Source: a virus (taxonomy: Duplodnaviria; Caudoviricetes). Taken from it: a stretch of DNA of 64,000 bases. Positions 1 to 64,000 of the stretch are shown here, piece after piece. How positions within the stretch are numbered: position 1 is the stretch's first letter; each line of letters begins with the position of its first letter. The notes under the pieces were generated by a model. That model ran no database searches, had not been told where the DNA came from, and was given only the letters and a program-made list of their open reading frames with translations. The stretch lies in IMG/VR virus record IMGVR_UViG_2556921664_000001, positions 8,766 to 72,765 of that record. One strand, written 5' to 3'. The position numbers were made by a program, and so were the translations under genes.

Positions 1-193
1 TATAGGCCCTGTTTGTGAGAATCCTGCCAATACTGCAATGCCATGAGCTAATGCCAACAGCTTCTCCGACACAGTGCAATCCATATCCTTGAAGATAAAG
101 CTCATACATTCTTATGACCTTGGGGCCATCAACCGGATCTATTACCAGTTCCCCATTTTTGATGCAGTAACCAAATGGTATGTGTGAAATCAT
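1..193 (-). CDS. Recombinase-domain accessory protein, 5' part only (runs off the window)
   Basis: Not in the ORF track. ATG at 193 overlaps the TGA of the upstream recombinase (ATGA). Translates MISHIPFGYCIKNGELVIDP...RILTNRAY, with the P(F/Y)GY recombinase-domain start. Confidence 0.75.
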   Translation of the reverse strand, partial: MISHIPFGYCIKNGELVIDPVDGPKVIRMYELYLQGYGLHCVGEAVGISSWHCSIGRILTNRAY

Positions 194-1707
194 GCTCTCA
201 CCAGCCTTTCCCTTAATCTTAGTCCGCATTTCAGCTCAAATATGATTTCCTTTTTGGATAGCACAACTACCCTGTCTACTATTGCTGTAAAAATGTTATC
301 TGAAAACTCTTTCTGTACACCTTTCTTATCACATATGCCGATAAGTTCCCTAAGTGCTGTTTTACGGTCCACTTTACTTCTAATGTTTTCACCCACGCGA
401 ATCTTATCCCTGGCTTTACTTATTTTTATCAGCTCTGGTAATATTACCGAACTGCTGAGATTATGTTTTGCCTGCATCTCAAGAAGTAACGCCTCTTGGG
501 AATTCAGTCTATCCAGTTCAGATTCATTGTTCTCGCAGTGCGGAATCTCAGTGTTACTCAAGTCACTAAGCATTGTTTTTAAAACCCTGTTCTTGATACA
601 TATCAGCTTATTTACCATGGTACAGAATGCGTCCTTCAAGGCTGCCTCTTTTATTGCCTTCATAGAGCACTTTGATTTATCCCTTATGTGCTCCGGGCAG
701 GCCAGCAACGGATACTTAATGTCTCCAGTATGCTGGATTTTATGTCTGAGTACACTATTACATTCTCCGCAACATACTTTGCCGGAAAAAGCATATCTTT
801 TCTTATACTTGGTAGGGGCTTCTTTTGCCTCTTCCCGCAGTTCGGCGAGTTTCTGCAGTCTATCAAATACTTCCTGGGAAATAATTGCATCGTGATGCTT
901 CTCACAGTAATATGCATCCACATTATTTTTGTTCTTGTGGCGTTTCCCGTCACTGCCAATATAGGTGGACTGGAAGATTATATTTCCAGTATAAAAAATG
1001 TTGTTCTGTATCCTTTTTACTGTGGATGCGTCCCACTTTTTTCCTCTTGGGGATGGTATTGAAAGCTCATTTAACTTTTTTGCAATGGCATAACCTCCCA
1101 GTCCATCAAGTCCACATGTAAAGATTTTCTTCACTATTTCCGCCTTTTCATTATCCAATTTAATGACACCTTCTTCATATATGTAGCCGTAAGGCGGTGA
1201 AACCATCTTGTAAGTTCCATCCTGGAATCGTTTCTGAATTCCCCACTTTATATTCTCTGATAACGACTTTGATTCATTTTCAGCCAATGCACTTACAACT
1301 GACATATAGAGCTCTGCATCCATATCCTTTGTATTGATATTATCCTGCTCAAATTTTACATATATGCCTTTTACAGCAAGTGTCCTGACTGTTTCAAGAC
1401 AATCCAATGTATTTCTGGCAAATCTGCTGATTGACTTTGTGAGGATAAAATCTATCTTTCCTGCTATGGCATCACTAACCAACTGCTTAAAACCATCACG
1501 TCTGTTTATGGAGCGTCCGCTGATACCATCATCAGAATACACTCCTACAAAGGACCATTCCGGGTGTGCCCTAATGTACTCCTCATAGTGCTTCTTTTGG
1601 TTATCCAGGCTGGCCAACTGATCAGCGTCTGAGGTAGAAACTCTACAGTATGCAGCAACCTTCAGTTTATTCTCAGGTCTTTTATCAATAATTTTTATTG
1701 TAGGCAT
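190..1707 (-). CDS. Large serine recombinase (integrase)
   Basis: YCRVST catalytic Ser, DDGISG, KSISRFARN, PPYGY recombinase domain, CCGEC...C zinc ribbon, coiled coil. Start at 1707 chosen from the GGAGG RBS. Confidence 0.95.
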   Translation of the reverse strand: MPTIKIIDKRPENKLKVAAYCRVSTSDADQLASLDNQKKHYEEYIRAHPEWSFVGVYSDDGISGRSINRRDGFKQLVSDAIAGKIDFILTKSISRFARNTLDCLETVRTLAVKGIYVKFEQDNINTKDMDAELYMSVVSALAENESKSLSENIKWGIQKRFQDGTYKMVSPPYGYIYEEGVIKLDNEKAEIVKKIFTCGLDGLGGYAIAKKLNELSIPSPRGKKWDASTVKRIQNNIFYTGNIIFQSTYIGSDGKRHKNKNNVDAYYCEKHHDAIISQEVFDRLQKLAELREEAKEAPTKYKKRYAFSGKVCCGECNSVLRHKIQHTGDIKYPLLACPEHIRDKSKCSMKAIKEAALKDAFCTMVNKLICIKNRVLKTMLSDLSNTEIPHCENNESELDRLNSQEALLLEMQAKHNLSSSVILPELIKISKARDKIRVGENIRSKVDRKTALRELIGICDKKGVQKEFSDNIFTAIVDRVVVLSKKEIIFELKCGLRLRERLVRA

Positions 1708-1738
1708 TGGAACCACCTCCCTTCATCAGCATGAGATA

Positions 1739-1984
1739 TTACCTCTGTAAATCAGTTGTATCAAGTGATTTAGGCAACAAGTCCACTGAAATTATAGGAA
1801 AGGAGTCTTTATTTAACTCAGTTATTTCCTTATACTGTGGAACTGAAATTAGGCCTTTATCTAGCAGTCCTTTAGTGAGCTTTGAAGCCAAGAGCCAACC
1901 AACCTCTATATAAAATTCATCCTCGGTAAACGGTATAGCTTCAATATGAGTACAAGCTGTGTTCTCATCCATAATCAAAAACAC
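1739..1984 (-). CDS. Small SHOCT-like protein preceding the recombinase cassette
   Basis: LASKLTKGLLDKGLISVPQYKEITELN pattern and position directly upstream of the serine recombinases. Confidence 0.65.
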   Translation of the reverse strand: MFLIMDENTACTHIEAIPFTEDEFYIEVGWLLASKLTKGLLDKGLISVPQYKEITELNKDSFPIISVDLLPKSLDTTDLQR

Positions 1985-1992
1985 CTCCTGAT

Positions 1993-2023
1993 TATCACTG
2001 GAGGTTCATTCCATTTTTGAGCA
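1993..2023 (-). promoter_or_regulatory. Bipartite motif TGCTCAA-N13-CTCCAGTGATA, copy 1, upstream of the recombinase operon
   Basis: Both arms and the 13-nt spacing are identical to the copies at 57314-57344 and 61447-61477; followed by an AGGAGG RBS. Confidence 0.7.
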
Positions 2024-2054
2024 TAAAAAATTACCGGGTTTAAAACCCGGATAT

Positions 2055-2083
2055 TTGCTTTATCCCACTATAAGGAGTATACT
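2055..2083 (+). promoter_or_regulatory. Sigma70-type promoter for the 133-aa ORF
   Basis: TTGCTT-17 nt-TATACT. Confidence 0.5.
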
Positions 2084-2119
2084 TGCTATTGTTTACTCAA
2101 TATTCACAAAGGATTTTTT

Positions 2120-2521
2120 ATGTATACCTATCTAAAACCAGTAGAGACCAAAAACGAGTTATTAACCCATACCAAAATTGTAGATATGGTACGCGATAAA
2201 TACGACATATGCTCAAGGCAAAATAGTAAATCCAGCGCACCCAAAGGACTAATTTCCGACCTGCTATACATATTCAACGATGAAGCTAATCGAGTATTTT
2301 ACACATGCTATGATTCATTCAACAATAACATCAAGCGCATATTTACAGGGATAGACAGCGTAGAAGCAGTATTTGACAAGATTGATACTCTCCTAAATGA
2401 AAATTCTGCCATATATGTGAGAACAAAAACTAAGGACCACCTTCTTACCCATGCTGAAGTTCTAATCACCCCTGAAATGCGGAAAACTTCCCCAATAATC
2501 GACATATACGATTTAGTATAA
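2120..2521 (+). CDS. Hypothetical protein (133 aa)
   Basis: ORF bracketed by a promoter and a terminator; no recognisable motif. Confidence 0.6.
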   Translation: MYTYLKPVETKNELLTHTKIVDMVRDKYDICSRQNSKSSAPKGLISDLLYIFNDEANRVFYTCYDSFNNNIKRIFTGIDSVEAVFDKIDTLLNENSAIYVRTKTKDHLLTHAEVLITPEMRKTSPIIDIYDLV

Positions 2522-2760
2522 AAAGAAGCCATCGAAGCATCATTGCAACGATGGCTATTTTAATACACGACAACTTTGTATCATTTGTTCTGAGCCCTTA
2601 CTCTGCTTGGCCTCAGAGTCCCATTTACATTACCTAATTGTAGCACCAAAAGCGGCAAGGCCAGCTGCCGCCCATCACTCCTGGTAGTGATGCCGATTAA
2701 GCAGAGAGGTAGTTCCCAGGCGCCAAGACTGCTTAATAGCCTGTTCCGGTTCAGGTGATA
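2521..2760 (-). ncRNA. Candidate structured non-coding RNA (~240 nt), family not recognised
   Basis: Five tandem hairpins (2600-2619, 2652-2671, 2673-2692, 2696-2737, 2740-2755), two complementary loop pairs, an upstream promoter and a downstream U-tailed terminator, and no long ORF. Confidence 0.6.
2527..2556. terminator. Bidirectional intrinsic terminator
   Basis: AGCCATCG/CGATGGCT stem with A/T tracts on both sides. Confidence 0.7.
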
Positions 2761-2765
2761 TGTAT

Positions 2766-2794
2766 ATTGTAGCAGATATTTAGTTTTAAGTTAA
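2766..2794 (-). promoter_or_regulatory. Extended -10 promoter for the candidate ncRNA
   Basis: Minus strand TTAACT-17 nt-TACAAT with TG at the extended -10 position. Confidence 0.55.
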
Positions 2795-2856
2795 TAAAGG
2801 TTTTTAGGATTTAATGTAGAATTGTATAAAGCAATATAGAAAGGCGAGGTGATCGT

Positions 2857-3612
2857 ATGGCTTTTGATCCTGGTTTAAACATAGGAGATGTATTGAATAA
2901 TGCTGATATTGTCGAGAAGTTTAAGTGTAGCAATCAGAGCGGTATGCGTCGGTCAAAAACGACTAATACTTTGGTGCTAGTATCTGATTATACGAAGGGC
3001 ATTTATCACGATAAGTGGATCGGTGGAGTGCTGCACTATACAGGAATGGGGAAAAACGGAGATCAGGATATTAATTATGGTCAAAATGCCACACTTGCTA
3101 GATGTGATCATAATGGTGTTGATGTACACCTTTTTGAGGTTATCGATGAAGGTGAATACATTTATTGTGGAAGAGTAAAACTTGTAGATAAGCCATATAA
3201 TGAGATCCAGACAGGGGAAGATGGTAATCCAAGAAAAGTATGGATGTTTCCTATTAGACCAGTTCCCGATAACGACGTAAAGAAACCTCCAATGTTCGTA
3301 TTTGAGGATATGGAGGATTTCAAGAATAGAGGCAAAGACGTAGAGACTCGATATAGTAAGTATCTTGCTGATAAGAAGAAGAACGGAGGTAAGATTGCTT
3401 TTGTTCAGCCTGTTCCTCTAAAACCACAACCTAAACCGCCGGTGATCATACCAGCAGATATTGTTGGGAAGAAGGTCAGTCATAAATCTTTTGGAACAGG
3501 AGTTATTACAGGTACGGAAGTAGGAACTATTGTTGTCAATTTTGATAAGGTTGGCGAGAAGAAAATGGGATATGAAATTTGTGTGAAGAATAAGCTCCTG
3601 CAATTTCTATAG
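2857..3612 (+). CDS. ScoMcrA-like SRA (modified-cytosine reader) domain fused to a PcrA/UvrD-like C-terminal Tudor domain
   Basis: GMRRSKTTNTLVLVSD...YHDKW...LHYTGMGKNGDQ...VHLFE...YIYCG is SRA-type. A Pro-rich linker follows, then VGKKVSHKSFGTGVITG...VNFDKVGEKK. No HNH motif. Confidence 0.7.
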   Translation: MAFDPGLNIGDVLNNADIVEKFKCSNQSGMRRSKTTNTLVLVSDYTKGIYHDKWIGGVLHYTGMGKNGDQDINYGQNATLARCDHNGVDVHLFEVIDEGEYIYCGRVKLVDKPYNEIQTGEDGNPRKVWMFPIRPVPDNDVKKPPMFVFEDMEDFKNRGKDVETRYSKYLADKKKNGGKIAFVQPVPLKPQPKPPVIIPADIVGKKVSHKSFGTGVITGTEVGTIVVNFDKVGEKKMGYEICVKNKLLQFL

Positions 3613-3745
3613 AAAAACTGGTGTAGGAGCACGTGAACACTAATTATTTTCATAGATATCATAGGGAGAGAGTTGCTTTATGGCTAGTTGAGAACAACTG
3701 CTGGGCATAGTAACAGACTTCCGATAAAATGCCCTTATCATAAAA

Positions 3746-3784
3746 AAATCCCCCGGAAACAGCATCGTTGCTTTCGGGGGATTT
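3746..3784. terminator. Terminator between convergent transcription units
   Basis: AAATCCCCC...GGGGGATTT stem between the + SRA gene and the minus-strand AAA operon. Confidence 0.65.
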
Positions 3785-3953
3785 GGCATTTTTATATGGT
3801 AATTAAGTTGATTTATCAGTGATGTGAATATGGGGTACCGGAAATCAGAGATTATTCTGTGGGACGTAAAATCCAATCTCTCCTATACCATACATCATTA
3901 TTACTAGTATTTCCCCTTCTTTTGGCACATCTTAGGAATCGGGCAAGGAAAAA

Positions 3954-4445
3954 TCAAGAAGGAATTACTGCAACTGTCCCATCTTCACTGACTGCGCGAC
4001 AACAATCCGAATATACTTCAATAAATGCATATCCCCCATGAAGAGCTATTCCTCTGGCCTTCTCCAATCCATCGGGAAGTGGCTGTCCCGCTTTATAGTG
4101 CTCAATAATTCCGCCTATTATGTCCAAAGTATGTACTTCATAAGGCTTTCCTAAATAGCATTTGGAAACATACCCAAGCAAAATCCCCGACATTTCCAGT
4201 TCCGGGAATTCCAGACTGATTTTATTGATAATCTCATCAACTTTACTCTGGTTCATTACATGCCCACCCGCATCAAGCTCATGGATGGCCTCAATATATT
4301 GCTTGCTACGTTTTTTGCGGAGCAAGCGATCCAAGCGAATCTTTTCCGCCTCACTTTGAATACGTTGTGTATTAGGTTGCAGCATTTGATTCAAATTAGT
4401 CTCTGACTTGTTCTTTTCTTGGACACGCAACATAGGCCTCGGCAT
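3954..4445 (-). CDS. Conserved hypothetical protein, last gene of the AAA operon (CYLGxPYEVHTLD motif)
   Basis: ORF with GGAGG RBS and a globular alpha/beta C-terminal region. Confidence 0.75.
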   Translation of the reverse strand: MPRPMLRVQEKNKSETNLNQMLQPNTQRIQSEAEKIRLDRLLRKKRSKQYIEAIHELDAGGHVMNQSKVDEIINKISLEFPELEMSGILLGYVSKCYLGKPYEVHTLDIIGGIIEHYKAGQPLPDGLEKARGIALHGGYAFIEVYSDCCRAVSEDGTVAVIPS

Positions 4446-4497
4446 ATCAATCCCTCCGATGTTTTTTTATTCGGCCGTTTACAAAAGTCTTTTTCAA

Positions 4498-6072
4498 TCA
4501 TAAAAGCACCTTGCGAGTCTTTGGTCCACTTTGCTGGGCAATTTTCTCCCCGCCAATAGGTTTGCCGGAAGCTGGCACAGCACGCTCTTTTCCCCACTCG
4601 CGAATTGCCTCAATTTTTTCTGGGCTGGTCTGGGACAATGGAATTACATTATTAAATGCTGTAATTATATTCTCCGAGGTCAGTGTAAAATTCTCATTTG
4701 CAATTGTCCTATATGCCAAATCGCGTACAGTGGACTCTAAATCAGCACCAGTGAAGCCATCACTGATTTGAACAATTTTATCTGCAAACTCCCCGCTAAA
4801 GTCCATGTCCAAGTATTTTTTCATATAGAGAGCCAATATTTCCCTGCGCTCATCAACTGTAGGAAGATCAACAAAGAACAGCTCGTCAAAACGACCACGC
4901 CGCAAAAGCTCCGATGGAAGCATAGAAACGTCATTCGCCGTTGCAACCACAAACACTTGCTTTTTACATTCCTGAAGCCAGAACAGGAACTGCCCTACCA
5001 TTCTTGTGGATACGCCGCCGTCTCCGGCACCGCCAGTGGCCCCAGACAGACCTTTTTCAATTTCATCAATCCACAAAATACAAGGAGATACATTCTCCGC
5101 AGTAGTCAGAGCATCCTTAAGCTGCTGTTCTGACTGGCCCACATAGCTTCCCTGTACTGTAGCAAAATCCAATCGATAAAGAGGAAGTCTCCAATTAGCA
5201 GATATGGATTTTGCAGATAACGATTTTCCGCACCCTGGAACCCCCACCAGCAATATGCCTCTTGGTGGTAACAGACCCTTGGCACGCAACATATCTCTTT
5301 TTTCAGGCTTCATCAATTCCTTCTTCTCATCCAACCAGCTCTGGAGCCCTTGCAATCCGCCCACATCTTTCAAACTGTCATCCACATCGATTTTTTCCAG
5401 CCCGGATATATCGGAAAATAAGCGATTTTTTGCATACCTAATTTCATCCATATCAGATTTTAAAATACGTTTGTTTGCAATCAGTGCCGCAATTACGTTT
5501 TCTGCCTCGATTTTGCTTACTCCTGCCAACGCAGAGGCTGCTTCCCGAATATCATTATTGTCCCATTCTATTTGGATTTCACTGCGATAATCGTCAATAT
5601 ACTCCTTAATAATGGAATACATTTCATCCTCTGTAGGCAAACCGATTTTTACAATCATCCCTTGCCGCTGCAAATGATTCCATACAGCATTGTGGGTCAT
5701 AACAATCACGACCCCACCTGTTTCATTAGCCAGATTTACCAATGCCAGTAATTGCTTTGATTCGCTGTTTTCAGTACTTATATCCGGAACCTCAGTCAAC
5801 ACAATGGTCAAATATTGTCTGCGCTGCATCTGCTCCGTTATATAATCTATGGCACCATAGAAGGATTTGTCTTCATTGACGACCTTGTCAGTAGTGATAT
5901 CATAAATTCCCCTAGAGGATGTGTGTACTAAAAATGACAGCTGCAGTTCCTCGGCCGTATTCTTGAGGATATCCAGTGTTCGCCCATGTTCTATGGTATG
6001 AATTGCAATAAAAGGTATTCTGGCGATAGAATATCTTTTTAACAGTTCCTTGCTTTTATTGATATCACTCAC
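4498..6072 (-). CDS. AAA+ ATPase, Ycf46-like (degenerate N-terminal AAA-like domain plus active C-terminal AAA)
   Basis: Walker A GVPGCGKS, Walker B ILWIDE, ATAN sensor, LLRRGRFD arginine finger. Confidence 0.9.
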
Positions 6073-6076
6073 AAAA

Positions 6077-6583
6077 CTACACCCCTTTCAAGGAATTTAC
6101 CTTATTGTTACGCACTATGCTCAGCAACTTTCCGCTACGATCCCGTTTGGCGGAATCCTCCAATGAATGTTGCATCTTATCCGCCTGTTCTTGAACCAGC
6201 TCCTGCAGTTTTTCTCGATGCTCTGCTGGCAATACTGGCAAATCGAGAGCCGCAGAAAGAAAACGCATTTCCTTTCTTACAGCCAAAATGGCGCGTACAA
6301 TGGATGACTCACTCCCCATTGTTCTCCCCATGTCCTTTTGAAATTTGTCAGTAGCCTCATTCATCCGATGATTCACCGCATCAATCAATCTCTTGGAAAA
6401 TCGTTCTGCAACACCCGATTGCCATTCCAATTCTCCATGTTGCATTGCCTCCAGTACATCTGTATCGTTTTCCCCGCCCTTAAAGAGCTCAATCACTGTT
6501 ACCCATTCAGAATATTGGCGTGGCGCTGGTATCATGTCTATCGCTTCCTCCTTACCGGCATTTGCGGCGGAACCAAATCCCAT
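6077..6583 (-). CDS. Hypothetical alpha-helical protein (168 aa)
   Basis: Tightly coupled in the operon (4-nt gap to the AAA gene); helical composition. Confidence 0.75.
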   Translation of the reverse strand: MGFGSAANAGKEEAIDMIPAPRQYSEWVTVIELFKGGENDTDVLEAMQHGELEWQSGVAERFSKRLIDAVNHRMNEATDKFQKDMGRTMGSESSIVRAILAVRKEMRFLSAALDLPVLPAEHREKLQELVQEQADKMQHSLEDSAKRDRSGKLLSIVRNNKVNSLKGV

Positions 6584-6750
6584 GAAGGCAAGCCCTGGGC
6601 AAATGCGCCCTTTGCCTCTTCGTTGATTTCTGAACTGTCTGCCTCGTCAGATGCAAATGCCTGTGGATCAACAGTGGCATACCCTGGCTTCTTTTTTTCA
6701 GAGGTGTCGGCTACCCCGTTGATGAAATCAGCCCTCATCTTGGCATCCAT
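6538..6750 (-). CDS. Small acidic hypothetical protein (70 aa)
   Basis: Strong RBS (AAGGAGGAGAGG); C-terminal LPSWDLVPP motif; overlaps the next gene. Confidence 0.65.
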   Translation of the reverse strand: MDAKMRADFINGVADTSEKKKPGYATVDPQAFASDEADSSEINEEAKGAFAQGLPSWDLVPPQMPVRRKR

Positions 6751-6765
6751 AATTTCCTCTCCTCC

Positions 6766-8490
6766 TTATACCCGAATAGTGCGCTTTGCCCCAGCAAGTC
6801 TCTTAACATATTGCTCCGGCTTAATCTGTTCCAGAAAATCCAATACCTTTTGGCTCTCCGAATCCCTATTGGAAAAATCCGCACGGAAGTCGACGACCTC
6901 CGCCAAAACAGCTCTAATCATTTGGCTGCCAGTTTTCACTTTTTTGGCAAATTGTTCCTCAATGTCCGCACGCACTTTTTCCAGTTCTTTCTTGCGTGAA
7001 AAATGCTTTAAGATACATCCGAATCCAGCCAATACTACCACAACTCCCAATTTCCCGGTTTGGGCCATTATCAGGCCGACAACAATGAGCGCACCACCGC
7101 CGTAAAGACAAAATTTGTCAAATAGTGTGAGCACATGAGGCGCAAGTGCCTGTTCTTTTTCGGCATCTACTTCCCCTTGGTATTTCGCTAATAATTCAGC
7201 CTCATTAGTCCCGTCGACGGTTGTCCCTTGGAAGTTATCAATTGTAAAAGGAATCTCATGAGGTATTTTCATCCGGTTTTTCGCAACAATATCTGTATAG
7301 GCATTGTAAATCCAATCCCTCGACAAAGCTATGGCAAGTTTTTGGGTTGATGGGCTGGCATGTGAACTTGCGGCATTCATAGCAGCATCAGTCAAAAGCT
7401 GGGTAAAATCCTTGCGGGATTCAAACGCTGATTTTTCCAAAGTCATATTTCTATTTGCACGGTCCTCATCACCATTGAATTTTACAATCAACATATCCAG
7501 CTGTTCCTGCCTGCGGAGCGGTAATTCTTCTTCATCATAATCTGTCACAAGACTTTTCAATATACTATCCAGTTGTTGCTCAAGTTTCATGCTTGTAGAG
7601 GGCTGGGCAAAAATCTGAGAAAAATATTTCAGAATTTTTTCGTGCAAACTAGCTCCTTCCAAAATATCTGCCATGACAGGCCACAATGCCGTATAGCGTC
7701 TAACATATTGGTAGGAAGACGTGTCGATTGGCGTACGTTTTGCAATGATTGCATTGGACCACTGTCTTGTCTGCTGTTCAACAAAACCTGTTCTTTCAGA
7801 TAAATATGCCAACCATTCGTTCATTTGTCTGGCAACAAGTCCCTCCGTGTCCGCCCCGAACAAGCCGTTGGCATAAGCATCAAGTATTATAACAGCTGTG
7901 CGCTCAAGAGCTGCTGCATCCTGATTTGCCAAATAACGTTGCAACCATTGAATACTTGCTCTTTTACGTGCAGCCCTACGGCATACCAACAGGAAAAATA
8001 AGGACGTCTTTGTGTCGCTTCTCCTGATTCCTTCCTTCAGTGCTCTTTCCGCCAGTTCCGGCTGATCGCTGATCCAGGCCGCCAAAGCAACAAGACAAGG
8101 AGCAAGCCAATATCCTGGTGTAGAAAGCATCAATTCCTCAGTAGCGGTGCTTATTGTTTCCTTTCTTACAATTCCCAAATCGTCCGCCTGTAAAATACCA
8201 GTGGCCGTACGACGAACAAGCTCGTAATGCCCAAATTGACGTTCCAGTGTCTGCCGAACTTCTATAAGGTCAGTCTTTGCCCGTTGCAGATTATTAGCCA
8301 AATGCTGATACTGAATAAACTGTTGCAGGTCGTTTTTTAAAGTATCAAGGGTATCATCTACATCGCGCATGCGTTCATCCAAGCGACCAATGTCATCATT
8401 AATACGTTCCAAATCCCTGCTGATGTCCAGCAAATTATCTTCAATTGTGCTAAGATCAGCTTCCTGAATTATCCGTTCACTCACGACCAT
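6766..8490 (-). CDS. Coiled-coil/helical-repeat membrane protein with a C-terminal transmembrane hairpin (574 aa)
   Basis: N-terminal heptads (IEDNLLDISRDLERINDDIGRLDERM); two hydrophobic segments near residues 460-500. Confidence 0.8.
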   Translation of the reverse strand: MVVSERIIQEADLSTIEDNLLDISRDLERINDDIGRLDERMRDVDDTLDTLKNDLQQFIQYQHLANNLQRAKTDLIEVRQTLERQFGHYELVRRTATGILQADDLGIVRKETISTATEELMLSTPGYWLAPCLVALAAWISDQPELAERALKEGIRRSDTKTSLFFLLVCRRAARKRASIQWLQRYLANQDAAALERTAVIILDAYANGLFGADTEGLVARQMNEWLAYLSERTGFVEQQTRQWSNAIIAKRTPIDTSSYQYVRRYTALWPVMADILEGASLHEKILKYFSQIFAQPSTSMKLEQQLDSILKSLVTDYDEEELPLRRQEQLDMLIVKFNGDEDRANRNMTLEKSAFESRKDFTQLLTDAAMNAASSHASPSTQKLAIALSRDWIYNAYTDIVAKNRMKIPHEIPFTIDNFQGTTVDGTNEAELLAKYQGEVDAEKEQALAPHVLTLFDKFCLYGGGALIVVGLIMAQTGKLGVVVVLAGFGCILKHFSRKKELEKVRADIEEQFAKKVKTGSQMIRAVLAEVVDFRADFSNRDSESQKVLDFLEQIKPEQYVKRLAGAKRTIRV

Positions 8491-8530
8491 CCCCCCTTGT
8501 ATATCAAAAACGATTATTCATACTGCTTTA

Positions 8531-11353
8531 TCATATATTTACAGCTTCACGCAGCTTTTCCCACACTTTAACCATTGCATACGTATCAAGACCACAGTAT
8601 TTAAGCAAATACCCACGATATTTTTCCAGTTCCTCTGGAGACATGTCAGCCATAGCTAGAAATGCATTTGATGCTTCAGTGCCATTATGAATACCTTCAA
8701 GATTGTGATAATCCAGCGCAGGATCATCCGGAAATAGTGCTGGTAACACAAGCTTGATAGAAGAACGTCCCTGCATTTCCTTGACATAATAATGCTCATT
8801 ATGAAACGGCATCTCAAGGTCTTGGATATGGTCATGGATATTCATCAAGTGTTCAGCCAAGTCAGGGAAAAGTTCCGCTAATTCCTTTACACGCCCTTGT
8901 TCGAATGATTTATGATATGCCAACGTACAACCATTCAACGTAATATCCATGCAAAGCTGCTCTGCTATCCCTCTACGTGGGTCTTCTCCAGGATATGCCA
9001 GATATTCCTTGTGTTTTAGTTCCCCTCCCTCCTGTTCAATATAGTGAAGGGAATACTGAAATACTATCTGTGCATAAGGCTTTGCATTATCATATTGTGG
9101 TACGGCCATTTGGCAAGATTCGAAATCAAGGAAATACAATGGATAGGATAACCCCACCAAAAATTTTTGAATCTCCTCTTTTTCAATATGCGGTGCCTTT
9201 TCAAAAAGCTCGTACTCTATCTGTATTTTCTTCACTCCTGCCTTATATAGCTGGTTGAAATCGATTATTCCCTGATGATAATATTGGATTTTTTTCTTCC
9301 ATTGTGGTGAGTTACCCGCGACATCAAATACATTAGGTTGTGGCAGGTGTCCGGTACAGTATTTCCAACAGTCGCACATTACACCATCTCTTTTGCAATG
9401 TTCATCAATGATATCTGGAGATTCGTCCTTTTGCTTCATGTACTCAGTAAATTTACCTAAATTAGCCTCCACCTCATCATGCTTGGCCTTTGCTTGTTCT
9501 GTAAAATCCACCACTGTGAAAAGATCCTGCAAATCAAGTTCTCCATGCCGCACATATTTATTGTTCAAATGCATTAAATAGACTCGATTCACCTCAAAAC
9601 CACACTTTTCCACCACAAAGCACTGGAAAGCTACATCATCATAATAATGATCCTTGATTTTCGCGGTACTCTTTACCTCATAAATATCCACTTTTTTCCC
9701 GCCAAGATGATGTAATATATCAACGCTACAGAAAAGATTGTCTACCGCAAAGGACGCCTCTGCAATGTACTCTTGCCCATTCTCCAAAAGTTCATTTGTC
9801 CGTGTAACCATGCTACCGAGATTGTTCTTATTAAAGGGCACAACAACACAACCATCAAATCGCTTTTGAGCCAGTATCCCCACCTCATTGCCAACAGCAA
9901 TACGTTCTTCAGAGGCCGGCGACTCATCGATAATCTCAGGCTTATTAGTTTTTAACCACAATGCCTTAGGGCACTGTGTCGCCATTACATACTTCGACTT
10001 GGAACAAATCAATGTAGATACCTCTGTAATCATATCGCCATATCCCAAATCTTTCATTTTTTGAATGAACTTTAAAAAATTTTTCTTAGTATTAGCTGCA
10101 CCCCATTCTCTGCAAATAACTACTGTAGTATTATCTCTCAGTACTATAGGATAATCTGTTAAAAATCTTGATTTATCCTTGTCTGGTACTTCAGAAAGAT
10201 TCTTTATCACGCCGTATGACCCCTGCAAATCCTTAGGAAATACTCTGCACAGTCCTTCATAATTAATATCAGGATGTTTTTCAACATAAAGGCCCACAAC
10301 AGATAATACAATTCTTCCTAATGCGGTTTGTTCACCATTAAATAGGTATCTTGAAGTTTTAGATTTGCCAGTTGGTTTATTATCATTATTTTTTTCTTTT
10401 TTAAATGATGTGCCATATTTTAGCGGCTTTGGTAGTTCATCTATGAATGAGCTGCTTACGTTGTTTACCATCGCCAGCTTATTAAATTGTTGCATATTTT
10501 CTTGTCCATACCTTGTATAAAACTGCTGACGCACATAATTTATTACATCAGGATTTTCACCAATCAGATAATTTGAGTTTCCACTTTTCGGGACAAGGAA
10601 ATAATTTAACGGGTCACAAAAACGTAGAAAATGTGCCTTGACAATATTCTTTTCTTCATCAGTCCAAATATCTGGGAGACGTCGTACATGATCTTCATTT
10701 TCTATCCAATCCGCCACCACCCCTCTAGGAAATAATTTATCACTTAAAGCTTCTGGCAAATAGAAATCATCACTTCTATGGTTATTTTCCTTTAAACTAG
10801 CAATATGTGCCAAATACCAACCTTTCCCATTTAAAATCCCCGTTTCTCTAGGATGTCCAAGAAATTGATTTTTGTTGGCTATCAACGCTTCTTCACTTTT
10901 TTTGCCATTATCATAGTGCATTGGATACATATTATCATTTAATAATTTAGCAAATTCCTCTGCTGTGGGAACAATGCCCTTGTGAGCCATATTATAAATC
11001 TCATGTACCTCAAAATTGCTGGCAAACACGTAGGAGCAACCGTCAGCCATAACAGTTTTTGCAGCGCGCCTATTTTTATACGGTCTTAGCCCGCGCTGTT
11101 CCCAATTCTTATTATTTCCGCCTTCATATTTTCTTATCAAAAATACCGCATCCGACCGGTCAATATACTCAACCAACATTTTGTGCCAAGCAATAGCGTA
11201 TTCGCTGTCTATTAGTGTAGGTTTAATACATTTCTCATACAATTCAGTAACGGTTTTTACTTCTTCATATTCTGGTAATGAAATTTCAAAATCAATTATC
11301 TTCTTTTCATTATGCCTTGAAAAATAATCTTGAATTCCTGTAAAAATTGCCAT
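8531..11353 (-). CDS. Multi-domain fusion: possible His-Me/HNH-like N-terminal domain, restriction-associated middle domain, and DUF2779-type PD-(D/E)xK plus RNase H-like nuclease
   Basis: The C-terminal ~490 aa start SKSKYVMATQCPKALWL and contain CSVDILH...IYEVKST (Cas4-like), a Cys cluster and YFLDFE...DTYAM. The N-terminus has WYLAHI...DPLNYFLVPK. Confidence 0.75.
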   Translation of the reverse strand: MAIFTGIQDYFSRHNEKKIIDFEISLPEYEEVKTVTELYEKCIKPTLIDSEYAIAWHKMLVEYIDRSDAVFLIRKYEGGNNKNWEQRGLRPYKNRRAAKTVMADGCSYVFASNFEVHEIYNMAHKGIVPTAEEFAKLLNDNMYPMHYDNGKKSEEALIANKNQFLGHPRETGILNGKGWYLAHIASLKENNHRSDDFYLPEALSDKLFPRGVVADWIENEDHVRRLPDIWTDEEKNIVKAHFLRFCDPLNYFLVPKSGNSNYLIGENPDVINYVRQQFYTRYGQENMQQFNKLAMVNNVSSSFIDELPKPLKYGTSFKKEKNNDNKPTGKSKTSRYLFNGEQTALGRIVLSVVGLYVEKHPDINYEGLCRVFPKDLQGSYGVIKNLSEVPDKDKSRFLTDYPIVLRDNTTVVICREWGAANTKKNFLKFIQKMKDLGYGDMITEVSTLICSKSKYVMATQCPKALWLKTNKPEIIDESPASEERIAVGNEVGILAQKRFDGCVVVPFNKNNLGSMVTRTNELLENGQEYIAEASFAVDNLFCSVDILHHLGGKKVDIYEVKSTAKIKDHYYDDVAFQCFVVEKCGFEVNRVYLMHLNNKYVRHGELDLQDLFTVVDFTEQAKAKHDEVEANLGKFTEYMKQKDESPDIIDEHCKRDGVMCDCWKYCTGHLPQPNVFDVAGNSPQWKKKIQYYHQGIIDFNQLYKAGVKKIQIEYELFEKAPHIEKEEIQKFLVGLSYPLYFLDFESCQMAVPQYDNAKPYAQIVFQYSLHYIEQEGGELKHKEYLAYPGEDPRRGIAEQLCMDITLNGCTLAYHKSFEQGRVKELAELFPDLAEHLMNIHDHIQDLEMPFHNEHYYVKEMQGRSSIKLVLPALFPDDPALDYHNLEGIHNGTEASNAFLAMADMSPEELEKYRGYLLKYCGLDTYAMVKVWEKLREAVNI

Positions 11354-11356
11354 CAG

Positions 11357-11458
11357 TCAGTTCCTCCTAAATCCATGTCCTGAAGTTGTCTGTTTTTTCG
11401 GTCCGCCCCAATTAATACAGGTTGCACATCTTAGAAAATATGTAGGATCCGGTGCCAT
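11357..11458 (-). CDS. 33-aa Cys-rich mini-ORF, truncated paralog of 23650..23838
   Basis: Not in the ORF track. MAPDPTYFLRCATCINWGGPKKQTTSGHGFRRN* with AAGGATGG RBS; shares CxTCxNWGG with the 62-aa protein. Confidence 0.55.
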   Translation of the reverse strand: MAPDPTYFLRCATCINWGGPKKQTTSGHGFRRN

Positions 11459-11583
11459 AAATAACCATCCTTGTAATAAATGTAATACATCTTTAATTTA
11501 AGTTTTTTGACCTCTGCATTCACTTCTATAATCCTGCTATAAGAAGGATATATATTATTTAGCCTACTTTTTTAAGCATCAAA

Positions 11584-12153
11584 TTAAAATTCACACTCAA
11601 GACCGCAATCAAGCAGTTCCTCCTCCAGTTTTCTCTTCATGATAACAACACCGGTCTTCTTCATTGGGCAGTGTTTCTCGGACATGGAATGAATTACATT
11701 GTCGGCAGTAGAAAGAACATTCTCAATTTCTTTGACAGCCTTATTTACAATTTTATTGCAGACCGCATGTATATCAACATCGTTGAAGTCAGTGTTGTCT
11801 ATTTTAAGTGGCTGCATGCTATCTTCTTGGATATTAAAAGTATAGGCAATCCCGTTCTTATATAAAACAGACTCAACATATTTAAAAGCTTCCATCACAT
11901 GTTTTGATGGTACATGTTCCTTAATTTCATTCTCAGTATCAAACATAATTTTTTTGAAATGCTCATCCACCTTCTCAGCAGTTCTTTTGGCAATCTTGTT
12001 ACTCAATTCTCTGGTCTCTAAATACATTTCACGATACCTAGCGCCTTTTCTCTTCAGCATAACAGCTTTGTAAAGCTTTTTCTTGATGTTCTTGCCCCTA
12101 CGTTTAACATTTGCCATTTTATTCAACTCTCCCCTGTCCCCAAAGTAAACCAT
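11584..12153 (-). CDS. Hypothetical basic helical protein (189 aa)
   Basis: Long ORF downstream of the PolC-like gene; Lys/Arg-rich N-terminus. Confidence 0.7.
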   Translation of the reverse strand: MVYFGDRGELNKMANVKRRGKNIKKKLYKAVMLKRKGARYREMYLETRELSNKIAKRTAEKVDEHFKKIMFDTENEIKEHVPSKHVMEAFKYVESVLYKNGIAYTFNIQEDSMQPLKIDNTDFNDVDIHAVCNKIVNKAVKEIENVLSTADNVIHSMSEKHCPMKKTGVVIMKRKLEEELLDCGLECEF

Positions 12154-12258
12154 CCTGCATTTATAATCATTTATTACTTTCTATACACATCTTTAAAATC
12201 CTGCTGTATGGAAAAATATTATTATCCTAAACTATTGAGGAAATGCGGCCATGCTGGT

Positions 12259-14310
12259 TTATTCTGCATATACATCAATATAAGCCTGCTGATACTCTTT
12301 TGGATAGTGAACTTTATAGTACACCATACGATATAAAAGAGCTGTATAGTCAATGGCCTGGGCTCTGGAAACCAAATATCTGATCTTTTGGCAGGAGTCA
12401 ATATACCAATCTGGTATATTATGTTCTTTTAGAATTGCCACCATATCAGGTTTTATGCCACGTCCCTTGCGTACAGCTTCCATTATTTTAACTGCCGTCA
12501 TTGGTTCAATTCCCATCCCAATAAGGTATGTCATAATATCATCACGTGTAGCTATAACCTCTTTGAAGGTACACACCCCATCCTTAAGCAGAAGTTCGGT
12601 ATTATTATTCCATGCCCCGGAATCAAATGATGCCAATGCAATGATTTTTACAAGCTCATTCATACTGCTTGGCTTTACCATGGACATAATCTGGTAAAAC
12701 AGCTTGCTTAGTTGAATTCCCATTTGCCCAGATGTTCCCTTATTCTCTTTCATGACATCACCAAATGATTCTGGCTTCAAGGAACATAAACATGATAGCG
12801 TTTCAGCATCGCTAAGGGATATATCTCTAATCCGGTAATTAGTACTGTCCTCCATTTTTTTCAGAAAATCCATCTCCCTAAGTGGCAGCATATCAAGCTT
12901 TATCAGATCCCCTAATAGTGCGCGATAATCAAAATAAGTTGTTAACCACTGATCATCAGTATCTTCGGATATATACTGAGTGGGCGTAAAACAATGAACA
13001 TCCATATCCTGGGGAATCAGCATCAATGCGGCTGGATGAACGCCTGTATCTGACGGGATATTTATTATCCCCGGTTTAAAGACGTTATTTTCCCCCAATA
13101 TTTCCTTTATATATGAACGAAGCATCGGGATCTGCTGAGCAGAATAACAAATGTCAATATCCGGTATTTTTCTGCCATCAAAGCCAAGAAAAACTGCATA
13201 AGACATGTCCCAGCCGTCTTTTATCAGCGGTTCACCGCAAATAGGACAATTTTGATCAGGTAAATCGGCTCCAAATACGTATTCATTATCAGTAGCAAAT
13301 TCACTGTGTTTACATTTTGGGCAGCGCCAATGGGGCGGAAGAGGATTAATATCCGTAATCCCCAACAGATTTGCAACCAATGAGGAACCTACGGAACCGC
13401 GGGAGGTAGTACTATAACCATTCCCATGGGTTTTATCTGCAAGCTTCCGGGAAATTAAATACAGCGACGAATAACCATTCCTGGTGATAATTGACAGTTC
13501 CTTATCAAGTCTTTCTTTCACCACCGCAGGGAGATTTTGACCATATATCCTGTGCGCTGCTTCGTATGAAAGATTTTTTACAGTTTCTTCCGCCTCAGGC
13601 AAAACAGGCAGATGGATTCCTTCCGGTATTGGTCTTAGTCGGTCAATCATATCTGAAATAAGCTGCGGGTTATTGATCACAACATCATAAGCTGTTTTTT
13701 CTCCAAGATAACTGAAGGATTTCAACATTTCATCTGTTGTTTGTAAAACTTCTATACCTTGGTCAGCAGCCACTACGGACTTATTAATTTTTGCCGCTAA
13801 CTCCACAAGTTTTATATTGGTGTCACACAAATCATCATCTGGCTGAATTTCCAAGTAATCATAAAAGGCGGCAATTTCCAAAAGCCTTTCTTCACTTTTA
13901 TGTGAGGCTATGGCCTGTATAAGCTGACCATCAAGCCCTGCAGCCCCTACGAGTAATCCTTCACGGTGTTGTTCCAAAATTTCTTTTGATATACTATGAG
14001 CCTCGTTTCCTGGCTTGGTATGTAATAATGTAACCAAGTTATACAGATTTTGAAGACCAATCTTATTTTTGGCCAAAACAATCACGTGATATACAGATAA
14101 TAAATCTGCATCTTCCGTCGACAATAAAATTTCCATGCCGTAGATTATTTTGATGTCAAGATTATCCCCCTCAACAATTTGCATAGCCTCCGGAAACGCC
14201 TTTACTGAACAGATATCAGTGATTGCCACAGCTTTCCGACCTCTCCGGGCGGCTGTACTAATATATTCTTTCACGGACATTTCATTAGCTATTTTACTTG
14301 ATAATTTCAT
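12259..14310 (-). CDS. Minimal PolC-like family-C DNA polymerase (degenerate PHP, Zn finger, palm/fingers; no OB, exonuclease or C-terminal duplex/clamp-binding region)
   Basis: RGSVGSS, CPKC...CPIC, KIPDIDI, KLDML, TRDDIM, VRKG, PDWYIDSC and YKVHYP all match PolC motifs, but the protein is only 683 aa. Confidence 0.88.
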   Translation of the reverse strand: MKLSSKIANEMSVKEYISTAARRGRKAVAITDICSVKAFPEAMQIVEGDNLDIKIIYGMEILLSTEDADLLSVYHVIVLAKNKIGLQNLYNLVTLLHTKPGNEAHSISKEILEQHREGLLVGAAGLDGQLIQAIASHKSEERLLEIAAFYDYLEIQPDDDLCDTNIKLVELAAKINKSVVAADQGIEVLQTTDEMLKSFSYLGEKTAYDVVINNPQLISDMIDRLRPIPEGIHLPVLPEAEETVKNLSYEAAHRIYGQNLPAVVKERLDKELSIITRNGYSSLYLISRKLADKTHGNGYSTTSRGSVGSSLVANLLGITDINPLPPHWRCPKCKHSEFATDNEYVFGADLPDQNCPICGEPLIKDGWDMSYAVFLGFDGRKIPDIDICYSAQQIPMLRSYIKEILGENNVFKPGIINIPSDTGVHPAALMLIPQDMDVHCFTPTQYISEDTDDQWLTTYFDYRALLGDLIKLDMLPLREMDFLKKMEDSTNYRIRDISLSDAETLSCLCSLKPESFGDVMKENKGTSGQMGIQLSKLFYQIMSMVKPSSMNELVKIIALASFDSGAWNNNTELLLKDGVCTFKEVIATRDDIMTYLIGMGIEPMTAVKIMEAVRKGRGIKPDMVAILKEHNIPDWYIDSCQKIRYLVSRAQAIDYTALLYRMVYYKVHYPKEYQQAYIDVYAE

Positions 14311-14412
14311 AATTATTCCCCCTAAGTTTAAAACAATAATGTATAATACTAATATACGTTGAAATTTAAATTGCGCTCCAAAATCAATCAGCCTGATACG
14401 GAGGTGTGAGTT

Positions 14413-15588
14413 TTGACAGAAGGTAACAATCTGACAGCTACAGAAAAATTAAGAAAAGCCCGAATCAGAATAATGAACAAACAGCCTTTTTTCGCTTCCC
14501 TTATTATGCTCCTTACACCAGTTGAAGATGATTCTATAGGAACAGCAGCGACTGATTCAAAAAACCTATTCTATGCTCCTTCTTATATAGAAAAATTGTC
14601 TATTGAGGAAGTTATTTTTGTGTATCTGCATGAGATTCTCCACTGTGCCTTAGGACATATCTGGAGACAAAAAGATAAGGATCATAGACTTTGGAATATT
14701 GCCACTGATTATGCAATTAATGGTATGTTACATAACGATATAAAACTAAATCATTTTCTCAAAATGCCACCAAGTCTGCTATATAAAGAAACATATTATG
14801 GTATGTCAGCGGAAGAAATATATGATTCCCTTAAGTCAGATATTGCTAGAGCTTTCGTTAGCGTTAGCGTTGGCAATGGTGATGATGGTGATGATGAGCC
14901 TCAAAACCATGTTTTATGGAAAAATGCTGATAAAAACGAACGGATAAACTGGCAATACAATACCAAGATTGCAATTAAAAATGCAGAAAGATATGGTAAA
15001 GCACCTTCATATCTTACAGAAATAATTAAGCGGTTAAAACCACCACAAAAGGATTGGCGAACTCTATTGAATGAATTTGTCCAAGAGGAAATAAATGATT
15101 TTTCACTTATGCCGCCGGACAACCGTTTTGATGGGGATTTTTTCATTTTTTCCTTTTCCGATACAACAGAAGTGGTAAAAGACTTGCTGTTCTTTGTTGA
15201 TACATCTGGTTCCATGCGAATAAATGAATTAGAGGCTTGTTATTCGGAAATAAACGGTGCCCTCCAGCAATTCAATAGGCAACTACAGGGTAAACTTGTT
15301 TTTTTTGATGCAGTTGTCCATGAACCATTATACGATTTTGACGACATCAAAGATATCAGATCTGTATGTCCTATAGGCAGGGGCGGTACCTGTTTTTATG
15401 CTATATTTGATTTTTTAAAAGAATATAAGAATGCTCATAATCCCATTGCGGGTGTCATTATTTTAACTGATGGACAATGTGACTACGATGACATCGATGC
15501 ACCAGATTTTCCTGTTCTTTGGGTATTTACTACCCATGACAACAATCCACCCTTTGGCTTATCTACTACCATCGAAGTCAGCCCATAA
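14413..15588 (+). CDS. DUF2201-type metallopeptidase-like plus vWA domain protein
   Basis: HEILH (HExxH), NIATDYAIN, MIDAS elements VDTSGSM, GGT and LTDG; TTG start with GGAGG RBS. Confidence 0.88.
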   Translation: MTEGNNLTATEKLRKARIRIMNKQPFFASLIMLLTPVEDDSIGTAATDSKNLFYAPSYIEKLSIEEVIFVYLHEILHCALGHIWRQKDKDHRLWNIATDYAINGMLHNDIKLNHFLKMPPSLLYKETYYGMSAEEIYDSLKSDIARAFVSVSVGNGDDGDDEPQNHVLWKNADKNERINWQYNTKIAIKNAERYGKAPSYLTEIIKRLKPPQKDWRTLLNEFVQEEINDFSLMPPDNRFDGDFFIFSFSDTTEVVKDLLFFVDTSGSMRINELEACYSEINGALQQFNRQLQGKLVFFDAVVHEPLYDFDDIKDIRSVCPIGRGGTCFYAIFDFLKEYKNAHNPIAGVIILTDGQCDYDDIDAPDFPVLWVFTTHDNNPPFGLSTTIEVSP

Positions 15589-15639
15589 CAGTTATCCTAA
15601 TATGACGCATATTAATTTTGTACGAGGGAGGAACATATA

Positions 15640-16755
15640 ATGTCTTATATGGATATGATTAGTAATGAAAATTATTCACAAATTTCCTGTAATAAATTTA
15701 TCAATATCATGTCTGCCCTGTATTCCGAAGGAGATTTTTCCAAACAACCAACCAAAATGTTATGGGGCCAGCCAGGTGTTGGTAAATCCCAGGCAGTACA
15801 ACAATTTGCCAACATACTGTCAGAAAAAACCGGTAAAAAAACTAATGTAAAAACTGTTTCCTTACTGCTGATGAATCCTATTGACCTTAGAGGTATTCCA
15901 GCCAAATCGAAAAATGAACGGAACGAAGATGTGGCCAAATGGTTATCCCCGGATATATTCAAATTGGATCCCAGTGATGATGTTATCAATATCTTATTTT
16001 TGGACGAAATATCAGCGGCTCCACCATCTGTTCAGGCTGCGGCATATCAAATATGCCTTGACAAACGCATCGGCGAGCATGTTCTCCCGACCAATACTAT
16101 AGTAATATGTGCCGGCAACAGGGTTTCAGACAAAGCTGTGGCATTTAAAATGCCTAAGCCCCTGTCCAATCGTCTTACTCATTTTGAAATAATTGCTGAT
16201 TTAGATTCATGGCGTTCATGGGCTTACCAACACAATATCAATGACTCAATCATTGCGTTTATTACATGGCGACCAGATTACCTTAATAAATTTGACCCCT
16301 CAAACGATGATGTGGCTTTTCCTACTCCCCGTTCCTGGGAATTAGTCAACACTTATATGCAATTTGGCTTTGAGGAAATGTTTGAATGTATAGCTGGAAC
16401 CGTCGGACTGGCAACAGCCATTGAATTAAAATCATTTATTGATCTTTCCGTAACACTACCTACTTTTAGTGATATTATTGCCAACAAAGCCGAATTACCA
16501 GCTAATAATGATCCTGCTGTAATGTATGCTATTTCTTCAATGATTACTTCAAATGTAGTGCAAAATGGCTCTACGCTTAAACTGAAAGAAAAGAATAATC
16601 TGTTTAAATATATTGGCTCCTTTAAGCATGATGAATACATTCTCCTTACATTGCAAGATATTATAAAAAATTGCCCTGAATTTAATAAATATCTTTTAAA
16701 AAACAAAGATACCATCAAATTTATTAAGCAATTTCGCAATGATTTAACTAATTAA
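15640..16755 (+). CDS. MoxR-like AAA+ ATPase partnering the vWA protein
   Basis: Walker A GQPGVGKS, Walker B ILFLDE, AGNR, PLSNRLTH, PTPRSWE. Confidence 0.88.
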   Translation: MSYMDMISNENYSQISCNKFINIMSALYSEGDFSKQPTKMLWGQPGVGKSQAVQQFANILSEKTGKKTNVKTVSLLLMNPIDLRGIPAKSKNERNEDVAKWLSPDIFKLDPSDDVINILFLDEISAAPPSVQAAAYQICLDKRIGEHVLPTNTIVICAGNRVSDKAVAFKMPKPLSNRLTHFEIIADLDSWRSWAYQHNINDSIIAFITWRPDYLNKFDPSNDDVAFPTPRSWELVNTYMQFGFEEMFECIAGTVGLATAIELKSFIDLSVTLPTFSDIIANKAELPANNDPAVMYAISSMITSNVVQNGSTLKLKEKNNLFKYIGSFKHDEYILLTLQDIIKNCPEFNKYLLKNKDTIKFIKQFRNDLTN

Positions 16756-16798
16756 TCACCATTAATTAATGCACAGATGTTTGTGGGAGTGATAAGCA

Positions 16799-17908
16799 AT
16801 GGATACAAATATTTCTGCAGAAAATTTAATTTTAGATCACATGGCACTTAATACCATATATATCATCAGCAAAGAAGCATTGGCAAAATTCCCAGATAAA
16901 TCTATAATTATCGGCGTGGACTACAAAATGGAATTTTTAACAGGGACTGAAGATTATGATTTAGTATGCTGTTATAAATTCCAAAGATATGATTATGTAT
17001 ATTATATTTTTTTAAATCTTACAGGTTGGAGACACCTCCTTATAATTAACGAACCAATTAACGAAATTGGCCCCGCAAAAACATATCACAATCCTAATAT
17101 TTGTAGCAAAAAAGCTGTTGAGGAAGCAAAAGAATTACCCCGTGTTTTTTTTAATCACTTTCACCTATACTATGATATAGTCAACGATAAAATTCACTGT
17201 GAATATAATATTAACAGCTATATGTATAGAAATGAAATAAACGCTTTATTTCATTCTCTACTTACTTTTCTTGCACTTAACCCGTCAGAGCATCCAGATG
17301 TTTTACAATTTTTGCAAAATAATATTGTTGATAGATACATAAAAAAAAGAGAAAGCATTCTATTTACCTTTAGCAAAGACAGAACGACTGTTAGCCATTT
17401 TACCTATATTGATTTTTATAATGAATCAGCTAAACATATATTAGTTGCAGCCGTATATATTGATCAAACTGATCAAAAATGCTATTTTTTGGGTGGGCAT
17501 AAAGCAAGGTGTATTGATGATTCATTGAGGTTAAGCAATAATAATAAATACTACATTGACAATCAAAACATGCCCAATAGGAAATATTATGATTTGTCAA
17601 AAATGAATGTTGATGATAATGAATTTAGTTATTTTATCGAAAATTTTTACCCACATAAAGCCTCAATCGCCAAAATAGACTATTACTATGATAGTGGCTT
17701 ATTAATTAGGTCAACTGATGATCGTATTAAAATAATTTTTAATACCTACAAAGAAAAGGAAGATGGTATTTTGTTCCTTTTCAAGCGTAATATAGTAATC
17801 GATGAGAAATTACAACTAAAATTTAAAAAATTACCAAAAAAAGCCAAACGCCTTGATACTGAACACTATCGAAAAGTTATTGATCGTTACTTAGCGACAA
17901 TAATATAA
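16799..17908 (+). CDS. Hypothetical protein (369 aa), very AT-rich
   Basis: Long ORF in the operon with vWA/AAA; Tyr/Ile/Asn-rich; no motif recognised. Confidence 0.7.
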   Translation: MDTNISAENLILDHMALNTIYIISKEALAKFPDKSIIIGVDYKMEFLTGTEDYDLVCCYKFQRYDYVYYIFLNLTGWRHLLIINEPINEIGPAKTYHNPNICSKKAVEEAKELPRVFFNHFHLYYDIVNDKIHCEYNINSYMYRNEINALFHSLLTFLALNPSEHPDVLQFLQNNIVDRYIKKRESILFTFSKDRTTVSHFTYIDFYNESAKHILVAAVYIDQTDQKCYFLGGHKARCIDDSLRLSNNNKYYIDNQNMPNRKYYDLSKMNVDDNEFSYFIENFYPHKASIAKIDYYYDSGLLIRSTDDRIKIIFNTYKEKEDGILFLFKRNIVIDEKLQLKFKKLPKKAKRLDTEHYRKVIDRYLATII

Positions 17909-18498
17909 CCCCGTTTTTTAAAACAATTCATAACCACCCTTGCCCATTTAGAATAATCCTGTCCCCAGGCCCCCTTCATATTGCCATCAGCAAGTTCTTT
18001 TAATATTTCCTTCCGTGACTGGAAAAAGCTGGCAAATTCAGGATAATCACTGCCATATTTTTTCAAAAATTCTTTAATGTTTGCTTTTGCAAATATTTCC
18101 ATTGCAAAGATCAAGCCCTCCAAATCTTCATAACCATGTCCCATAAAATCCCTGTCCATACAGCCAGCAAATATTTTGCTAAGCTGATCCAGAAGGCCAG
18201 GGATTTTTTTCACCCCATTATACTTTGTAAGGGCATGAACAATAATTCCGGTTATCATATATGTTGGTTCATATATGTACATAACACGGGCATCATCCGG
18301 CATATCAGAAATATCTTCCATGTGCCAAAGAAGAATTTTGGAATTATGCTCAGTTCTCTTCGCTGCTTTTAAAACGGTTGAAATAAAATTGACTGACTCC
18401 GCCTCGGAAACCTTATTCTCAATATATTCCTCAAAATTTTCTTTCACAATTTCCAAAAATTTATCCGGTTTGTTCTCATTAATAAAATTAGTGTTCAT
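17887..18498 (-). CDS. Hypothetical protein (203 aa)
   Basis: Overlaps the stop of the MotA-like gene; 3' end overlaps the convergent 369-aa gene. Confidence 0.7.
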   Translation of the reverse strand: MNTNFINENKPDKFLEIVKENFEEYIENKVSEAESVNFISTVLKAAKRTEHNSKILLWHMEDISDMPDDARVMYIYEPTYMITGIIVHALTKYNGVKKIPGLLDQLSKIFAGCMDRDFMGHGYEDLEGLIFAMEIFAKANIKEFLKKYGSDYPEFASFFQSRKEILKELADGNMKGAWGQDYSKWARVVMNCFKKRGYIIVAK

Positions 18499-19396
18499 AA
18501 TTATCCCCCCTATAATTTTCCCAAAACCTTAAATCAGCAGACCAGTTAGGATCAAAGAAAACATCCAAAACCTTGACATCCTTGTACTCGTCCAAAAATG
18601 GCTGTCTGAGCAGTTCATCCTGTTCCTCAGAATTTAAATAAACAAGCTGGCTTCGTAATATTTCAGTTGGAGCAACACCTTCCTGTATCAAAACATGCCC
18701 TCTCATTACCTGCTGCTGAATATTTTTTTCATTGTCCCAGTAGCTGTGTAATCTGCCAGGCAACAAAATACCGATAATAATGCTTAAAAGCAGACTCAAT
18801 ACAGTCAGCAGGCACACACATATAATGCTTTCTGGTGGATTATTCAAACCAATAATTGTGCGAATAGCAAGATCCAGCCCTCCAGCTATTCCCCCAAGCA
18901 GTCCTATTACCAATATACTCATTCCCAACTGCCTCAAGATATTAATTTTTTCATAAATTTTCTGACGGCCGATTGAACCAGCACGCTGCAACGCTCCTTT
19001 AATATCCTCCGGTTTATAGCCATTGAGAACCATTTTTTTGCCCATGTGATATACAAAATTCGGATAATTTTTATCCAAGGAAAATTCAACAGCCGAAGTG
19101 ATTCCCCTCCTTCTGAGAACCCAACATGCCGTAAGAAATAATCTTGCCAAAAATAGAGATTCGCCCTGCATTCTGTTTTGAAGTGGTAGATCACTGGCAA
19201 AAACTTCTTTCCACTTGGCGTTAAAGGATACTGCTGAAAAAACGACAAAGCCTATGCCAAGATATGTGATTAATACAGGCCAAAGGTTATCCAAATACAG
19301 CGTAGCTGTTGCTCCACCGATAAACAGGATAACTCCGAGGATAATATACCATTCTGTTTCCATATTTCTTTTCATAGCAATTCCCTTTCCTTTCAT
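18488..19396 (-). CDS. Divergent MotA/TolQ/ExbB-like membrane protein with no MotB partner
   Basis: Four TM segments. The cytoplasmic loop MGKKMVLNGYKPEDIKGALQ and the tail GHVLIQEGVAPTEILRSQL resemble the MotA GLQLVVDG.DP and EG.L.IQ.G.NP motifs. Confidence 0.65.
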   Translation of the reverse strand: MKGKGIAMKRNMETEWYIILGVILFIGGATATLYLDNLWPVLITYLGIGFVVFSAVSFNAKWKEVFASDLPLQNRMQGESLFLARLFLTACWVLRRRGITSAVEFSLDKNYPNFVYHMGKKMVLNGYKPEDIKGALQRAGSIGRQKIYEKINILRQLGMSILVIGLLGGIAGGLDLAIRTIIGLNNPPESIICVCLLTVLSLLLSIIIGILLPGRLHSYWDNEKNIQQQVMRGHVLIQEGVAPTEILRSQLVYLNSEEQDELLRQPFLDEYKDVKVLDVFFDPNWSADLRFWENYRGDNYEH

Positions 19397-19399
19397 TTA

Positions 19400-21526
19400 C
19401 TACATCATGCAAAAACCAATTTGATGTTTTTCAGCTGGCTCCGAACCAAAAAATTCGTTTTTAAAATCATTAATAGTAAGATTTTTAATCATTTGTCTGT
19501 CAATATTTTCAGCGGAATAAGAATTGACCAGATATTCAGCGTGAGAAAGTACAGCAGCCTCCAACACATTGCGAACAAATCGGCCATTGCCAAAATCCTT
19601 TTTATCAGAAGCTTTTTGGAACAGTTCACGGCAATAATCCATGCTTTCCTCATCCAGCCTGTATCCCTGCTCTTCTGCCATGCACTCAAGAATTCTGCAC
19701 AACTCATGTGCATCATAGTCAGAAAAGTCCAGATGAAACGCTATACGGCTTCTTAGGCCAACATTACGTTCAATAAATGATTTCATTGGCTGTGGGTATC
19801 CTGCAAAAATAACCAGCACATTTTCCCGGCGATTTTCCATTTCCTGCACAATGGTATTTATAGCTTCATCCCCATATAGTCCCTGTCGTTCATCCACCAG
19901 AGAATATGCTTCATCAATAAATAGTATTCCCCCTTCAGCTTCATCAAATTTTTTGATTACAATAGGAGCTGTGTGCCCTACAAACTTGCCTATCAGATCA
20001 GCCCTTCCACACTCCACGAAAGCGCCGGTGGAAAGAATATTACGCTCCTTCAGTATGCCGGCCAGCAGACGTGCCACTGTGGTTTTTGCAGTACCCGGAT
20101 TACCGGTAAAAACCATGTGCAGGGCAGGCTTTTTAAGTTCTATTCCTTTTTTCTTTTGGATCGCCTGTATCTGATGTACAGCCAATATGCGATCAACTAA
20201 TTTTTTTACCTCCTTTAAGCCAATTAATTGCTGCAACTGTTCATAGGAATTATTTTCTACTTTTTCCTCTATTGTTTTATCAGCCGCCTTGATTCTGCGA
20301 TAAGCAGGGTAATGCTCCCATCTTATTAACTCATCAGCAGCTTTTTCGTAGGCTTCCCAGGCTTCTGTTACAGAATACGTTTTTCCGGCTGTAAAGACGT
20401 TTTTCAGTTCCTTGGCCGTGAATTTCCGTTGTCCACGACTAATGGCCAAATAATTTATATACTTTTTCGCTTGTTTTTCCCCTCCAACCCCTTCACTTAT
20501 AGTGACAAAATCAATCGCACCATTTAAGGATTCAATAAAACATCTGGTAGCATCAAGTTCTTTCTTGGCTGGTACAACCAGAATAAACAGCGTATTATTC
20601 CTATGCTGCTTTATTTCAGATACCAGATTATCAATATAATCTTCATGAAATGCATGTTTAAAATGTCCGCCTTTTCCTCTTTTTGTATCCATCCCCTCTG
20701 ACATATACAGTACCATGGTTGATTGCTGGGCCAAGGAAACGATAGAATTCCAAAAAGAAATTTTACTGTCGTGAGGTACAAAATCATAAAAAGAAAAGAT
20801 CCTTTTACTTTTAAGCCGATTCCTTGCATAAAGAGCAGATACCAAAAGGTCAATCATTTCCTGGGCTGTTTCTTGTCTTTCAGCCTGTATTATATAGTGA
20901 ACAGGATGGCCCCAAAATTCATTGCTGTTTTGAGCATCGTATATCCTGTCCAGCTCATCCCGTAAACTTTGATGGGCCATAATATTTTCCGCCTGATGTA
21001 TTGCATTATTGAGTTTTTTGGGAATGGCAGAAACTATATTTTCTTCAATACGATATTGCTTATGAACCGTCGAGTTTTTATTTTCAAAGTACTCCATGGA
21101 AAAATAATTCAAAATGGACCAGTGTGCTCTGATCAAATCTTCTTTATATCCCATTTTCACACACTCACAAAAATCCGAGCAGGTAATTTCTCTCAAATTT
21201 GTAATAAAGATACTTCTGATTCCGGAAATTTTATTATCAAAAATCATTTTTATCCGTTCTTCTACTTTGCTGAAATCCTCAAATTTCTGTTCCCGGTTGT
21301 GGGCCAATATCACACTGATCTTTTTAGCGTTATTATCTATATGATATACAAAGATACTCTGCCCTTCTTCGGCAATTTCCTTCCCCATGTCCATGTTAAT
21401 ATCCCTGAAAGCATCCCGATTATCTTTCCTGGATGCAGTTGATGCAGACTGTTTTGCTTCTGATTCCTCACTCACAGGAATATCCGTAATTTCTTCATAC
21501 TGTAAGTCAAAGTGGTATAGCAGCAT
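19400..21526 (-). CDS. SpoVK/CbbX/EccA-like AAA+ ATPase with a long N-terminal region
   Basis: LHMVFTGNPGTAKTTVAR, LIGKFVGHTA, GILFIDEAYSL, IFAGY, GLRSR, FGNGRFVRN. Confidence 0.9.
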   Translation of the reverse strand: MLLYHFDLQYEEITDIPVSEESEAKQSASTASRKDNRDAFRDINMDMGKEIAEEGQSIFVYHIDNNAKKISVILAHNREQKFEDFSKVEERIKMIFDNKISGIRSIFITNLREITCSDFCECVKMGYKEDLIRAHWSILNYFSMEYFENKNSTVHKQYRIEENIVSAIPKKLNNAIHQAENIMAHQSLRDELDRIYDAQNSNEFWGHPVHYIIQAERQETAQEMIDLLVSALYARNRLKSKRIFSFYDFVPHDSKISFWNSIVSLAQQSTMVLYMSEGMDTKRGKGGHFKHAFHEDYIDNLVSEIKQHRNNTLFILVVPAKKELDATRCFIESLNGAIDFVTISEGVGGEKQAKKYINYLAISRGQRKFTAKELKNVFTAGKTYSVTEAWEAYEKAADELIRWEHYPAYRRIKAADKTIEEKVENNSYEQLQQLIGLKEVKKLVDRILAVHQIQAIQKKKGIELKKPALHMVFTGNPGTAKTTVARLLAGILKERNILSTGAFVECGRADLIGKFVGHTAPIVIKKFDEAEGGILFIDEAYSLVDERQGLYGDEAINTIVQEMENRRENVLVIFAGYPQPMKSFIERNVGLRSRIAFHLDFSDYDAHELCRILECMAEEQGYRLDEESMDYCRELFQKASDKKDFGNGRFVRNVLEAAVLSHAEYLVNSYSAENIDRQMIKNLTINDFKNEFFGSEPAEKHQIGFCMM

Positions 21527-21786
21527 TTTTCTTCCTCCTCAAATTTTGTCTCTGTTAATCTTTGGTTTAATTAAACCAAAACATTTTACATCTGTCAAGA
21601 TTTAAAAAAATCATTTTATACATTTTCTTTTGAGTGCCATAAACCATACCGCATGTAACAGTTAAACAAGCCTGTAAATGCCGTTTTATTGGCATGTGAA
21701 AAAAGTATTTTAAAATGCACGATAAATTTTTCTTGACAAAGATGTGTTTTTTTGGTTTATTTAAACTATAGATTGGAGGAACGGAT

Positions 21787-23568
21787 ATGGAGACTAAAAT
21801 AATCGATAAATTACTTTCCCTGGGATTGCGCCGTATTTGCAGGATTTTAAATGACTGTTTACGGTCTGACTATGCAGATACAAGGCCAGAAGCAATGTTT
21901 GCCTTAGCGGCGTCAGCATATTCCAAAAAGCTTGAAGCATTAAATCTGCTTTCACCTGATACATTTGAAAAACGCATTTCCGATGAAGATACCAGATCAT
22001 ACATGAGAGAATTCTCTCAGCAGCATGAGGGTATCATTGAAGAAATAATACAAAAATTAAGCATTGAAGAATTACAGGCTGCACTTTTGTTTGGAAATAA
22101 TGACTCTGTTATGAGTACATTGAAAACGCTCCCAGCCAGCGCAGCCCGTCTTTCCCTTAAATTATTGGATATACAGGACGGTGACAGTATATTAAATATT
22201 GCTTCCGGAAGAGGAATTTTCTTGCGGGAAGCTATTTTTCAAAATTCAAATATTAAATCATTTGCCCTTGATAGCAACCGCTCCATGTGTCGCATATTAA
22301 ATATCCTTTCAGCCTGCATGGGATGGAACATCAATGTACAGGGGGGTGATATTTTCTCCAGCGATTTAAAATCAATAAAAGCCAATAAGCTCTTTATTGA
22401 TGCACCGCTAGAAGAAAAAGAGATGGACTGGGAAAAATTCCATAACGAAATCGAAAATGATCCTTCGTTCAAGGATTTGGACTTTAATAACATACCTACG
22501 AAGCTGACAACCATGTGGTTTAAGATTATTTCGGCCCTTCGCTTTCAAGCTAAAAAAGCACGAGCCGTTGCAATTATTCGCGACAACTCGGATTTAATTG
22601 GTCCCGATACGGAAATCCTACGCAAAAAGCTAATAAACGAAGGACGTATTGAAGCAGTTATTTCATTACCGGAAAAATTGGATTATAACCGCTCCCCCAT
22701 TTATCTTGTAGTGTTTAGTACCAATAATTCTTCCGTTCGTTTGGTGGATGCCCATGAAATATATACTTCAGCGGATGAGGAACCACCTCAGAAAAAGGTA
22801 TCCATCGGACTTCATCCCCTTCAGACGTTAAAGGAGAAGGATATCGAGGAAATCTTGCAGGAATTAAAGACAGACAGTTCCATCAGCCGCTCTTTTTCCA
22901 ATAAGGAATTGGCTCTCCGCAATTACAAACTGTTGCCAGATGTGGAATACTGGAACAATGATGACTACTGCAGAAGCCTTGCCAATTCGACAATGCCGGC
23001 TATAAAGGAAATCTGTCAGATATATCGCGGCGACATTACTGCCAATGCCAAGAATTTAAAAAATTCCTTCAGTGAAGCTCCTACGGATTTCCAGTATCTT
23101 CAGCTAAAGGATGTACAGGAAGGTATTATTAAAACACCGCTGCAATATCTGAAAAGCATAGATGAAAAGCAGTATCCTTTCTGTGTAGAAAAAGATATTT
23201 TGGTCATGGGCAGAAATGCCCCAATAAGAATAGGATTTTTACAAGTACCCGAAAACACAAAGGTATTATTGAGCGGTAATATATATGCCCTACAAACAAA
23301 TGAGGAAATATATGACCCTGTTTACCTGATGTTATATTTGCAAAGTGATGATGGCATGAGGCAACTTTCTCATATTCTTAGAGGCAGGACTGCAATGCAG
23401 ACCATCGCCTTAAGGGATTTGGAGCAGGTTAAGATACCACTTATACCATTGGAAGAACAAAAGGCTGTTGTGGCAAAATTCTGGGAGCTGCAGGAAAATC
23501 TCCAACAACTTCTCGACAAAACAAACCAGATAAGAGCTTCCATCCGTCAGTTGGTAACAGTTGTTTAG
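21787..23568 (+). CDS. HsdM-like N6-methyltransferase fold fused to an HsdS-like TRD; catalytic motif degenerate
   Basis: Motif I LNIASGRGIFL; motif IV reads IDAPL instead of NPP(F/Y); GRIEAVISLPEK is HsdM-like; the C-terminal IKEICQIYRG...VKIPLIPLEEQKAVV is HsdS-like. Confidence 0.8.
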   Translation: METKIIDKLLSLGLRRICRILNDCLRSDYADTRPEAMFALAASAYSKKLEALNLLSPDTFEKRISDEDTRSYMREFSQQHEGIIEEIIQKLSIEELQAALLFGNNDSVMSTLKTLPASAARLSLKLLDIQDGDSILNIASGRGIFLREAIFQNSNIKSFALDSNRSMCRILNILSACMGWNINVQGGDIFSSDLKSIKANKLFIDAPLEEKEMDWEKFHNEIENDPSFKDLDFNNIPTKLTTMWFKIISALRFQAKKARAVAIIRDNSDLIGPDTEILRKKLINEGRIEAVISLPEKLDYNRSPIYLVVFSTNNSSVRLVDAHEIYTSADEEPPQKKVSIGLHPLQTLKEKDIEEILQELKTDSSISRSFSNKELALRNYKLLPDVEYWNNDDYCRSLANSTMPAIKEICQIYRGDITANAKNLKNSFSEAPTDFQYLQLKDVQEGIIKTPLQYLKSIDEKQYPFCVEKDILVMGRNAPIRIGFLQVPENTKVLLSGNIYALQTNEEIYDPVYLMLYLQSDDGMRQLSHILRGRTAMQTIALRDLEQVKIPLIPLEEQKAVVAKFWELQENLQQLLDKTNQIRASIRQLVTVV

Positions 23569-23649
23569 GAGGTGAAAAAACATATCTAGCTATGTAGTTG
23601 AAGAGTTATTATGATGATAATTTTGTTTAGTGTATAGGAGGAGTTATTT

Positions 23650-23838
23650 ATGAGTTCATCAAGTGTAGATTACCGGATTTGTGTAACATGCAGAAATTGG
23701 GGCGGTTACAGAAAAACAGACGCATGTAAAATGTGGATAGAATACGACAACAATGAAGAAGGTTATTGTGCAAACTGGCAGTCGGACAAAACGGCTGACA
23801 ATACATGCAGTGGGTGGGAACCATTATACAATTCCTGA
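23650..23838 (+). CDS. Small Cys-rich, probably Zn-binding protein (62 aa)
   Basis: CVTCRNWGG...C...YC...C..W; AGGAG RBS. Confidence 0.7.
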   Translation: MSSSSVDYRICVTCRNWGGYRKTDACKMWIEYDNNEEGYCANWQSDKTADNTCSGWEPLYNS

Positions 23839-23891
23839 TAAACCGTTCTATATGAAGTGAATCAGTTTTTCAAAGCAATATAAAGATAAAA

Positions 23892-23938
23892 AATGGGCTG
23901 TCGCGTTTTGATAATTTTTCAACATGCGACAGCCCATT
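23892..23938. repeat. 13-bp inverted repeat (terminator or REP-like hairpin)
   Basis: AATGGGCTGTCGC...GCGACAGCCCATT. Confidence 0.65.
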
Positions 23939-24094
23939 CAACCCTAAAGGATTTTTCTGAAACTATTAAGGGATACGCCAAGATTAAAACGTGTTTAAAT
24001 CGGCAGAAATAGATTATAAACGTCAATCATAATTTGAGCCACATTTAGATTAGCATTTATAATAGATAGTTGATAACTATGTGCAGGTGATAAT

Positions 24095-24616
24095 ATGAAG
24101 AAATTGCTGAATGTAAGGGAAGTTAGAAAAATTGTGTTCGGAAGCCCGTCTGCTCAATTGAGAGATAAAACAAATTCTATTACAGAAATCTCAAAAGCAA
24201 TTAACCACTATAAAAATAAACTTCATGAATTATCGGATGAAGATTATAAAAAAATTGTTGCTCTGGCCGAAAATGCCAAACCAGACTTTGCCCATTACGG
24301 TTGTTATTATGCAGGAGAAAATGAAATATTCTTCGTCGTAGAATTTTATAAATTTAACACTAATAGCAATATAGAAAATTGCTTATTTGTTATCATTGCA
24401 AAACCGTTTACATGTGAGTTTTGTGGCGGCAAAACCGCCAATGATGTAATTGTAGATTATAACGGTGAGATTGAAAGTGATTGTTTCTTTGGAAATTATG
24501 CAAATTTTGTTTCTAAAAATGAAATAGCGATTAACAAGAGAACCATAAAATTAATTAAAAATATTCCAATTGATACTGTGCCTGAAGAATTTTATGCTAT
24601 GATGAATAATGTGTGA
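24095..24616 (+). CDS. Hypothetical protein (173 aa)
   Basis: ORF with GCAGGTG RBS, convergent with the lysis cassette. Confidence 0.65.
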   Translation: MKKLLNVREVRKIVFGSPSAQLRDKTNSITEISKAINHYKNKLHELSDEDYKKIVALAENAKPDFAHYGCYYAGENEIFFVVEFYKFNTNSNIENCLFVIIAKPFTCEFCGGKTANDVIVDYNGEIESDCFFGNYANFVSKNEIAINKRTIKLIKNIPIDTVPEEFYAMMNNV

Positions 24617-24690
24617 ATAATACTGGGGAGCCCATTCTAAGGAAATAATTATGAAGACCTCGGCAACTACTGCAACCAATAAAAAAAGCA

Positions 24691-24720
24691 GGCCCCATCA
24701 GAGAACTCTCCGACGGGGCC
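24691..24720 (-). terminator. Terminator of the late/lysis transcript
   Basis: GGCCCC...GGGGCC stem followed on the minus strand by a run of seven T. Confidence 0.75.
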
Positions 24721-24725
24721 ACAAA

Positions 24726-25145
24726 TCATTTTCCTATACAAACGCAAAGCAGCAGTCCGGCTATGATCCAGGCTGCTGTTTTCACTTGCTTGGCTCTATT
24801 CAGTTTTGCTTGCTCCTCTTTCTCGAACTGTTTTAAGGATGCTCTGGCAGTCTCTAATGAGTTCTCCTGCTCTATCATTTCCTTCCTTAAGCTGTAGATT
24901 TGATTTTGTAGCTTCTCGGACTCCTGCTCTGCCCGACTCAATTTCTCCTCGGACTCCTGCAGCTGTATCTGCTGCTGACTCAACATCTCTGATTGTCTGT
25001 CGTTCAAGTCGGATAGCTCCATCAAGTTGTTCTCTAAATGTGTCAACTCCGACTCCGTTATCTGGTACGTTGCTTCTGAGGCAAAGGACAACTGCGGCAC
25101 CGATAATAAAACCAATAACAACAACCACCAATATCTTTTTAACAT
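24726..25145 (-). CDS. Spanin-like coiled-coil protein with signal peptide and C-terminal hydrophobic anchor (139 aa)
   Basis: MLKRYWWLLLLVLLSVPQLSFA signal, long heptad region, AAWIIAGLLLCVCIGK tail; lies downstream of the endolysin. Confidence 0.65.
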   Translation of the reverse strand: MLKRYWWLLLLVLLSVPQLSFASEATYQITESELTHLENNLMELSDLNDRQSEMLSQQQIQLQESEEKLSRAEQESEKLQNQIYSLRKEMIEQENSLETARASLKQFEKEEQAKLNRAKQVKTAAWIIAGLLLCVCIGK

Positions 25146-25149
25146 TCAT
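24796..25149 (-). CDS. i-spanin-like protein with N-terminal TM and coiled coil (117 aa), overlapping the 139-aa gene in another frame
   Basis: MNVKKILVVVVIGFIIGAAVVLCL TM segment; its ATG is 4 nt before the other ATG, and both share one GGAGG. Confidence 0.6.
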   Translation of the reverse strand: MNVKKILVVVVIGFIIGAAVVLCLRSNVPDNGVGVDTFREQLDGAIRLERQTIRDVESAADTAAGVRGEIESGRAGVREATKSNLQLKEGNDRAGELIRDCQSILKTVRERGASKTE

Positions 25150-25159
25150 AAGCCCTCCA

Positions 25160-25696
25160 TCACATATAGTCCGTTACACCGCGGGCAATGGCCCTCGCAA
25201 ACTCATCCTGGTTAAACCGTAAAAGCTTCTCATCATCCTCATTGGAAATAAATGCCAACTCCACAAGGACTGCTGGCATATCCGTATTGGTAAGGACATA
25301 GAGTCCGTTCTTACCCGGGGTTGCCATCTTAACTCCCCTGTCCACGGTTCCAAGGTGATCTACAATCTGGGACTGGATGCATTCAGCCAGATGCTTTCCA
25401 TCACTGGAACCAGCACAGTACCATGTTTCAGTTCCCTCCGCATATGGGGACTCCACACTGTTACAGTGAATGGAAATAAAAAGATCTGCATCAAGGTTAT
25501 TAGCCTCACTGCAGACCTCATATAATTCATCACTCTGTAACACAGCAGTTTCAATCCCCACGGCATTAAGGTAATGCTCTACCAGCTTACCAACGCTTAG
25601 TACCACATCACATTCCCTAAGACCTGTGACATCACTTACCGCCCCCGGATCTGGTACTCCATTTGGCGCATGGCCTGGATTAATAAATACCTTCAT
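25160..25696 (-). CDS. Endolysin, N-acetylmuramoyl-L-alanine amidase (Amidase_3 type)
   Basis: INPGH, E, ISIHCN and LVELAFISN zinc-amidase motifs; no cell-wall-binding domain. Confidence 0.92.
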   Translation of the reverse strand: MKVFINPGHAPNGVPDPGAVSDVTGLRECDVVLSVGKLVEHYLNAVGIETAVLQSDELYEVCSEANNLDADLFISIHCNSVESPYAEGTETWYCAGSSDGKHLAECIQSQIVDHLGTVDRGVKMATPGKNGLYVLTNTDMPAVLVELAFISNEDDEKLLRFNQDEFARAIARGVTDYM

Positions 25697-25697
25697 A

Positions 25698-25871
25698 TTA
25701 CTTCTCTCCTCTCTTTTCAACATGGTGCTTTCCAGCACCGCCAATATAACCTAAAAGACCGCTGGCAATACTCATGCTAAGCTCATTAAGATTTGAGTAA
25801 ATGGCTATGATGAGAGCTGCGGATAAGGCTACAACTACAACCAAGTCTGTAACATTAATTCTTTCTATCAC
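25698..25871 (-). CDS. Holin-like two-TM protein
   Basis: Two hydrophobic segments and a basic C-terminus; GTG start at 25871 with GGAGGT RBS; directly upstream of the endolysin. Confidence 0.65.
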   Translation of the reverse strand: MIERINVTDLVVVVALSAALIIAIYSNLNELSMSIASGLLGYIGGAGKHHVEKRGEK

Positions 25872-26340
25872 TATGACCACCTCCGACATCAAAAGGGGAA
25901 ACAATAGGCACGTCCTGGTCAATCGGAAGGTTCATCATTTCATCAAAGAAATACTCCCCATCACCATTGCCACCGAATTCGTCATGATAGCATTTGTACA
26001 TATCCCGGATATTATTTCTTGCGGTGATGGTAATACTCCCACGCTCAATAAAGGCACGACAGGACTGAATAATCCTATCCCTGAGAAGGACAAGGCCACC
26101 CTTACAGATACGGTCAACCCCTATCTGGAGAGCCCTTATCTCCTTTTTCATCTCAGCATTCTGATTGTTGATTTCTTCCTGCCAGGCTATAAACTTCTTC
26201 TGATTTTCCATCATTTCCATAAATAGCTGTTCTTTCTTTGCCACTGCCTCATCATGCTTATTTGCCATGCTCTGGGCTCGGCCAGAAAAGAAACTAAGCA
26301 CTGCCGTGGCCAGCATAATGAGAATCTGCTCTGATGTCAT
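25855..26340 (-). CDS. Lysis-region membrane-anchored phage protein (161 aa)
   Basis: N-terminal TM, coiled coil, and an LLRDRI...Y..YH..GGNG motif typical of siphophage pre-holin genes. Confidence 0.65.
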   Translation of the reverse strand: MTSEQILIMLATAVLSFFSGRAQSMANKHDEAVAKKEQLFMEMMENQKKFIAWQEEINNQNAEMKKEIRALQIGVDRICKGGLVLLRDRIIQSCRAFIERGSITITARNNIRDMYKCYHDEFGGNGDGEYFFDEMMNLPIDQDVPIVSPFDVGGGHSDRKN

Positions 26341-26344
26341 TTAA

Positions 26345-26584
26345 TCACGCTCCTATAATTACTGCTTGTGAATTTGATGTAAGCTGGCACCACACCATTG
26401 CTCCCGGATACATATTTACCTGAGTGCCGGCTATTGCATGGTAGGTCTTTCCCTCAATAAGGACAGTATCTCTTGAGACCATAGTTCCCCGCAAAGCCCC
26501 GATATTGGTTGACTTCTTGTTGGCTACATCCAATATTGCTTTAACTGCGTCATGTAGTTTTTGTAAATTATCCATTTTCAACAC
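26345..26584 (-). CDS. Small tail-associated protein (79 aa)
   Basis: Short beta-rich region similar to the N-terminus of the upstream 607-aa ORF. Confidence 0.6.
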   Translation of the reverse strand: MLKMDNLQKLHDAVKAILDVANKKSTNIGALRGTMVSRDTVLIEGKTYHAIAGTQVNMYPGAMVWCQLTSNSQAVIIGA

Positions 26585-28382
26585 CTGCCAACTGTTTTAT
26601 TTTTTTCAAGTCCTTCATGTTTTTTATTCTTGTATTCCTTCCTTGATATTCGTCAACAAGCATTGACTGCAAAGTTTTTTTATTTTTCCCGTCCCAATAG
26701 ATTAATTCAATTCTATAAAACTCATTTTCAATATTTTCAAGAGTCTGCAACGTGGAAAAAAGCCAACACCATTTTTTGATTTTATAGGCGTCTGTAATAT
26801 ATCTGCTGTCAGTAAACGTACACCCTTCAATTGTTGTTTTAAAGTAATATGGATTATCAGCGGAATAGGTGGCGGTGGTTTCGTCTAATTTCCATTCATA
26901 ACTCTCGCAGGAATAATCCTCTATAACCGCTTCAGTAACAATATTGTCCAATATTGCTTCAGCCTGTTCTTTTCCGTAATAATCCTCTAACTGTTGCCAA
27001 AAAGCCCCTTTTATAAATTGTAGTGGTCGGGTGTCTTGCCCGTCGTCTTGGTTTTCGGGGGATACGGGCCAAGGAACAAGTACAACGTTATATATCCAAT
27101 GTTCATCTTTTAGTAATTTATCCATTATTTTTTGCGAATTAACACACGCCCACCAGTTAGATTTATACTCATGTTTTGGTTTATATGTAAAATTTCGTAC
27201 TTTTGTACTTGTCGGGTTCCCGTATGTATAGGTCATTAATTTTAGTTCGGGGTCTTCAATCGTTACCCATATAGGTTTGTCACTGCTCCGTATTGCAGGA
27301 CTATTCATATAACAATCGACGCCCTTAAAAAGTCCGTTGCCATATTCAAAAACAATAAAATCGTCTTGGTTTTCAGGCTGTTCTTCCTCGGTGGGTGTAT
27401 GGTTACAATTAGGCATAGGCGTTTTTATAACTTTTGCCCGTGTATTGCTGTATATGATTTTTTCTTTTTCGTTGGTGACAATATAACGGGCTTCTGATAT
27501 AACGCTAACCATGTTGCAGAATCTATAATCAAAAGAATTCCAAGAATTGATAAAAACGATATGAAACGAGCCAACCCAAAAATCAATCTGATATGAGCCA
27601 TCGGGATGACAAGACATATTATTAATTTTTGCTATACTCTGTATATGTTCATGGTCAAACCCGTTCAATGAATTTACAGCAGTTAAGGCTTTTTGGTTTA
27701 CTTTGTCTATATAGCTATCAAGGTTTATATTGTCTAAATTGTCCCCATCTTTTTTTACATATATACCGCCCGTGTTTTGTGCCTTTTCAAATCCTTCATA
27801 GTGAAAGATATACATTTCGTGATTGACGCCGTTAGAATAATATTTTTTTACGGTTTCAGAAAAGTCGTCTAATACCGCTGTGCATACTGCATAATAGCCC
27901 ATTCTGTAGGAATTGCTTTTTTTCCTTAATCCTTGTGGATAGTACAAATTTTTGCACGTATGCCCAACTTCAAAAAGGCTTGTATTATCTATAAAACAAG
28001 CGTCTTTTATATGCCAATTTTGCGGGGTTTGTATTGTGTTTTGATTTTGTCCATTAGTCCAGATCCCTTGATTAATGTAGAATTGTGACTTGTTGCCACA
28101 AGTTATATATTGTGCGTTCGTATCGCATAACTTTTGAAATGGTTTCAGTTTCGTGTCCGTATGCCATATAGATTTGTTAGGAATAAGCCATATAATACCG
28201 CCATTTGTTGGCGTTGGAATATAAGGCTGTGCCCCCGTGAAGGTATTTCCATAGATAACCTTACCGTCGGTCCATACCTGCTGCCCTGGCGTTACAATAC
28301 TGCTACCGGCGATATAGAAAGAGCGGCCGTTAATATCGGCCGCCATATTTCCACTTACAGATGCAATTGTCGTCTGATACAT
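26568..28382 (-). CDS. Tail tip / receptor-binding candidate
   Basis: Position after the tail hub gene; ATG at 28382 coupled to the upstream TGA; beta-rich sequence. Confidence 0.6.
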   Translation of the reverse strand: MYQTTIASVSGNMAADINGRSFYIAGSSIVTPGQQVWTDGKVIYGNTFTGAQPYIPTPTNGGIIWLIPNKSIWHTDTKLKPFQKLCDTNAQYITCGNKSQFYINQGIWTNGQNQNTIQTPQNWHIKDACFIDNTSLFEVGHTCKNLYYPQGLRKKSNSYRMGYYAVCTAVLDDFSETVKKYYSNGVNHEMYIFHYEGFEKAQNTGGIYVKKDGDNLDNINLDSYIDKVNQKALTAVNSLNGFDHEHIQSIAKINNMSCHPDGSYQIDFWVGSFHIVFINSWNSFDYRFCNMVSVISEARYIVTNEKEKIIYSNTRAKVIKTPMPNCNHTPTEEEQPENQDDFIVFEYGNGLFKGVDCYMNSPAIRSSDKPIWVTIEDPELKLMTYTYGNPTSTKVRNFTYKPKHEYKSNWWACVNSQKIMDKLLKDEHWIYNVVLVPWPVSPENQDDGQDTRPLQFIKGAFWQQLEDYYGKEQAEAILDNIVTEAVIEDYSCESYEWKLDETTATYSADNPYYFKTTIEGCTFTDSRYITDAYKIKKWCWLFSTLQTLENIENEFYRIELIYWDGKNKKTLQSMLVDEYQGRNTRIKNMKDLKKIKQLAGVENG

Positions 28383-30403
28383 CAATACCACCTCACAAGC
28401 TGAACGCTCTGCTTCAGCTCTCTTGTTGTCTGGCTTACAGCGTTGCTTACCAGATAATACTCATGCCCACGGAATCTGACTCTTTCGGAAAAATCGACAA
28501 CGTGGCCATAGCAATAAATATCCATGGTTACAGTTTCCTTGATCTTTCTGTTAAGCCATTTCAGTTCGTTTAGATAAGCCTTCAACTTATCCCTGTCAGA
28601 TGTAGGTACTTCAATTGATTCTTTTAGGCGATTACCTCTTCCCAGGGGATTATCATTATCACCATAATTTGCTCCACCCAATGTAATTGATTCCTGATTC
28701 TGAAGGTATCTGGATGCAGCTGCAGCTGGGGAACCGGTGCCTATTGAACTGCCTGCAAATTCTCCATCGATATAAACCGATGTACCATAGAAACCTCCAC
28801 CCAAAGGAGCGTGGATTGTCTTTCTGACAGTCTCATTGTCATTCTTGTCCGTGGTAGTTTCCACTTCCTGCCCCAGAACAAGGACACCACTTTTGCTGTG
28901 GGAATATTCATAGGTTGTAACTGTCTTGGAGCCATCTGTATGCTGAGTCGTTTTTCTTCTCAAATACTTGCTGGTTCCAAAGCCATCACCTATATAGTCA
29001 TAAGTTGTTACTTCGCCGTTGATTTCTTCCCTGCGTAAATATCCTGATTCATACGAACAGAGGGCATCACCAAATTTAAGTGTTCCCCAGAACGGAAGTG
29101 GCTCGATATAAAGTCCCCGGCCGGCATCATTACCGCTATCCAGATCACTGCCAGAATAATTAATCATGCTTCGCTCAATGACACGGTTTATTATAGGGTG
29201 GGTATGTGCCGTATCTGTAATATCAATTGTTCTGCTCTCATGACCACGCTGAATTATGTTCAGGGAATTATCACCGGCCCGCATAAACACATTTATTGCC
29301 TTATGAGGGATAGAACTGGACCACCCAAAAAGGCTGGATATGATATTTTCATAGGTCTGCCCCTCACCTATCCATGTTCCAGAATGAACGAAATCATCAC
29401 AGCAATAAACCAGCTTCTTACCCAAGGCGCTGGCAATATATGATGCGTGTTCAGACAGCCTATGTGTTTTCTGCCCAGGCCCATAGTTAATGCTCCGATA
29501 CAGAATTTCATCAACATCATACATTCCCTTGGCAGTAATAACCCTGTCCTGCTGTGTGGTTTCCCCCACACGATAAAGATAAGGAAAATCCAGTATCTTG
29601 CCACTGATATAATCCAGAATATTGATATTATCCGTGGTCTCCAAAGTGAAGGTATCTGCCAGGGTTAACTCCTGGAGATTCAAAGAAATGGACACCATAC
29701 CGGACTTTTCCTTCTGTGCTGCTGGCTTAAACGGATCACTGATAATTTTATCCGTTGGAATTGTCGTGTCACGAGGAATACTGATTTGGGTATCATAATA
29801 ATATTTGGCTGCTGCCATTGCTTTTACAGTAGTATCAAAATGCTGGGTTACTGTCTGAGCCGTGGTATCTCTTAATATTACAGCCGTATCATGGTATTGT
29901 TTTACATCAGCCTTGATAACTGTATTAGTATCATAATGCTGCACCACTTCATCACGTAAGCTAATGGCTGTATCCGCACTAATACTTATATCCTGCTGTA
30001 TATTGGTATAAGCATCAAAATAATAGGCTTGTTTATCCTTGCTTTCAATACCTAAAGCAGTATCAAAATAATTTGCAGTATCAGCCTTTAAGGTTATAGC
30101 TGTACTATAATGCTTTACTGTGTCAGTCCGTAATTTGATAAAGGTATCAGCATTAACGTTTATATCCTGCTGCAAAGTTAGGGCAGTATCATAGGTTTGT
30201 TCTGTGTCTGTATTGGCTTTTATGGCCGTATCAAAATAATAGCTTGTATCTGTGGACGATACGACGGTAGCCAATATTCTTGGCGTGCTAATACTAGATT
30301 TTTTTATGATTGCCGTTGTTAAAATTCTTGGCGTGCTTACAGCAGAATTTTTTATAATACCTGTGGTTAATATTCGGGGAGTGCTTATTGAGCTATTAGA
30401 CAT
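28382..30403 (-). CDS. Tail/baseplate protein with N-terminal repeats
   Basis: STPRIL x3 followed by ~14-aa (Y/F/A)DT repeats; position in the tail module. Confidence 0.65.
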   Translation of the reverse strand: MSNSSISTPRILTTGIIKNSAVSTPRILTTAIIKKSSISTPRILATVVSSTDTSYYFDTAIKANTDTEQTYDTALTLQQDINVNADTFIKLRTDTVKHYSTAITLKADTANYFDTALGIESKDKQAYYFDAYTNIQQDISISADTAISLRDEVVQHYDTNTVIKADVKQYHDTAVILRDTTAQTVTQHFDTTVKAMAAAKYYYDTQISIPRDTTIPTDKIISDPFKPAAQKEKSGMVSISLNLQELTLADTFTLETTDNINILDYISGKILDFPYLYRVGETTQQDRVITAKGMYDVDEILYRSINYGPGQKTHRLSEHASYIASALGKKLVYCCDDFVHSGTWIGEGQTYENIISSLFGWSSSIPHKAINVFMRAGDNSLNIIQRGHESRTIDITDTAHTHPIINRVIERSMINYSGSDLDSGNDAGRGLYIEPLPFWGTLKFGDALCSYESGYLRREEINGEVTTYDYIGDGFGTSKYLRRKTTQHTDGSKTVTTYEYSHSKSGVLVLGQEVETTTDKNDNETVRKTIHAPLGGGFYGTSVYIDGEFAGSSIGTGSPAAAASRYLQNQESITLGGANYGDNDNPLGRGNRLKESIEVPTSDRDKLKAYLNELKWLNRKIKETVTMDIYCYGHVVDFSERVRFRGHEYYLVSNAVSQTTRELKQSVQLVRWY

Positions 30404-30416
30404 TTAAGCCACCCCC

Positions 30417-31268
30417 TTATTTTTTCGCCGTTAATGTAATATCTTTTATGTTTGTTGGCAGTTCGTCAAAATACATTCCATTACCATTGGCGGGAATTTC
30501 CTTTGTATCTGAATAATTGCCCATTGAACATTGAATATTTTTAATCGTGTCGCCTAATACGGTCGTCGCCATGCCTACGTTACAGCCCGTTACCTTATAG
30601 CCGTTTAAAACCGATAAGTCGGGTTGTAATTTTAATGTGCTGTTTTCTGCTTCTGAACCGTAAGAATCACCACTACTATCAAAGGTAAAACCATTATTTG
30701 TAATGGTTGCTGGTACTTCTATAACGGTTTCGTTCATAGGAAAATATTGGTCAGAGATGATTATATTTTTCATTGTTGGAATATAATTACTCCAAAATGT
30801 ACTTGCTATTTTGCAACTTATAGCTTTTACGCCTGTTTTTACATAATCCGTATATGTCCCGATTTTATCGCCGTCAAGGTAAAAATTAACTGTCCCCGCT
30901 ACCGTATCAATAACTAAATATATTCTATGCCATACATTCATATAAATTGACGCAGAAAACACATCATTGCTTGTATTACGGAATTTTATTAGTTTTTTAC
31001 TCGCATCCAAATATACCTGTATGGTTGATTTAATTACTTTATCATAAGCCCCGTCACTCATGTATACTTGTATTGGGTAACAATTTATGTAGTTATAATT
31101 TGTGTCATAAAACAGGTCAAAAGCAACATACAACTTTGTATTTTGTACGTTAGGTAATGTGAGTTTAGCCTCACCGTTACCAATACATTTATACTTTTTA
31201 TTATTTGTATAAGATTTTAAAGTGCTGTTGTCAAAAAGTGTCGGTATGCTTGAATTTATATATTTCAT
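30417..31268 (-). CDS. LamG/concanavalin-like tail protein (possible receptor binding)
   Basis: WHRIYLVIDTVAGTVNFYLDG is LamG-like; start moved to the ATG at 31268 on the GAGGTGG RBS. Confidence 0.6.
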   Translation of the reverse strand: MKYINSSIPTLFDNSTLKSYTNNKKYKCIGNGEAKLTLPNVQNTKLYVAFDLFYDTNYNYINCYPIQVYMSDGAYDKVIKSTIQVYLDASKKLIKFRNTSNDVFSASIYMNVWHRIYLVIDTVAGTVNFYLDGDKIGTYTDYVKTGVKAISCKIASTFWSNYIPTMKNIIISDQYFPMNETVIEVPATITNNGFTFDSSGDSYGSEAENSTLKLQPDLSVLNGYKVTGCNVGMATTVLGDTIKNIQCSMGNYSDTKEIPANGNGMYFDELPTNIKDITLTAKK

Positions 31269-31281
31269 AACAAACCACCTC

Positions 31282-31734
31282 TTAAACAGCTTCAACAGTA
31301 GCTTTTAAGCACACGGCGGTGCTATTGTCGTTTATTGGTGTTGTGGCGTTGCTTGCGTCGTACTTTACCCAAAGGATAGTATTTACATCCGTTACATCAT
31401 CACTAATATCTGCGCTATGTCCCCATGTGCCTTTACTAAGAGCATCCTCAGCACTGGAGTAGTTATTATCTAGGCACACATACCAATTAGCGACATTGCC
31501 GCCAGTAGCCTGATATTCTGTACCATCCCAATAAGCAAATGAAATATTGACACCATCAGTTGTTTTATAGCCAGAATCAGTTCTTACAGCTACCTTTACA
31601 GCCTTTTGTTCTGACAGCTTCAATGTTAATGCCAGTGGGCTGGTCTGGGTATTATCCTGTGAAATAGCTGTACCGTCCTTCTTGCCAGCCGTTGGATTAT
31701 TGCAATATAGATTAATCATAGTCATATCCTCCAT
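31282..31734 (-). CDS. Tail protein (150 aa)
   Basis: Coupled ORF in the tail module. Confidence 0.65.
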   Translation of the reverse strand: MEDMTMINLYCNNPTAGKKDGTAISQDNTQTSPLALTLKLSEQKAVKVAVRTDSGYKTTDGVNISFAYWDGTEYQATGGNVANWYVCLDNNYSSAEDALSKGTWGHSADISDDVTDVNTILWVKYDASNATTPINDNSTAVCLKATVEAV

Positions 31735-32057
31735 AACTCAATCTCACAATTGATGTAATTCTCGAATCTTTCCTTATAGCCATAGGCAAGAATCCTCACC
31801 CTCATCCTGGGCCATACCACACCGGAAGAATCAGTAAAATCAATGAGTTCCCGGCTCTGGTAATAATTCCAGACCTTCAAAAATTCATCCCGTTTAAACA
31901 CGGCATTAAGTGTAATCTTGTCCCCACTGGCTACACTCCCAAAATCCTGCACCACATTTCCGCCATCAGTCTGTACCAAAGTTTGGCGATCATCTGGGTG
32001 GAATTTAAAATCAATCGGAGTGGTCAAAGAGACTGCATCACCTATCCTAATCTTCAT
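31722..32057 (-). CDS. Distal-tail-like protein (111 aa)
   Basis: Directly downstream of the tape measure gene. Confidence 0.6.
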   Translation of the reverse strand: MKIRIGDAVSLTTPIDFKFHPDDRQTLVQTDGGNVVQDFGSVASGDKITLNAVFKRDEFLKVWNYYQSRELIDFTDSSGVVWPRMRVRILAYGYKERFENYINCEIELWRI

Positions 32058-32061
32058 CTGC

Positions 32062-34452
32062 TTATCCTCCTCCGTAGCTTATGTTTACATTGCTGTTTTG
32101 TGGCAGCATATCAAGTATCTTCTTGGCCGCTGTATCGGCCACTTCATGGGACACATCCTCAAGGCCATGAACATCCACATTGAGGTTGTAGTTGATATTC
32201 TCCTGAGATGCCGTAACAGGAGAAGGCGCCGGGGTATTACCAATCTTGCTCATGACTTCTTCGTTGTAATCAGGAGCAAACATTGGAACTGCATCCGTTC
32301 CTTTCAGGATAAACCGGGTAGGCATCTTGTCATAAATCGGAATGATGTTTTCCTTGGCGTTCTTAAATACCTGTTCAAAGCCGGCTATTTCCTCTCTTGA
32401 TGTCCAGGCATCAGCAGGAAGATTGGCATCCTTTCTAAGCTGCTCCACAATAGCCTGCATAGCATTGGCCTGCTTTTCCTCCATACTTCCGCCACCGGCC
32501 ATAGCCTTACGATAGAGTTTGAGGTATTTATAATTCTCCTTGAACATATGGAGCGCAGTTTCCTGTTGGAGCTGACGCTTCTGCTCCTCCGCCCATTTGG
32601 TTGCCTTGACCTCATCAAGACCTTTCTTTTCCCAGGCTTCTTTTTCACGGTCAATTTCATCCATTCTATTCTGGAATGCTGACTTCCAGACAGAGTCAAT
32701 GGATCGGGCAACATCATCATTGAACTGCTTAATTACCTTTGCCTTTTGGGCTTCAGTAGCTTTTGCCAGCTCAACCTCAGATACGCCCGCCTCTTTATAC
32801 TTTTCCATAGCCTTATCAATGGAATGAAGCTGTGTTTCAAGTTCCATATGAGTAAGACCGTAAATGCTCTCCTGCATTTCCCTACTGGCCTTGGCCACAT
32901 CCCCAAGACGGTTCTTTTCCGCCTGCTCCTGGGCCTTAATCTGGGCCACTTCTTTTTGCCGGGCCTTGCTACGCTTTTCAATGTCAGCATAATATTCCTT
33001 CTCTGCCTTGCTGGATCTTTCAGCATCATCATTTTTGGAGCGCTGCTGCTGTACATCATCAAATGTACGCAAGGTTGCCCCCACAAGAGGTAGCATTGTC
33101 GGGTTTCCTGCATAAGCAAGCAATGCCGTACCATAGCCGGCATCGAATTCAGCCTTAATATCACGTAATACCTCACCGACATTTCTGGCATTTACGCCAA
33201 TAGCATCCAGCCCGCTTGCCACAAGGTCAATGGCTTTACCAGCCTCATGCATCACGTCAATGAGGATTTCCCCCATCAGCTTTATTTCTTCCTTGTTATC
33301 TGAAATCAGCTTTATCCAGGACACGAACATTTCCGTAATCTCAGGAAGAAGTTCCCGTGACACTGGCAGAAGTGCCGCCCCCAAAGCCATCTTGAGCTGA
33401 CCCATTTCCATTTCCATCTTTTGCCACTCAAGGTAAGTTTCATGAGCCTCGGCAGGATTTAAAAGTCCTGTCGTTTTCACGCTCTTGGAAATAGCCATCA
33501 GGTCATTATATTCTTCAAGGACCGGGATAAGTGCCGCACCCTTTGCACCAAGAACTTCAGCCGTAAAGGCCTCAACCTCACCAGCTTCAGCCGCATTCCT
33601 ATACCCCTTTGCTAATTGCTCCAGCTGTTCATTTATCTGTAGTAAGTTTCCACCTTCATCAGTAATGGTGACACCAAATTTTTGAAGAGCCTTTGATGTG
33701 GCATTACCGGATGCACCGGCAGATAACAGCTGTTTATCTATCCTAGCAATAAAAGGCGTAAGGCTGTTGATGTTAGAACCTGCCAATGAAAAAACCCTGC
33801 TCAGCTCCGCGGCTTCACCAGTTGTCATATTAAGTCGGGTCTGCAGCTTATAGAGGTTATTACCCGCCATCATGGCATCCTTGGTAATATTAAAAAGACC
33901 GGCGCCAGTACCGGCTACAGCCATAAATGCTGCCAGCTTCGCATTAAGCAGGGTATAACCTTCAGTCAGCTTGCCGATTCCAGTTCTTGCCATTCCCGCC
34001 CCTTTGGATATGGAGCTAAAAGCCCTGTTGGACTTAGGTGGTATGGCATTTAAGGAATTACCAAGGGTTCTTAGCTGTGCCTCAAGACCAGCGATGTTCT
34101 TCTGCTGATAGAGGAGATTCATCTCAGCCCTTTGGGTTATACCATGACCAATGCCATGATCTTTTACAGACCTCTGGTACTGGGCCTGAAGGATAGCTTC
34201 CTTCTGCCTTTGGATATCCAGCTGTTTATTGATGGCCTCATATTTCAGTTTTATCTTATCCAGCTCAGAGCCAACACCTGTCAGCTTTGACAAATCTACA
34301 TCTGTCTTGAGCTGGATTTTCTTATTTTGGTTATTGAGCTTGGTGATGGCCTGATTGACTGTTTTCCCGGCAGTATCAAAGCCAAGTTTCAGGTCATTAA
34401 TATTAAGCCCAAGACTGATATAAAGTTCTTCAATTTCCTGCCCCTTAGCCAT
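32062..34452 (-). CDS. Tail tape measure protein
   Basis: 796 aa, Ala/Gly/Lys-rich helical sequence with hydrophobic segments; follows the tail chaperones. Confidence 0.88.
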   Translation of the reverse strand: MAKGQEIEELYISLGLNINDLKLGFDTAGKTVNQAITKLNNQNKKIQLKTDVDLSKLTGVGSELDKIKLKYEAINKQLDIQRQKEAILQAQYQRSVKDHGIGHGITQRAEMNLLYQQKNIAGLEAQLRTLGNSLNAIPPKSNRAFSSISKGAGMARTGIGKLTEGYTLLNAKLAAFMAVAGTGAGLFNITKDAMMAGNNLYKLQTRLNMTTGEAAELSRVFSLAGSNINSLTPFIARIDKQLLSAGASGNATSKALQKFGVTITDEGGNLLQINEQLEQLAKGYRNAAEAGEVEAFTAEVLGAKGAALIPVLEEYNDLMAISKSVKTTGLLNPAEAHETYLEWQKMEMEMGQLKMALGAALLPVSRELLPEITEMFVSWIKLISDNKEEIKLMGEILIDVMHEAGKAIDLVASGLDAIGVNARNVGEVLRDIKAEFDAGYGTALLAYAGNPTMLPLVGATLRTFDDVQQQRSKNDDAERSSKAEKEYYADIEKRSKARQKEVAQIKAQEQAEKNRLGDVAKASREMQESIYGLTHMELETQLHSIDKAMEKYKEAGVSEVELAKATEAQKAKVIKQFNDDVARSIDSVWKSAFQNRMDEIDREKEAWEKKGLDEVKATKWAEEQKRQLQQETALHMFKENYKYLKLYRKAMAGGGSMEEKQANAMQAIVEQLRKDANLPADAWTSREEIAGFEQVFKNAKENIIPIYDKMPTRFILKGTDAVPMFAPDYNEEVMSKIGNTPAPSPVTASQENINYNLNVDVHGLEDVSHEVADTAAKKILDMLPQNSNVNISYGGG

Positions 34453-34545
34453 TATTACACTTCCTTTATTTCAAACAGGATTTATTTAATTATTGTCGAA
34501 TTGTTTTCTTAAAAAATCTTTTAGTAGAATGTACAGGAGAATAAA

Positions 34546-34788
34546 ATGAAATCACTAATATGTACTAGCTGTGGAGCATCTGAATTTATCAAAAGAGATG
34601 GATATCAAGAATGTGCCTACTGTGGTGTGAAGTACAAACTTGAAGTTAATACTAAGGGCACTTTCATGGAAGATGAAATTGCAACCCTGCTTCAAAAATG
34701 TAAGTTAGAACCACACAATGCCAGGAAATATGCAAATCTTATCTTGGATATCGATCCAGGCAATAAAGAGGCCATGAGATATTTATAA
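34546..34788 (+). CDS. Moron: Zn-ribbon protein with a TPR-like tail (80 aa)
   Basis: CTSCG...CAYCG and LILDIDPGN; opposite strand to the tail operon. Confidence 0.75.
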   Translation: MKSLICTSCGASEFIKRDGYQECAYCGVKYKLEVNTKGTFMEDEIATLLQKCKLEPHNARKYANLILDIDPGNKEAMRYL

Positions 34789-34800
34789 GGGGGATTATTT

Positions 34801-35388
34801 ATGATTACCAGAAAAGAAATATCCAAAAGATATAATTTTAACATGAATGATTTTGATGAATTCTTGCGTAGAAACAATATTAAATGGGAATCAGAAGGAT
34901 TCTTTGGAGATAAGTTTCTTCCAGATGGTTTAGAGGAATGGATAACTAGATATCAAAATGTTTTAACCGCTCGAGCTGATGAAGCTAGGAGGATGCAGGA
35001 ACAAGAAAATGCAAAACAGCAAGCACTCGCTCAAATGCTCATTAGCTCCGGATTTAATTTTGAAGGATACAAAATTGTAAAATACTCTGGCTACATCTCT
35101 GGTGATGATGTTATCCAAATTCCACGTGGCCAGGGTGGATATCTGTTTGATACTACAGCAGATGTAGGCGAAGAATTATCAAAAGCTTTACGTCAAATTC
35201 GTAGACAAGCAATTCAAGAATTAAAAGAAGCAGCATATAACTTAGGATGCAACGCAGTTATCGGTGTCGATTTTGATTACATAACTATGGACCCAGAAAC
35301 TGCAAGTGCAGCTGGCGGAACGTTATACCTACCGTATGTTTTTTGTGTAACTGCAAATGGTAATGCTGTCGTTATTGAAAAGGAATAA
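34801..35388 (+). CDS. Moron: YbjQ/UPF0145-like domain protein
   Basis: GFNFEGYKIVKYSG...AIQELKEAAYNLGCNAVIGVDFDY. Confidence 0.8.
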   Translation: MITRKEISKRYNFNMNDFDEFLRRNNIKWESEGFFGDKFLPDGLEEWITRYQNVLTARADEARRMQEQENAKQQALAQMLISSGFNFEGYKIVKYSGYISGDDVIQIPRGQGGYLFDTTADVGEELSKALRQIRRQAIQELKEAAYNLGCNAVIGVDFDYITMDPETASAAGGTLYLPYVFCVTANGNAVVIEKE

Positions 35389-35391
35389 TAG

Positions 35392-35588
35392 TTATCCCAT
35401 CACATCCTCAATATACGCCGGTTTATAATTCTTCTTGGTGATTATTACCATCTGCTCCAAAAGCACTTCCAGGTCGGACTCATCAATCTCGCTGATTGTC
35501 CATCCATAGGCTGACTGGAGCCGTTCATAATAACTTAATATATGTTCATACGGAGACAACTCTACTGAGCTGTCTCCGTTTCTGCATT
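35392..35588 (-). CDS. Tail assembly chaperone T segment, expressed as a GT fusion by -1 frameshift
   Basis: Not in the ORF track. The -1 frame reads KCRNGDSSVELSPYEHILSYYERLQSAYGWTISEIDESDLEVLLEQ...VMG* with no start codon of its own near an RBS. Confidence 0.8.
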
Positions 35589-35592
35589 TGGG
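35550..35592 (-). promoter_or_regulatory. Programmed -1 ribosomal frameshift signal
   Basis: In-frame C CCA AAT heptamer (35586-35592), 6-nt spacer, ACGGAGACA/TGTCTCCGT stem (35550-35579). Confidence 0.8.
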
Positions 35593-35879
35593 GCTTTAGC
35601 AAGTTTTTCAAATGTCATTGTTTGAATCCACTTGAATAGCTTTCTTACCATAGGGACTACATCTGCAATCTCCATATACTCATCAATAGATTCCTCATTG
35701 ACCACATCAGGCTTACCGAAGGCAAGCACAATAAGATCAATCTGCTCTTTCAAAAAATCATCCAGCTGTTCCTTGCTTCTGTCCCTGTCCGCAGACTTCA
35801 AAAAAGCCCGCCACACCTTCATCTTGGGTGCAGCGGGTTCGATTTTTTTTCCGTTGATTATGATAAAAGGTGTATCCAT
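35562..35879 (-). CDS. Tail assembly chaperone G
   Basis: Lies between the major tail protein and TMP genes and ends in a slippery site. Confidence 0.85.
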   Translation of the reverse strand: MDTPFIIINGKKIEPAAPKMKVWRAFLKSADRDRSKEQLDDFLKEQIDLIVLAFGKPDVVNEESIDEYMEIADVVPMVRKLFKWIQTMTFEKLAKAPNAETETAQ

Positions 35880-35882
35880 AAA

Positions 35883-36461
35883 TTACACCTCCGTATACCA
35901 CGCAGCAGCAGTTTCAGCTGTAAAGCCGGTAGCTTCCTCATCAGCCTGACGGTAGGAAAGGCCATCAGCAGTACGATAAATAGCCTTGGCGCCAAGAGTT
36001 GGTGTGTTGTAGCTGATATTCTCTGCCTTGGTCTGTGGGTTCTCATCCGGCTCATTAAACTGAACCTTGAAGAACTTGCAGAACCTCTTCTTTCCATTCT
36101 TCTTGGTGGATTCAAACATCACAGCAAAGTATGGCGAAACATCATCCTTGCTGGCTGTCATCACGCCATCCTTAATTTCATGCCCAAGAAGGTATGCCTT
36201 GTACTCCAAAGGCAGGGTGGCAATATCCACGGTCAGTTCATACTCACTGGTTGTGCTGGCGGTGTCCACTGCCTGGTTATCTGCATAAAGGGTTGCAGAT
36301 GAATTCTGTGGCTTAATAGACACCTGCCGGATATGAGGAATGGAAATAATCTCTTCATAGGTTGGGGTACCGTCTTTTGGGTCATCAATGAGCTTTGCTA
36401 CATGAAATCCCTTAAGCCCGATAAAAGGAGAATTGGTAATCCCCGTCTGTGGTGCTGTCAT
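35883..36461 (-). CDS. Major tail protein (phi13-like)
   Basis: IGLKGFHVAKL...ATLYADN...YFAVMFES...F.EPDENPQTK pattern and position. Confidence 0.88.
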   Translation of the reverse strand: MTAPQTGITNSPFIGLKGFHVAKLIDDPKDGTPTYEEIISIPHIRQVSIKPQNSSATLYADNQAVDTASTTSEYELTVDIATLPLEYKAYLLGHEIKDGVMTASKDDVSPYFAVMFESTKKNGKKRFCKFFKVQFNEPDENPQTKAENISYNTPTLGAKAIYRTADGLSYRQADEEATGFTAETAAAWYTEV

Positions 36462-36796
36462 AATGCATCAACTCCTGTTCTGTAATCTATGACCTTCATT
36501 TTAAGGCCATCTTCAATCATATCTACTGCCTGAACCCGCATAAATCCGAGGTCAGTCATTGTTCTGTTTACCCGTCTATAAATATTGTGATAGTTCCCGT
36601 CCTTGGTTATGATATGTATTCTTACAGTCACCCTGGACTGAAGCTCCACGTTGTCCCCATGAAGGGCTGGGACATCAGATATTACCTTATAGACGATATT
36701 GGGGTATTTACATCCATGAGGACTAAGCTGATGATAGATCCCCTTCACTCCCAGAAGGATATCTGTCCTTAGTGCCTCAACAATTTTTTCAATCAT
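36458..36796 (-). CDS. Tail completion/terminator protein
   Basis: Position, and YPNIVY...DLGFMR pattern. Confidence 0.7.
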   Translation of the reverse strand: MIEKIVEALRTDILLGVKGIYHQLSPHGCKYPNIVYKVISDVPALHGDNVELQSRVTVRIHIITKDGNYHNIYRRVNRTMTDLGFMRVQAVDMIEDGLKMKVIDYRTGVDAL

Positions 36797-36800
36797 GCTC

Positions 36801-37145
36801 TCACCTCTTTAGGCTTTCCTGCACAGCTTCGGCTATATTTTCCCTTATGGTGTTTCGCAAAGCATCCAACGCCGGATACAAAAATGGTTCATTTATCATA
36901 GGCGAGAACTCAACAAACCTACCATAAGGTACGCCATTATCATTAGTGGCATCTGCCACAACCTTTATTTTAGTTCCGCCCCGCAAAACCACTTTATGAA
37001 TGGATTCCTTAAGGGCTCCAGTTCTCACCGGACATCTGGTTTTTGCATCATTTACTACCATATCCGCCCCATTACTTAGTGCATCCTTGGCAGCCTTTGT
37101 AGCTTTTTCACCAATATCCTGAAAAACATCGGATAAAGAACTCAT
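36801..37145 (-). CDS. HK97 gp10-like protein
   Basis: AKTRCPVRTGALKESI...YGRFVEF...PFLYPA. Confidence 0.82.
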   Translation of the reverse strand: MSSLSDVFQDIGEKATKAAKDALSNGADMVVNDAKTRCPVRTGALKESIHKVVLRGGTKIKVVADATNDNGVPYGRFVEFSPMINEPFLYPALDALRNTIRENIAEAVQESLKR

Positions 37146-37456
37146 ACTATCACCTTCACCATAAGAGTCAGCCTGCCAATGCGTTTATCCCCGAGCACAG
37201 TCAGGATTTCATAAGCCACATTACCATGTAGTATCCGCATTTTCTGTGTTACTCCATCAAGGTAGCGGATATAGATTTTAAACTGTGTTTCAGACATAGC
37301 CTGCTCAGCGGCAAAGTATTCTCTGCCGCTTACAGGAACTATATCCGCCCAGACTTCCTTAAAATCTGTCCACTCCTCCTTGGGATTGGCATACATATCT
37401 GTTTCATCTGTTGGAATTTGAAGTGTTATACGATAACGCATTTTCCCTACCTTCAT
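37142..37456 (-). CDS. Head closure / head-tail adaptor protein
   Basis: GKMRYRITLQ...EVWADIVPVSGREYFAA. Confidence 0.85.
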   Translation of the reverse strand: MKVGKMRYRITLQIPTDETDMYANPKEEWTDFKEVWADIVPVSGREYFAAEQAMSETQFKIYIRYLDGVTQKMRILHGNVAYEILTVLGDKRIGRLTLMVKVIV

Positions 37457-37731
37457 CAGAAGCCCTCCTTACGGAGTCCGGACAGTAGGTCACGGAGGGT
37501 TAAGGCTAACCCTCTATGATCTGCTTCATCACGGTGCTCATACAGATAAGTCACCGCATAAAAAATAGCCGTTCTCAGCCGAGGATTTTCCCCGTCCAAT
37601 TCCGACTCGTCCTGTCTTAAGATTGCCAGGCATAAATCATTTGCTGTGGCCATAAGCCCTTCAATCAGCTCATCATCATAGTCGCCATCAATCCTAAGAT
37701 ACTGTTTGGTTTCCTCAAGAGTTACCAGCAT
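37456..37731 (-). CDS. Head-tail connector (gp6-like)
   Basis: VTLEETKQYLRID...DDELI...LYEHR. Confidence 0.85.
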   Translation of the reverse strand: MLVTLEETKQYLRIDGDYDDELIEGLMATANDLCLAILRQDESELDGENPRLRTAIFYAVTYLYEHRDEADHRGLALTLRDLLSGLRKEGF

Positions 37732-37745
37732 TTACCTCACCTCTA

Positions 37746-38945
37746 TTATGGCTTGGAAGAAGTACCCTTCATAGAAAGAATCTGAACTGCTTCTGGGAGG
37801 ATAAGGCGCCCATCGACACGTTCTTTCATCACATATCCCACCATACCGTTACCAGCGAAGAGTTCCTTCAGTTCCTGCATGGAACGTGTACCGCGGTCAC
37901 CGATGTTATAGTAGGAGTAATCACCAAATGCCATAGCTGGCTTTCCTGTCGCAGATTCTGGTGCATATTCAGAGGTGTGTACCTCATACCCTAAAATACG
38001 ATCTGGTTCACCTGCAGTAAGTGCCGGCTGCCACATATACACGCCATTGTTATCCTTCAGCTTACGAATAGAAGCCAAAGTCTTATCGTTAGTGATAAAT
38101 GCCGCATTCTTGCGGTACGGACGCTTAAGGTTATAAATCAGGGTGATGATATCATCGGCACTAATGCTATTGCTGGAAGTCGTGGTATTAAACTGTCCAC
38201 CCTTTTCAGCATCAAAAATGCCTGTAGGCTTACCTTTGCCATCACCATTAAGGAAGGCATCTTCTTCTGCATTGGCCAGTGCTTTACCAAACTGGTCGAT
38301 GATGTAACTTTCGAGGTTAAAGGCATTATCGTAGAGAAGCTCCTCAGTAATCTTGATAGCCACATGGAGCTTATATGCATCAAGCATAATCTGGTCAAAG
38401 GTTGCCTCACCAAAACCGAGGGTCTCTCCTTCTTCAATCCAGGCAGCTGCTGGCTTTGTGGCAGCAATATTGATTTTGTGCTGCCCGGAGGTGGTAATCT
38501 TAGTAGAAAGATTACGCATAATGTTTTCTGCATTCAACACATCAACGAGACGCTTATCATACTCAACTGGCACGAGATAACCACCCTGCTGGTCATCACC
38601 TTCCTTAAGAACATTACTGATATTGCGGAAGCGGCTGCGGGTTGCTGCCAACATTTCCTTACGGTATTCATCCGTAGCACGGAAATTGGCTGGTGCCTTA
38701 CCAGAAGATGGTTCATTGGTAATAGGCGTACTAGTTGGCTTATCAAGCTCCCTATCAATAACCGCCTGACGCTGCAGGCGATCGATGGACTTTTTCATAT
38801 CCACCACATCAGCCTCCATCTTCTCATAGGTGGCAGCATCTTCAGCAGAGAGCTTACCATCTTCATCAGTATGAGTATCAAGGAAATTCTTGGCCTCTGC
38901 CCAAAGCTTAGCACGTTTTTCAATCAGTTCATTAATCTTATCCAT
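37746..38945 (-). CDS. Major capsid protein, HK97 fold
   Basis: N-terminal coiled-coil delta domain, GGYLVP, WIEEG, ITEELLYD, FGDYS, RVDG. Confidence 0.95.
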   Translation of the reverse strand: MDKINELIEKRAKLWAEAKNFLDTHTDEDGKLSAEDAATYEKMEADVVDMKKSIDRLQRQAVIDRELDKPTSTPITNEPSSGKAPANFRATDEYRKEMLAATRSRFRNISNVLKEGDDQQGGYLVPVEYDKRLVDVLNAENIMRNLSTKITTSGQHKINIAATKPAAAWIEEGETLGFGEATFDQIMLDAYKLHVAIKITEELLYDNAFNLESYIIDQFGKALANAEEDAFLNGDGKGKPTGIFDAEKGGQFNTTTSSNSISADDIITLIYNLKRPYRKNAAFITNDKTLASIRKLKDNNGVYMWQPALTAGEPDRILGYEVHTSEYAPESATGKPAMAFGDYSYYNIGDRGTRSMQELKELFAGNGMVGYVMKERVDGRLILPEAVQILSMKGTSSKP

Positions 38946-38946
38946 T

Positions 38947-39642
38947 TTACATTCCTCCTAAAATAACTAAACGCTTCTGAAGTTCAGAAGCGTCAATACG
39001 ATTATCTGCTACCTTTTTGGCAGCTTTAAATTTATCCAAGAATGAATTGGTCACCGCAGCCCTTGAAAAAATCATGGCCTCCGGCTCATCATCCTCATCG
39101 GTGTCATAAAGAATACTGTCGGCAAATCCAAGCTCCACAGCCTTTTTGGCATTGAACCAGGACTCGGCATTCATCATGTTGGACAGCTGCTTTCTTGGAA
39201 GTCCAGTCTTAAGCTCGTAAGCATTGATGATGGATTCCTTTACTTCGGAAAGCATCTCTATGGCTTTCTTCATTTCCCGTTCATCCCCGATGGAGACAGT
39301 AGCAGGATTATGAATCATCATCATGCCAACAGGGGATATGGCCACATGACTTCCAGCCATAGCAATTACCGAAGCTGCTGAAGCAGCAATGCCATCAATG
39401 TGAACATCAACGCATCCTGGGTATTCCATGAGCATGTTATATATCTGTGCAGCAGCAAAACAATCCCCGCCAGGAGAATTAATCCAAACAGTGACTTTAC
39501 CCTGGCAACTGTTAAGCTCGTTTCTAAATTCTTCAGGTGTGACTTCATCACCGAACCAAGTCTGGTCAGAGATTTCCCCATTGAGCATAAGTATTCTTTC
39601 ATCATTATCATTCCTCACCCAATTCCAAAATTTACGACTCAT
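38947..39642 (-). CDS. ClpP-like prohead maturation protease
   Basis: INSPGG, GIAASAASVIAM, MMIHNP, ESWFNAKKAVELGFAD. Confidence 0.92.
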   Translation of the reverse strand: MSRKFWNWVRNDNDERILMLNGEISDQTWFGDEVTPEEFRNELNSCQGKVTVWINSPGGDCFAAAQIYNMLMEYPGCVDVHIDGIAASAASVIAMAGSHVAISPVGMMMIHNPATVSIGDEREMKKAIEMLSEVKESIINAYELKTGLPRKQLSNMMNAESWFNAKKAVELGFADSILYDTDEDDEPEAMIFSRAAVTNSFLDKFKAAKKVADNRIDASELQKRLVILGGM

Positions 39643-40888
39643 CTAAATCATTCCTTTCAGCAGGCTTTGCAAAAATACCCGCGTCTTTTAACTTTGTAAG
39701 ATTTCCGTTAATAAGGTATAGATTACCTCCTTCCTCAGCAGGAATAGGATTCATGTTCTCCAGCTCCCTTATGTCATTTGCTGACATCCAGCCATTCTGC
39801 CTTGCCACAGCATAGCCATTCATCCGGCTCTGATAGTCCCCACGAAGAAGACCATCCACATTGAACCTGAAGAACAGCTGACTCTTTTCTGATGGCAGCA
39901 AAAGTGCCTGCTGCATTGCTTGTTCCCAGCGAACTATCCAAGGATTAAGGGTGTACATTACAAAATCCAAGGACTGCTGCTCAATATTAGAAAAGCTCGA
40001 CTTTTCAAGATCACCTACCATGTGTGGCGGTACTCTGAAAATTCGAGCTATCTCATTGATTTGAAATTTTCTGGTTTCAAGGAACTGTGCTTCATTAGGC
40101 GGTATGGCCATCTGCTTGAAAGTCATTCCTTCCTCCAGAACAGCAACGCTGTGACTGTTCTTACCAGAGAACTGGGACTTCCAGCTTTGGCGAAGTTTCT
40201 CAGGATCTTTAACAACACCTGGGTGTTCAAGTATTCCTCCCGGAGTGGCTCCATTGGCAAAGAAGGTAGCTCCATATTCCTCAGTGGCTATCGCAATACC
40301 GATGGCATTCTTGGCCATGGCAATAGGGCTGTATCCTATAAGGCCATCAAATCCAAGGCCCGGAATATGAAGCACATCCTCTCTTTTGAGAACCACTTCT
40401 TCATCCCGCTTCTCGGATCCTGCTTCATCAGAATTGCGTCTGTAGGTATATATCAGCCGCCCAGCCTTATTACGGCTTACATCCATCTTGTTTGGAAGAA
40501 GCGGATAAAGGCCGACCACCTCACCTTTGCCATTCCTTATAATCTGGGCATAGGCATTCCCCCAGAGAAGCAGATGGCTCATCATAGTCTCCCTGAAGAT
40601 AAAGCTGGTCATCTCAGGATTTGGCTCATCATGCAAAAGATGATAAAGCGGATGGCTGTAGAGCTTTTCCTTGCTGCCCTCCGCCCCGTACTGGTACACA
40701 TTAAGGGGCAGACTGGCTATTGCCTCAGAAAGTATTCTGACACAGGCATATACAGCAGTAACCTGCATGGATGTCCGTTCATTGACATTTCTCCCTGCGG
40801 TAGTGCCGCCAAATAAAAAAGGCCAATGGACTGATAAATAATCCTTTGGCTTATCCCTTGAACGAAACAGTTTAGAAAATAGATTCAT
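39632..40888 (-). CDS. Portal protein, HK97 family
   Basis: AVYACVRILSEAIASLP, LLLWGNAY, VLHIPGLGFDG, QFLETRKF, EIARIFRVPP. Confidence 0.95.
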   Translation of the reverse strand: MNLFSKLFRSRDKPKDYLSVHWPFLFGGTTAGRNVNERTSMQVTAVYACVRILSEAIASLPLNVYQYGAEGSKEKLYSHPLYHLLHDEPNPEMTSFIFRETMMSHLLLWGNAYAQIIRNGKGEVVGLYPLLPNKMDVSRNKAGRLIYTYRRNSDEAGSEKRDEEVVLKREDVLHIPGLGFDGLIGYSPIAMAKNAIGIAIATEEYGATFFANGATPGGILEHPGVVKDPEKLRQSWKSQFSGKNSHSVAVLEEGMTFKQMAIPPNEAQFLETRKFQINEIARIFRVPPHMVGDLEKSSFSNIEQQSLDFVMYTLNPWIVRWEQAMQQALLLPSEKSQLFFRFNVDGLLRGDYQSRMNGYAVARQNGWMSANDIRELENMNPIPAEEGGNLYLINGNLTKLKDAGIFAKPAERNDLDES

Positions 40889-40936
40889 AGGCTGATGCCT
40901 CCTTTACATATTCACAATCCTATGATAATATCTATA

Positions 40937-40965
40937 TTGACCAACCCTACTGAATAGGGTAAAAT
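40937..40965 (+). promoter_or_regulatory. TA promoter with a palindromic operator in the spacer
   Basis: TTGACC-17 nt-TAAAAT; ACCCTA/TAGGGT inverted repeat at 40944-40960. Confidence 0.7.
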
Positions 40966-40983
40966 TTAAATAGGGGTAATCAA

Positions 40984-41337
40984 ATGAAAGTAAGCAGAAA
41001 ATTTATCCACGGTGAATTGTTTGAAAAACAGTGGAAAGAACTTGGACTAACGGATGAAAATCTTAGAGAACTTCAATCCATTCTTTTAGAAAATCCTAAA
41101 ATTGGCCCTGTTATGTCTGGTACTGGCCGCCTTAGAAAGCTTCGATATAGCTATGGAAACAGAGGAAAATCTCATTGTGCCAGAGTATGTTATGTAGATT
41201 TTGAAATTAGTGGAACGATTTTCTTAATCATGGTATTCGCTAAAAATGAGATGGAAAACCTCTCCAAAACCGAGAGGAACAACATCAAATTGTTAATTGA
41301 TAAACTTGAGAAGATCTATGCCAGAAAGGATGTGTAA
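40984..41337 (+). CDS. RelE/HigB-family toxin
   Basis: LQSILLENPKIG..MSGTGRLRKLR...RGKSHCARVCY...FAKNEMENL; toxin-first order. Confidence 0.85.
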   Translation: MKVSRKFIHGELFEKQWKELGLTDENLRELQSILLENPKIGPVMSGTGRLRKLRYSYGNRGKSHCARVCYVDFEISGTIFLIMVFAKNEMENLSKTERNNIKLLIDKLEKIYARKDV

Positions 41338-41340
41338 GAT

Positions 41341-41652
41341 ATGAGTAAAGCATATGATATGATAAGTGCATCTTTAAATGAAATTATTGATGATATTGAA
41401 GTTACCAATGGTGCCAATCTAAAACAAACAGTATTGACAATTGATGTCGATACCGTACGTAACTTCACTCCAAGTGAAATACGAAATATCCGTATGGAAA
41501 ATAATCTTACTCAAAACCTGCTTGCCAAGTTTTTATGTGTAAGCAAAAAAACTATAGAAGCATGGGAATCTGGCAGAAATACTCCAAACGGACCATCCAA
41601 GCGTCTGCTTGAGTTATTGGCTAAAAAAGCTGTAGCACCTGTTGTGTCTTAA
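41341..41652 (+). CDS. HigA-like XRE HTH antitoxin
   Basis: LTQNLLAKFLCVSKKTIEAWESGRNTPNG. Confidence 0.85.
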   Translation: MSKAYDMISASLNEIIDDIEVTNGANLKQTVLTIDVDTVRNFTPSEIRNIRMENNLTQNLLAKFLCVSKKTIEAWESGRNTPNGPSKRLLELLAKKAVAPVVS

Positions 41653-43241
41653 ATCAACAATATTCCACGCTCATCATATACACTTTCACCATTATCCAAT
41701 CCACAGCGGATTGCTCGGTCAAGAGCCATTATCGTGGCCACAACACCGTCAATCTTCTCTGTGGATTTTTCTTTGTCCGGTTTTATGTTCCCGGCTGGAT
41801 CTGTCTTTATGAAGATGTTGTCCATCATCCATCTAAGGACCGGATGGCCGCCATGGGCCAATTTCTGCTCCAGGGTCAGCTTCATCAATTCCTTGGTTGG
41901 TGGGTTCATATCCTTAAAGCCCTGCCCAAACGGAACCACAGTAAAACCCATACCCTCAAGATTCTGCACCATCTGCACAGCTCCCCAGCGGTCATAGGCA
42001 ATTTCCCGGATATTGAACCTTTCATTCAGCTTCTCGATAAACTGCTCAATATATCCGTAATGGACCACATTTCCTTCAGTTGTAAGAAGCGTCCCCTGCT
42101 TCTCCCACACATCATAAGGCACATGATCGCGCCTTACCCTAAGGTCAACATTGTCCTCCGGAATCCAAAAATAAGGGAGAATGTAGTATTTATCCTCCTC
42201 ATCAAGTGGCGGGAACACCAGCACAAAGGCTGTAATATCTGTTGTACTGGAAAGGTCAAGACCTCCATAGCAGACACGTCCTTCCAGTTCATCCTCATTG
42301 ACTGTAAAAGCACATTTATCCCATTTATCCATCGGCATCCATCTGACAGCCTGCTTTACCCATTGGTTTAGGCGAAGCTGCCTGAAGGAGTTCTCCTCTG
42401 CCGGGTTCTGCTTGGCTGACTCGCAGGCCGCCACCACCTTATCTATTGTGATTGTTTCACCAAGTGAAGGATTAGCCTTTTTCCACACTTCCGGGCTCGT
42501 CCAATCCTCGGACTCGGCAGCACCATAAATGACAGGATAAAATGTGGGGTCAAACTTCCGCCCCTCAATGATATCCAATGCCTTTTGGTGAAGCTCGTAA
42601 CAAATGGAGTTGGTGTCGTTCCCAGCTGTGGTAATCAAAAAGTACAGAGGCTGTTCTCTTGCATCTCCGGAGCCTTTCGTAAGAACATCGTAGAGTTTTC
42701 TGTTTGGCTGGGTGTGTACCTCATCCAGCACCAGCCCTGAAACATTTAGGCCATGCTTGGTCCCTACCTCTGCAGAAAGCACTTGATAAAATCCATTATT
42801 CAGATGGGACACAATACGTTTATTGGCTCCAAGGCTCTTTGACCTCTTCGCCAATGCCGGGGTCAGTTTCACCATCTGATTGGCAACATCAAACACAATG
42901 GCCGCCTGTTGCCTATCCGCCGCCGCCCCATAAACCTCCGGGGCTGCCTCACCATCGGCAAACAAAAGATAAAGTGCAACGGCAGCGGCTAATTCGCTTT
43001 TACCATTCTTCTTTGGTATTTCAATATAGGCTGTGGTAAACTGCCTGTGGCCATCTTCCTTAACAGTTCCAAAAATATCCCTTATAATCTGTTCCTGCCA
43101 AGGGAGCAGCTTAAAAGGCTTACCGGCCCACCTGCCCTTTGTGTGGCAAAGGCACTCAATAAAGCCTACCGCAAAGTCAGCCTGCCCTTTATCATAATGG
43201 GATGTATCCAGTTTGAATTTTGTAGGCTTATAACCTTCCAT
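41649..43241 (-). CDS. terL: Terminase large subunit
   Basis: LLPWQ, PKKNGKS Walker A, LVLDE Walker B, GLDLS nuclease motif, KIDG. Confidence 0.95.
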   Translation of the reverse strand: MEGYKPTKFKLDTSHYDKGQADFAVGFIECLCHTKGRWAGKPFKLLPWQEQIIRDIFGTVKEDGHRQFTTAYIEIPKKNGKSELAAAVALYLLFADGEAAPEVYGAAADRQQAAIVFDVANQMVKLTPALAKRSKSLGANKRIVSHLNNGFYQVLSAEVGTKHGLNVSGLVLDEVHTQPNRKLYDVLTKGSGDAREQPLYFLITTAGNDTNSICYELHQKALDIIEGRKFDPTFYPVIYGAAESEDWTSPEVWKKANPSLGETITIDKVVAACESAKQNPAEENSFRQLRLNQWVKQAVRWMPMDKWDKCAFTVNEDELEGRVCYGGLDLSSTTDITAFVLVFPPLDEEDKYYILPYFWIPEDNVDLRVRRDHVPYDVWEKQGTLLTTEGNVVHYGYIEQFIEKLNERFNIREIAYDRWGAVQMVQNLEGMGFTVVPFGQGFKDMNPPTKELMKLTLEQKLAHGGHPVLRWMMDNIFIKTDPAGNIKPDKEKSTEKIDGVVATIMALDRAIRCGLDNGESVYDERGILLI

Positions 43242-43343
43242 AAAATTCCCCCAATAAAATAAGCCCCAATCGGGGCCGATACTTTAGTATAGTAAAACTT
43301 TCAAATCCAACACACAGAGTATACTGTGCTCAGTCGTCATCGG

Positions 43344-43403
43344 GCGAAAGTTATTACCATACCATAACAAATGGTATTCTTATTGTATGGTAATAATTTT
43401 CGC
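43344..43403. repeat. 19-bp inverted repeat upstream of terL
   Basis: GCGAAAGTTATTACCATAC ... GTATGGTAATAATTTTCGC, one mismatch, 22-nt loop. Confidence 0.8.
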
Positions 43404-43448
43404 TACGACCAAAAGGCCTCCGAAGAGGGCCTTCCGGCTTTTTTTGTT

Positions 43449-43679
43449 TTAATCCTCGCTGTTTTCCATGGTTGTCAGGATTGTGGCGGCTGACATCAAG
43501 CCCTGTGCCAAGGCGAGCTGCAAGTCCTTAGGTGGTATTGTGTCCCAACCCTTCATCAATGCTTTGTCGATGTTTTCCAAAACCGCCTTCTGGTTGCTGA
43601 GGCGTGGTCCGTCCCAAAGGATCAATGCTACTTCCTCGGTTGCCAATTTGATTTCTTCCAAAATTTCCTGCTTTTCCAT
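43449..43679 (-). CDS. Small hypothetical protein in a promoter cassette (76 aa)
   Basis: Start moved to 43679 on the AAGGAGG RBS; has its own promoter and a downstream hairpin. Confidence 0.7.
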   Translation of the reverse strand: MEKQEILEEIKLATEEVALILWDGPRLSNQKAVLENIDKALMKGWDTIPPKDLQLALAQGLMSAATILTTMENSED

Positions 43680-43713
43680 TTTCTTGTTCCTCCTTTTATT
43701 TTGGGGCTGTTCC

Positions 43714-43771
43714 CCTTTGGTTGTGTACATATTAGCTCTGCTTCGGAGGTATAGCAAGTTATTTAGTACAT
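43714..43771 (-). promoter_or_regulatory. Conserved cassette promoter, copy A
   Basis: TTGCTA-N12-AGAGC-TAATAT; 54 of 58 bases identical to copy B. Confidence 0.8.
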
Positions 43772-43829
43772 AAGTTTTGTATACTTCACTACGAGAAAAC
43801 AACCCTGAATGGGCTGTTTTCATTTGGTT

Positions 43830-44054
43830 TCAGTTAAATCTGCTTTTGAGAATTTCAAGTGCCTTGATGGCAAGTTCCGTCTGTGGTTCAAGATCCCAAC
43901 CCCGGTCGTAATTCAAAATTCTCTCCCCGTCTACCCGGCAGTCCAGCTTGGAAATCCTGCCCTCATCGATTCCGAATTCGGAGCCTTTCTCATAATGCTT
44001 TACCCAATACTCTATCTTGGTTCCATCGATTTCAAGTGTAGCCTTGTCCCACAT
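43830..44054 (-). CDS. Small phage protein (DUF7678-like)
   Basis: YWVKHYEKGSEFGIDEGRISKL...NYDRGWD. Confidence 0.75.
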   Translation of the reverse strand: MWDKATLEIDGTKIEYWVKHYEKGSEFGIDEGRISKLDCRVDGERILNYDRGWDLEPQTELAIKALEILKSRFN

Positions 44055-44069
44055 TGCTGTTTCCTCCCT

Positions 44070-44264
44070 TCAAATCATCTCGTCAAGTTCGCGGTATTCT
44101 CTCTGCCGGCGTTCAATTTCCTGCCTAAGGCACTGGGCCCTGAACCCGTTGCGGCATTCCCTGAGTTCTTTCTCTAGCTTTTTGAGCTCCTCTTTTCTCC
44201 CGGCCATCACCTCGCGGCTGTTGCCTTCCAAAATCTCCTGCTTGTCTTTTTGAAACCTTGTCAT
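44070..44264 (-). CDS. Small coiled-coil phage protein (64 aa)
   Basis: RBS AAGGAGG; charged helical sequence. Confidence 0.75.
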   Translation of the reverse strand: MTRFQKDKQEILEGNSREVMAGRKEELKKLEKELRECRNGFRAQCLRQEIERRQREYRELDEMI

Positions 44265-44282
44265 TTCCTTGTTCCTCCTTTT

Positions 44283-44340
44283 CCTTTGGTTGTGTGTATA
44301 TTAGCTCTGGTTCGGAGGAATAGCAAGTTATTTAGTACAT
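44283..44340 (-). promoter_or_regulatory. Conserved cassette promoter, copy B
   Basis: TTGCTA-N12-AGAGC-TAATAT. Confidence 0.8.
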
Positions 44341-44353
44341 TTATTCTGTTTTA

Positions 44354-44809
44354 TTATTTGCTGTAATCCAAGGCTTCATAAAGGATTTTTAGGTCCAGCC
44401 CGAAGCGCTGGTAGCCTTCCAGCAAAACATCAAAGTACCTCTGGCTTGGAAGGCCAAGGGTTGATTCATCCGGGGGCATTATATAAACCATGCCTTCTCC
44501 CTTCACTCGCCTTCCTGGGCGGTCACCGATGTAATCGAACTCCACGGTTTCCTTGACATAAAAGTGTGGCCAGCCTTCGTAGCGGTCGAGGCGTTCCTCG
44601 TCCTTTTCACTGATTGCCCAAACTACCACCGGAACTGTGCAGCCTTCCTCTTTTTCGATTGTGGCATAGTTCCCGCTTTGGGAGCCCTTGAACATCAGCC
44701 GCCATCCTTTTATAATCCCCTTGCCGACTGGCTCGGCATCAGGGCAACGATGGTACATCTGCTGGAGGCTCATGTTACTTCCGTAGGCTAAATAAATTGA
44801 TTTTTTCAT
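44354..44809 (-). CDS. Gamma-glutamylcyclotransferase (AIG2-like)
   Basis: YLAYGSNM, LMFKGS...ATIE, LDRYEG. Confidence 0.88.
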   Translation of the reverse strand: MKKSIYLAYGSNMSLQQMYHRCPDAEPVGKGIIKGWRLMFKGSQSGNYATIEKEEGCTVPVVVWAISEKDEERLDRYEGWPHFYVKETVEFDYIGDRPGRRVKGEGMVYIMPPDESTLGLPSQRYFDVLLEGYQRFGLDLKILYEALDYSK

Positions 44810-44892
44810 AATCTGAAACTCCCTTCCTAAAAGAAATCACTATCGGCTTCTACCACCCAAAGGCCCCCGAAGGGGCTGGTGTGTGGTTTCCT

Positions 44893-45783
44893 TTAGGAAA
44901 GGCGTCTCCATGCTGAGTTTCCTTCAAGGTTCTTCAAAAGGTGGTGGCGGCAGGTCTTGAACTCGTCACCGTTAAGGCCAAGGCGGAGGAGCCAGCATCT
45001 GAAGGTGTATTTTTCGTTGTCGCTTACGCTTGGCTTGCTGGATGCCTTGGAGGTGTTTATTGCCTTTGCGGTAACCGCCAGGCAAAACTGTATGTAGGCT
45101 TTGAGCTCCCCTGCGTGGAGGGTGCTGTTGAAAAGCCTAAACTCAACCGTTCCCTTGGTGAAGTAGGCGTGAAGGTTAAGGCCGTGGTATCTGCTCTCGT
45201 TGTAATGGCGTTCCCTTCCGTAAGGTGCTTCTTGGTACCAAAGGTCGGCCAGCTTTTCCCTTGTTGTTGGGCGGTGCTTTTCAATCATTTCAATCAGGGC
45301 TTGGTTTGTTTTCTTGCAATAGTATACTCTGGAATTCTTTACCTGGATGGCTTTGTAAAGGATGTCCTCCTTGCTTCTGATGTTCTTTAAAAGGTTGCAA
45401 AGGGTGGCTGGGGTGAAATTCTCGGCTCCGATGTGGATGTGAATTCCTGTGCTTTCGTTTACAATGGCCCCTGCCTTTCTGAGCCTTCTCAAAACTTCCT
45501 GCAGGTCTTCAATGTCCTCGTATCTGAGGATTGGGGTTACAACCTCTGTTTTGTAAAGGTCGCTTGCCCGGCCGCCGTTTTTCTTTTCTGCCTTGATGCT
45601 TGAGTCGCTCATGGCCTTCCAAGTTCTGCCCTTGCTGTCCCCGGCCTGGTAGGTGTCGTAGGTTCCGCCGTAGTGGGTGCTTTCTTTTCCGAAGTAGGCT
45701 GCGATTGTCTTTGCTGCCTTGCTTCTCGTAATCCCTGTCATCTCAATTTCTACCCCAAAGGTCTGTGCTCTTAAATCCATCAT
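44893..45783 (-). CDS. Putative amidoligase (COOH-NH2 ligase type)
   Basis: FGVEIEMTG, DSSI, EVVTPIL, STGIHIH, YHGLNLH, GTVEFRLFNST. Confidence 0.88.
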   Translation of the reverse strand: MMDLRAQTFGVEIEMTGITRSKAAKTIAAYFGKESTHYGGTYDTYQAGDSKGRTWKAMSDSSIKAEKKNGGRASDLYKTEVVTPILRYEDIEDLQEVLRRLRKAGAIVNESTGIHIHIGAENFTPATLCNLLKNIRSKEDILYKAIQVKNSRVYYCKKTNQALIEMIEKHRPTTREKLADLWYQEAPYGRERHYNESRYHGLNLHAYFTKGTVEFRLFNSTLHAGELKAYIQFCLAVTAKAINTSKASSKPSVSDNEKYTFRCWLLRLGLNGDEFKTCRHHLLKNLEGNSAWRRLS

Positions 45784-45832
45784 GTTTTGTCATCCTTTCT
45801 GCTTTTTGCCTTGCTTTGCTTTTGTTGTGTGT

Positions 45833-45861
45833 ATATTGCCATACATGTGTTCTAATAGCAA
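45833..45861 (-). promoter_or_regulatory. Cassette promoter, copy C (variant)
   Basis: TTGCTA-17 nt-CAATAT; same flanks as A and B, but AGAG is replaced by TATG. Confidence 0.65.
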
Positions 45862-45962
45862 GTTATTTACAGAAAGAATCTGTGTTTATTTTTGTATACT
45901 TAAAGCCTTGAAGCAACTAGGGTTACGGGCTTTTTTGCCCGCTTCCCCAGCTGTTTTTTTGC

Positions 45963-46136
45963 TTACTCCCCATGAAGAATGAAATTCACATACTCGGCCT
46001 TGTTTTCAGGAAGGAACTCCGCCAGCTCGGTAAATTCCATAAGTTCCGCAATTTCCTTCACCCTTATGATGTCGAACATATTTGTTGCCCCGGTCTGCCT
46101 GATGTCCAGTATCTGGTTTTTGATTTCCTCGGTCAT
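45963..46136 (-). CDS. DUF5049-like small protein (57 aa)
   Basis: Not in the ORF track. MTEEIKNQILDIRQTGATNMFD...YVNFILHGE*. Confidence 0.75.
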   Translation of the reverse strand: MTEEIKNQILDIRQTGATNMFDIIRVKEIAELMEFTELAEFLPENKAEYVNFILHGE

Positions 46137-46138
46137 GA

Positions 46139-46366
46139 TCAGCCCTCCTCTACCAAATGGCAGCTGTCTTCTCCGTAGACCACATGAAGGCCGCTGCCGT
46201 TGTCCCAGGCAACCATGATGCTGCCTATGTCATCAACCCCCAGCACCGTCCCTCTGGTGCCCTGTGGTGGGGCCTGTGGGTCATCCATGGAATCCAGTTC
46301 CACCCGGCTCCCTTTGGTGTAAATCCTCCGCATTTTTGCAATCAGTTCCCTGCTTGGCATTTTCAT
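46139..46366 (-). CDS. DUF4314-like protein, copy 1
   Basis: GSRVELDSMDDPQAPPQGTRGTVLGVDDIGSIMVAWDNGS; start moved to 46366 on the GGAGG RBS. Confidence 0.85.
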   Translation of the reverse strand: MKMPSRELIAKMRRIYTKGSRVELDSMDDPQAPPQGTRGTVLGVDDIGSIMVAWDNGSGLHVVYGEDSCHLVEEG

Positions 46367-46407
46367 TTTCCGAATCCTCCTAATATGTTGTATTTGCCTT
46401 TTGGCAT

Positions 46408-46441
46408 GTACATACATCACTCTAAAGCACATAATTATCAA
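46408..46441 (-). promoter_or_regulatory. Cassette promoter, copy D
   Basis: TTGATA-N12-AGAGT-GATGTATG. Confidence 0.7.
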
Positions 46442-46494
46442 GCGATTTTGAAAGTATGCATAAGGCCACCCTGAGGGGCGGCCCTTGTTTTTTC

Positions 46495-46725
46495 TTAATC
46501 ATGCACTGGATGGCACTTATCTACACCGTAGGTCACATTAAGCTCACTGCCGTTATCCCAATCAACAATTATGCTCCCTGCGAGATCTACACCAAGTACC
46601 GTTCCTCTGGTTCCCTTTGGTGGTGCCTTGGGTTTCTCCATAAAATCCAGTTCCACCCTACTTCCTTCCGGATAGCATTCCCGCATTCTGTAGATGATAC
46701 TCCACTTTGGCATTCTCATTTTCAA
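46495..46725 (-). CDS. DUF4314-like protein, copy 2
   Basis: GSRVELDFMEKPKAPPKGTRGTVLGVDLAGSIIVDWDNGS. Confidence 0.85.
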   Translation of the reverse strand: MKMRMPKWSIIYRMRECYPEGSRVELDFMEKPKAPPKGTRGTVLGVDLAGSIIVDWDNGSELNVTYGVDKCHPVHD

Positions 46726-46759
46726 AATTCTCCTTAAGTGTTGTATTGCCTTCTGGCAC

Positions 46760-46793
46760 TTATATACATCACTCTAAAGCACACTATTATCAA
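46760..46793 (-). promoter_or_regulatory. Cassette promoter, copy E
   Basis: TTGATA-N12-AGAGT-GATGTATA. Confidence 0.7.
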
Positions 46794-46842
46794 GCGTTTT
46801 AGCAAGTATACAAAAGGCCGCCCAAAGGGCAGCCCGTTATTT

Positions 46843-47547
46843 TCACTCTGGTTTACCAGTTTTGAATGCACTGGAGCCTTCAAGTTTGCTCAGGAGAAGT
46901 TTTCTGTGAGGCTTATAAAAATTACCGATAAATCCAAGTCTTAAAAGGAAACACCTGAAGGCATATTTCTCATTCGTTACTTCCTTTTCCTTGGCACTAA
47001 TGCGTTTTTGGCACTTGGCCATTTTTGCAAGTTTTGAAATGAAGGTTGCGTAGATTATTTTTTCCCTATCTTCCAATGGATTCTGGAACCAAGGAAATCT
47101 TATTTGATTCCCCTCCACCTTTATTGGAAGTTCCTCAATTCCGAGGGCCTTCTTTATAAGGCTGCCCTTTGCTTTTATCAGGTTCTCCAGGTTTTGGAGG
47201 GAATTTTCATCGAAGCCCTCATAAGGGATTGCCATTTTGATTTCCTCTTCGCTGTCGGCCTCCTGTTGGCTGTCTGCCCCGTCAAGCTGCTCCAGCACCT
47301 TTCCGATGTTCTCGTTCTTTCCCCCGGCGAACCCGGCTTCGAGGAGTCCGTCAACTACCTTCTTGGCGATTTCGTTATCCCCTACTTCGTCAAATTCCAA
47401 GGTTCCTTCCTTGTCCAAGTGGAATGGGCCAATCTGGTAGGCGCAACTTGGCATTCCAAGGTACTTTGCCTTTTCCCCGGTAACCTTGCTGATCACCTTC
47501 ACCATTTCCTTGCGCTGTGCGCCTGTTCTGTCGTAATGAATCTTCAT
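46843..47547 (-). CDS. Conserved phage protein (234 aa), C-terminus similar to the amidoligase tail
   Basis: Ends NEKYAFRCFLLRLGFIG...RKLLLSKLEGSSAF, compared with NEKYTFRCWLLRLGLNG...RHHLLKNLEGNSAW in the amidoligase. Confidence 0.8.
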   Translation of the reverse strand: MKIHYDRTGAQRKEMVKVISKVTGEKAKYLGMPSCAYQIGPFHLDKEGTLEFDEVGDNEIAKKVVDGLLEAGFAGGKNENIGKVLEQLDGADSQQEADSEEEIKMAIPYEGFDENSLQNLENLIKAKGSLIKKALGIEELPIKVEGNQIRFPWFQNPLEDREKIIYATFISKLAKMAKCQKRISAKEKEVTNEKYAFRCFLLRLGFIGNFYKPHRKLLLSKLEGSSAFKTGKPE

Positions 47548-47585
47548 TTCTGATTTCCTCCTTTTTGGTGATGTTTATTTTGGTA

Positions 47586-47619
47586 TGTGTATGATTGCTC
47601 TAAGCAACATTTATAGCAA
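47586..47619 (-). promoter_or_regulatory. Cassette promoter, copy F
   Basis: TTGCTA-N12-AGAGC-AATCATAC. Confidence 0.65.
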
Positions 47620-47663
47620 GTTGTTTTTCGATAAATAATAATTATTTATTTTGCACATATTAC

Positions 47664-47700
47664 TTGCTAATTATGTGCTTTAGAGTGATATATACAGTAC
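47664..47700 (+). promoter_or_regulatory. Cassette promoter, copy G (divergent from F)
   Basis: TTGCTA-N12-AGAGT-GATATATAC. Confidence 0.7.
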
Positions 47701-47718
47701 CGAAAGAAAAGCACACCT

Positions 47719-48165
47719 TTGAAGGAGGAAAACAGCATGATTAAGGATTTTTACAACGAACTCAAGAACCTGAGAAGCCGCTACAAGGAGGCAACCACCG
47801 AAGAAGAAAAGAACCAGCTCAAAGCAGAATACAAAGACCTTGAGGCAAGGATCAAGGAACGCGGCGAAGGCTTCGCCTGGGTGTTCAGCCTTTACGAAAC
47901 AAGCCAGGAAAGAGAAAACAGCCGCCTCGACCTTGGCCAGGACTGCATTTGGGAAAAAGACATCCCGATGCTTTTAAAGGGCCTTGAGGACGCGGGAATC
48001 AAGGAATTTACCTTCAGCTCAACCTGGAGCAGCTCCAACAAGATTGCCTGGGAATTCACAAAATCAGGCTGGAAGCTGGAAGGAATGACCTTGGTGAACA
48101 CCCACAAGGCTTGGCCAGGCGAAGACTACCAGCAGGAACCGGCCTTCATTTTCACCCGCGGCTGA
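47719..48165 (+). CDS. Conserved phage protein (DUF7698-like)
   Basis: GIKEFTFSSTWSS...GWKLEGMTLVN...PAFIF; has its own promoter, RBS and GC hairpin. Confidence 0.75.
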   Translation: MKEENSMIKDFYNELKNLRSRYKEATTEEEKNQLKAEYKDLEARIKERGEGFAWVFSLYETSQERENSRLDLGQDCIWEKDIPMLLKGLEDAGIKEFTFSSTWSSSNKIAWEFTKSGWKLEGMTLVNTHKAWPGEDYQQEPAFIFTRG

Positions 48166-48279
48166 AAAGCCGCAGCCCCCGCCCCCTGCGAGGGGGCCTT
48201 TCCTCGTCTTATGAGAATATACAGTATACTCGCATTTCTAGTCTTCTCGAGTTTGCCATGCTAAAGTATCCGGGCCTAT

Positions 48280-49596
48280 TCAAGCTGAATGAGAACCCTT
48301 CTGCTTATCGGTTACTGAGGATTCCTTAAATTCAAGTTCCTCGTCTGTCGGGATATACACATCGTTGCAAGGAAGTTCCTCGCCATCTCTGATTACCCGC
48401 ACATCATCTGTTCCGTAGCTTGCCACAAATCTTCTGACAATGGCAGATGCGTATTTGGGATCAAGCTCCATGAGATAGGCTTTTCTATTCAGCTGGGCGG
48501 CTGCCATCATAGTAGAACCGCTGCCACCAAACAGGTCAAGAACTATGCCGTTCTCCTGGCAGGAGTTCTGCATCGGATAAGCTATCAACGGCAGTGGTTT
48601 CTGTGTCGGATGAAGCTTTGATTTCGTTGGCTTATCAAATTCCCAGACCGTGGTCTGCTTACGGTCACCATAGAATTTATGCTTGGCTGTGTCCTTAAAA
48701 GCATAAAGCACTGGCTCATGCCGCATCTGATAATCCATTCTCCCAATAACCAGAGCATTCTTTACCCAAATGCAGGTCGTGGAATAATGGAACCCAGCAT
48801 CCACAGAAGCATTGAAGAAGTTACATTTTTCCGCATCCGAATGGAACGCATAAAATGCGCCGCCATCAACCAGGCTGTTATAGGCATTCTTGAATGCGTC
48901 CAACAGGAAGTGATAGAAGGCTTCTCCATCACTCCATTTATCATTCATGATGGTCATTCCGGTACCGCCTTTATAAGCACAGTTATAAGGCGGGTCGGTA
49001 ATACACACATTTGCCTTCTGGCCGTTCATAAGTGTAGCTACATCTTTTGGATTTGTGGAATCACCACACAAAAGACGGTGTTCGCCCAGGAGCCAAAGGT
49101 CACCAGATTTAACAAAAGCCGCCGCATCAAGGGCGGCATTGACATCAAAGTCATCGTCCTCGGTGTCTTTATCATCTGTGCCAAAGAGATCGGCCAGTTC
49201 CTTTTCATCAAAGCCTGTAAGGCCAATATCGAAGCCCTCACTTTCAAGGGACTCAATCTCAATCTTTAAAAGCTCATCATCCCAGCCAGCATCCAAAGAC
49301 AATCTGTTGTCTGCCAGGATATAAGCTTTCTTCTGTGCTTCAGTAAGATAAGCAGCGGAGACACATGGTACCTGTTTCAAACCCAGTTGCTTTGCAGCGG
49401 CAATTCTGCCATGTCCTGCCAAAATGCCATGTTCTCCGTCTGTTATCACCGGATTAATAAACCCAAACTCTTTGATAGCACTTGCCAGCTTGGTCACCTG
49501 TTCAGGCGAGTGTGTTCTGGCATTGTTCACATAAGGAATAAGCTGGTCAACATCGACCAGCTCGTATTTCAATTTTTCCAAACAAATCACTTCCAA
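48280..49596 (-). CDS. ParB-like domain plus N4/N6 DNA methyltransferase
   Basis: NNARTH...ILAGHGR...LADNRL (ParB-like), TDPPY, HPTQKP, LDLFGGSGST. Confidence 0.92.
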   Translation of the reverse strand: MEVICLEKLKYELVDVDQLIPYVNNARTHSPEQVTKLASAIKEFGFINPVITDGEHGILAGHGRIAAAKQLGLKQVPCVSAAYLTEAQKKAYILADNRLSLDAGWDDELLKIEIESLESEGFDIGLTGFDEKELADLFGTDDKDTEDDDFDVNAALDAAAFVKSGDLWLLGEHRLLCGDSTNPKDVATLMNGQKANVCITDPPYNCAYKGGTGMTIMNDKWSDGEAFYHFLLDAFKNAYNSLVDGGAFYAFHSDAEKCNFFNASVDAGFHYSTTCIWVKNALVIGRMDYQMRHEPVLYAFKDTAKHKFYGDRKQTTVWEFDKPTKSKLHPTQKPLPLIAYPMQNSCQENGIVLDLFGGSGSTMMAAAQLNRKAYLMELDPKYASAIVRRFVASYGTDDVRVIRDGEELPCNDVYIPTDEELEFKESSVTDKQKGSHSA

Positions 49597-49633
49597 TCCT
49601 TCAAATGGTTGTTTTTTTAACCAGCACTCAATT

Positions 49634-50089
49634 GTGCTTCTTGCCCTAATGTATTACAATTTTTTTAAAGGGAGGTGCATTATTATGTGGCATTATTTGG
49701 TATTCCTTTTCCCGATAAAAATACCTAGTTTTGTGGCAATTATCATCTTTCTGGTAATCACACCGTGGATAATTTATAAGCTAATAAGTATCTTCTTTAC
49801 GGGTGCCGTTCCTGGTGTTTTGCATTGCTACCAAAGACTCTACAGGAGCATGGAAGAATACCTTGATGACCTCCATTGCAAAGAACTGCATAAACAGGCT
49901 GCAGCTTTAAGTGCCAAGGCAGCAAAAGAACGTTCAATATCTGCAGTAATCCCCGAAGATAAAAGACCATTAATCGATTATGAACCCAGCAATGAAATTC
50001 CACTAAGAGCAAAATTAGTAACATTGTATTTCTTTATTTGTGCAACTGTCGTACTGTTTGCCTTATACACATTTATCAAGAACCATTAG
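49634..50089 (+). CDS. Moron: membrane protein
   Basis: N- and C-terminal TM segments; opposite strand; own terminator at 50089-50109. Confidence 0.65.
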   Translation: MLLALMYYNFFKGRCIIMWHYLVFLFPIKIPSFVAIIIFLVITPWIIYKLISIFFTGAVPGVLHCYQRLYRSMEEYLDDLHCKELHKQAAALSAKAAKERSISAVIPEDKRPLIDYEPSNEIPLRAKLVTLYFFICATVVLFALYTFIKNH

Positions 50090-50115
50090 ACCTCACACCG
50101 TGTGAGGTCTTTTTT
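50089..50115 (+). terminator. Intrinsic terminator of the membrane moron
   Basis: GACCTCACA/TGTGAGGTC stem followed by a T tract. Confidence 0.75.
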
Positions 50116-50692
50116 ATTTCCTTTCCCTGGCTCTTAGCAGGCGCTCCATCAAATCATCTGACGGGGTGTCTCCCTCATAGCCGGTAACGCAGTTCTCTTT
50201 TACTATTTGGAATATCTCATTCCACAGCCTGTTGGCTTGGTTCATGTAGTTTATACCGATGTTTATGAATGGCGAGGTTATTGGCTTGCCGGAAGTCGGG
50301 TGTTTACTGAGCATACCCATACGGCTTGTCAGCTCCTCACACTGAATCCATCTGGCAGAGCACATGGCATAACGCTCCAAGAGCTGTTTACTAATCTTGG
50401 TATGCATACCGAGACGTTTCAGCCAGTTCCATGTTTCTGTATAAATCTCCTTAGCCTCAAGTTCACTTCCATCACGCTGCTGGGCGGAGAGGAACTCTCT
50501 TGGCTCCGGCATATCAGCACCTTCAAGTTCGACTGGTTCAGGCATATCAGGAATATCTAAGACAACTAACGGTCTGCCGCCTGGATTGCCTGTGGCCACC
50601 TTGTCAGCCAGTGCTTTTTTCTTACGACCAGCACCCGGCCTAGCACCTCCACGCCCTCCAATATTATTTGATTTAGTCGGCAAACCGAACAC
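50114..50692 (-). CDS. terS: Terminase small subunit (P27-like)
   Basis: GGARPGAGRK, LERYAMCSARWIQCE, HPTSGKPITSPFI; follows the HNH gene. Confidence 0.85.
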   Translation of the reverse strand: MFGLPTKSNNIGGRGGARPGAGRKKKALADKVATGNPGGRPLVVLDIPDMPEPVELEGADMPEPREFLSAQQRDGSELEAKEIYTETWNWLKRLGMHTKISKQLLERYAMCSARWIQCEELTSRMGMLSKHPTSGKPITSPFINIGINYMNQANRLWNEIFQIVKENCVTGYEGDTPSDDLMERLLRARERK

Positions 50693-50714
50693 TCCTTCCT
50701 TTTACCCTTCTGAA

Positions 50715-50795
50715 ATCGCACTTTTTCTGCGCGAGGGGGGTGCCCGCTGGACAAGCGTCCGCTCCACAGAGATTTTAGGCCCCCCTCCCCCTCAG
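50715..50795. other. Likely cos/packaging-initiation region
   Basis: GC-rich element with G/C runs between HNH and terS, the usual cos position in HNH-terS-terL phages. The cut site itself was not determined. Confidence 0.45.
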
Positions 50796-51166
50796 TACGT
50801 GTATTCCTTCTGCTTGTTCCACCTATCGCCCATGAGTGCCGTAATACGACTGTGACAAGCCTTACACAGACTCATGAGGTTCAGTGGATTATGATTACCA
50901 CCGTGATCCAGTGGCAGGATATGATGCACTTCCTCGACAGGTGTTACCCGCTTATTAAGCAGGCACATCTCACAGACAGGGTGTGCAGCTACATATCTCT
51001 TACGAGCCTTCTTCCATTGGTAACCGTAACGTTTACGTTCCTCTGGGGTTCGCTCGTAGTCTTTTTGATGCATGGCTTCATGTTCCTTGCAGTAGTTCCC
51101 GGCGGTCAGCTTCGGACAGCCAGGGTGCTTGCAAGGCTTCATTGGTTTCCTTGGCATACTAATCAC
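50792..51166 (-). CDS. HNH endonuclease (terminase-associated)
   Basis: CEMC...EVHHILPL..GG...NLMSLCKACH. Confidence 0.92.
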   Translation of the reverse strand: MISMPRKPMKPCKHPGCPKLTAGNYCKEHEAMHQKDYERTPEERKRYGYQWKKARKRYVAAHPVCEMCLLNKRVTPVEEVHHILPLDHGGNHNPLNLMSLCKACHSRITALMGDRWNKQKEYTY

Positions 51167-51233
51167 TCCAATAGAAAAGCCACCAAGGATTGCTCCCTGA
51201 TGGCTCGTCTTATCTTACTTTCTCTAGTTTATA

Positions 51234-51686
51234 CTATATCACACTACCAGTCGGACATTCTCGGACATTTTCGGACAAGATTTTGTCAGCTTCATTTAAT
51301 GCCTCGGTTTTAAACCTCCTCACCTGACGCTCCTCATACTTCATCTCAACAGCAATCTGTTCCCATCTCTTTCTTTGAAGATAACGCTTTGCTAAAACAA
51401 TACGATGCTCTAGTCTTGGTAACTTACCAATAACATCATTTATCTCCTGCTTAAGATTAACCAATTCATCAATCCTTGAATTAATCTTTCGCTCATAATC
51501 TATCAAGGAAACCATTGTGTCTTGGAACCTATCGTTGTTCTTTAATGGAGCTCCAGGCATATCATTTATCGTTGATGTAACTCGTGTGGCCATGTCACGA
51601 ATTGATTGTGATTCCTCAATAAGGGTATCAATCTCCATGTCCAATAATCTAGCTTTATTAAAAAGCTCTACAGCCTTCACCATCAA
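51234..51686 (-). CDS. ArpU/RinA-like late transcriptional activator
   Basis: C-terminal HTH RYLQRKRWEQIAVEMKYEERQVRRF; position before HNH/terS. Confidence 0.8.
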   Translation of the reverse strand: MMVKAVELFNKARLLDMEIDTLIEESQSIRDMATRVTSTINDMPGAPLKNNDRFQDTMVSLIDYERKINSRIDELVNLKQEINDVIGKLPRLEHRIVLAKRYLQRKRWEQIAVEMKYEERQVRRFKTEALNEADKILSENVRECPTGSVI

Positions 51687-51877
51687 TCACCTGCCTTAAG
51701 CCTACCCAGAACCATCTCGCCATCAAGCCCAGTGAGGTCACTGAACCACTTGGAAAGGAAGAACTTCTCCAGCTTATCCTTTTCGTATGATTCCTTCTCG
51801 TGTCTGACAGCTCTGTAATCCTTGGCTGCCTGTTTTACAATGGCCTGCACGAGGTTAAAAATGCCATTTTCACACAT
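51683..51877 (-). CDS. Small phage protein (64 aa)
   Basis: AIVKQAAKDYR...FFLSKWFSDLTGLDG. Confidence 0.7.
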   Translation of the reverse strand: MCENGIFNLVQAIVKQAAKDYRAVRHEKESYEKDKLEKFFLSKWFSDLTGLDGEMVLGRLKAGD

Positions 51878-53215
51878 CTATATCACCGCCTTAACCGCAT
51901 CTATTAGTGCCGACTGAGTTGTATCTTTTGCCTTTAAAGCCTTAAGGATTCTCCCATCAACTGTGTCCTTGCAGATAATGTGCTGGATGACAACAGTACC
52001 TGCTGACTGTCCCTGCCGCCAGAGTCTTGCGTTGGTCTGCTGGTAAAGTTCCAAAGACCAGGTAAGACCGAACCACACCAGTGTGTTTCCTCCTGCCTGA
52101 AGGTTCAGTCCATGGCCAGCTGAAGCGGGATGAATAACAGCCACAGGGATTTTGCCTTCATTCCAGTCAGCAATATCAGCACTGGTCTTTATCTCTCGTA
52201 CCTTGAACCGACTGCTGATAGCTTCAAGGTCATGCTTAAACCAATATGCAATTAGCAGGGGCTGGCCGTTGGCTGACTCGATAATGTCCTCAAGGGCATC
52301 CAGCTTTCGGTCGTGGATTTTCACCACATTCTTACTCTCATCATAGATCCTGCCATTGGACATCTGACACAGCTTGTTGGTAAGACTTGCAGCATTGGCG
52401 GCAGTAATAGCTCCATCCGGGAGTTCCATAACCATCTCATCTTTGAGTTCATCATATTTGGCTCGTTCCTTTGGGCTCATCTCCACTTCTATCTCGTTGG
52501 TGATGAGTTCCGGCATATCAAGGTGGTCAATGGCTGACATTGATATGGTGATGTCCGAGATTTTCTCATAGATTTCCTTTTCAGCAAATGGAAGTGGCTT
52601 GTAAGAATACACAATATATCCGTTCATCTTGTCCGGCCGGAAATACCACTCACGGTAATTTCCGATGAACCGCCCCAGTCTCTTTCCATAATCCAGAATC
52701 TTGAACTGCGCCCAAAGGTCCATCAGTCCGTTGCTGGAAGGTGTTCCAGTAAGACCTACAATCCTTTTAACAAACGGCCGCATCCTGCACATTGCTTTGA
52801 AGCGCTTGCTTCTGTGGTTCTTAAACGAACTCAGCTCATCGATTACAACCATATCAAAGTTCCAATCACAGTGTTTTACCAGCCAATCAACATTCTCCCT
52901 GTTGATGATAACTATCTGGGCTGAGCTGTCATTAATGGCTGCCATTCTTTCCTTGGTGCTGCCAACAGCAACAGTGTGTCGGAGCCCACTAATATGATCC
53001 CACTTCTTTATCTCAGCCGGCCATGTATCTCGTGCAACTCTCAGTGGTGCGATAACAAGAACACGCTTCACCACTCCTTTATCCAGCAAATCCTTTAATG
53101 CTGTGAGGGTTATTGCTGTCTTGCCCAAGCCCATATCAAGCAGCAGGCAGGATATTTCATTGTTTTCCACAAAGTCGATGGCATATTGCTGATAGCCATG
53201 TGGTTTAAACTCCAT
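51878..53215 (-). CDS. SNF2-family helicase
   Basis: LDMGLGKT, VIDELS, LTGTP, GHGLNLQ, QQTNARLWRQGQ. Confidence 0.93.
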   Translation of the reverse strand: MEFKPHGYQQYAIDFVENNEISCLLLDMGLGKTAITLTALKDLLDKGVVKRVLVIAPLRVARDTWPAEIKKWDHISGLRHTVAVGSTKERMAAINDSSAQIVIINRENVDWLVKHCDWNFDMVVIDELSSFKNHRSKRFKAMCRMRPFVKRIVGLTGTPSSNGLMDLWAQFKILDYGKRLGRFIGNYREWYFRPDKMNGYIVYSYKPLPFAEKEIYEKISDITISMSAIDHLDMPELITNEIEVEMSPKERAKYDELKDEMVMELPDGAITAANAASLTNKLCQMSNGRIYDESKNVVKIHDRKLDALEDIIESANGQPLLIAYWFKHDLEAISSRFKVREIKTSADIADWNEGKIPVAVIHPASAGHGLNLQAGGNTLVWFGLTWSLELYQQTNARLWRQGQSAGTVVIQHIICKDTVDGRILKALKAKDTTQSALIDAVKAVI

Positions 53216-53483
53216 CGGCTATCACCTCCAGCATCGGCTTAATCTGCTCTGCTCCATCAATCACATAACACTTGAAGCCCAGCTTCTTAAGCTGTTTCAT
53301 TCTTATCTGTTGCAGTTTTCTTGGTTTTTCCCCGGGAGCCTTAAGCTCCACAAAGGCACACTTGCCATTTGGGAGAAGCACCAGTCTGTCTGGGATACCA
53401 GCCAGTCCAGTCTGCTTTAAGCACATACCATTTCTATTCTTAACTTCATCACAAAGTTTTCGTTCAATCTGCTTCTCAAGCAT
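53205..53483 (-). CDS. VRR-NUC domain nuclease
   Basis: GIPDRLV...FVELKAPG. Confidence 0.9.
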   Translation of the reverse strand: MLEKQIERKLCDEVKNRNGMCLKQTGLAGIPDRLVLLPNGKCAFVELKAPGEKPRKLQQIRMKQLKKLGFKCYVIDGAEQIKPMLEVIADGV

Positions 53484-53494
53484 CTAAATCACCT

Positions 53495-53815
53495 CAATTT
53501 ATAGTTTTGTCACGAAAAAACAGGCTTCTGTCAAAGGCTGTCTTGTTTTCAAAAAAGTGGCCTTAAGCTCCGACATCAGTGTTTTAAAGCCTGATTTAGT
53601 CATTTTGGCACCCATAGTCCAGCGAATATATAAATTTTCCGATATCTTAATATCTAGAAAATTAGTAAATATATATATATTTAAAAAAGGGTTTTTATAT
53701 TCTCTATAAGCGACAAAATGACAATAATCAGACATCACAGAATTGATGCGGTATGAAGTGTCAAAATCATGCCTTGCACAAGCCAGACAAAAACTGACAC
53801 AAGCCCATTGTCACA
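53495..53815. other. Candidate replication origin downstream of the primase gene
   Basis: AT-rich core (~53640-53705) flanked by many TGTC/GACA half-sites in both orientations. Confidence 0.4.
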
Positions 53816-56030
53816 CCTTAGGGTTGACTAAATAAGATGGTAATGGTGGACGCCCGTAATACTTGACTGTGACGGGTTCCTGGCGAATATATCCGTAATC
53901 ATCGAGGAAGTTCAAAATTGGCTGGATGACCTCTGTACGCTTAAATCTGGAACAATAACGCATCATATCCCTACGGGTAAAACGTTCCAACTTCTTTTCA
54001 CGAATCTTGTCCAATATTACTTTTGCCTGTTCCCTAATCTGTTCCTCAGGCATTGCTGAAAAAGCCACCCTTGCATGTACCAGAAAATAGTTAGCCAGTC
54101 TGATGGCTCTACTCATAGTAGCTTTGCTTACCACCAATGGCACATCCTCATCTACCTGATCACCCTCATACTGCTCACAAAAGTCATGGCATACATACTT
54201 CTCTGCCCTGCAAAGAAGACCAGCTATTCTCAAGGTCGTCCCGCCCAGCTTACCTACCCATGCAGAAAACTCGGTGTATTCTTTAAGAAGGTCAGCTTCA
54301 AGGTTCATGGAAAACTGATAGAATAACTCCCTTGCGGCATCAGAAAGTGTGATGATTTTATTGCCGTAAGGGTCATCAAGCATATTGGTAATGAGTGTCT
54401 CGTATCTTGCTTTAACATCCTCCGGGACAGTCTTACTGTTGATGTTTCTCTCACCCAGCCTTGAACTTGGAATGCAGTAAAGAAATCTGGCCGTAAGTCC
54501 ACGTCCCTGGAAATTCTTATTGCCTAACACCTGCGATGCCACACTTGGCTGCGCCATCAGCATCACTGTAAGAGCCGGGTTGAGTACATACTCACTGTCC
54601 CTGCCCACGCGGTCAACCTTGATGGTGTCCCCGGAGTATGCTTTAAGCATGACATCAATATTTACGGTCTTTGTATAGATACCAGCCAAGGTGTCAAAAA
54701 TGCCGCCCTCACTTGATATGATGGCTGCATGGCCATCATTTTTGGCCAGAATGGATACCAGTTTTTCAGTCGTAACATCATCTACATAAAGCTGCAGAGG
54801 ATTGATTTCCTTGAAGCTGGCAATCTCCTCGGTTACATTCTCCAGTTCATCCATGGTAGCTTTACCCATGGCAATTCTGTCCTCTATGGATTTCTGCTGT
54901 TTCTGTAACATCCTCAAACGGGACTTGTTCTTTTCCACTGTAGCCGCATGAACTCTGTTGTACTCAATCTCGTAAAGGCAGATGGCATTGCACATAAGTT
55001 TTATGACTGCCGACTTTCGCTCAGATGGCTGTGCTACCTCAAGCGCATAAATGTTAAGTGGTTCAATCCAGTCAGCTTTGCCTGCAATGGAGTATTTACC
55101 CTGTATGCACACAGCAATCGCAGGAAGTGCCAGAACGCCTGCCATATCAAGAGGTGTCTGCGTACTCTCAGATACTGCCAGCACATAATCTGCTATTGGC
55201 TTTGGCAGTGCATCAACCGGAAAAGGTGGCATAACATATTCCTCAAAAGGAATAGGGTCATCCCATTCGGTGTCATCATATTTCTCAGGTGGAATGTAGG
55301 ATGGGTCTGTCAGTACCTTCTCGTTATAAAACTTGATGGCACTTCTCCAAATGGTCCTGAGTTCATCCTTTTCCAGGGGCGGAACGCACTCATCATTGGC
55401 CTTAAGGAATAAATCCCTCGCCTCGTCTGTGTCTCCATAGCGTTTAAGGAGACTAGCAGCCTTCCTGGAAAGTGAGCTATTACGGGAACCCTCACGCACC
55501 GAGTCAAAATCCTCATCTCCAAAAAGCTGATCAATGGTCATACTGCCTTTATTCCAATAAATGTCCTCAGATTCAGTTGCATAGATAAACCTCGCAGCTC
55601 CCAGAGCTTCTGGGTCAAAAAACGGATACATCTTTTGTAGTCTCTTTTTTAAGGACTCATAGTGCTCAGCTGAATTGGTCTTGGTAATCCTAAAATAAAC
55701 ATGCCACTTTGGCCGTGCTGACTTCCCATCCTTTTCCTTCATGTGGTTACGGCTTGGAACCAGTACGAAATCATAATCCTTGAAAGTTTCAATAATGCGT
55801 TCCTGGGTCATCCACATGGCGGGATTATCTGAGCCACTGTTATCAATATCCATTGGAATGACATCAGCTTCAATGAAGTTATCCTTGCTGCGATAGTTAT
55901 TGGTGTAGTTAGCACACACATGGTCAAAGGCAATTACATCTTTCATGCCCTCAATATCAGTAACCTCAACACTATATGGATACCTACAATTTTTCTGAGC
56001 GTATTTAACGCCCGCCCTGTTAAATATCAT
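53811..56030 (-). CDS. Primase-like protein with PriCT-type domain and DUF3987/YfjI-like P-loop domain
   Basis: IPMDIDN, SRNH, WHVYF, EGSRNSSL...PPLEKDEL, QPSERKS, VDDVTTEKL, GLTARFL. Confidence 0.8.
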   Translation of the reverse strand: MIFNRAGVKYAQKNCRYPYSVEVTDIEGMKDVIAFDHVCANYTNNYRSKDNFIEADVIPMDIDNSGSDNPAMWMTQERIIETFKDYDFVLVPSRNHMKEKDGKSARPKWHVYFRITKTNSAEHYESLKKRLQKMYPFFDPEALGAARFIYATESEDIYWNKGSMTIDQLFGDEDFDSVREGSRNSSLSRKAASLLKRYGDTDEARDLFLKANDECVPPLEKDELRTIWRSAIKFYNEKVLTDPSYIPPEKYDDTEWDDPIPFEEYVMPPFPVDALPKPIADYVLAVSESTQTPLDMAGVLALPAIAVCIQGKYSIAGKADWIEPLNIYALEVAQPSERKSAVIKLMCNAICLYEIEYNRVHAATVEKNKSRLRMLQKQQKSIEDRIAMGKATMDELENVTEEIASFKEINPLQLYVDDVTTEKLVSILAKNDGHAAIISSEGGIFDTLAGIYTKTVNIDVMLKAYSGDTIKVDRVGRDSEYVLNPALTVMLMAQPSVASQVLGNKNFQGRGLTARFLYCIPSSRLGERNINSKTVPEDVKARYETLITNMLDDPYGNKIITLSDAARELFYQFSMNLEADLLKEYTEFSAWVGKLGGTTLRIAGLLCRAEKYVCHDFCEQYEGDQVDEDVPLVVSKATMSRAIRLANYFLVHARVAFSAMPEEQIREQAKVILDKIREKKLERFTRRDMMRYCSRFKRTEVIQPILNFLDDYGYIRQEPVTVKYYGRPPLPSYLVNPKV

Positions 56031-56388
56031 GTTTTTCTTTCAACTCCTCCGTAAAATAGCGGATAGGCTTATCCTTCGCCCATTCTATCTCCTGCTTCAT
56101 ACCCTCAGAGATAACTTCCCCAAACACCCACAGCTCATCACACCACTCAAGAAGCTCTCTGTTCATCTCCATGGCCATATCACGCTCCTCCGGGACATGG
56201 TCACGAAGAAACTGCGTAAAATAGATATGCGGTGCTATCGGCAGATGCCCGCGCTCTGCTACAAAACGGGCATACCACTGGGCCTTGGAGATATTGGACT
56301 TAACATTTCCCCTAAGTTGGCTTGAGACATAAACTTTCTTCATTTTGCTACCTCCCTGAAGAACTTCTTGGAACACTTCTTGCAGCAA
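56020..56388 (-). CDS. Nucleoside deoxyribosyltransferase-like (DUF4406/DUF7768-like) protein
   Basis: VYVSSQLRG...PIAPH...CDELWVFG..ISEGMKQEI. Confidence 0.75.
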   Translation of the reverse strand: MLQEVFQEVLQGGSKMKKVYVSSQLRGNVKSNISKAQWYARFVAERGHLPIAPHIYFTQFLRDHVPEERDMAMEMNRELLEWCDELWVFGEVISEGMKQEIEWAKDKPIRYFTEELKEKHDI

Positions 56389-56555
56389 ACAGAACTGCCG
56401 TAGAGATCAAAGTCCTCATCCCCGATAAAGTCCGATAAATCGACCTCAACCTCTGCACCACACTTTGGGCACTGGCAGAACACATTGTCAGCAATTTCGA
56501 TTGTTACCTCCACCGCATCATTGATTTTTTCCTTAACGTAAAACATTGTTTTCAC
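56340..56555 (-). CDS. Small Zn-finger phage protein
   Basis: CQCPKC...CCKKC. Confidence 0.75.
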   Translation of the reverse strand: MKTMFYVKEKINDAVEVTIEIADNVFCQCPKCGAEVEVDLSDFIGDEDFDLYGSSVCCKKCSKKFFREVAK

Positions 56556-57195
56556 CCCTATAATTCATAAGACTCCATTCAAGCATTCTCTTTCTCTGAC
56601 TGTAATCAGGCACAGCGACCAAAAGGCCGATATCCACGTCCTGCAAATAATCAAGGTCAGCAATCTGCTCATCTGTGAGATATGGTCTTATAGACTCACC
56701 CTTCTCAATTCCATTAGCTGTTCTGAACTGCTTTGCACTCATGCCAAGAACAATACGGTTAAGAAGGTCACACTCATTTGAGTAATGGTACGGCTTCGGA
56801 TTTTCATGGATAGCTCTGACCATTTTGGTGAGCTTTGGAAACTGCTGTCTGGCATTAACCAATGACCTGATTTGGGATTCCATCTCATTAAAGCGGTTGA
56901 TGTAGAATTCCTTGAACTGGGCGGCCTTCTTGCCTGTAAACCCCATGACCAAAAAAACAAATCCATCCCTGGTCATCTGATAACATGGCATATTGTGCCC
57001 TTGAGAATTAACATATTTCGACTGCGCAAAATTGCGCTGGCGAAATTCATCCGAGCAATCCAAATTCCTTATTGCCCTCAGCACATCTCTATGCTCTTTG
57101 TTAAAAAACTTAGCCACATACAGGCTGTCGACTCGGACGGTATCATGGCAATCAACAAAAATGCCATAATCGTCCATTGGTACTAATGCTTTCAT
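56533..57195 (-). CDS. rha: Rha-family regulatory protein
   Basis: DSLYVAKFFNKEHRDVLRAI...YQMTRDGFVFLVMGFTGKKAAQFKEFYINRFNEME. Confidence 0.88.
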   Translation of the reverse strand: MKALVPMDDYGIFVDCHDTVRVDSLYVAKFFNKEHRDVLRAIRNLDCSDEFRQRNFAQSKYVNSQGHNMPCYQMTRDGFVFLVMGFTGKKAAQFKEFYINRFNEMESQIRSLVNARQQFPKLTKMVRAIHENPKPYHYSNECDLLNRIVLGMSAKQFRTANGIEKGESIRPYLTDEQIADLDYLQDVDIGLLVAVPDYSQRKRMLEWSLMNYRGENNVLR

Positions 57196-57272
57196 ATGAA
57201 CCTCACTTTCCGGCCATCTGGCCACGTCTTCACTTGTAAAAGGACACTTAGTTCAATTTTTAGAACTAAAAA

Positions 57273-57301
57273 AGAGCACTTTTTCCGAAGATAAGTGCTC
57301 T
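57273..57301 (-). terminator. Intrinsic terminator after the DNA polymerase gene
   Basis: AGAGCACTT/AAGTGCTCT stem with a T tract on the minus strand. Confidence 0.7.
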
Positions 57302-57313
57302 TACCCTCCTAGT

Positions 57314-57344
57314 TATCACTGGAGAATGAGGCTCAATTTGAGCA
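57314..57344 (-). promoter_or_regulatory. Bipartite motif TGCTCAA-N13-CTCCAGTGATA, copy 2
   Basis: Exact arms and spacing; starts immediately after the polymerase stop codon. Confidence 0.7.
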
Positions 57345-59294
57345 TTACTTTTTATAAAATTTTCCTTCATAGCCTTCAGCTTTGAGCTGCAGTCCAGCCG
57401 CCCAAGGAGGGGTCTTGCTCATAAGCTGGCAGATGGTTTCTACATCTGTACTTTCAGGGCACTCCACTATAATTTCATCATGCACATGAGCTACAATGCG
57501 GTATTCCTTAAATGTCGCCATGGCATACATCAGAATATCCCTGCTCATGCCCTGCACTATGTTCTCCACAAATTTGGGGCCATAGCTTTCAAGCCGCTCC
57601 CACTTCTTTGTGGTACCATTTGAACCTTCATAGGTAACAGACTCACTGCCAAATTTATTGACTCCCATTTTGGGCTTCACATAAGACAGTCTTCTTCCGC
57701 TTGGAAGTTCAATAAAGAGCATACCGCTCTTGCAAATAAACTTAATTCCGTGTGTGCTTGTTGTGGTATGCTGGATGACAGCTTCTTTTACGGCCCTATC
57801 AACGGCCCACCAGAAATTTACGATATTTGGATTTGCATTTCTCCACGCATCCACAAGTGGCTGGAGCTCTTCTTCCTTCATGCCGGACTCCAATGCTCCC
57901 ATTGCAATAAGAGCACCTACAGCCCCTCCATATCCGCAGCTAAGCGTTGCCTGTTTACCTTTTTGCCTGAGTTCCCCGTTCTCGCCATTTTTTACGACCT
58001 TACAATGAAACATTCTTGAAGCCGTGGCACAGTATATATCTTCCCCGCGAGCAAAGGTATCCAGCACCCACTGTTCTCCTGCAAGGTAAGCCAACACTCT
58101 GGCTTCTATAGCGCTAAAGTCAGCCACTATAAACTTATACCCATCCTGAGGAACAAAGGCTGTGCGGATGAGCTGTGAGAGCGTATCCGGGATATCATCA
58201 TAGAGCAACTCCATTACTTTAAACGGGGCGGTTTTTACAAGCTGTCTTGCTTCTGCAAGGTCGCTGATATGGTTCTGGGGAAGGTTCTGTAATTGAATCA
58301 GCCGCCCCGCGAAACGCCCAGTCCTGTTTGCCCCATAAAACCTGAACATTCCCCTGGCCCTGCCATCACTGCATACTGCATTTTCCATTGCCTGATACTT
58401 CTTTACAGATGACTTCGCCAGCTTCTTCCTTATTCCCAATACCTTCTGTACATGGGGCGGTGCTGTCGGGAGCATTGCACTAACAGCCTTTTTATCCAGG
58501 CTGGTAACTTCCATCCCCTGCTCAATAAGCCAGTCTTTTAACTGCATAACGCTGTTTGGGTTCTCAAGCCCCGTTATATCCTTAATCTCGTTCATAAGAG
58601 CATCACGTGACTTGGCATCAAAGCAAATTGCATTTTTTGCAAATTCCATATCCACGGCAATGCCCCTGTCGTTTATCTGCTGATCCAGCCAAAACTCCTC
58701 CCACACAGAATCTGGTACTGGGAACTTTTGAAGCCTATCCTGTATGGCCATCTCGACCTCTACATCGCGGATATTGTATTTCTTGAATCTGTCCCACTTA
58801 TCCTTATCATGCATTGGCATGTTCCGGGTTCGGCCCCCATTGGCCTTAGTAGGCTTGCACGGAACACAGAAATACCTTATCAGCTCCTTACCCTCGGTTA
58901 TTTTCTGCTGCTCTAATCCCAGTACCGCCCCGGCACCTGCAAGAGACATTGGAAGTCCCATATAAGCACACCATGTCATGGAGCACTTCCACGATGCGGG
59001 ACTCAGATAATGTGTATCAAGGGAATAATACCTGCGAAGGTACTCGGACAGGCAGACACGTTCAAACTGGCTATTGAAAGCCCATTTTGTAATACTTGGG
59101 TCAGACAAAGCACCAATTATCTCATCTGGGATTTTCTCTCCCTGGGCGATATCAATGACAGTCACATTGCCGCCATCAACCGAGTAAGCAAATAACAGGA
59201 TTTCAAAATTGGGTGACTCAGCATATTTATAGACACCACATTTAGCAATATCCACATCAGAATACGTTTCCAAATCGATACTGATTGTATTCAT
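57345..59294 (-). CDS. Family-A DNA polymerase with 3'-5' exonuclease
   Basis: IDLET, AFNSQFE, RDVEVE, TGRFAG, ADFSAIEAR, KQATLSCGYG, HVHDE; start moved to MNTISIDLE. Confidence 0.93.
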   Translation of the reverse strand: MNTISIDLETYSDVDIAKCGVYKYAESPNFEILLFAYSVDGGNVTVIDIAQGEKIPDEIIGALSDPSITKWAFNSQFERVCLSEYLRRYYSLDTHYLSPASWKCSMTWCAYMGLPMSLAGAGAVLGLEQQKITEGKELIRYFCVPCKPTKANGGRTRNMPMHDKDKWDRFKKYNIRDVEVEMAIQDRLQKFPVPDSVWEEFWLDQQINDRGIAVDMEFAKNAICFDAKSRDALMNEIKDITGLENPNSVMQLKDWLIEQGMEVTSLDKKAVSAMLPTAPPHVQKVLGIRKKLAKSSVKKYQAMENAVCSDGRARGMFRFYGANRTGRFAGRLIQLQNLPQNHISDLAEARQLVKTAPFKVMELLYDDIPDTLSQLIRTAFVPQDGYKFIVADFSAIEARVLAYLAGEQWVLDTFARGEDIYCATASRMFHCKVVKNGENGELRQKGKQATLSCGYGGAVGALIAMGALESGMKEEELQPLVDAWRNANPNIVNFWWAVDRAVKEAVIQHTTTSTHGIKFICKSGMLFIELPSGRRLSYVKPKMGVNKFGSESVTYEGSNGTTKKWERLESYGPKFVENIVQGMSRDILMYAMATFKEYRIVAHVHDEIIVECPESTDVETICQLMSKTPPWAAGLQLKAEGYEGKFYKK

Positions 59295-59317
59295 ATATTT
59301 CCTCCATAGAAAGCAAA

Positions 59318-59342
59318 GCGGTAGAGGAAAATCCTCTACCGC
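59318..59342 (-). terminator. Hairpin/attenuator between the SSB and polymerase genes
   Basis: Perfect 11-bp stem GCGGTAGAGGA/TCCTCTACCGC followed by TTTGCTTT on the minus strand. Confidence 0.65.
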
Positions 59343-59380
59343 CGCCTTCATATACTCAGCTATATTCCATACTGGATACC

Positions 59381-59944
59381 TTAACTCAGGAAATCCTCAT
59401 TTGACTCAGTTGCAAAATCATCCTCTGCACTGCTGCGACCACCAAGAGGCTCGCCATCCTTAATCTTCTGCAGATTATTGAGCCCGCAAGCGATGCCCTT
59501 ATTGCCATTCTTGTTATAAGCGTAGAAGTTGATGCTGGCACGACCATAAACACCGCTATAGACTTCACTACGGTCGATGATAGGCTGGCAAGACGCATCT
59601 ACGATTCCCGGCGGATTTGGGCTGTTAGCATTTACGAAATAGCTGTTGGCATAAGCTGCATCATCAGGACGCTCAGTATCACCATCACGAAGCGGAGTCT
59701 TAATAGCAGACAGAGCTGGAACGGTACGGCCATTGCCCTTGAGCTTACCAGCGCCTTCGGTATAAGCTGCCTGAATGGCCTTTTCGATTTTTTCGATTGT
59801 CTCGGTATCATCCTTCGGGATAATAAGACTTACAGAACACTTAGGAGCACTTCCATTGATTGACTTTGGTTCCCACACATTTGCGTAACTCCAACGGGTA
59901 CGCTCACCAGTAATAACCTTCATTGGATTGTTCAATTTTGCCAT
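59381..59944 (-). CDS. DUF2815-type single-stranded DNA-binding protein
   Basis: RWSYANVWEP, PLRDGD, VYSGVYGR, ACGLNNLQK; acidic C-terminus. Confidence 0.88.
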   Translation of the reverse strand: MAKLNNPMKVITGERTRWSYANVWEPKSINGSAPKCSVSLIIPKDDTETIEKIEKAIQAAYTEGAGKLKGNGRTVPALSAIKTPLRDGDTERPDDAAYANSYFVNANSPNPPGIVDASCQPIIDRSEVYSGVYGRASINFYAYNKNGNKGIACGLNNLQKIKDGEPLGGRSSAEDDFATESNEDFLS

Positions 59945-59946
59945 AA

Positions 59947-61068
59947 TTAATTTTCCTCCTTAAAATCACTGTTCATTGCTTCTCTTTTGTCATTTTCCGG
60001 TACCAGGGTAGGTTTCCCCGGTGGCTTAACTACATACTGCCCAATAAGCTCATTGAACTTAGTCTTACCCAGCAGTTTCTCCAGGGCTGTAACCCCCAAG
60101 AGTTTCTTCTCGAATGGGTCTTTGCCCATAGCAGTTACTGCTTTAATGACGGCTTCTTCATTGGAAATCTTACGGTTGGAGCGACCTTCCACCAGTTTCC
60201 ATCCTTGCCATTCCTTCCCTGCTATGGCCATCTGCAGAGCATAGGCCTTAATATCGTTTGCCCAGGAAACCAGTTCGTCTGCCTTATCCAAAATTACCGC
60301 TATCTCTGAATCAGAAAGCGTTGGTGGCATCTGGAAGTCATATTTGGCAAGGAGCATATTAGCCTCGGCTCTCGCTCGACACTCATGCTTTGCCTTACAG
60401 AACCTGCACCACTCACCGCAGGAAAAGTCTCCCTCGCCCTTATAGGCAAGAGCGGCTCTTGGGCGGAGTTCCTCTTCAGCCCATTTGTATAGAGCGTCTT
60501 TGCCTATATCGAACTCGGAGATATTCTCCCTGCGGGGCTGGTAGATTACCAGATGGACAGTATCAATGTCATATATGCTGTCAAACATGGAGAGGGCTCC
60601 CAGGGCGTAGCACTTCAGTTGGGCATTTTCTGTGGCATCAACGGCTACACCCTTACCGTGCTTATAATCGCAAATGGTAAGTACACCATCGGCAACTATC
60701 AGAGCATCAGCTGTACCAAATCCCTCTGGAACCCAGTTAGAAAAATCTACTCTCTGCTCCACCATGATTAATGGGTCAGCGCACTTTTCCTTTGCCATTC
60801 TGACCAATTCCATGACAATGTCACGGTAACCATCAGTGAAGTTTTCCATTTCCTCACAGTAGTATTTCAGCTTCTTGGTAGGGTTGGTTGCTTTACGCTT
60901 AAGTGCTTTAAGCACCTTATATTCTCCCAAGGCATGTGCTTCAGTGCCCTCTGCAGCATATTCACTTGGCTGGTCTTGGTAGGACTCTCCCAGCCTGGCT
61001 GATGGTGGACAATGAAGCCACCTTGGGGCGGATGAAGCGGATAATAATGCGTGACCTTTAGTTGGCAT
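59947..61068 (-). CDS. DUF2800-type Cas4-like exonuclease
   Basis: HALLSASSAPRW..C, FGTADAL, DYKHG, QLKCYALG, GEWCRFC...C. Confidence 0.88.
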   Translation of the reverse strand: MPTKGHALLSASSAPRWLHCPPSARLGESYQDQPSEYAAEGTEAHALGEYKVLKALKRKATNPTKKLKYYCEEMENFTDGYRDIVMELVRMAKEKCADPLIMVEQRVDFSNWVPEGFGTADALIVADGVLTICDYKHGKGVAVDATENAQLKCYALGALSMFDSIYDIDTVHLVIYQPRRENISEFDIGKDALYKWAEEELRPRAALAYKGEGDFSCGEWCRFCKAKHECRARAEANMLLAKYDFQMPPTLSDSEIAVILDKADELVSWANDIKAYALQMAIAGKEWQGWKLVEGRSNRKISNEEAVIKAVTAMGKDPFEKKLLGVTALEKLLGKTKFNELIGQYVVKPPGKPTLVPENDKREAMNSDFKEEN

Positions 61069-61315
61069 CGCCTATCGCCTCCGCTTCTTTGACCACATCT
61101 GCATACTCAGACTCAGGAATATCAGAGAGCTTGGCTGCATTATGCTTCTTGATTAATGCCTTTACTTCATCAGCAAATCCCTTACCAGCTTTATCTGCCA
61201 GGATAGTTCTTACATCAGTAAAGGTAACCGGCTTCTCTTCAGATTTGCCAAGTTTGTCTGCCACTTCATTAATTAACTGGGCGGCTTTTCTGAGCTTCGT
61301 AACCATATCTTCCAT
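61058..61315 (-). CDS. Small replication-module protein (85 aa)
   Basis: VRTILADKAGKG...VKALIKKHNAAKLSDI. Confidence 0.8.
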   Translation of the reverse strand: MEDMVTKLRKAAQLINEVADKLGKSEEKPVTFTDVRTILADKAGKGFADEVKALIKKHNAAKLSDIPESEYADVVKEAEAIGDAN

Positions 61316-61406
61316 TGTCGTGCTTCTCCTCTCTTTTCATGATGTTTTTTGCCAGCCTTGCGCTCACCTCACTGATGGCACAAAGCACTTCTACAATTTC
61401 TCGCAT
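61269..61406 (-). CDS. Small phage protein (45 aa)
   Basis: Not in the ORF track. MREIVEVLCAISEVSARLAKNI...; AGGAGGTGAGG RBS. Confidence 0.55.
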   Translation of the reverse strand: MREIVEVLCAISEVSARLAKNIMKREEKHDNGRYGYEAQKSRPVN

Positions 61407-61446
61407 TTTCCTCACCTCCTGACTGCAGGCTCATTCGCCTCACACC

Positions 61447-61477
61447 TATCACTGGAGATTAGGAATCAATTTGAGCA
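61447..61477 (-). promoter_or_regulatory. Bipartite motif TGCTCAA-N13-CTCCAGTGATA, copy 3
   Basis: Overlaps the last codons of the sigma-like gene and precedes the DUF2800/SSB/polymerase operon. Confidence 0.7.
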
Positions 61478-61944
61478 GTTATTTTTAAAATTTTTCTGAT
61501 TCTTTTTATCTGATTAGCAAATGTGCGCTGTTTGCGTCCCAGTTTCTCAGCAATTTTACGGTCTGAGAGATTAGGATCCGACATCCAAAGTTTGGCAATC
61601 TTCTCACCATCAGGGTCCAACTCTTTGAGCTTATCAAAAAGCTCATCTAAAAGGGCAGAATCTGCCACAATCTGTTCGAGTTCCATATCACCTGGAATAT
61701 TGTCAGCCAAACTCATTCCTTCCTCATTTTCATAATCCAAAGACACAAAATCTCCTTTACTGTGGAATTGACAGATATCACAATCACCGTCACACTTCCA
61801 TAAATATTCTTTTGTGCAGTAACAACGATGGTGGTACTGCTCCCGTTTACGCTTTGCGTCTACTCCACGGTAGAAGTCACGATATTCTTCATCGGTGACA
61901 TAAAATTTTTCCTTTGCTGCATTGACATAGATGTACTTTTTCAT
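61459..61944 (-). CDS. Sigma-70 region-4-like HTH transcription factor
   Basis: C-terminal LSDRKIAEKLGRKQRTFANQIKRIRKIL HTH; N-terminal Cys cluster. Confidence 0.75.
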   Translation of the reverse strand: MKKYIYVNAAKEKFYVTDEEYRDFYRGVDAKRKREQYHHRCYCTKEYLWKCDGDCDICQFHSKGDFVSLDYENEEGMSLADNIPGDMELEQIVADSALLDELFDKLKELDPDGEKIAKLWMSDPNLSDRKIAEKLGRKQRTFANQIKRIRKILKITAQIDS

Positions 61945-61948
61945 TGTT

Positions 61949-62124
61949 TGTCATCCTCCCTGTCCAGGCGTAGGACGGAAAGGATGACATTAGCTTAGAA
62001 ACTGTTGTGAGCTGTACCGAAGCACTAAAAAAGCGCATAGAAATAACGGTAGAGCTTACAATAGCTTCACTTCTCCTGTGATAATGAAGTATCAGCTATA
62101 TGTAATCCCTGCCGCCCTATGCGC
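61949..62124 (-). promoter_or_regulatory. Structured 5' leader of the sigma-like gene
   Basis: GCGCATAG/CTATGCGC long-range stem followed by a T tract; TGTCATCCT/AGGATGACA hairpin overlapping the RBS. Confidence 0.55.
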
Positions 62125-62296
62125 ATCTTGGACTGCATTTGATTATCTTTTTGGAAACACTACTAGGTGCTCCTATCAGGCTCCAATACTACTGGGACAT
62201 GATAGCAACATCTAGCATTGGTTATTATGCATCAATTTGAACTCAGAAAAGTTCCACAAAATTAAAACTTTCTCATTTTTTCTTACAAAATAAAAA

Positions 62297-62338
62297 AGCC
62301 TGGCAAATAAAGTACTAATGTACTCTACTTGCCAGGCT
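62297..62338 (-). terminator. Intrinsic terminator
   Basis: AGCCTGGCAA/TTGCCAGGCT stem with inner AGTAC/GTACT, then a T tract on the minus strand. Confidence 0.75.
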
Positions 62339-62369
62339 CGTATGTCAGTTTATCGCATCGTGCTCAGTG

Positions 62370-62567
62370 CTAAGCAAATTTATTATGTTTTACAGAAATG
62401 GGATTTCGACACCTTACACACTTATGATACTCATCATAATTAGCAAGGGCACCCTGGGCTGTAACATATTGCCTCAGTAACAGGTTACTTTTGACAAAAA
62501 ATAATGGGTTACCACATACAGGGCATTTTACTGGACATTTGCTTTCGGTCATTAACAAACTAGCCAC
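62370..62567 (-). CDS. Zn-ribbon protein (65 aa)
   Basis: CPVCG...CVRC. Confidence 0.65.
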   Translation of the reverse strand: MASLLMTESKCPVKCPVCGNPLFFVKSNLLLRQYVTAQGALANYDEYHKCVRCRNPISVKHNKFA

Positions 62568-62575
62568 CTTTCATT

Positions 62576-63370
62576 TTAAAACGGGATTTCGTCATCCGAT
62601 ACAGCATATAAATCATCTGTTAAGTCATCTTGCATAAATGCATCAATTGCCTTGGTGATAGGCTCGGCTATCTTAGGCATTTTAAAATATTCTTTAATCG
62701 AGGCATATAAACTCTCAACCAAAACACCAAGTGATGATTCTTTTGCGCTGTTAGTTATATACTGACTTGAACCATTTTCAGGATTATACATCCAAACTTC
62801 AAAAATTTGACTGTTATCAATTTCTACCAGATTCCCCCATGAAAGTTCAATACTCATAATGTAAAATGTTATACCATTTTTAAGGCGAAAATTATAGCAT
62901 GGGCCTTTTATATCGGTTCTACATTCATAAGTACGCGACTTAAATATAACGCGATTTACCAAACCTTCTTCTGCTGGCACATAAAATTCTTCCTCACTCA
63001 ACAGAGGATGGTTAACTCTACCCATACGATCTGGTTCTAACCTATTGAGATAATCAGCAGTTTCCAGTTGCCAATCAATTTTTCTGTCGTCCGTATCCTT
63101 TTTTAATTTTTCAAGAAAACTAGAAAAATACTCCTCCGTTGGATTAAGAGCTGATAAATCTATTTTTAGGATAGTATCTATACTCACCCCCAATAATTCA
63201 GCAGCTCTCATAACAAACTCTATACCTGGTTTTGTAGTCGTCTCCTTACTTACCCTAGATATATATCCGGGATTAACGCCGGCATCAGTTTCAAATTTTC
63301 CTGTTCTTTTATTCTGAACTTGCAGGAGATAATTTATATTGCTAAAAAAAATACTATTGTCAAATTCCAT
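62576..63370 (-). CDS. XRE-type HTH regulator with an unknown C-terminal domain (repressor candidate)
   Basis: N-terminal FFSNINYLL...GVNPGYISRV...PGIEFVMRAAELLGVSIDTIL; no S24 peptidase motif seen. Confidence 0.75.
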   Translation of the reverse strand: MEFDNSIFFSNINYLLQVQNKRTGKFETDAGVNPGYISRVSKETTTKPGIEFVMRAAELLGVSIDTILKIDLSALNPTEEYFSSFLEKLKKDTDDRKIDWQLETADYLNRLEPDRMGRVNHPLLSEEEFYVPAEEGLVNRVIFKSRTYECRTDIKGPCYNFRLKNGITFYIMSIELSWGNLVEIDNSQIFEVWMYNPENGSSQYITNSAKESSLGVLVESLYASIKEYFKMPKIAEPITKAIDAFMQDDLTDDLYAVSDDEIPF

Positions 63371-63703
63371 ATTTATCGCCTCCCCTTACCATAAACTATT
63401 ATATAGTTACTTGTTGAATATGTCAAATCAAACGTTAGTTTTTGCAAAATTGCAATATATTTTTCATGTTTTACATTATATTTTGCTTTTTTGCAATATT
63501 TTATGTTTATTTTTCCATTTTTTACTGCATTTTTCCTGTAATTTGCTTTTAATGGTGTTTTTTAGTATATTTTCCGCATATTTGCATATAATGTCATTTT
63601 TTATCATTCTTTCCGTATATTTTTATTAAATGCCATTTTATACCGTTATTTCCGTCTATTTAATTAATTTTCAAACTCAACGTTCTAAAATTCTAGAACA
63701 AAA

Positions 63704-63723
63704 AAGCAGCCCGAAGGCTGCTT
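63704..63723 (-). terminator. Intrinsic terminator
   Basis: AAGCAGCC/GGCTGCTT stem with a T tract on the minus strand. Confidence 0.65.
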
Positions 63724-63767
63724 GAAATGACTGTATTATACGATTATTTAATTTCTTTTGAAAAAAC

Positions 63768-63805
63768 TTGCTTTGTACTTGTTGTAGAGCGAATATCATA
63801 CGTAC
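63768..63805 (+). promoter_or_regulatory. Cassette promoter, copy H
   Basis: TTGCTT-N12-AGAGC-GAATATCATAC; same architecture as copies A-G. Confidence 0.65.
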
Positions 63806-63820
63806 CAGGAGGTAATAACT

Positions 63821-64000
63821 ATGATTACAAAAAGAAAAATATTTAAGACCGAGAATAGAGCAATGAAATTCTCAGATAAATTAAAAAAAGCCGGGCAGCT
63901 CGACGTACAAATCTGGGAGCTACCCGGTAATTCTAGCAAAAACATTTATGCAGTCATTTGGACCGAAGCAAAAATCAATCCTTCATATTGTCAAACATAA
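63821..64000 (+). CDS. Small hypothetical protein (59 aa)
   Basis: Not in the ORF track. AGGAGGT RBS; MITKRKIFKTENRAMKFSDKLKK...YCQT* ends at the last base of the window. Confidence 0.65.
   Translation: MITKRKIFKTENRAMKFSDKLKKAGQLDVQIWELPGNSSKNIYAVIWTEAKINPSYCQT

Follow-up and report, generated by a model that had tools for sequence, protein, structure and literature searches.

Small RNA genes such as DicF, IpeX and AgvB/AsxR are found in enterobacterial prophages as self-contained promoter-RNA-terminator units within an accessory region. They are distributed sporadically among strains and occur in multiple copies where there are multiple prophages. The RNA described here, encoded on the minus strand of a 64,000-nt stretch of tailed-phage DNA (IMG/VR record IMGVR_UViG_2556921664_000001, positions 8,766 to 72,765; hereafter the window), resembles them in each of these respects. 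However, it is related to them neither in sequence nor through Rfam, its closed four-way junction gives it much more structure than they have, neither a target nor a seed of the Hfq type can be discerned, and its host is a Negativicute.

The C4 RNA of phages P1 and P7 and the CI RNA of P4 provide a second parallel, being small structured phage RNAs with a constitutive promoter, a position at the head of a transcription unit, and loops that vary from element to element. The window RNA appears similar on all four counts, but it gives no match to the Rfam C4 family, has no complementary sites downstream, is larger and folds differently. A third parallel is the phi29-type pRNA: each is a phage RNA some 120-170 nt long whose ends pair, whose helices meet at a junction and which has two loops complementary to each other. 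Here the differences are that Rfam Phage_pRNA is not matched, that the carrier is not phi29-like but a tailed phage of temperate lifestyle, with an integrase and a large terminase, and that the RNA is also found outside phages.

Two classes of cis-acting RNA are also comparable. In purine-riboswitch-type aptamers, as in the window RNA, a junction is closed by P1 and the loops of neighbouring helices are able to pair; the window RNA nevertheless has four helices rather than three, lacks a conserved downstream gene or expression platform, and is a stand-alone gene with a terminator. The HK022 put and EAR elements are structured RNAs lying right past a promoter with terminators and operons downstream, an arrangement also seen here, but no similarity in sequence or structure was shown, and many copies of the present RNA stop at a terminator of their own, beyond which there is nothing for read-through to reach.

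To our knowledge, hardly any work has been done on structured RNAs from temperate phages of anaerobic bacteria in the gut and rumen. The locus analysed here is a clean case, with clear transcription signals, a well-defined four-way junction, a likely loop-loop contact and diverged copies in one genome.

Transcription signals of the window copy

An initial annotation, made from the DNA letters alone, had described an independently transcribed, compactly folded non-coding RNA on the minus strand, and this description is supported by homologues, conservation of the fold, and the predicted promoter and terminator (Table 1). The promoter it named (TTAACT, a 17-nt spacer, then TACAAT) is present, and in a promoter scan the TG-extended TACAAT (2771-2766) was the sole site in the region with TG ahead of the second hexamer. 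In all copies with an intact 5' end, a TGnTAnAAT box is conserved 6-8 nt upstream of AUAUCACC, at a constant distance, and the sequence upstream of this -10 box falls into at least three unrelated classes, one of them with a consensus TTGACA. The RNA likely starts at an A at about 2761-2759.

The U-tailed terminator of the initial annotation was also found, its stem being followed by UCUUUUU. In the window this terminator is common to the RNA and the convergent 133-aa ORF, which ends at 2521, and it may act bidirectionally; a short-form copy elsewhere (L028) precedes the same terminator. Canonical intrinsic terminators lie 20-90 nt past the RNA core in six lineages, each with a different sequence. 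In four contexts the RNA leads to a co-oriented small gene without an intervening terminator.

The initial annotation was also right that no long ORF is present, since none of at least 30 aa lies within or antisense to 2574-2794. A coding reading was rejected: the only in-frame ORF has 11 codons, and its peptide is not conserved between the consensus and L016. ARAGORN found no tRNA- or tmRNA-like gene in the window. Folded as a single sequence, the minus strand gives -76.8 kcal/mol (z -1.65), with 14 of 200 shuffles equally stable, and the plus strand gives a z of -2.52. Folding energy alone is therefore unremarkable and the single-sequence observation does not go beyond chance; it is the homologues that establish the feature as real.

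Table 1. Features of the RNA locus, the surrounding prophage and the Rpn cassette. Coordinates are those of the window unless a locus or contig is named.
Feature	Position	Strand	Description
RNA promoter	2766..2794	minus	-35-like TTAACT 2794-2789, 17-nt spacer, extended -10 TGCTACAAT 2774-2766
Core RNA module, four-way junction	2639..2763	minus	covariance model, pair counts, blastn boundaries
P1 5' strand	2759-2753	minus	window copy
P2	2737-2729 / 2704-2696	minus	ATTAAGCAG/CTGCTTAAT; 9 bp; 25-nt loop with CCUGG 2720-2716
P3	2692-2686 / 2679-2673	minus	CATCACT/AGTGATG; 7 bp; hexaloop ACCAGG 2685-2680
P4	2672-2666 / 2657-2651	minus	GCGGCA/TGCCGC; 7 bp, G+C-rich
Long-form 3' tail	2566..2650	minus	contains hairpin 5 and AGGCCA 2613-2608
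Intrinsic terminator	2519..2556	minus	stem AGCCAUCG / CGAUGGCU (2556-2549 / 2534-2527), then UCUUUUUA; fold and inverted repeat I3
133-aa ORF	2120-2521	plus	real gene, convergent with the RNA; 47% identical to the ORF beside L028
DNA polymerase and helicase	59-54 kb	minus	PHROG
Large terminase	43-41.6 kb	minus	PHROG
Portal, major head, tape measure	34.5-32 kb	minus	PHROG
Endolysin	25.7-25.2 kb	minus	PHROG
Rpn cassette	L013:1388-2240 (G012); G000 contig C18:7319-8170		remnants L002, L019, L027, G000 C3:186838-186939

Boundaries and distribution of the RNA family

Homologues were collected with blastn, a degenerate pattern and a covariance model, as the initial annotation had proposed for BLASTn. 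The search yielded 15 distinct copies of a 140-bp unit, made up of the extended -10 box and a 128-nt RNA, all of them in Anaerovibrio (7 of 25 genomes) or on metagenome contigs (nine). Pairwise identity among the 15 sequences is 65-99%, with L016 the most divergent copy at 74%, and the window core matches the covariance model with 139 bits (E 7e-36). When the 5-kb neighbourhoods were compared all against all by blastn, nearly all pairs proved alike only from -12 to +125/128 relative to the RNA start. The source genome (G000; 2.68 Mb, 31 contigs) has three copies, the two besides that of the window matching its 5' ~130 nt at 87-89% identity, and also a fragment consisting of the promoter and first 23 nt only. 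Since several copies are truncated or decaying (L003, L004, L027, L028 and L035), selection has not been uniform; L035, in genome G016, is a decayed remnant without P2 that matches the model weakly (24.9 bits).

No copy was found by blastn in 39 other genera of the family, by the covariance model in about 270 genomes outside the genus (150 of the class, 140 of the family), by pattern scans of IMG/VR, or by blastn against phage and plasmid collections. The initial annotation could place the RNA in no known riboswitch or ribozyme consensus, and Rfam 15 agrees: there was no match at the gathering score across the 64-kb window, and none even at E<=10 in 2400-2900 with permissive filters. Literature searches on small RNAs of Anaerovibrio and Selenomonadaceae, on serine recombinases with structured RNAs, and on prophage moron small RNAs turned up no description of this RNA. 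Judged by these searches, the RNA family is a new, previously uncatalogued one of a familiar kind, the structured small RNAs of phages and mobile elements. Its range, one genus of rumen bacteria, limits its immediate impact.

A conserved four-way junction

The fold, consisting of P1 to P4 and a CCUGG:CCAGG pseudoknot, was tested on ten canonical copies (alignment A3). In the family as a whole, P1 pairs AUCACCU at the 5' end of the RNA with GGGUGAU at its 3' end; the 3' strand is degenerate in the window copy, where it is either GGUG (2647-2644) or AGGUAAUGU (2635-2627). Standard pairs occupy 95.7% of 369 cells across the ten copies, and five pairs have changed on both sides against a shuffle mean of 0.8, with none of 500 shuffles as good on any measure. 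These two-sided changes fall in P1 (C-G to A-U, L002), P2 (three pairs, L008 and L009) and P4 (G-C to A-U, L009). Sliding the 3' partners as a control reduced pairing to 35-63%. The alignment also distinguishes the strands: there are 24 G-U cells, and pairing is 95.7% on this strand and 90.8% on the opposite one. The compensatory changes that the initial annotation had suggested looking for in homologues are thus present, and the helices are maintained through compensatory and wobble changes on one strand, in a set of low diversity. Because the effective sequence number is 1.23 and most of the covariation comes from just three or four copies that are divergent or decaying, we call the structural case good rather than overwhelming.

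All five hairpins listed in the initial annotation can be drawn in the sequence, but only the second, third and fourth, which correspond to P2, P3 and P4, are conserved; the first and fifth are not, and the closing helix P1, which has comparative backing, had been missed. Hairpin 1 (CCUG/CAGG) shares its CCU with P1, and none of its pairs has changed on both sides. It is lost in the most divergent copies, with breaks in L009, L026 and L002; the substitution that disrupts it in L002 has a compensating partner in P1.

The least variable parts of the RNA are P3, the P3 loop and CCUGG, and the variable positions cluster in a segment of the P2 loop (GAAC, CUUUU or GUAU) and in the P4 loop. Both of the complementary loop pairs described initially exist, but they differ in standing: CCUGG:CCAGG is invariant in 15 of 17 aligned rows, whereas UGGCCU:AGGCCA belongs to the long form only (see below). 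In L003 a C-to-U change on each side of CCUGG:CCAGG turns both pairs into G-U, in L014 a single change breaks one base pair, and no copy has a swap from one Watson-Crick pair to another. The invariance of CCUGG:CCAGG agrees with a loop-loop contact, short of proof. By a rough count, two complementary loop pairs would arise by chance in an RNA of this size at a rate of a few percent, and both loop motifs are halves of short palindromes (CCWGG and GGCC).

The compact fold, in which several helices meet at a junction and two loops may make a tertiary contact, might suggest a new class of self-cleaving ribozyme or other catalytic RNA. The gene is moreover multi-copy and lies beside integrases in phage DNA, a typical neighbourhood of hammerhead, twister and hatchet ribozymes. 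However, no Rfam 15 ribozyme is matched even at E<=10, and the junction strands, where a catalytic core usually resides, vary among copies (J1/2 in L016, for example), the invariant part being helix P3. From the sequence comparisons we regard catalysis as very improbable.

The unit could instead function mainly as DNA, for instance as an operator, as a MITE-like unit or as a site where recombination or insertion is frequent, and its RNA would then have no role. Its homology boundaries are sharp, the P1 strands amount to terminal inverted repeats, breakpoints recur at about +24 (L004, L021/L028) and past P4, and IS elements, Rpn cassettes and recombinase modules have inserted just downstream. 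This reading does not account for the -10 box being retained on unrelated upstream sequence, for two-sided changes in the internal helices and strand-specific tolerance of G-U, or for a terminator specific to each lineage, and neither a transposase nor a target-site duplication accompanies the unit; we consider it scarcely probable. Because the -10 box is kept, the terminators are lineage-specific and G-U pairs are tolerated on one strand, we conclude that this is a stand-alone RNA gene of the minus strand. Our confidence in the gene family and its fold is high.

The long form and its tail

The window copy is a long form of the RNA, in which a weakened P1 is followed by an additional tail of ~85 nt and then the terminator. 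The unit of about 240 nt originally outlined is accordingly a composite, comprising the conserved 128-nt core and a tail found in only three copies. The three sites in the genus are the window, G009 (L018/L055) and a 5'-truncated copy in G012 (L056), and each tail is upstream of a serine-recombinase operon. Between the window and L018 (Anaerovibrio sp. JC8), the sequence past P4 departs from the short form, the tail extends to +206 with 92.7% identity, and the terminators after the tail are unrelated. The truncated G012 copy and a complete short-form copy 930 bp upstream of it are separated by an Rpn-type gene.

Hairpin 5 (ACUCUG/CAGAGU), contained in the tail, has two mismatches in each of the other two long-form copies. 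An alternative pairing within the tail, UCUGAG (2617-2612) with CUCAGA (2594-2589), is better conserved. The second loop pair, UGGCCU (2663-2658) with AGGCCA (2613-2608), is present in the three long-form copies only, the G012 copy having AGGUCA for AGGCCA so that pairing is retained by wobble.

The convergent 133-aa ORF

The 133-aa ORF is the phage version, diverged to 30-36% identity, of a gene family (L043-L053) that belongs to the Anaerovibrio core. The family has no match in Pfam, PHROG, PADLOC or PDB, and its chromosomal members lie between a gene for a 363-aa membrane protein and a ~440-aa gene. In the window, the ORF forms a cassette between copies of a 13-nt direct repeat (2017-2029 and 2512-2524).

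The initial annotation had suggested that the RNA might be an antitoxin for this ORF, and a related possibility is an antisense regulator of it. L028 offers some encouragement, having the same arrangement of RNA, common terminator and convergent ORF even though the proteins are only 47% identical. The distribution of the two genes tells against the idea: the ORF family is found in 11 of 25 genomes, five of which lack the RNA, and ten of its 11 other loci occupy the conserved chromosomal context with no model match in the 2-3.4 kb around each. Conversely, most RNA copies have no 133-aa ORF, and the L028 copy, next to an intact ORF, lacks both its promoter and its 5' end. The overlap between RNA and ORF is confined to the terminator hairpin, and there are neither type III-like tandem repeats nor a type I-like small hydrophobic ORF. 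A link of either kind is therefore extremely improbable, and the antitoxin suggestion was dropped.

The toxin-antitoxin classes were also considered individually. A type III (ToxI-like) RNA was rejected because 1900-2900 contains no tandem or direct repeat units and the neighbouring ORF is convergent, and the neighbours of the RNA have no ToxN-type match in Pfam, PADLOC or PDB. A type I RNA was rejected for want of an ORF of at least 30 aa within or antisense to 2574-2794, and because most of the 133-aa family occurs without the RNA.

Prophage and mobile-element context

PHROG matches identify the window as a prophage read on the minus strand (Table 1). Between the endolysin gene and the RNA are ~20 kb of cargo resembling defence genes, among them those for an IetA-like AAA ATPase and an SRA-like protein. 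On the far side of the RNA are a SHOCT gene and a large serine recombinase of 508 aa, followed on the same contig by two further serine recombinases. The order of endolysin, RNA, small genes and serine recombinase is repeated at L016, and another copy in the source genome is at the end of a second prophage, adjoining an HNH gene and tRNA-Gly/Cys. Other copies lie upstream of tyrosine-integrase fragments, of an Rpn-type PDDEXK_2 gene or its 3' remnants (four), or of IS transposases (two). Several copies have just upstream of them genes that, from their translations, we take to be DUF262-like, AAA ATPase and YhcG-like defence types. No protein gene is a constant neighbour of the RNA copies. The gene thus has the attributes of a prophage moron: its own promoter and terminator, an accessory location, and sporadic occurrence (7 of 25 genomes). 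In the fragmented G000 assembly, no displaced 3' fragment such as would mark the RNA gene as an attB was seen at the far end of the element.

A guide RNA, which the initial annotation had also raised, finds no footing in this context, as there is no reverse transcriptase, TnpB-type or IS110-type gene in the genome, no CRISPR array in a crude scan and no constant protein neighbour. An omega RNA, bridge RNA or retron was rejected on the lack of RVT_1, TnpB zinc-ribbon and DEDD_Tnp_IS110 matches in the 100%-complete genome. A CRISPR RNA, tracrRNA or RNA anti-CRISPR was rejected on a crude k-mer repeat scan of G000, which found no CRISPR-like array, and a 36-40-nt repeat near one RNA copy proved to be a dispersed REP-like hairpin.

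The main rival to an independent RNA is a cis-acting 5' leader, serving as a transcript stabiliser or as a processive antiterminator similar to HK022 put or EAR, by which the recombinase module or small cargo genes downstream would be expressed. P1 begins only a few nucleotides from the predicted start, and a co-oriented gene follows in about eight of ten independent contexts, with no terminator ahead of it in L016, L012/L020 and the Rpn-remnant copies. In the window and at L013, the terminators between the RNA and the SHOCT-recombinase operon are possible antiterminator targets. On the other hand, the genes found downstream are not related to one another, being serine recombinases, a tyrosine-integrase fragment, Rpn, IS transposases and unknowns. 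A canonical terminator stands directly past the RNA in six lineages, the recombinase operon has a promoter-like leader of its own, and the gene that follows the RNA runs convergently to it in the window and L028. A leader function therefore seems unlikely, and a recognised riboswitch or cis-leader class was rejected because the downstream genes are unrelated and the plain terminators of those six lineages leave no gene to control.

In a further reading, the RNA would be a functional component of the phage recombination or lysogeny machinery: a cofactor or regulator of the adjacent large-serine-recombinase module, a new catalytic RNA, or a former of oligomers through the CCUGG/CCAGG loops. We give this reading little credence; were it true, the RNA would represent a new class of phage RNA, not an ordinary regulatory small RNA.

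Proposed role of the RNA

The comparisons above establish a gene family with a defined fold, transcription signals and phage context, that is, an autonomous, strongly promoted RNA gene. Our preferred, though tentative, explanation from these sequence data is that it encodes a prophage 'moron' RNA of a new family, constitutively expressed and acting through a partner. Temperate phages and other integrative Anaerovibrio elements bear the gene at their cargo/recombinase end as a self-contained promoter-gene-terminator unit. According to this proposal, transcription would run along the minus strand from the extended -10 promoter of the gene itself to the intrinsic terminator; the RNA would be made constitutively in the lysogen and would act in trans as a folded molecule. 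Within the fold, the ACCAGG loop of P3 could pair with CCUGG of the P2 loop, and a sequence-specific partner, either a protein or another macromolecule, would most likely recognise the P3 hairpin together with the loop-loop core. Action as a folded RNA with a partner is put forward with similar reserve.

Alternatively, the RNA might regulate or confer immunity by base pairing, as do P1 C4, P4 CI and DicF-like RNAs, with its variable loops directed phage-specifically at phage or host mRNAs. The grouping of variable positions in the P2-loop segment and the P4 loop would fit such a role, as would the presence of diverged paralogues in one genome, each in a different element, and on our reading of the sequence the pyrimidine-rich ACCUCUCU could pair with ribosome-binding sites. 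The 64-kb window, however, holds no complement to the RNA of 13 nt or more elsewhere, only 11-12-mers at chance level. An antisense interaction with the leader of the recombinase operon was rejected because its duplex energies are no better than those of shuffled targets. Conservation, moreover, peaks in the helices and not in single strands. Because conservation is greatest in a helix whose sequence is fixed (P3), in its loop and in the partner of that loop, recognition by a partner is favoured over seed-type antisense action, and long antisense pairing is the less likely of the two; base pairing as the general mode of action appears improbable.

Should the RNA have a specific partner, as we favour, it could expose a new way in which prophages act on their host or on competing phages. 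In prophages its position is fixed, with the defence genes of the cargo on one side and the integrase module on the other, and the conserved 140-bp unit may double as a homology anchor for the swapping of cargo.

Recombinase module, Rpn cassettes and other neighbouring elements

The recombinase module (L041; window 190-1716 with G000:C1:1-9100) encodes large serine recombinases of 508, 519 and 622 aa and a 149-aa recombinase-domain ORF, all in one orientation. They are interspersed with an HTH gene, a 358-aa ATPase-like gene and a 160-aa gene, and G012 (L013) is arranged alike. A conserved leader precedes the SHOCT/serine-recombinase operon in the window (1985-2110, minus strand), L013, L018, L012 and L020. 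It comprises a promoter-like TATAAT, then a terminator hairpin CCGGGTTTTAAACCCGG (2034-2050), then a CCUCC...GGAGG hairpin that would occlude the ribosome-binding site, and from this composition it looks like an attenuator of recombinase expression. On the other side of the RNA, the divergent 251-aa neighbour (2857-3612, plus strand) matches phrog_15103 over residues 9-138 (E 1e-36); its other matches are weak, to type IV restriction (SRA-like) and PcrA-Tudor proteins, and it lies beside no other RNA copy.

The Rpn-type PDDEXK_2 gene is a mobile cassette of ~850 bp with sharp ends, extending from ~10 nt before its ATG to its own terminator (Table 1). It is 95% identical at two unrelated sites, in both of which a hairpin with a T run immediately precedes it. 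Rpn remnants that lack the 5' part of the gene are fused to three RNA copies; these remnants retain only a C-terminal ORF of ~50 codons with its own ribosome-binding site and presumably recall the small intragenic Rpn antitoxin proteins. The dispersed REP-like hairpin repeat (GTTGAATGACCCGCCAAATTCAGCGGGTCGTATTGG; 36-40 nt) occurs at L017:6240-6279 and at four L021 sites, with irregular spacing, in G012 and a metagenome contig.

At L021:33-1100 and L028, a 5'-truncated RNA copy abuts a divergent pair of genes encoding 306 and 101 aa, which from their translations we assume to be cas1-cas2-like; neither cas9 nor an array is within reach of the pair. The truncations there and at L004:1057-1100 (G000 C6) are independent breaks at about +24 to +27 of the RNA gene, past a partly palindromic CCTGAACCGGAACAGG. 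The left part is kept in one rearrangement and the right part in the other, and the site is possibly a recombination hot spot.

Follow-up and report, generated by a model that had tools for sequence, protein, structure and literature searches.

Organisation of the operon

The window, that is, the whole stretch of 64,000 nucleotides analysed here, contains five genes (A to E) on the minus strand. As originally predicted, all of them are present as intact open reading frames (Table 1). Their coupling was also predicted to be tight, and the spacers bear this out. There are 15 nt between A and B, 2 nt between the stop of B and the conserved start of C, 4 nt between C and D, and 52 nt between D and E, where a GGAGG site precedes E. 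The reading frame of C had been taken as 168 aa. However, its homologues begin at Met17, and so does the alignment with the Blautia homologue (62% identity), which gives about 152 aa and no real overlap with B. The helical character assigned to C was retained.

The cassette is located between the lysis genes and the integrase of a prophage, and serine recombinase, amidase, capsid and TerL genes are found in the same window. Its prediction as prophage cargo was therefore correct, and the cassette is cargo in the lysogenic-conversion region of the prophage. The description of its neighbours as conflict-type genes fared less well, because PADLOC recognises just one methylase/specificity fusion nearby.

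Table 1. Positions of the five genes and of the prophage context genes in the window
Feature	Position	Strand	Remarks
Gene A	6766..8490	-	574 aa; open reading frame and translation
Gene B	6538..6750	-	70 aa; open reading frame and translation
Gene C	6077..6535	-	about 152 aa from conserved Met17; open reading frame extends to 6583
Gene D	4498..6072	-	524 aa, AAA+, GTG start; open reading frame and translation
Gene E	3954..4445	-	163 aa; open reading frame and translation
Serine recombinase	190-1716		prophage context
Amidase	25160-25744		prophage context
Capsid gene	37746-38945		prophage context
TerL	41649-43241		prophage context

The AAA+ protein D

D is the sole one of the five proteins that matches a known family. 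It was predicted to be an AAA+ ATPase, and it contains a Pfam AAA domain (3.8e-28, plus AAA_lid_3) with intact Walker A (GVPGCGKS), pore loop (YVG), Walker B (ILWIDE) and RRGRFD motifs. These motifs are invariant among 34 homologues, where the mean column identity is 83%, and the C-terminal tail is conserved as well. D matches phrog_8638 over its full length (5e-104) and is 82% identical to the Blautia copy. Among PDB structures it comes closest to the VAT and p97 D2 domains (2e-56). The sequence supports the assignment of D as a classical-clade, Cdc48/VAT-like threading unfoldase whose pore loop and catalytic motifs are all intact.

The N-terminal region of about 230 aa has no Pfam or PDB match. 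When it was compared with the AAA module by hhalign, 120 columns aligned in register, and the sensor-1 strand and the Arg-finger/lid region coincided, in a match that is weak (probability 12%, E 0.0026). Going by this alignment, the region resembles an AAA domain that has degenerated.

With Cdc48/p97/VAT, D shares a similar AAA module, including Walker A and B, the aromatic-hydrophobic-Gly pore loop and the arginine fingers. Cdc48 employs small adaptors with short linear motifs and a membrane partner, and by analogy D appears to rely on similar ones. On the other hand, D has a single active AAA module behind the degenerate-looking one and no double-psi-barrel N-domain. None of A, B, C and E is related to a known cofactor of Cdc48, and neither a protease link nor one to ubiquitin-like tags was observed.

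Protein A and its hairpin

The AlphaFold model of A is confident and all-helical (pLDDT 89), in agreement with the prediction. It is composed of a long N-terminal helix (residues 14-105), a TPR-like helical domain (about 86-216), a helical bundle and a beta hairpin (413-424). The predicted C-terminal transmembrane hairpin corresponds to a hydrophobic helical hairpin at about 455-500, whose position is kept in all 60 aligned family members. Anchoring of A in the membrane is supported by the model and by this conservation, and both termini are predicted to be cytoplasmic. The hairpin is made of two helices of about 17 residues, which is a modest basis for a channel.

An alpha-pore-toxin logic had also been suggested for A. 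A fold lead in this direction was indeed obtained, but it is weak. The best Foldseek matches of A are the pore toxins AhlB, SmhB and MakA (E 5e-3 to 8e-2, probability 0.95-1.0), with TM-scores of 0.16-0.30. Structural comparison by VIA gave a Z of 7.7 and an rmsd of 7.5 over 214 residues, which is within helical noise. In the ClyA-family tripartite toxins a hydrophobic helical hairpin is located at the tip of a long stalk, as in the model of A. However, A is twice as long, has no secretion signal and no AhlA/AhlC-type partners, and would act from the inside on the cell's own membrane.

A dynamin-like LeoBC identity of A was rejected, since the PADLOC score is 17.7 bits and A has no P-loop. An hhalign comparison of the A family with five LeoBC-like proteins gave a probability of 33% over 30 columns outside the paddle. 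None of A, B, C and E has a Pfam, NCBIfam, PHROG or PADLOC family match; the PADLOC matches of A and C are weak (E 4e-4 and 4e-3), and B and E have none. Nothing convincing was found for these four proteins among solved structures.

The small proteins B, C and E

B had been described as an acidic peptide ending in LPSWDLVPP. The motif is present, but it lies near the C-terminus and not at it (...GLPSWDLVPPQMPVRRKR). The acidic centre is also present, but it is accompanied by a basic tail, so that B is just mildly acidic overall. B begins with a conserved helix motif, MDAKxRADFIN, which is followed by an acidic linker. Its C-terminal peptide, FAxGLPxW[DS]xxPPQxxVRR, is invariant, with A51, L54, P55, W57, P61, P62 and R68 unchanged among 43 homologues. 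In contrast, the middle of the protein is variable or absent. B looks like a flexible, adaptor-like protein with a docking peptide, and the adaptor role proposed for it appears reasonable on this basis.

C is a small helical protein with no family or PDB match. In the 83 of 92 loci that have it, it invariably separates B from D.

In E, C96 and H105 of the originally noted motif CYLGxPYEVHTLD are invariant in 42 homologues. H116 and E143 are invariant too, and D147, C148 and C149 are nearly so. These conserved Cys, His, Glu and Asp residues possibly form a metal site. Behind the conserved N-terminus, MPRPML, come a disordered linker rich in Q and T, a helical part, and the small beta domain that holds these residues. 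The model has a pLDDT of 74.5, and the fold search gave no recognised match (best Z 4.4). E has 1084 homologues, none of them named. It is found in 73 of 92 loci and stays the last gene of the operon even with 1-7 kb of cargo ahead of it.

Conservation of the gene order

Some 80 fetched loci show the order A-B-C-D-(cargo)-E, which is far beyond chance. It is also kept in distant relatives whose A is only 27-33% identical. The carriers belong to Clostridia, Streptococcus, Negativicutes and Fusobacterium, and proteobacterial plasmids carry it too. Its occurrence is patchy: it was found in 3 of 401 genomes of the phylum and in 9 of 251 Streptococcus species. Those of the 401 genomes that have the N-domain of D are exactly the 3 with protein A. 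The neighbourhood check agrees with the claim of a five-gene unit across phyla, and these sequence data support the view that the five genes act as one functional unit.

The A family is represented by 783 clusters of about 570 aa. At 50% identity this family alone has hundreds of clusters, and at 90% thousands. The assembly index lists its Blautia form in about 11,000 blocks. The cassette is a widespread, previously undescribed and horizontally mobile family.

Cargo genes in related loci

A toxin census was carried out on the 80 best-matching loci only. In 13 of them, a polymorphic toxin and its immunity gene are inserted exactly between D and E. Each of the 13 toxin-like frames directly follows D, lacks a signal peptide and contains 2-4 FDDC repeats, and all 13 loci also carry an upstream HerA/DUF87 ATPase gene together with a zinc-ribbon/TM gene. 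The toxin domains recognised are WHH/colicin-DNase and glutamine deamidase, in just 2 toxin families among the 13 cargo frames. In four pairs, the C-terminus of the toxin co-varies with the next small frame. A constant N-terminal region, a variable toxin C-terminus and a co-varying immunity gene, which define polymorphic toxins, are thus found in the 13 related loci. Most loci, such as those of Blautia and Streptococcus, have no toxins, and therefore toxin handling cannot be the core function.

Zinc ribbons are a further common feature. At positions -2, -1, inside and +1, 13-33% of the genes are frames with an N-terminal zinc ribbon, compared with 1.1% genome-wide. In a Pfam tally of 148 flanking genes, Zn_Ribbon_1 (19) and DZR (8) were the top families and Peptidase_M48 was counted 5 times. 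The flanking genes are strongly enriched for zinc-ribbon membrane proteins. Zinc-ribbon membrane proteins and M48 peptidases, together with the HerA-like ATPase and the polymorphic toxins embedded in relatives, were no part of the original prediction, and these associations point to the handling or export of proteins at the membrane.

The cassette in the window is a stripped core of this family. Most B homologues have a zinc ribbon; the B of the window has none, like the Streptococcus versions. The gap between D and E contains no gene, no zinc-ribbon gene lies near the cassette, and no FDDC-repeat protein was found when the whole genome was searched. The polymorphic toxin features are thus absent from the window, and the clients proposed below are missing in cis.

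This state could mean that the window copy is a decaying or idle passenger, a remnant without present function in the lysogen, and a broken A copy in one Streptococcus genome would agree with it. However, none of the five frames is broken, their motifs and coupling are conserved, and near-identical copies (94-98%) of A and E are found on other contigs. The short B is a natural variant, because ribbon-less B of 58-70 aa is the rule in Streptococcus and is found elsewhere too. Such decay is very improbable.

Distribution on mobile elements

An anti-phage or stress role had been suggested for the cassette. In a system of abortive infection or superinfection exclusion, A would be a latent effector that permeabilises the membrane and carries a ClyA-like hairpin on a stalk, and D, together with B, C and E, would sense infection and activate or release A. 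The cargo site in the prophage, the patchy and horizontally transferred occurrence with further copies on small plasmids, and the pore toxins as the best structural matches of A (E 5e-3) could be read in this way. D also matches the IetA models of PADLOC (4e-32). However, this match is limited to the generic AAA core (residues 255-495) and the IetS protease is absent, so an IetAS identity was rejected. PADLOC found no complete catalogued system in the window.

The surroundings of the relatives argue in the same direction. The flanks in 50 loci are not defence islands and contain hardly any defence or integrase families, and the Blautia cassette sits among ilv/leu housekeeping genes. Protein A was found in 1 of 50,697 phage records. 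Besides, the pore-toxin likeness of A stays within helical noise, and the embedded toxin-immunity pairs fit interbacterial competition better than abortive infection. The anti-phage role is unsupported by these results and seems distinctly unlikely.

Proposed function

We propose that the five genes form an operon for a membrane-docked AAA+ protein-unfolding machine, to which a probability of roughly 40% is given. The helical hairpin would hold A in the cytoplasmic membrane, and the large helical TPR-like platform of A would face the cytoplasm. B, by its invariant C-terminal peptide, and C would link this platform to the hexameric motor D. D would then thread clients in or at the membrane, for extraction or for hand-over to export. 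E may act as a cofactor that binds metal, or it may be a substrate tagged at its N-terminus. In the elaborated relatives, the clients appear to be operon-encoded, zinc-ribbon-tagged membrane proteins. Where the upstream HerA-like ATPase and zinc-ribbon/TM protein are added, toxins with acidic (F/Y)(D/E)DC repeats, accompanied by their cognate immunity genes, may be clients as well. The data show how the operon is built, that its genes strictly co-occur, that the unfoldase is intact, and that A has a membrane hairpin and B a docking motif; in the relatives, they show the association with toxin/immunity genes and with zinc ribbons. The binding between partners, the role of the neighbours as clients, the direction of transport and a benefit to the lysogen are inferred.

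A more specific and unlikely version is that the cassette forms the conserved core of a new pathway by which monoderm bacteria export proteins or deliver toxins. With B and C docking it to a ring of A hairpins, D would unfold signal-less clients, namely FDDC toxins and zinc-ribbon-tagged proteins, and feed them across the membrane. The HerA-like ATPase would be added in the toxin-exporting versions, and the prophage would spread the bare core. The extended relatives share several features with the type VIIb/LXG secretion of Bacillota: a HerA/FtsK-superfamily ATPase, membrane proteins, immunity genes and signal-less polymorphic toxins with a conserved N-terminal region. In contrast to type VIIb, the toxin N-termini are acidic FDDC repeats and the core is a Cdc48-like AAA+ protein with A, B, C and E. 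No EssC, WXG100 or LXG domain was recognised by Pfam in the proteins scanned, and the window copy has no toxin parts at all.

A different explanation is membrane maintenance of the PSP/ESCRT-III kind. A, perhaps with C, would assemble on the membrane and seal, bend or bud it, and D would be a Vps4-like motor, recruited via the B peptide, that takes this assembly apart and recycles it. Zinc-ribbon and M48 proteins would be envelope-stress partners, and the toxins of the relatives could exit in vesicles. Ravi et al. 2024 (PMC11237479) described 'inactive classical AAA + classical AAA' ATPases whose genes adjoin those of PspA or TM+Snf7, and listed the zinc-ribbon proteins YdjG and ZnR-PspC among the PSP partners. 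D has the active C-terminal classical AAA module of these and the Ycf46-type ATPases, and its two-part layout is alike, as far as the weak but in-register alignment of its N-domain goes. A membrane-associated helical partner and zinc-ribbon neighbours are likewise present around the cassette, where zinc-ribbon and M48 genes are enriched, and A is long, helical and membrane-bound in its model.

On the other hand, the cassette has no PspA or Snf7. A, B, C and E do not match PF04012 (PspA_IM30) or PF03357 (Snf7) at E<=0.1, and PF04012 has no match in the whole genome. The A family gave a probability of 1% against one PspA by hhalign, and the structural Z of 7.9 between A and PspA 4whe is within the noise for helical proteins. 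A PspA/Snf7 identity of A was therefore rejected. The N-domain type of D always occurs with A among the 401 genomes, and it aligns in register, though weakly, with an AAA module instead of forming a three-helix MIT domain, which D lacks. Unlike ESCRT-III proteins, A carries a transmembrane hairpin, and it also has a TPR-like domain. The ESCRT-III/Vps4 likeness in the original prediction did not hold as a family relationship. By analogy, the logic of ESCRT-III/Vps4 (CdvB/CdvC) could still be shared, with an AAA+ motor, a helical protein bound to the membrane and a short peptide containing proline that could recruit the motor. Membrane maintenance of this kind is doubtful.

Large families without a name, domain or recognisable fold account for four of the five proteins, and despite this the cassette order is conserved across phyla and mobile on prophage and plasmids. 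If the membrane-docked unfoldase handles or exports proteins, it would be a new type of machine for bacterial envelope biology, and it could explain how a class of signal-less polymorphic toxins leaves gut Clostridia. If the cassette maintains the membrane independently of PspA, AAA+-driven membrane remodelling would extend beyond ESCRT-III. Either reading is directly testable in cultured carriers, which include Streptococcus oralis/mitis, Dorea, Faecalicatena and Lachnospiraceae isolates.

Organisation and genomic setting of the cassette

Five intact reading frames (ORF calls and translations) occupy the minus strand at 3954-8490. In the order of transcription they encode A, a helical protein with a predicted membrane anchor; B, a short adaptor-like protein; C, a small unnamed protein; D, an AAA+ ATPase; and E, another small unnamed protein. 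The five genes are together called the cassette. The intergenic gaps A/B, B/C, C/D and D/E measure 15, 2, 4 and 52 nt. Upstream of E there is a GGAGG site. The tight coupling of five genes in the original prediction was therefore borne out. A DUF2779 gene lies 40 nt upstream of A. Since no terminator-like site was seen in between, read-through from upstream is possible. This gene was considered as a sixth member and rejected; it is a neighbour of the cassette because no homologue adjoins the cassette in any other locus.

The cassette is located inside a prophage, as had been proposed. A serine recombinase, an amidase, a major capsid gene and TerL flank it, and its site is the cargo region between the lysis genes and the integrase of a temperate phage. 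Around the cassette, PADLOC recognised nothing except one methylase/specificity fusion. Further prophage cargo of the window was found at 12259-14310 (minus strand) and 14413-16755 (plus strand). It encodes a 683-aa PolC-like protein with PHP, DNA_pol3_alpha and finger domains only, a DUF2201 metallopeptidase/VWA protein and a MoxR-like AAA protein, all unrecognised by PADLOC. The sequencing runs listed for this DNA are animal-gut metagenomes, with no RNA run among them.

Coordinates of the cassette, its prophage setting and features of related loci (L numbers denote cassette loci fetched from other genomes)
Feature	Location	Strand	Remarks
A	window 6766-8490	-	574 aa
B	window 6538-6750	-	70 aa
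C	window 6077-6583 (ORF)	-	probable gene 6077-6535, about 152 aa, because homologues begin at Met17 of the ORF
D	window 4498-6072	-	524 aa; GTG start agrees with N-terminus of homologues
E	window 3954-4445	-	163 aa
DUF2779 gene	window 8531-11353	-	940-aa product; DUF2779 domain 7e-45; weak Cas4-like matches
Serine recombinase	window 190-1716		prophage marker
Amidase	window 25160-25744		prophage marker
Major capsid gene	window 37746-38945		prophage marker
TerL	window 41649-43241		prophage marker
FDDC toxin-like ORFs	L020:14180-17425, L023:14165-18385, L021:14614-16953, L030:14134-16230, L054:14477-15664		also in eight more loci
Zinc-ribbon/TM protein	L014:6376-7299		about 307 aa; N-terminal zinc ribbon, C-terminal TM helices
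HerA/DUF87-type ATPase	L014:7330-10008		about 892 aa; Cys-rich C-terminus
Multi-TM family members	L085:15533-16903, L091:14990-16354, L093:12638-14011, L077:5014-6060		

Conservation and spread

Clustered at 50% identity, the A family falls into 783 representative clusters, almost all of about 570 aa; at 90% identity it gives over 2600, none of which is named. A scan with one genome per species gave at least 560 carriers of A. Among 92 loci with A, tblastn located D in 84, C in 83, and B and E in 73 each. Most of the missing genes fall at contig ends. The gene order is constant across the 92 loci, and it is kept even where the identity of A is only 27-33%. E may also be positioned upstream of A, for example in locus L008 and in a Komagataeibacter plasmid. 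Of 401 genomes sampled from the phylum, only 3 carry A, and the same 3 are the only ones with the N-terminal domain of D. No paper describing the cassette was found in literature searches.

Carriers include Clostridia, Streptococcus mitis/oralis/sanguinis, Phascolarctobacterium, Merdibacter, Fusobacterium and proteobacterial plasmids. The identity of 55-59% between distant hosts and the patchy distribution indicate that the cassette has been horizontally transferred. A is present in 9 of 251 Streptococcus species representatives, one copy being interrupted and one only a partial match. In the Streptococcus genome G740 (C11:70766-72443), A is broken into two parts, the second of which contains two in-frame TGA codons; this copy of the cassette is in decay.

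A was found in 1 of 50,697 phage records and is not a typical phage gene. In the record of Streptococcus satellite phage Javan368 (MK448457.1; locus L098), the cassette (9674-14257) forms the last 4.6 kb and the record ends exactly at E. The cassette lies beside rpsD with no satellite genes in other Streptococcus genomes. Satellite carriage was considered and rejected, and these two observations make the boundary of the record doubtful. The record may include flanking chromosome.

The AAA+ ATPase

Among the five proteins, D alone belongs to a described family. It matches Pfam AAA (3.8e-28) with AAA_lid_3 and, over its full length, phrog_8638 (5e-104). Its AAA module is nearest to archaeal VAT and p97/Cdc48, in both cases to the D2 domain (2e-56). 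Across 34 homologues, with a mean column identity of 83%, Walker A, the YVG pore loop, Walker B, sensor 1 and RRGRFD do not vary. The Pfam match and the invariant catalytic motifs confirm the assignment of D as an AAA+ ATPase. The first 230 residues have no family match and no PDB match, including in a profile search of PDB sequences. This N-domain aligns in register with the AAA module of D across 120 columns, so that sensor-1 strand and Arg-finger/lid region coincide, with weak support (hhalign probability 12%). The alignment agrees with a layout of an inactive AAA followed by an active AAA, and is not proof of it.

The putative membrane platform and the small proteins

No family of Pfam, NCBIfam or PHROGs matches A, and PADLOC also gave nothing usable. 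Its profile returned coiled-coil noise or nothing from PDB sequences, and Protein Atlas gave only unnamed look-alike clusters (Fusobacteriota, Bacillota and Actinomycetota). The structure predicted from a 60-sequence alignment is confident (pLDDT 89). The model opens with a 90-residue N-terminal helix and a helical domain of TPR type (about 86-216). More bundles and a beta hairpin come next, and then two hydrophobic helices (about 456-500) that tip long helices. A strong hydrophobic segment occurs at this last position in 60 of 60 members, and its own sequence is unconserved. Among the Foldseek matches of the model, AhlB, SmhB and MakA in pore and pre-pore form ranked highest (E 5e-3, TM 0.16-0.30). 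VIA returned TPR proteins with Z 9-10 and AhlB with Z 7.7, a range that VIA itself calls common for helical proteins. These matches of a predicted fold are leads only. Comparison of the A family by hhalign was negative for LeoBC-like dynamins and for a PspA.

The original prediction favoured an anti-phage role. An anti-phage pore or abortive-infection system would suit the weak ClyA-like fold match of A, the position in prophage cargo and the patchy distribution, but the neighbourhoods elsewhere are non-defence, the context in Blautia is housekeeping and PADLOC detected no defence system. This role was not upheld and is considered distinctly unlikely.

Two motifs define B: MDAKxKANFIN at the N-terminus and, at the C-terminus, the invariant peptide FAxGLPxW[D/S]xxPPQxxVRR. 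The middle consists of a zinc ribbon, which may be absent, and a linker of unrestricted length, and therefore the homologues span 58-394 aa. B of the window is without the ribbon, as are B proteins of Streptococcus. C is small and helical, and none of its relatives has a known function. In E, a conserved N-terminal MPRPML precedes a disordered linker and a small body of alpha/beta type, in which Cys96, His105, His116 and Glu143 are invariant and a DCC triplet is present. The model of E (pLDDT 74.5) matched no solved fold (best Z 4.4). Family scans with Pfam, NCBIfam, PHROGs and PADLOC gave nothing usable for B, C or E, nor did Protein Atlas for E. PDB sequences searched with C and with the profile of E gave coiled-coil noise or nothing.

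Toxin-immunity cargo and zinc-ribbon neighbours

Toxins and zinc-ribbon proteins were counted in the 80 best-matching species loci with a simple ORF caller and a motif, and the resulting fractions are therefore approximate. About 20 loci carry an insert of 1-7 kb between D and E. Thirteen of these inserts open with a large co-oriented ORF, whose N-terminus is without an obvious signal peptide (by eye), is very acidic and bears 2-4 (F/Y)(D/E)DC repeats (FDDC). All such ORFs among 93 related loci are placed immediately after D. They have N-terminal and central parts in common and swapped C-termini. Toxin domains of the WHH/colicin-DNase and papain-fold glutamine deamidase types occur among the C-termini; the remaining C-termini, which are the majority, were unrecognised by Pfam. 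The N-terminal signature matched no described trafficking domain. In four independent pairs, the small ORF after the toxin co-varies with the toxin C-terminus. The inserts thus have the anatomy of polymorphic toxin-immunity cassettes. Two extra genes, for a zinc-ribbon/TM protein and a HerA/DUF87-type ATPase, lie directly upstream of A in 19 loci (each of the 13 toxin loci plus six others). In the D-E cargo slot, 101-aa proteins with an N-terminal zinc ribbon are encoded at L020:18876-19181 and L023:20151-20456; their C-terminal part resembles, by eye, the ribosomal L7/L12 C-terminal domain.

Proteins that start with a zinc ribbon and go on to a TM segment are over-represented among the immediate neighbours of the cassette. 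They account for 16/49 genes at position -2, 7/50 at -1, 7/61 inside the operon and 13/50 at +1, falling to background by position 3 on both sides; the baseline in the genome of the window is 28/2453. When 148 flanking genes were sorted by Pfam family, Zn_Ribbon_1 (19), DZR (8) and Peptidase_M48 (5) led, and integrase or defence families were almost absent. A multi-TM family adjoins the cassette in 7 loci, in many of them at +1, and the genes of the table immediately follow E, co-oriented, in a divergent cassette branch. This family is probably the source of the Peptidase_M48 matches.

These neighbours bear on membrane maintenance of a PSP/ESCRT-III-like kind. Ravi et al. 2024 (PMC11237479) described ATPases of the same two-part layout beside PspA or TM-Snf7 and listed zinc-ribbon proteins as PSP partners. 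The ESCRT-III/Vps4-like logic suggested at the outset gains contextual support from both points, but neither PspA nor Snf7 was detected in the cassette or the genome and D is without an MIT domain. We consider this reading doubtful.

Proposed mechanism

The facts are best fitted by a motor-plus-dock design. D would be a substrate-threading unfoldase and A its membrane-anchored platform. B, with its free-floating middle and invariant terminal peptide, would serve as an adaptor, and in these two features it is like the adaptors of Cdc48-type ATPases and TPR-binding clients. The toxins are plausible clients because they stand strictly right behind D, are signal-less and have unstructured acidic N-termini. 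The zinc-ribbon membrane proteins are likewise plausible clients because they are crowded around the cassette and B itself usually bears a ribbon. The favoured reading, to which we give a probability of about 0.4, is a membrane-docked unfoldase extracting proteins from the membrane or passing them across it. The fuller loci are candidates for a new route of toxin export; in this strong form the proposal is unlikely.

The copy in the window is a bare core. The toxin-immunity insert, the upstream gene pair and the zinc-ribbon neighbours are all absent from the window; its genome contains no FDDC ORF, and no ORF with a zinc ribbon lies close to the cassette. That this copy is an idle remnant is highly improbable, because its frames are intact, its motifs are conserved and a B protein without the ribbon is a natural variant.

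Follow-up and report, generated by a model that had tools for sequence, protein, structure and literature searches.

Gene content of the cargo region

The window (the whole stretch of 64,000 nucleotides analysed here) is a prophage of Firmicute type, and its cargo region extends from 8.5 to 24.8 kb. The block of genes described below has lysis and tail genes on one side and a serine recombinase on the other, which is the cargo position of a prophage. The gene inventory of an earlier note on this DNA held in full, all named genes being present where it had placed them (Table 1).

Table 1. Features of the cargo region, with coordinates in the window
Feature	Position	Strand	Description and basis
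g940	8531..11353	-	N-terminal ~445 aa without assigned family, then C-terminal DUF2779 (Cas4-like / RNase H-like nuclease region); Pfam, PADLOC
g33	11357..11458	-	Truncated remnant, with a frameshift, of a Cys-rich gene of g62 type (CATCINWGG), 33 codons; DNA alignment to g62
g189	11584..12153	-	Between mini-PolC and g940; no Pfam, PHROG or PADLOC match
mini-PolC	12259..14310	-	C-family polymerase core, 683 aa; Pfam PHP, DNA_pol3_alpha, finger domains
Variable cassette	14348..18497		DUF2201-VWA, MoxR, g369 and g203; ~4.1 kb between the arms, swapped in L028
DUF2201-VWA	14413-15588	+	DUF2201_N metallopeptidase-like domain and VWA; Pfam, VWA-like DUF2201 / PHROG 1314
MoxR	15640-16755	+	MoxR-type AAA; AAA_5 / PHROG 1297, E 3e-85
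g369	16799-17908	+	No Pfam, PHROG, NCBIfam or Atlas match
g203	17887-18498	-	Part of the variable cassette
g302	18488..19396	-	Membrane protein, four hydrophobic segments, probable distant MotA/PomA relative; immediately downstream of AAA708
AAA708	19400..21526	-	N-domain, degenerate AAA-like D1, CbbX/SpoVK-type D2; Pfam AAA and AAA_lid_6
MTase-TRD	21787..23568	+	N6-MTase fold and one type I target-recognition domain, 593 aa; Pfam N6_Mtase E 2.2e-10, Methylase_S E 4.5e-6
g62	23650..23838	+	Small Cys-rich protein (CxxCxNWGG ... C ... C), 62 codons; directly downstream of MTase-TRD
g173	24095..24616	+	End of the conserved right arm; no family match

The intergenic regions at 14310-14413 and 21526-21787 each part divergently oriented genes. 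Both had been taken for divergent promoter regions; the gene orientation agrees with this, whereas promoter-like sites showed no clear excess over chance (79 observed against 63.6 ± 8 in shuffled sequences). The ends first drawn for the block are not established, since conservation of the right arm extends to about 24764, through g173, and the left arm runs on into the next operon in the related locus L027.

The block had also been described as bracketed by paralogous genes with a CxTCxNWGG motif. Alignment of the DNA of g33 to that of g62 revealed an offset of 1 nucleotide after GGCGG, and the short g33 ORF ends just before the start codon of g940 (11353), within the putative ribosome-binding site of that gene. 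As g33 is a frameshifted relic, there is no second functional bracket. An inverted repeat as the bracketing element was also considered and rejected, since no inverted DNA repeat links the g33 and g62 regions.

Two conserved arms and a swapped cassette

A sister locus (L028), about 94% identical, is collinear with the window over two arms. The left arm comprises g940, g33, g189 and mini-PolC, and the right arm comprises g302, AAA708, MTase-TRD, g62 and g173. In both L027 and L028, g940 was 93-97% identical and g189 95% identical. In the right arm, g302 was 98% identical in L028, while g62 and g173 were 98% and 86% identical in L028 and 50% and 81% identical in L032. The stretch between the arms is replaced in L028 by 1.7 kb with only a 41%-identical g369-like gene; the MoxR/DUF2201 pair is absent, with both flanks about 94% identical. 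An Atlas search with g369 yielded sub-threshold leads only.

The MoxR and DUF2201 genes recur as a pair in unrelated phages, as in Thermus phage phiFa, where they lie about 1 kb apart. This pair of MoxR and VWA-metallopeptidase genes is a phage module in its own right, widely distributed, and occupies a swap site between the arms. Kaur et al. (2020, PMC7159879) describe conflict systems in which MoxR and vWA proteins are joined by effector peptidases and by a third component. The cassette resembles these in its adjacent MoxR-type AAA and vWA protein fused to a metallopeptidase-like domain, but nothing in it was recognised as a third component of the VMAP, iSTAND, FtsH or beta-propeller kind, and the pair sits here in a swappable cassette outside the conserved core.

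A second part of the block is separable as well. The DUF2779 (PF11074) match of g940 covers the full profile (residues 740-865, E 6.6e-45, 152.9 bits against a gathering cut-off of 23.3), and a weak PADLOC match to Cas4 was found at residues 518-622. An Atlas structure search with the N-terminal part gave HSDR_N and GmrSD as leads, all sub-threshold (TM < 0.4), and tblastn of g940 against phage records returned trivial matches only. The C-terminal half of this protein is also found in L026 at 45% identity, where its N-terminus differs, a WYL gene is its neighbour and PolC is absent. The proposal of a single composite system is therefore not supported for the four cassette genes, which are replaceable, nor for the DUF2779 half of g940, which occurs elsewhere without the other parts. 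More generally, what looks like a mega-system in the cargo of a prophage can prove to be a conserved core broken by a swap site, and near-identical sister loci separate the two quickly.

A co-inherited core across divergent loci

The claim that these genes travel together is supported for MTase-TRD, AAA708, g62 and the short PolC. An ATPase of the AAA708 clade was found beside MTase-TRD in all four readable sub-lineages (38-55% identity, with rearranged gene order), which are not fully independent of each other and are read from related loci that are all short metagenomic contigs. In lineage A (the window and L028) the two genes adjoin. In lineage B (L025/L029) they are adjacent and divergent, with identities of 55% and 49%, and in lineage C1 (L030) they lie in tandem, with 41% identity. 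Lineage C2 (L034) also has them in tandem, with a HAD gene between them (41% and 38% identity), and the contig of P0302 displays the same layout, its first gene being only a putative MTase-TRD. The identity ranks of MTase-TRD and AAA708 agree across the lineages.

The remaining genes are linked to this pair more narrowly. An orthologue of g62 follows MTase-TRD in lineages A and B only, and in the lineage B locus L029 it reads CGACVYWSGKR...C...C. A short PolC lies directly beside MTase-TRD, in divergent orientation, in L030 and L037 (the 41%-identical lineage), and 7.5 kb from MTase-TRD/AAA708 in lineage A. No such adjacency was seen in L033-L036, where the immediate upstream gene differs, nor over the 7 kb upstream in the contig of P0302. 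Meanwhile, g173 was seen, and g940 was linked to the core, in lineage A only.

These patterns bear on whether the block is simply a set of independent cargo genes (morons) gathered in one prophage hotspot, where no functional unit would extend beyond one operon. Such a collection would account for the middle cassette that is swapped between near-identical loci, for the MoxR/DUF2201 pair and DUF2779 half that are found elsewhere on their own, and for the closest outside short PolC (P0145, L039), which stands in a WYL/HD/DnaE context without MTase-TRD or AAA708. It accounts poorly for an MTase-TRD/AAA708 adjacency that persists to 38-41% identity and through altered gene order, for the agreement in identity ranks, and for the short PolC that is again beside this pair in a second lineage (L030, L037). 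The units of the core thus do not each occur independently, and a gathering of morons, already weakened for the core, appears improbable to us. We instead favour the view, to which we give about an even chance of being right, that the block, rather than being one system, consists of a core inherited together and an unrelated cassette inserted into it, and that the core would be a prophage-borne conflict module, acting in defence or exclusion.

A degenerate methyltransferase with a target-recognition domain

The domain order of MTase-TRD, an N6_Mtase fold followed by a Methylase_S target-recognition domain, is that of the M-S fusions of type I and type IIG restriction-modification systems (HsdM-HsdS). 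Its motifs and its partners differ from those of these enzymes. In place of the NPPF/Y of HsdM-HsdS, motif IV of the window protein reads DAPL (residues 205-208), and its counterparts in lineages B and C read DATF and DAA, respectively, whereas the expected pattern is (N/D)PP(Y/F/W). Alignments across the family thus agree with the earlier description of a dead methyltransferase. In motif I, lineages A and B retain the glycine-rich SAM loop (SGRGIF, AGRGIF), which is degenerate in lineage C (GASLGSF, GTGFSSF). The partners of MTase-TRD are an AAA+ ATPase and a polymerase, and HsdR is absent from the block, with no match to the ResIII, DEAD or HSDR families on the twelve long ORFs scanned at 8.5-24.7 kb.

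Among known defence systems, PADLOC gave only generic Specificity_I matches and weak mad2/mad5 matches for MTase-TRD, and its score for NCBIfam MADS5 was 28 bits against a cut-off of 400. Unlike BREX and MADS, the block contained no PglZ, BrxC or other system proteins that PADLOC could detect. The MTase-TRD family comprises 8 protein clusters among 5.8 billion, and tblastn against phage records gave no match. Distant relatives (21-26% identity) occur in other contexts, including a type I-like restriction-modification operon and a position beside Cas9. The nearest catalytically plausible relative, at 26% identity, belongs to such a type I-like operon, in which an S subunit and a ResIII/DEAD helicase are also encoded.

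This relative, together with the degenerate motif IV across the family, would be consistent with a counter-defence role in which, helped by the ATPase, the dead MTase-TRD would pose as a type I M-S complex and titrate either HsdR of the host or some other partner in restriction. A decoy of this kind would leave the conserved polymerase, membrane protein and Cys-rich partner unexplained, and the host genome offers only a weak match, in a type I S-like gene. We consider it very unlikely. As part of a conflict module, MTase-TRD should be a sequence-specific DNA reader.

A tandem-type AAA+ ATPase and a MotA-like membrane protein

AAA708 displays two different ATPase-like domains. Its D1 has GHPVHY where a P-loop is expected, while the motifs of D2 are intact (Walker A GNPGTAKT at 475-482, Walker B D538/E539). 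A Foldseek search with its AlphaFold model (pLDDT 76.8) retrieved CbbX at 39% identity, as well as tandem AAA unfoldases. The D2 domain, to which this identity applies, is a clear fold match to CbbX (TM 0.74-0.76 on target), a member of the CbbX / SpoVK / EccA clade, and the N-D1-D2 layout of the protein aligns with Drg1, Rix7 and p97. AAA708 differs from that clade in its D1 without a P-loop, in its first ~100 residues, which are specific to the MTase-linked clade, and in its equivalog scores for SpoVK, CbbX and EccA (259, 231 and 189 bits), all below the curated cut-offs (423, 459 and 467). Phylogenetic analysis placed it within a clade of MTase-linked ATPases (SH-aLRT 98) that is sister to a host chromosomal paralogue.

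The earlier designation of g302 as MotA-like is consistent with its four hydrophobic segments and with matches to MotA that are weak but span nearly its full length (NCBIfam E 3.7e-8, 33 bits against a cut-off of 340). PDB matches to MotA (6YSL, E 0.007) and PomA (E 0.02) are also weak, no Pfam match was found, and a single-sequence model (pLDDT 46) was too poor for a fold search. Genes of 270-295 aa follow the AAA gene in the P0001, P0037 and P0302 contigs, and these we liken to g302 by size and position only. A 309-aa gene that follows the AAA708 paralogue AAA753 in the host was considered as a homologue and rejected, as it encodes a pentapeptide-repeat protein. The presence of a MotA-like membrane protein in the cargo of a mobile element recalls Zorya, a defence system with the MotAB-like proteins ZorA and ZorB. 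Unlike Zorya, the block had no PADLOC match to ZorA-D, and no MotB-like partner was seen; ZorA is also far larger than g302 (302 aa).

A shortened PolC related to the host replicase

Mini-PolC shares the PHP, palm, zinc finger and fingers of PolC, the replicative C-family polymerase of Firmicutes, and its palm is 45-50% identical to that of the host PolC. The three catalytic aspartates of the palm are kept (D384 and D386 in PDID, D473 in KLD) and align with host PolC residues. It does not have the full PolC architecture, with 683 aa against 1272-1298 aa in the host PolCs, and its NCBIfam PolC score (657 bits) falls short of the cut-off (873). When aligned with the host PolCs, it proved to lack the N-terminal and OB domains, part of PHP and, in the thumb, ~37 aa; ~130 aa are gone at the C-terminus, and the clamp/duplex-binding region there is absent. 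What remains of PHP is degenerate (DH to DI, with segments deleted). The exonuclease insert is missing from the host's own PolCs too, so its absence is no special feature of mini-PolC.

The short PolCs, mini-PolC included, form a clade of their own (SH-aLRT 96) that is sister to the host chromosomal PolC. Many database entries that look like short PolCs proved to be N-terminal truncations of ordinary PolC, such as P0241, which retains the end of the exonuclease domain; these were left out of the mini-PolC count.

That mini-PolC and AAA708 are both sister to host chromosomal paralogues raises the question of a module for phage replication or host takeover, in which diverged copies of PolC and AAA753 would disturb or redirect the host replisome and MTase-TRD would bind DNA at specific sites, such as an origin. 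The position of host AAA753 two genes from DnaE, and of the short PolC P0145 directly upstream of a DnaE, would fit such a role. Yet this phage already has a replication module at 51-61 kb, with a full PolA, a primase-helicase and an exonuclease, the block, with its putative divergent promoters and its swap site, lies in the cargo region, and mini-PolC is without the clamp-binding end and part of the thumb. A takeover function thus seems unlikely.

Proposed mode of action and occurrence of the core

From the domain content and motif states of the co-inherited genes, we propose with moderate confidence that the core is a DNA-sensing conflict module, for which defence is the role we infer. The MTase-TRD reader would bind particular DNA as the trigger, and the AAA708 ATPase, through a presumed physical interaction, would turn this binding into a conformational change. 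The outputs may be the membrane protein g302, the short PolC and, in this lineage, the g940 nuclease.

It is also possible, though we lean against it, that the dead MTase-TRD, the Cys-rich partner, the N-D1-D2 AAA+ ATPase, the MotA-like protein and a clamp-independent short PolC make up an undescribed multi-gene conflict system of which the polymerase is an integral component. A polymerase paralogue might then make a DNA product, for example, or act as a guarded copy of the host replicase.

Neither PADLOC nor NCBIfam gave a system-level match for the block, and a search of the literature on DUF2779, on truncated PolC in prophages and on inactive methyltransferases with AAA+ proteins found no description of this gene set. 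These same sources yielded no described defence or counter-defence system built on a C-family polymerase paralogue, and none in which a tandem-type AAA+ ATPase is paired with a catalytically degenerate MTase-TRD. Should the core genes function as one unit, they would represent a new sensor logic, in which a restriction-modification reader is reused without methylation, and possibly a new output by way of a polymerase or a stator-like membrane protein.

Current data contain the core only very rarely, and its general importance is limited accordingly; this rarity follows from the phage, viral-contig and GTDB-representative collections, in which the core system was not found. A DNA search with 2-26.5 kb of the window had no match among phage records. 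The same kind of search in 100 genomes of the same family matched the host PolC and host AAA paralogues and did not find the block. Scans of viral and genome contigs with single proteins and with patterns from a first alignment gave nothing useful, and a second pattern scan of genomes recovered one relative only, at 21% identity. Finally, tblastn of mini-PolC against phage records matched mainly unannotated records at 33-38% identity, some of them with apparently full-length or fragmentary PolC genes.

Conserved core of the gene block

The block is prophage cargo, a gene set that is both conserved and mobile and that contains an internal swap site (see the table; genes are named by protein length). 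Its core comprises MTase-TRD (an N6-methyltransferase fold fused to a type I target-recognition domain), g62, the AAA+ ATPase AAA708, the MotA-like g302 and mini-PolC. Only 8 of 5.8 billion protein clusters belong to the MTase-TRD family. In lineage A (the window and L028, a metagenomic sister locus), AAA708 is divergent from MTase-TRD. The same divergent pair occurs in lineage B (L025 and L029; 52-55% identity to the window for MTase-TRD and 48-49% for the ATPase), followed by a g62 orthologue reading CGACVYWSGKR...C...C. In lineage C1 (L030 and L037; ~41% identity), a short PolC on the opposite strand directly abuts MTase-TRD; in L030, genes for a 139-aa receiver-like protein and an AAA708-type ATPase come after MTase-TRD. 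Lineage C2 displays MTase-TRD, a HAD-like gene and AAA715 (L034; 41% and 38% identity), and L033, L035 and L036 start likewise with MTase-TRD and the HAD-like gene. A 20-kb contig of a MAG assembly (one member of the cluster bears the name Schwartzia sp.) encodes a 587-aa protein without Pfam match at the putative MTase-TRD position, then HAD, AAA718, a 273-aa gene and a gene of at least 523 aa. Thus, the adjacency of MTase-TRD and AAA708 survives to ~40% identity and a change from divergent to tandem arrangement.

The MTase-linked ATPases group together (SH-aLRT 98), and their clade is sister to AAA753, a host chromosomal paralogue of 753 aa (39% identical over 606 residues). A second clade (SH-aLRT 96), sister to the two PolCs of the host, unites mini-PolC, the L030 polymerase and two other short PolCs, P0145 and P0163. 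Both trees agree with linkage of the core. Core members are diverged paralogues of host replication-associated and restriction-modification (R-M) proteins.

Some parts also occur singly. P0145, the most similar short PolC from outside, has a WYL-HD-...-DnaE context (locus L039) from which the other core parts are absent, and in the chromosomal locus L026 the DUF2779 half of g940 is joined to another N-terminus and lies next to a WYL gene. Distant MTase-TRD relatives (21-26%) neighbour Cas9 (L031) or belong to a type I-like R-M operon of a Subdoligranulum plasmid (L052). No polymerase was found directly upstream of MTase-TRD in L033-L036; since all related loci are short contigs, linkage to the polymerase is established for just two lineages. 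Given the adjacency conserved across lineages, mere co-location of the core genes is nevertheless unlikely.

Features of the gene block, its surroundings and host relatives, from ORF calling and family scans
Feature	Position	Strand	Content
Operon	3954-8490	-	g574 (C-terminal hydrophobic pair), g70, g168, 524-aa AAA of PHROG 8638, g163
g940	8531-11353	-	N-terminal ~445 aa without known family; DUF2779 (E 6.6e-45)
g33	11357-11458	-	33 codons, CATCINWGG
g189	11584-12153	-	no family assigned
mini-PolC	12259-14310	-	683 aa; PHP, DNA_pol3_alpha, finger
g391	14413-15588	+	DUF2201_N metallopeptidase-like; VWA-like DUF2201
g371	15640-16755	+	MoxR-type AAA; PHROG 1297 (E 3e-85)
g369	16799-17908	+	no match in family scans
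g203	17887-18498	-	sole match Colicin_Pyocin, sub-threshold (E 0.0013)
g302	18488-19396	-	4 hydrophobic segments; weak MotA/PomA similarity
AAA708	19400-21526	-	AAA, AAA_lid_6
MTase-TRD	21787-23568	+	N6_Mtase, Methylase_S
g62	23650-23838	+	CVTCRNWGG
g173	24095-24616	+	no family assigned
Phage module	~26.5-61 kb	-	DUF2800-type exonuclease, PolA polymerase, primase-helicase, SNF2 helicase, ParB-MTase; terminase, portal, protease, capsid, tape measure
Host PolC paralogue	C1 133039-136935 (L041:2540-6436)	-	1298 aa
Host PolC paralogue	C1 166200-170018 (L042:2701-6519)	-	1272 aa
Host AAA753 cluster	L044 (G000:C1:144000-163500), 7318-18763		ADP-ribosylglycohydrolase, PDDEXK_4 nuclease, WYL-WCX regulator, AAA753, pentapeptide-repeat protein, 306-aa gene, DnaE
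Short PolC operon (apparent)	L039:4497-15090		WYL, HD, 475-aa gene, 287-aa gene (weak mCpol match), 481-aa protein, 895-aa short PolC, DnaE

Internal swap site and prophage setting

L028 is collinear with 9354-14347 and 18498-24764 at ~94% identity, and the 4.15 kb between these arms (g391, g371, g369, g203) is replaced there by 1.7 kb whose sole gene is a 41%-identical g369-like one. L027 bears out the left arm, which runs on into g574 of the next operon, and L032 bears out MTase-TRD, g62 and g173. The MoxR-type ATPase is widespread, with homologues in 853 phage records, and Thermus phage phiFa carries a DUF2201 homologue ~1 kb from such an ATPase. The cassette is therefore an independent module; the pairing of MoxR and vWA proteins, with peptidases as effectors, has been described before (PMC7159879, PMC12839542). 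A stretch of ~120 bp from the intergenic region of g189 and mini-PolC (12122-12244) has a 78%-identical copy in L028 (6585-6705), where the swapped cassette ends on the right. It could serve in recombination or regulation and so mark the swap site.

The earlier note had proposed 8531-23838 as a possible single composite system bracketed by CxxCxNWGG genes. This interpretation is partly supported, as it holds for the co-inherited core but not for the whole 15 kb. The second bracketing gene did not stand: g33 is a relic of a g62-type gene. Past the WGG codons, the DNA of g33 is one base out of register in the alignment to g62, and the shifted frame would give EKTDNFRTWI against RKTDACKMWI in g62. 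The g33 ORF stops immediately ahead of the start codon of g940, in the putative ribosome-binding site of that gene. Gene orientations bear out the two divergent intergenic regions also claimed, and the observation is confirmed in part overall. As promoters these regions are less certain: they contain consensus matches, such as TTGGCA-16-TAAAAT (21689-21716, +) and sites at 21640-21613 (-) and 14370-14343 (-), but the region-wide count (79 against 63.6 +/- 8 in shuffles) is not clearly above expectation.

The window is a prophage, with a large serine recombinase (190-1716) and a complete phage module, which places the block as cargo between the integrase and the tail/lysis genes. The cargo region has a low GC content (33-40%), and the window holds no tRNA genes. 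A strong GC-rich hairpin of 13 bp that carries a T-run (24691-24720), between g173 and the converging lysis-region genes, is likely the right boundary of the cargo. The next minus-strand operon, the one with g574, begins 40 bp past g940, is contiguous with it in L027, and may form one transcription unit with it.

Predicted functions of the core proteins

Motif IV of MTase-TRD, normally (N/D)PP(Y/F), reads DAPL, DATF or DAA across the family, and the glycine loop of motif I is intact in lineages A and B and degenerate in C. The simplest reading is that methyl-transfer chemistry has been lost and the DNA-recognition domain retained. The alternative of a restriction decoy is improbable. AAA708 has an invariant Walker A (GNPGTAKT) and Walker B (DE). 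Its model (pLDDT 76.8) displays an N-terminal alpha/beta domain, an AAA-like D1 without P-loop, built around an invariant GHPVHY strand, and D2, which is 39% identical to CbbX; over its full length the protein aligns with tandem AAA unfoldases. The weak resemblance of g302 to MotA/PomA covers almost its entire length; its single-sequence model was unusable.

Mini-PolC retains D384, D386, D473 and the zinc finger. Compared with PolC, it lacks the N-terminal and OB domains, PHP metal-site segments, ~37 thumb residues and the C-terminal ~130 residues, whereas the L030 short PolC still has the OB domain, DH motif and thumb. Canonical PolC carries a DnaQ-type exonuclease insert within the PHP domain. 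Both host PolCs, ~33 kb apart on contig C1 of genome G000, also lack it; its absence in mini-PolC is therefore inherited and no special deletion. The alternative of a replication or takeover module is unlikely.

We infer that the core acts as a conflict module, in which a DNA reader that no longer methylates and a remodelling ATPase would control the outputs, namely the membrane protein, the polymerase and, in the lineage of the window, the nuclease. PADLOC and NCBIfam returned no known-system match for the block, and searches for papers on DUF2779, truncated prophage PolC and inactive methyltransferases with AAA+ proteins turned up no account of the gene set. The core, which is rare, is a candidate for a new kind of system.

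Chromosomal and distant relatives

WYL regulators precede chromosomal relatives of both the short PolC (L039) and the DUF2779 protein (L026), and one occurs in the cluster of AAA753, the host paralogue of AAA708. The 481-aa protein of L039 resembles PolC in the palm/finger only. In L031 (256-9134), a 26%-identical MTase-TRD relative, also degenerate in motif IV (SGPI), lies immediately upstream of type II-A cas9-cas1-cas2-csn2. A fragment of a tubulin/FtsZ-family GTPase (175 aa, E 3.7e-15), encoded upstream of the lineage C MTase-TRD in L033 (822-1349), may point to a TubZ-type setting as in plasmids or phages.
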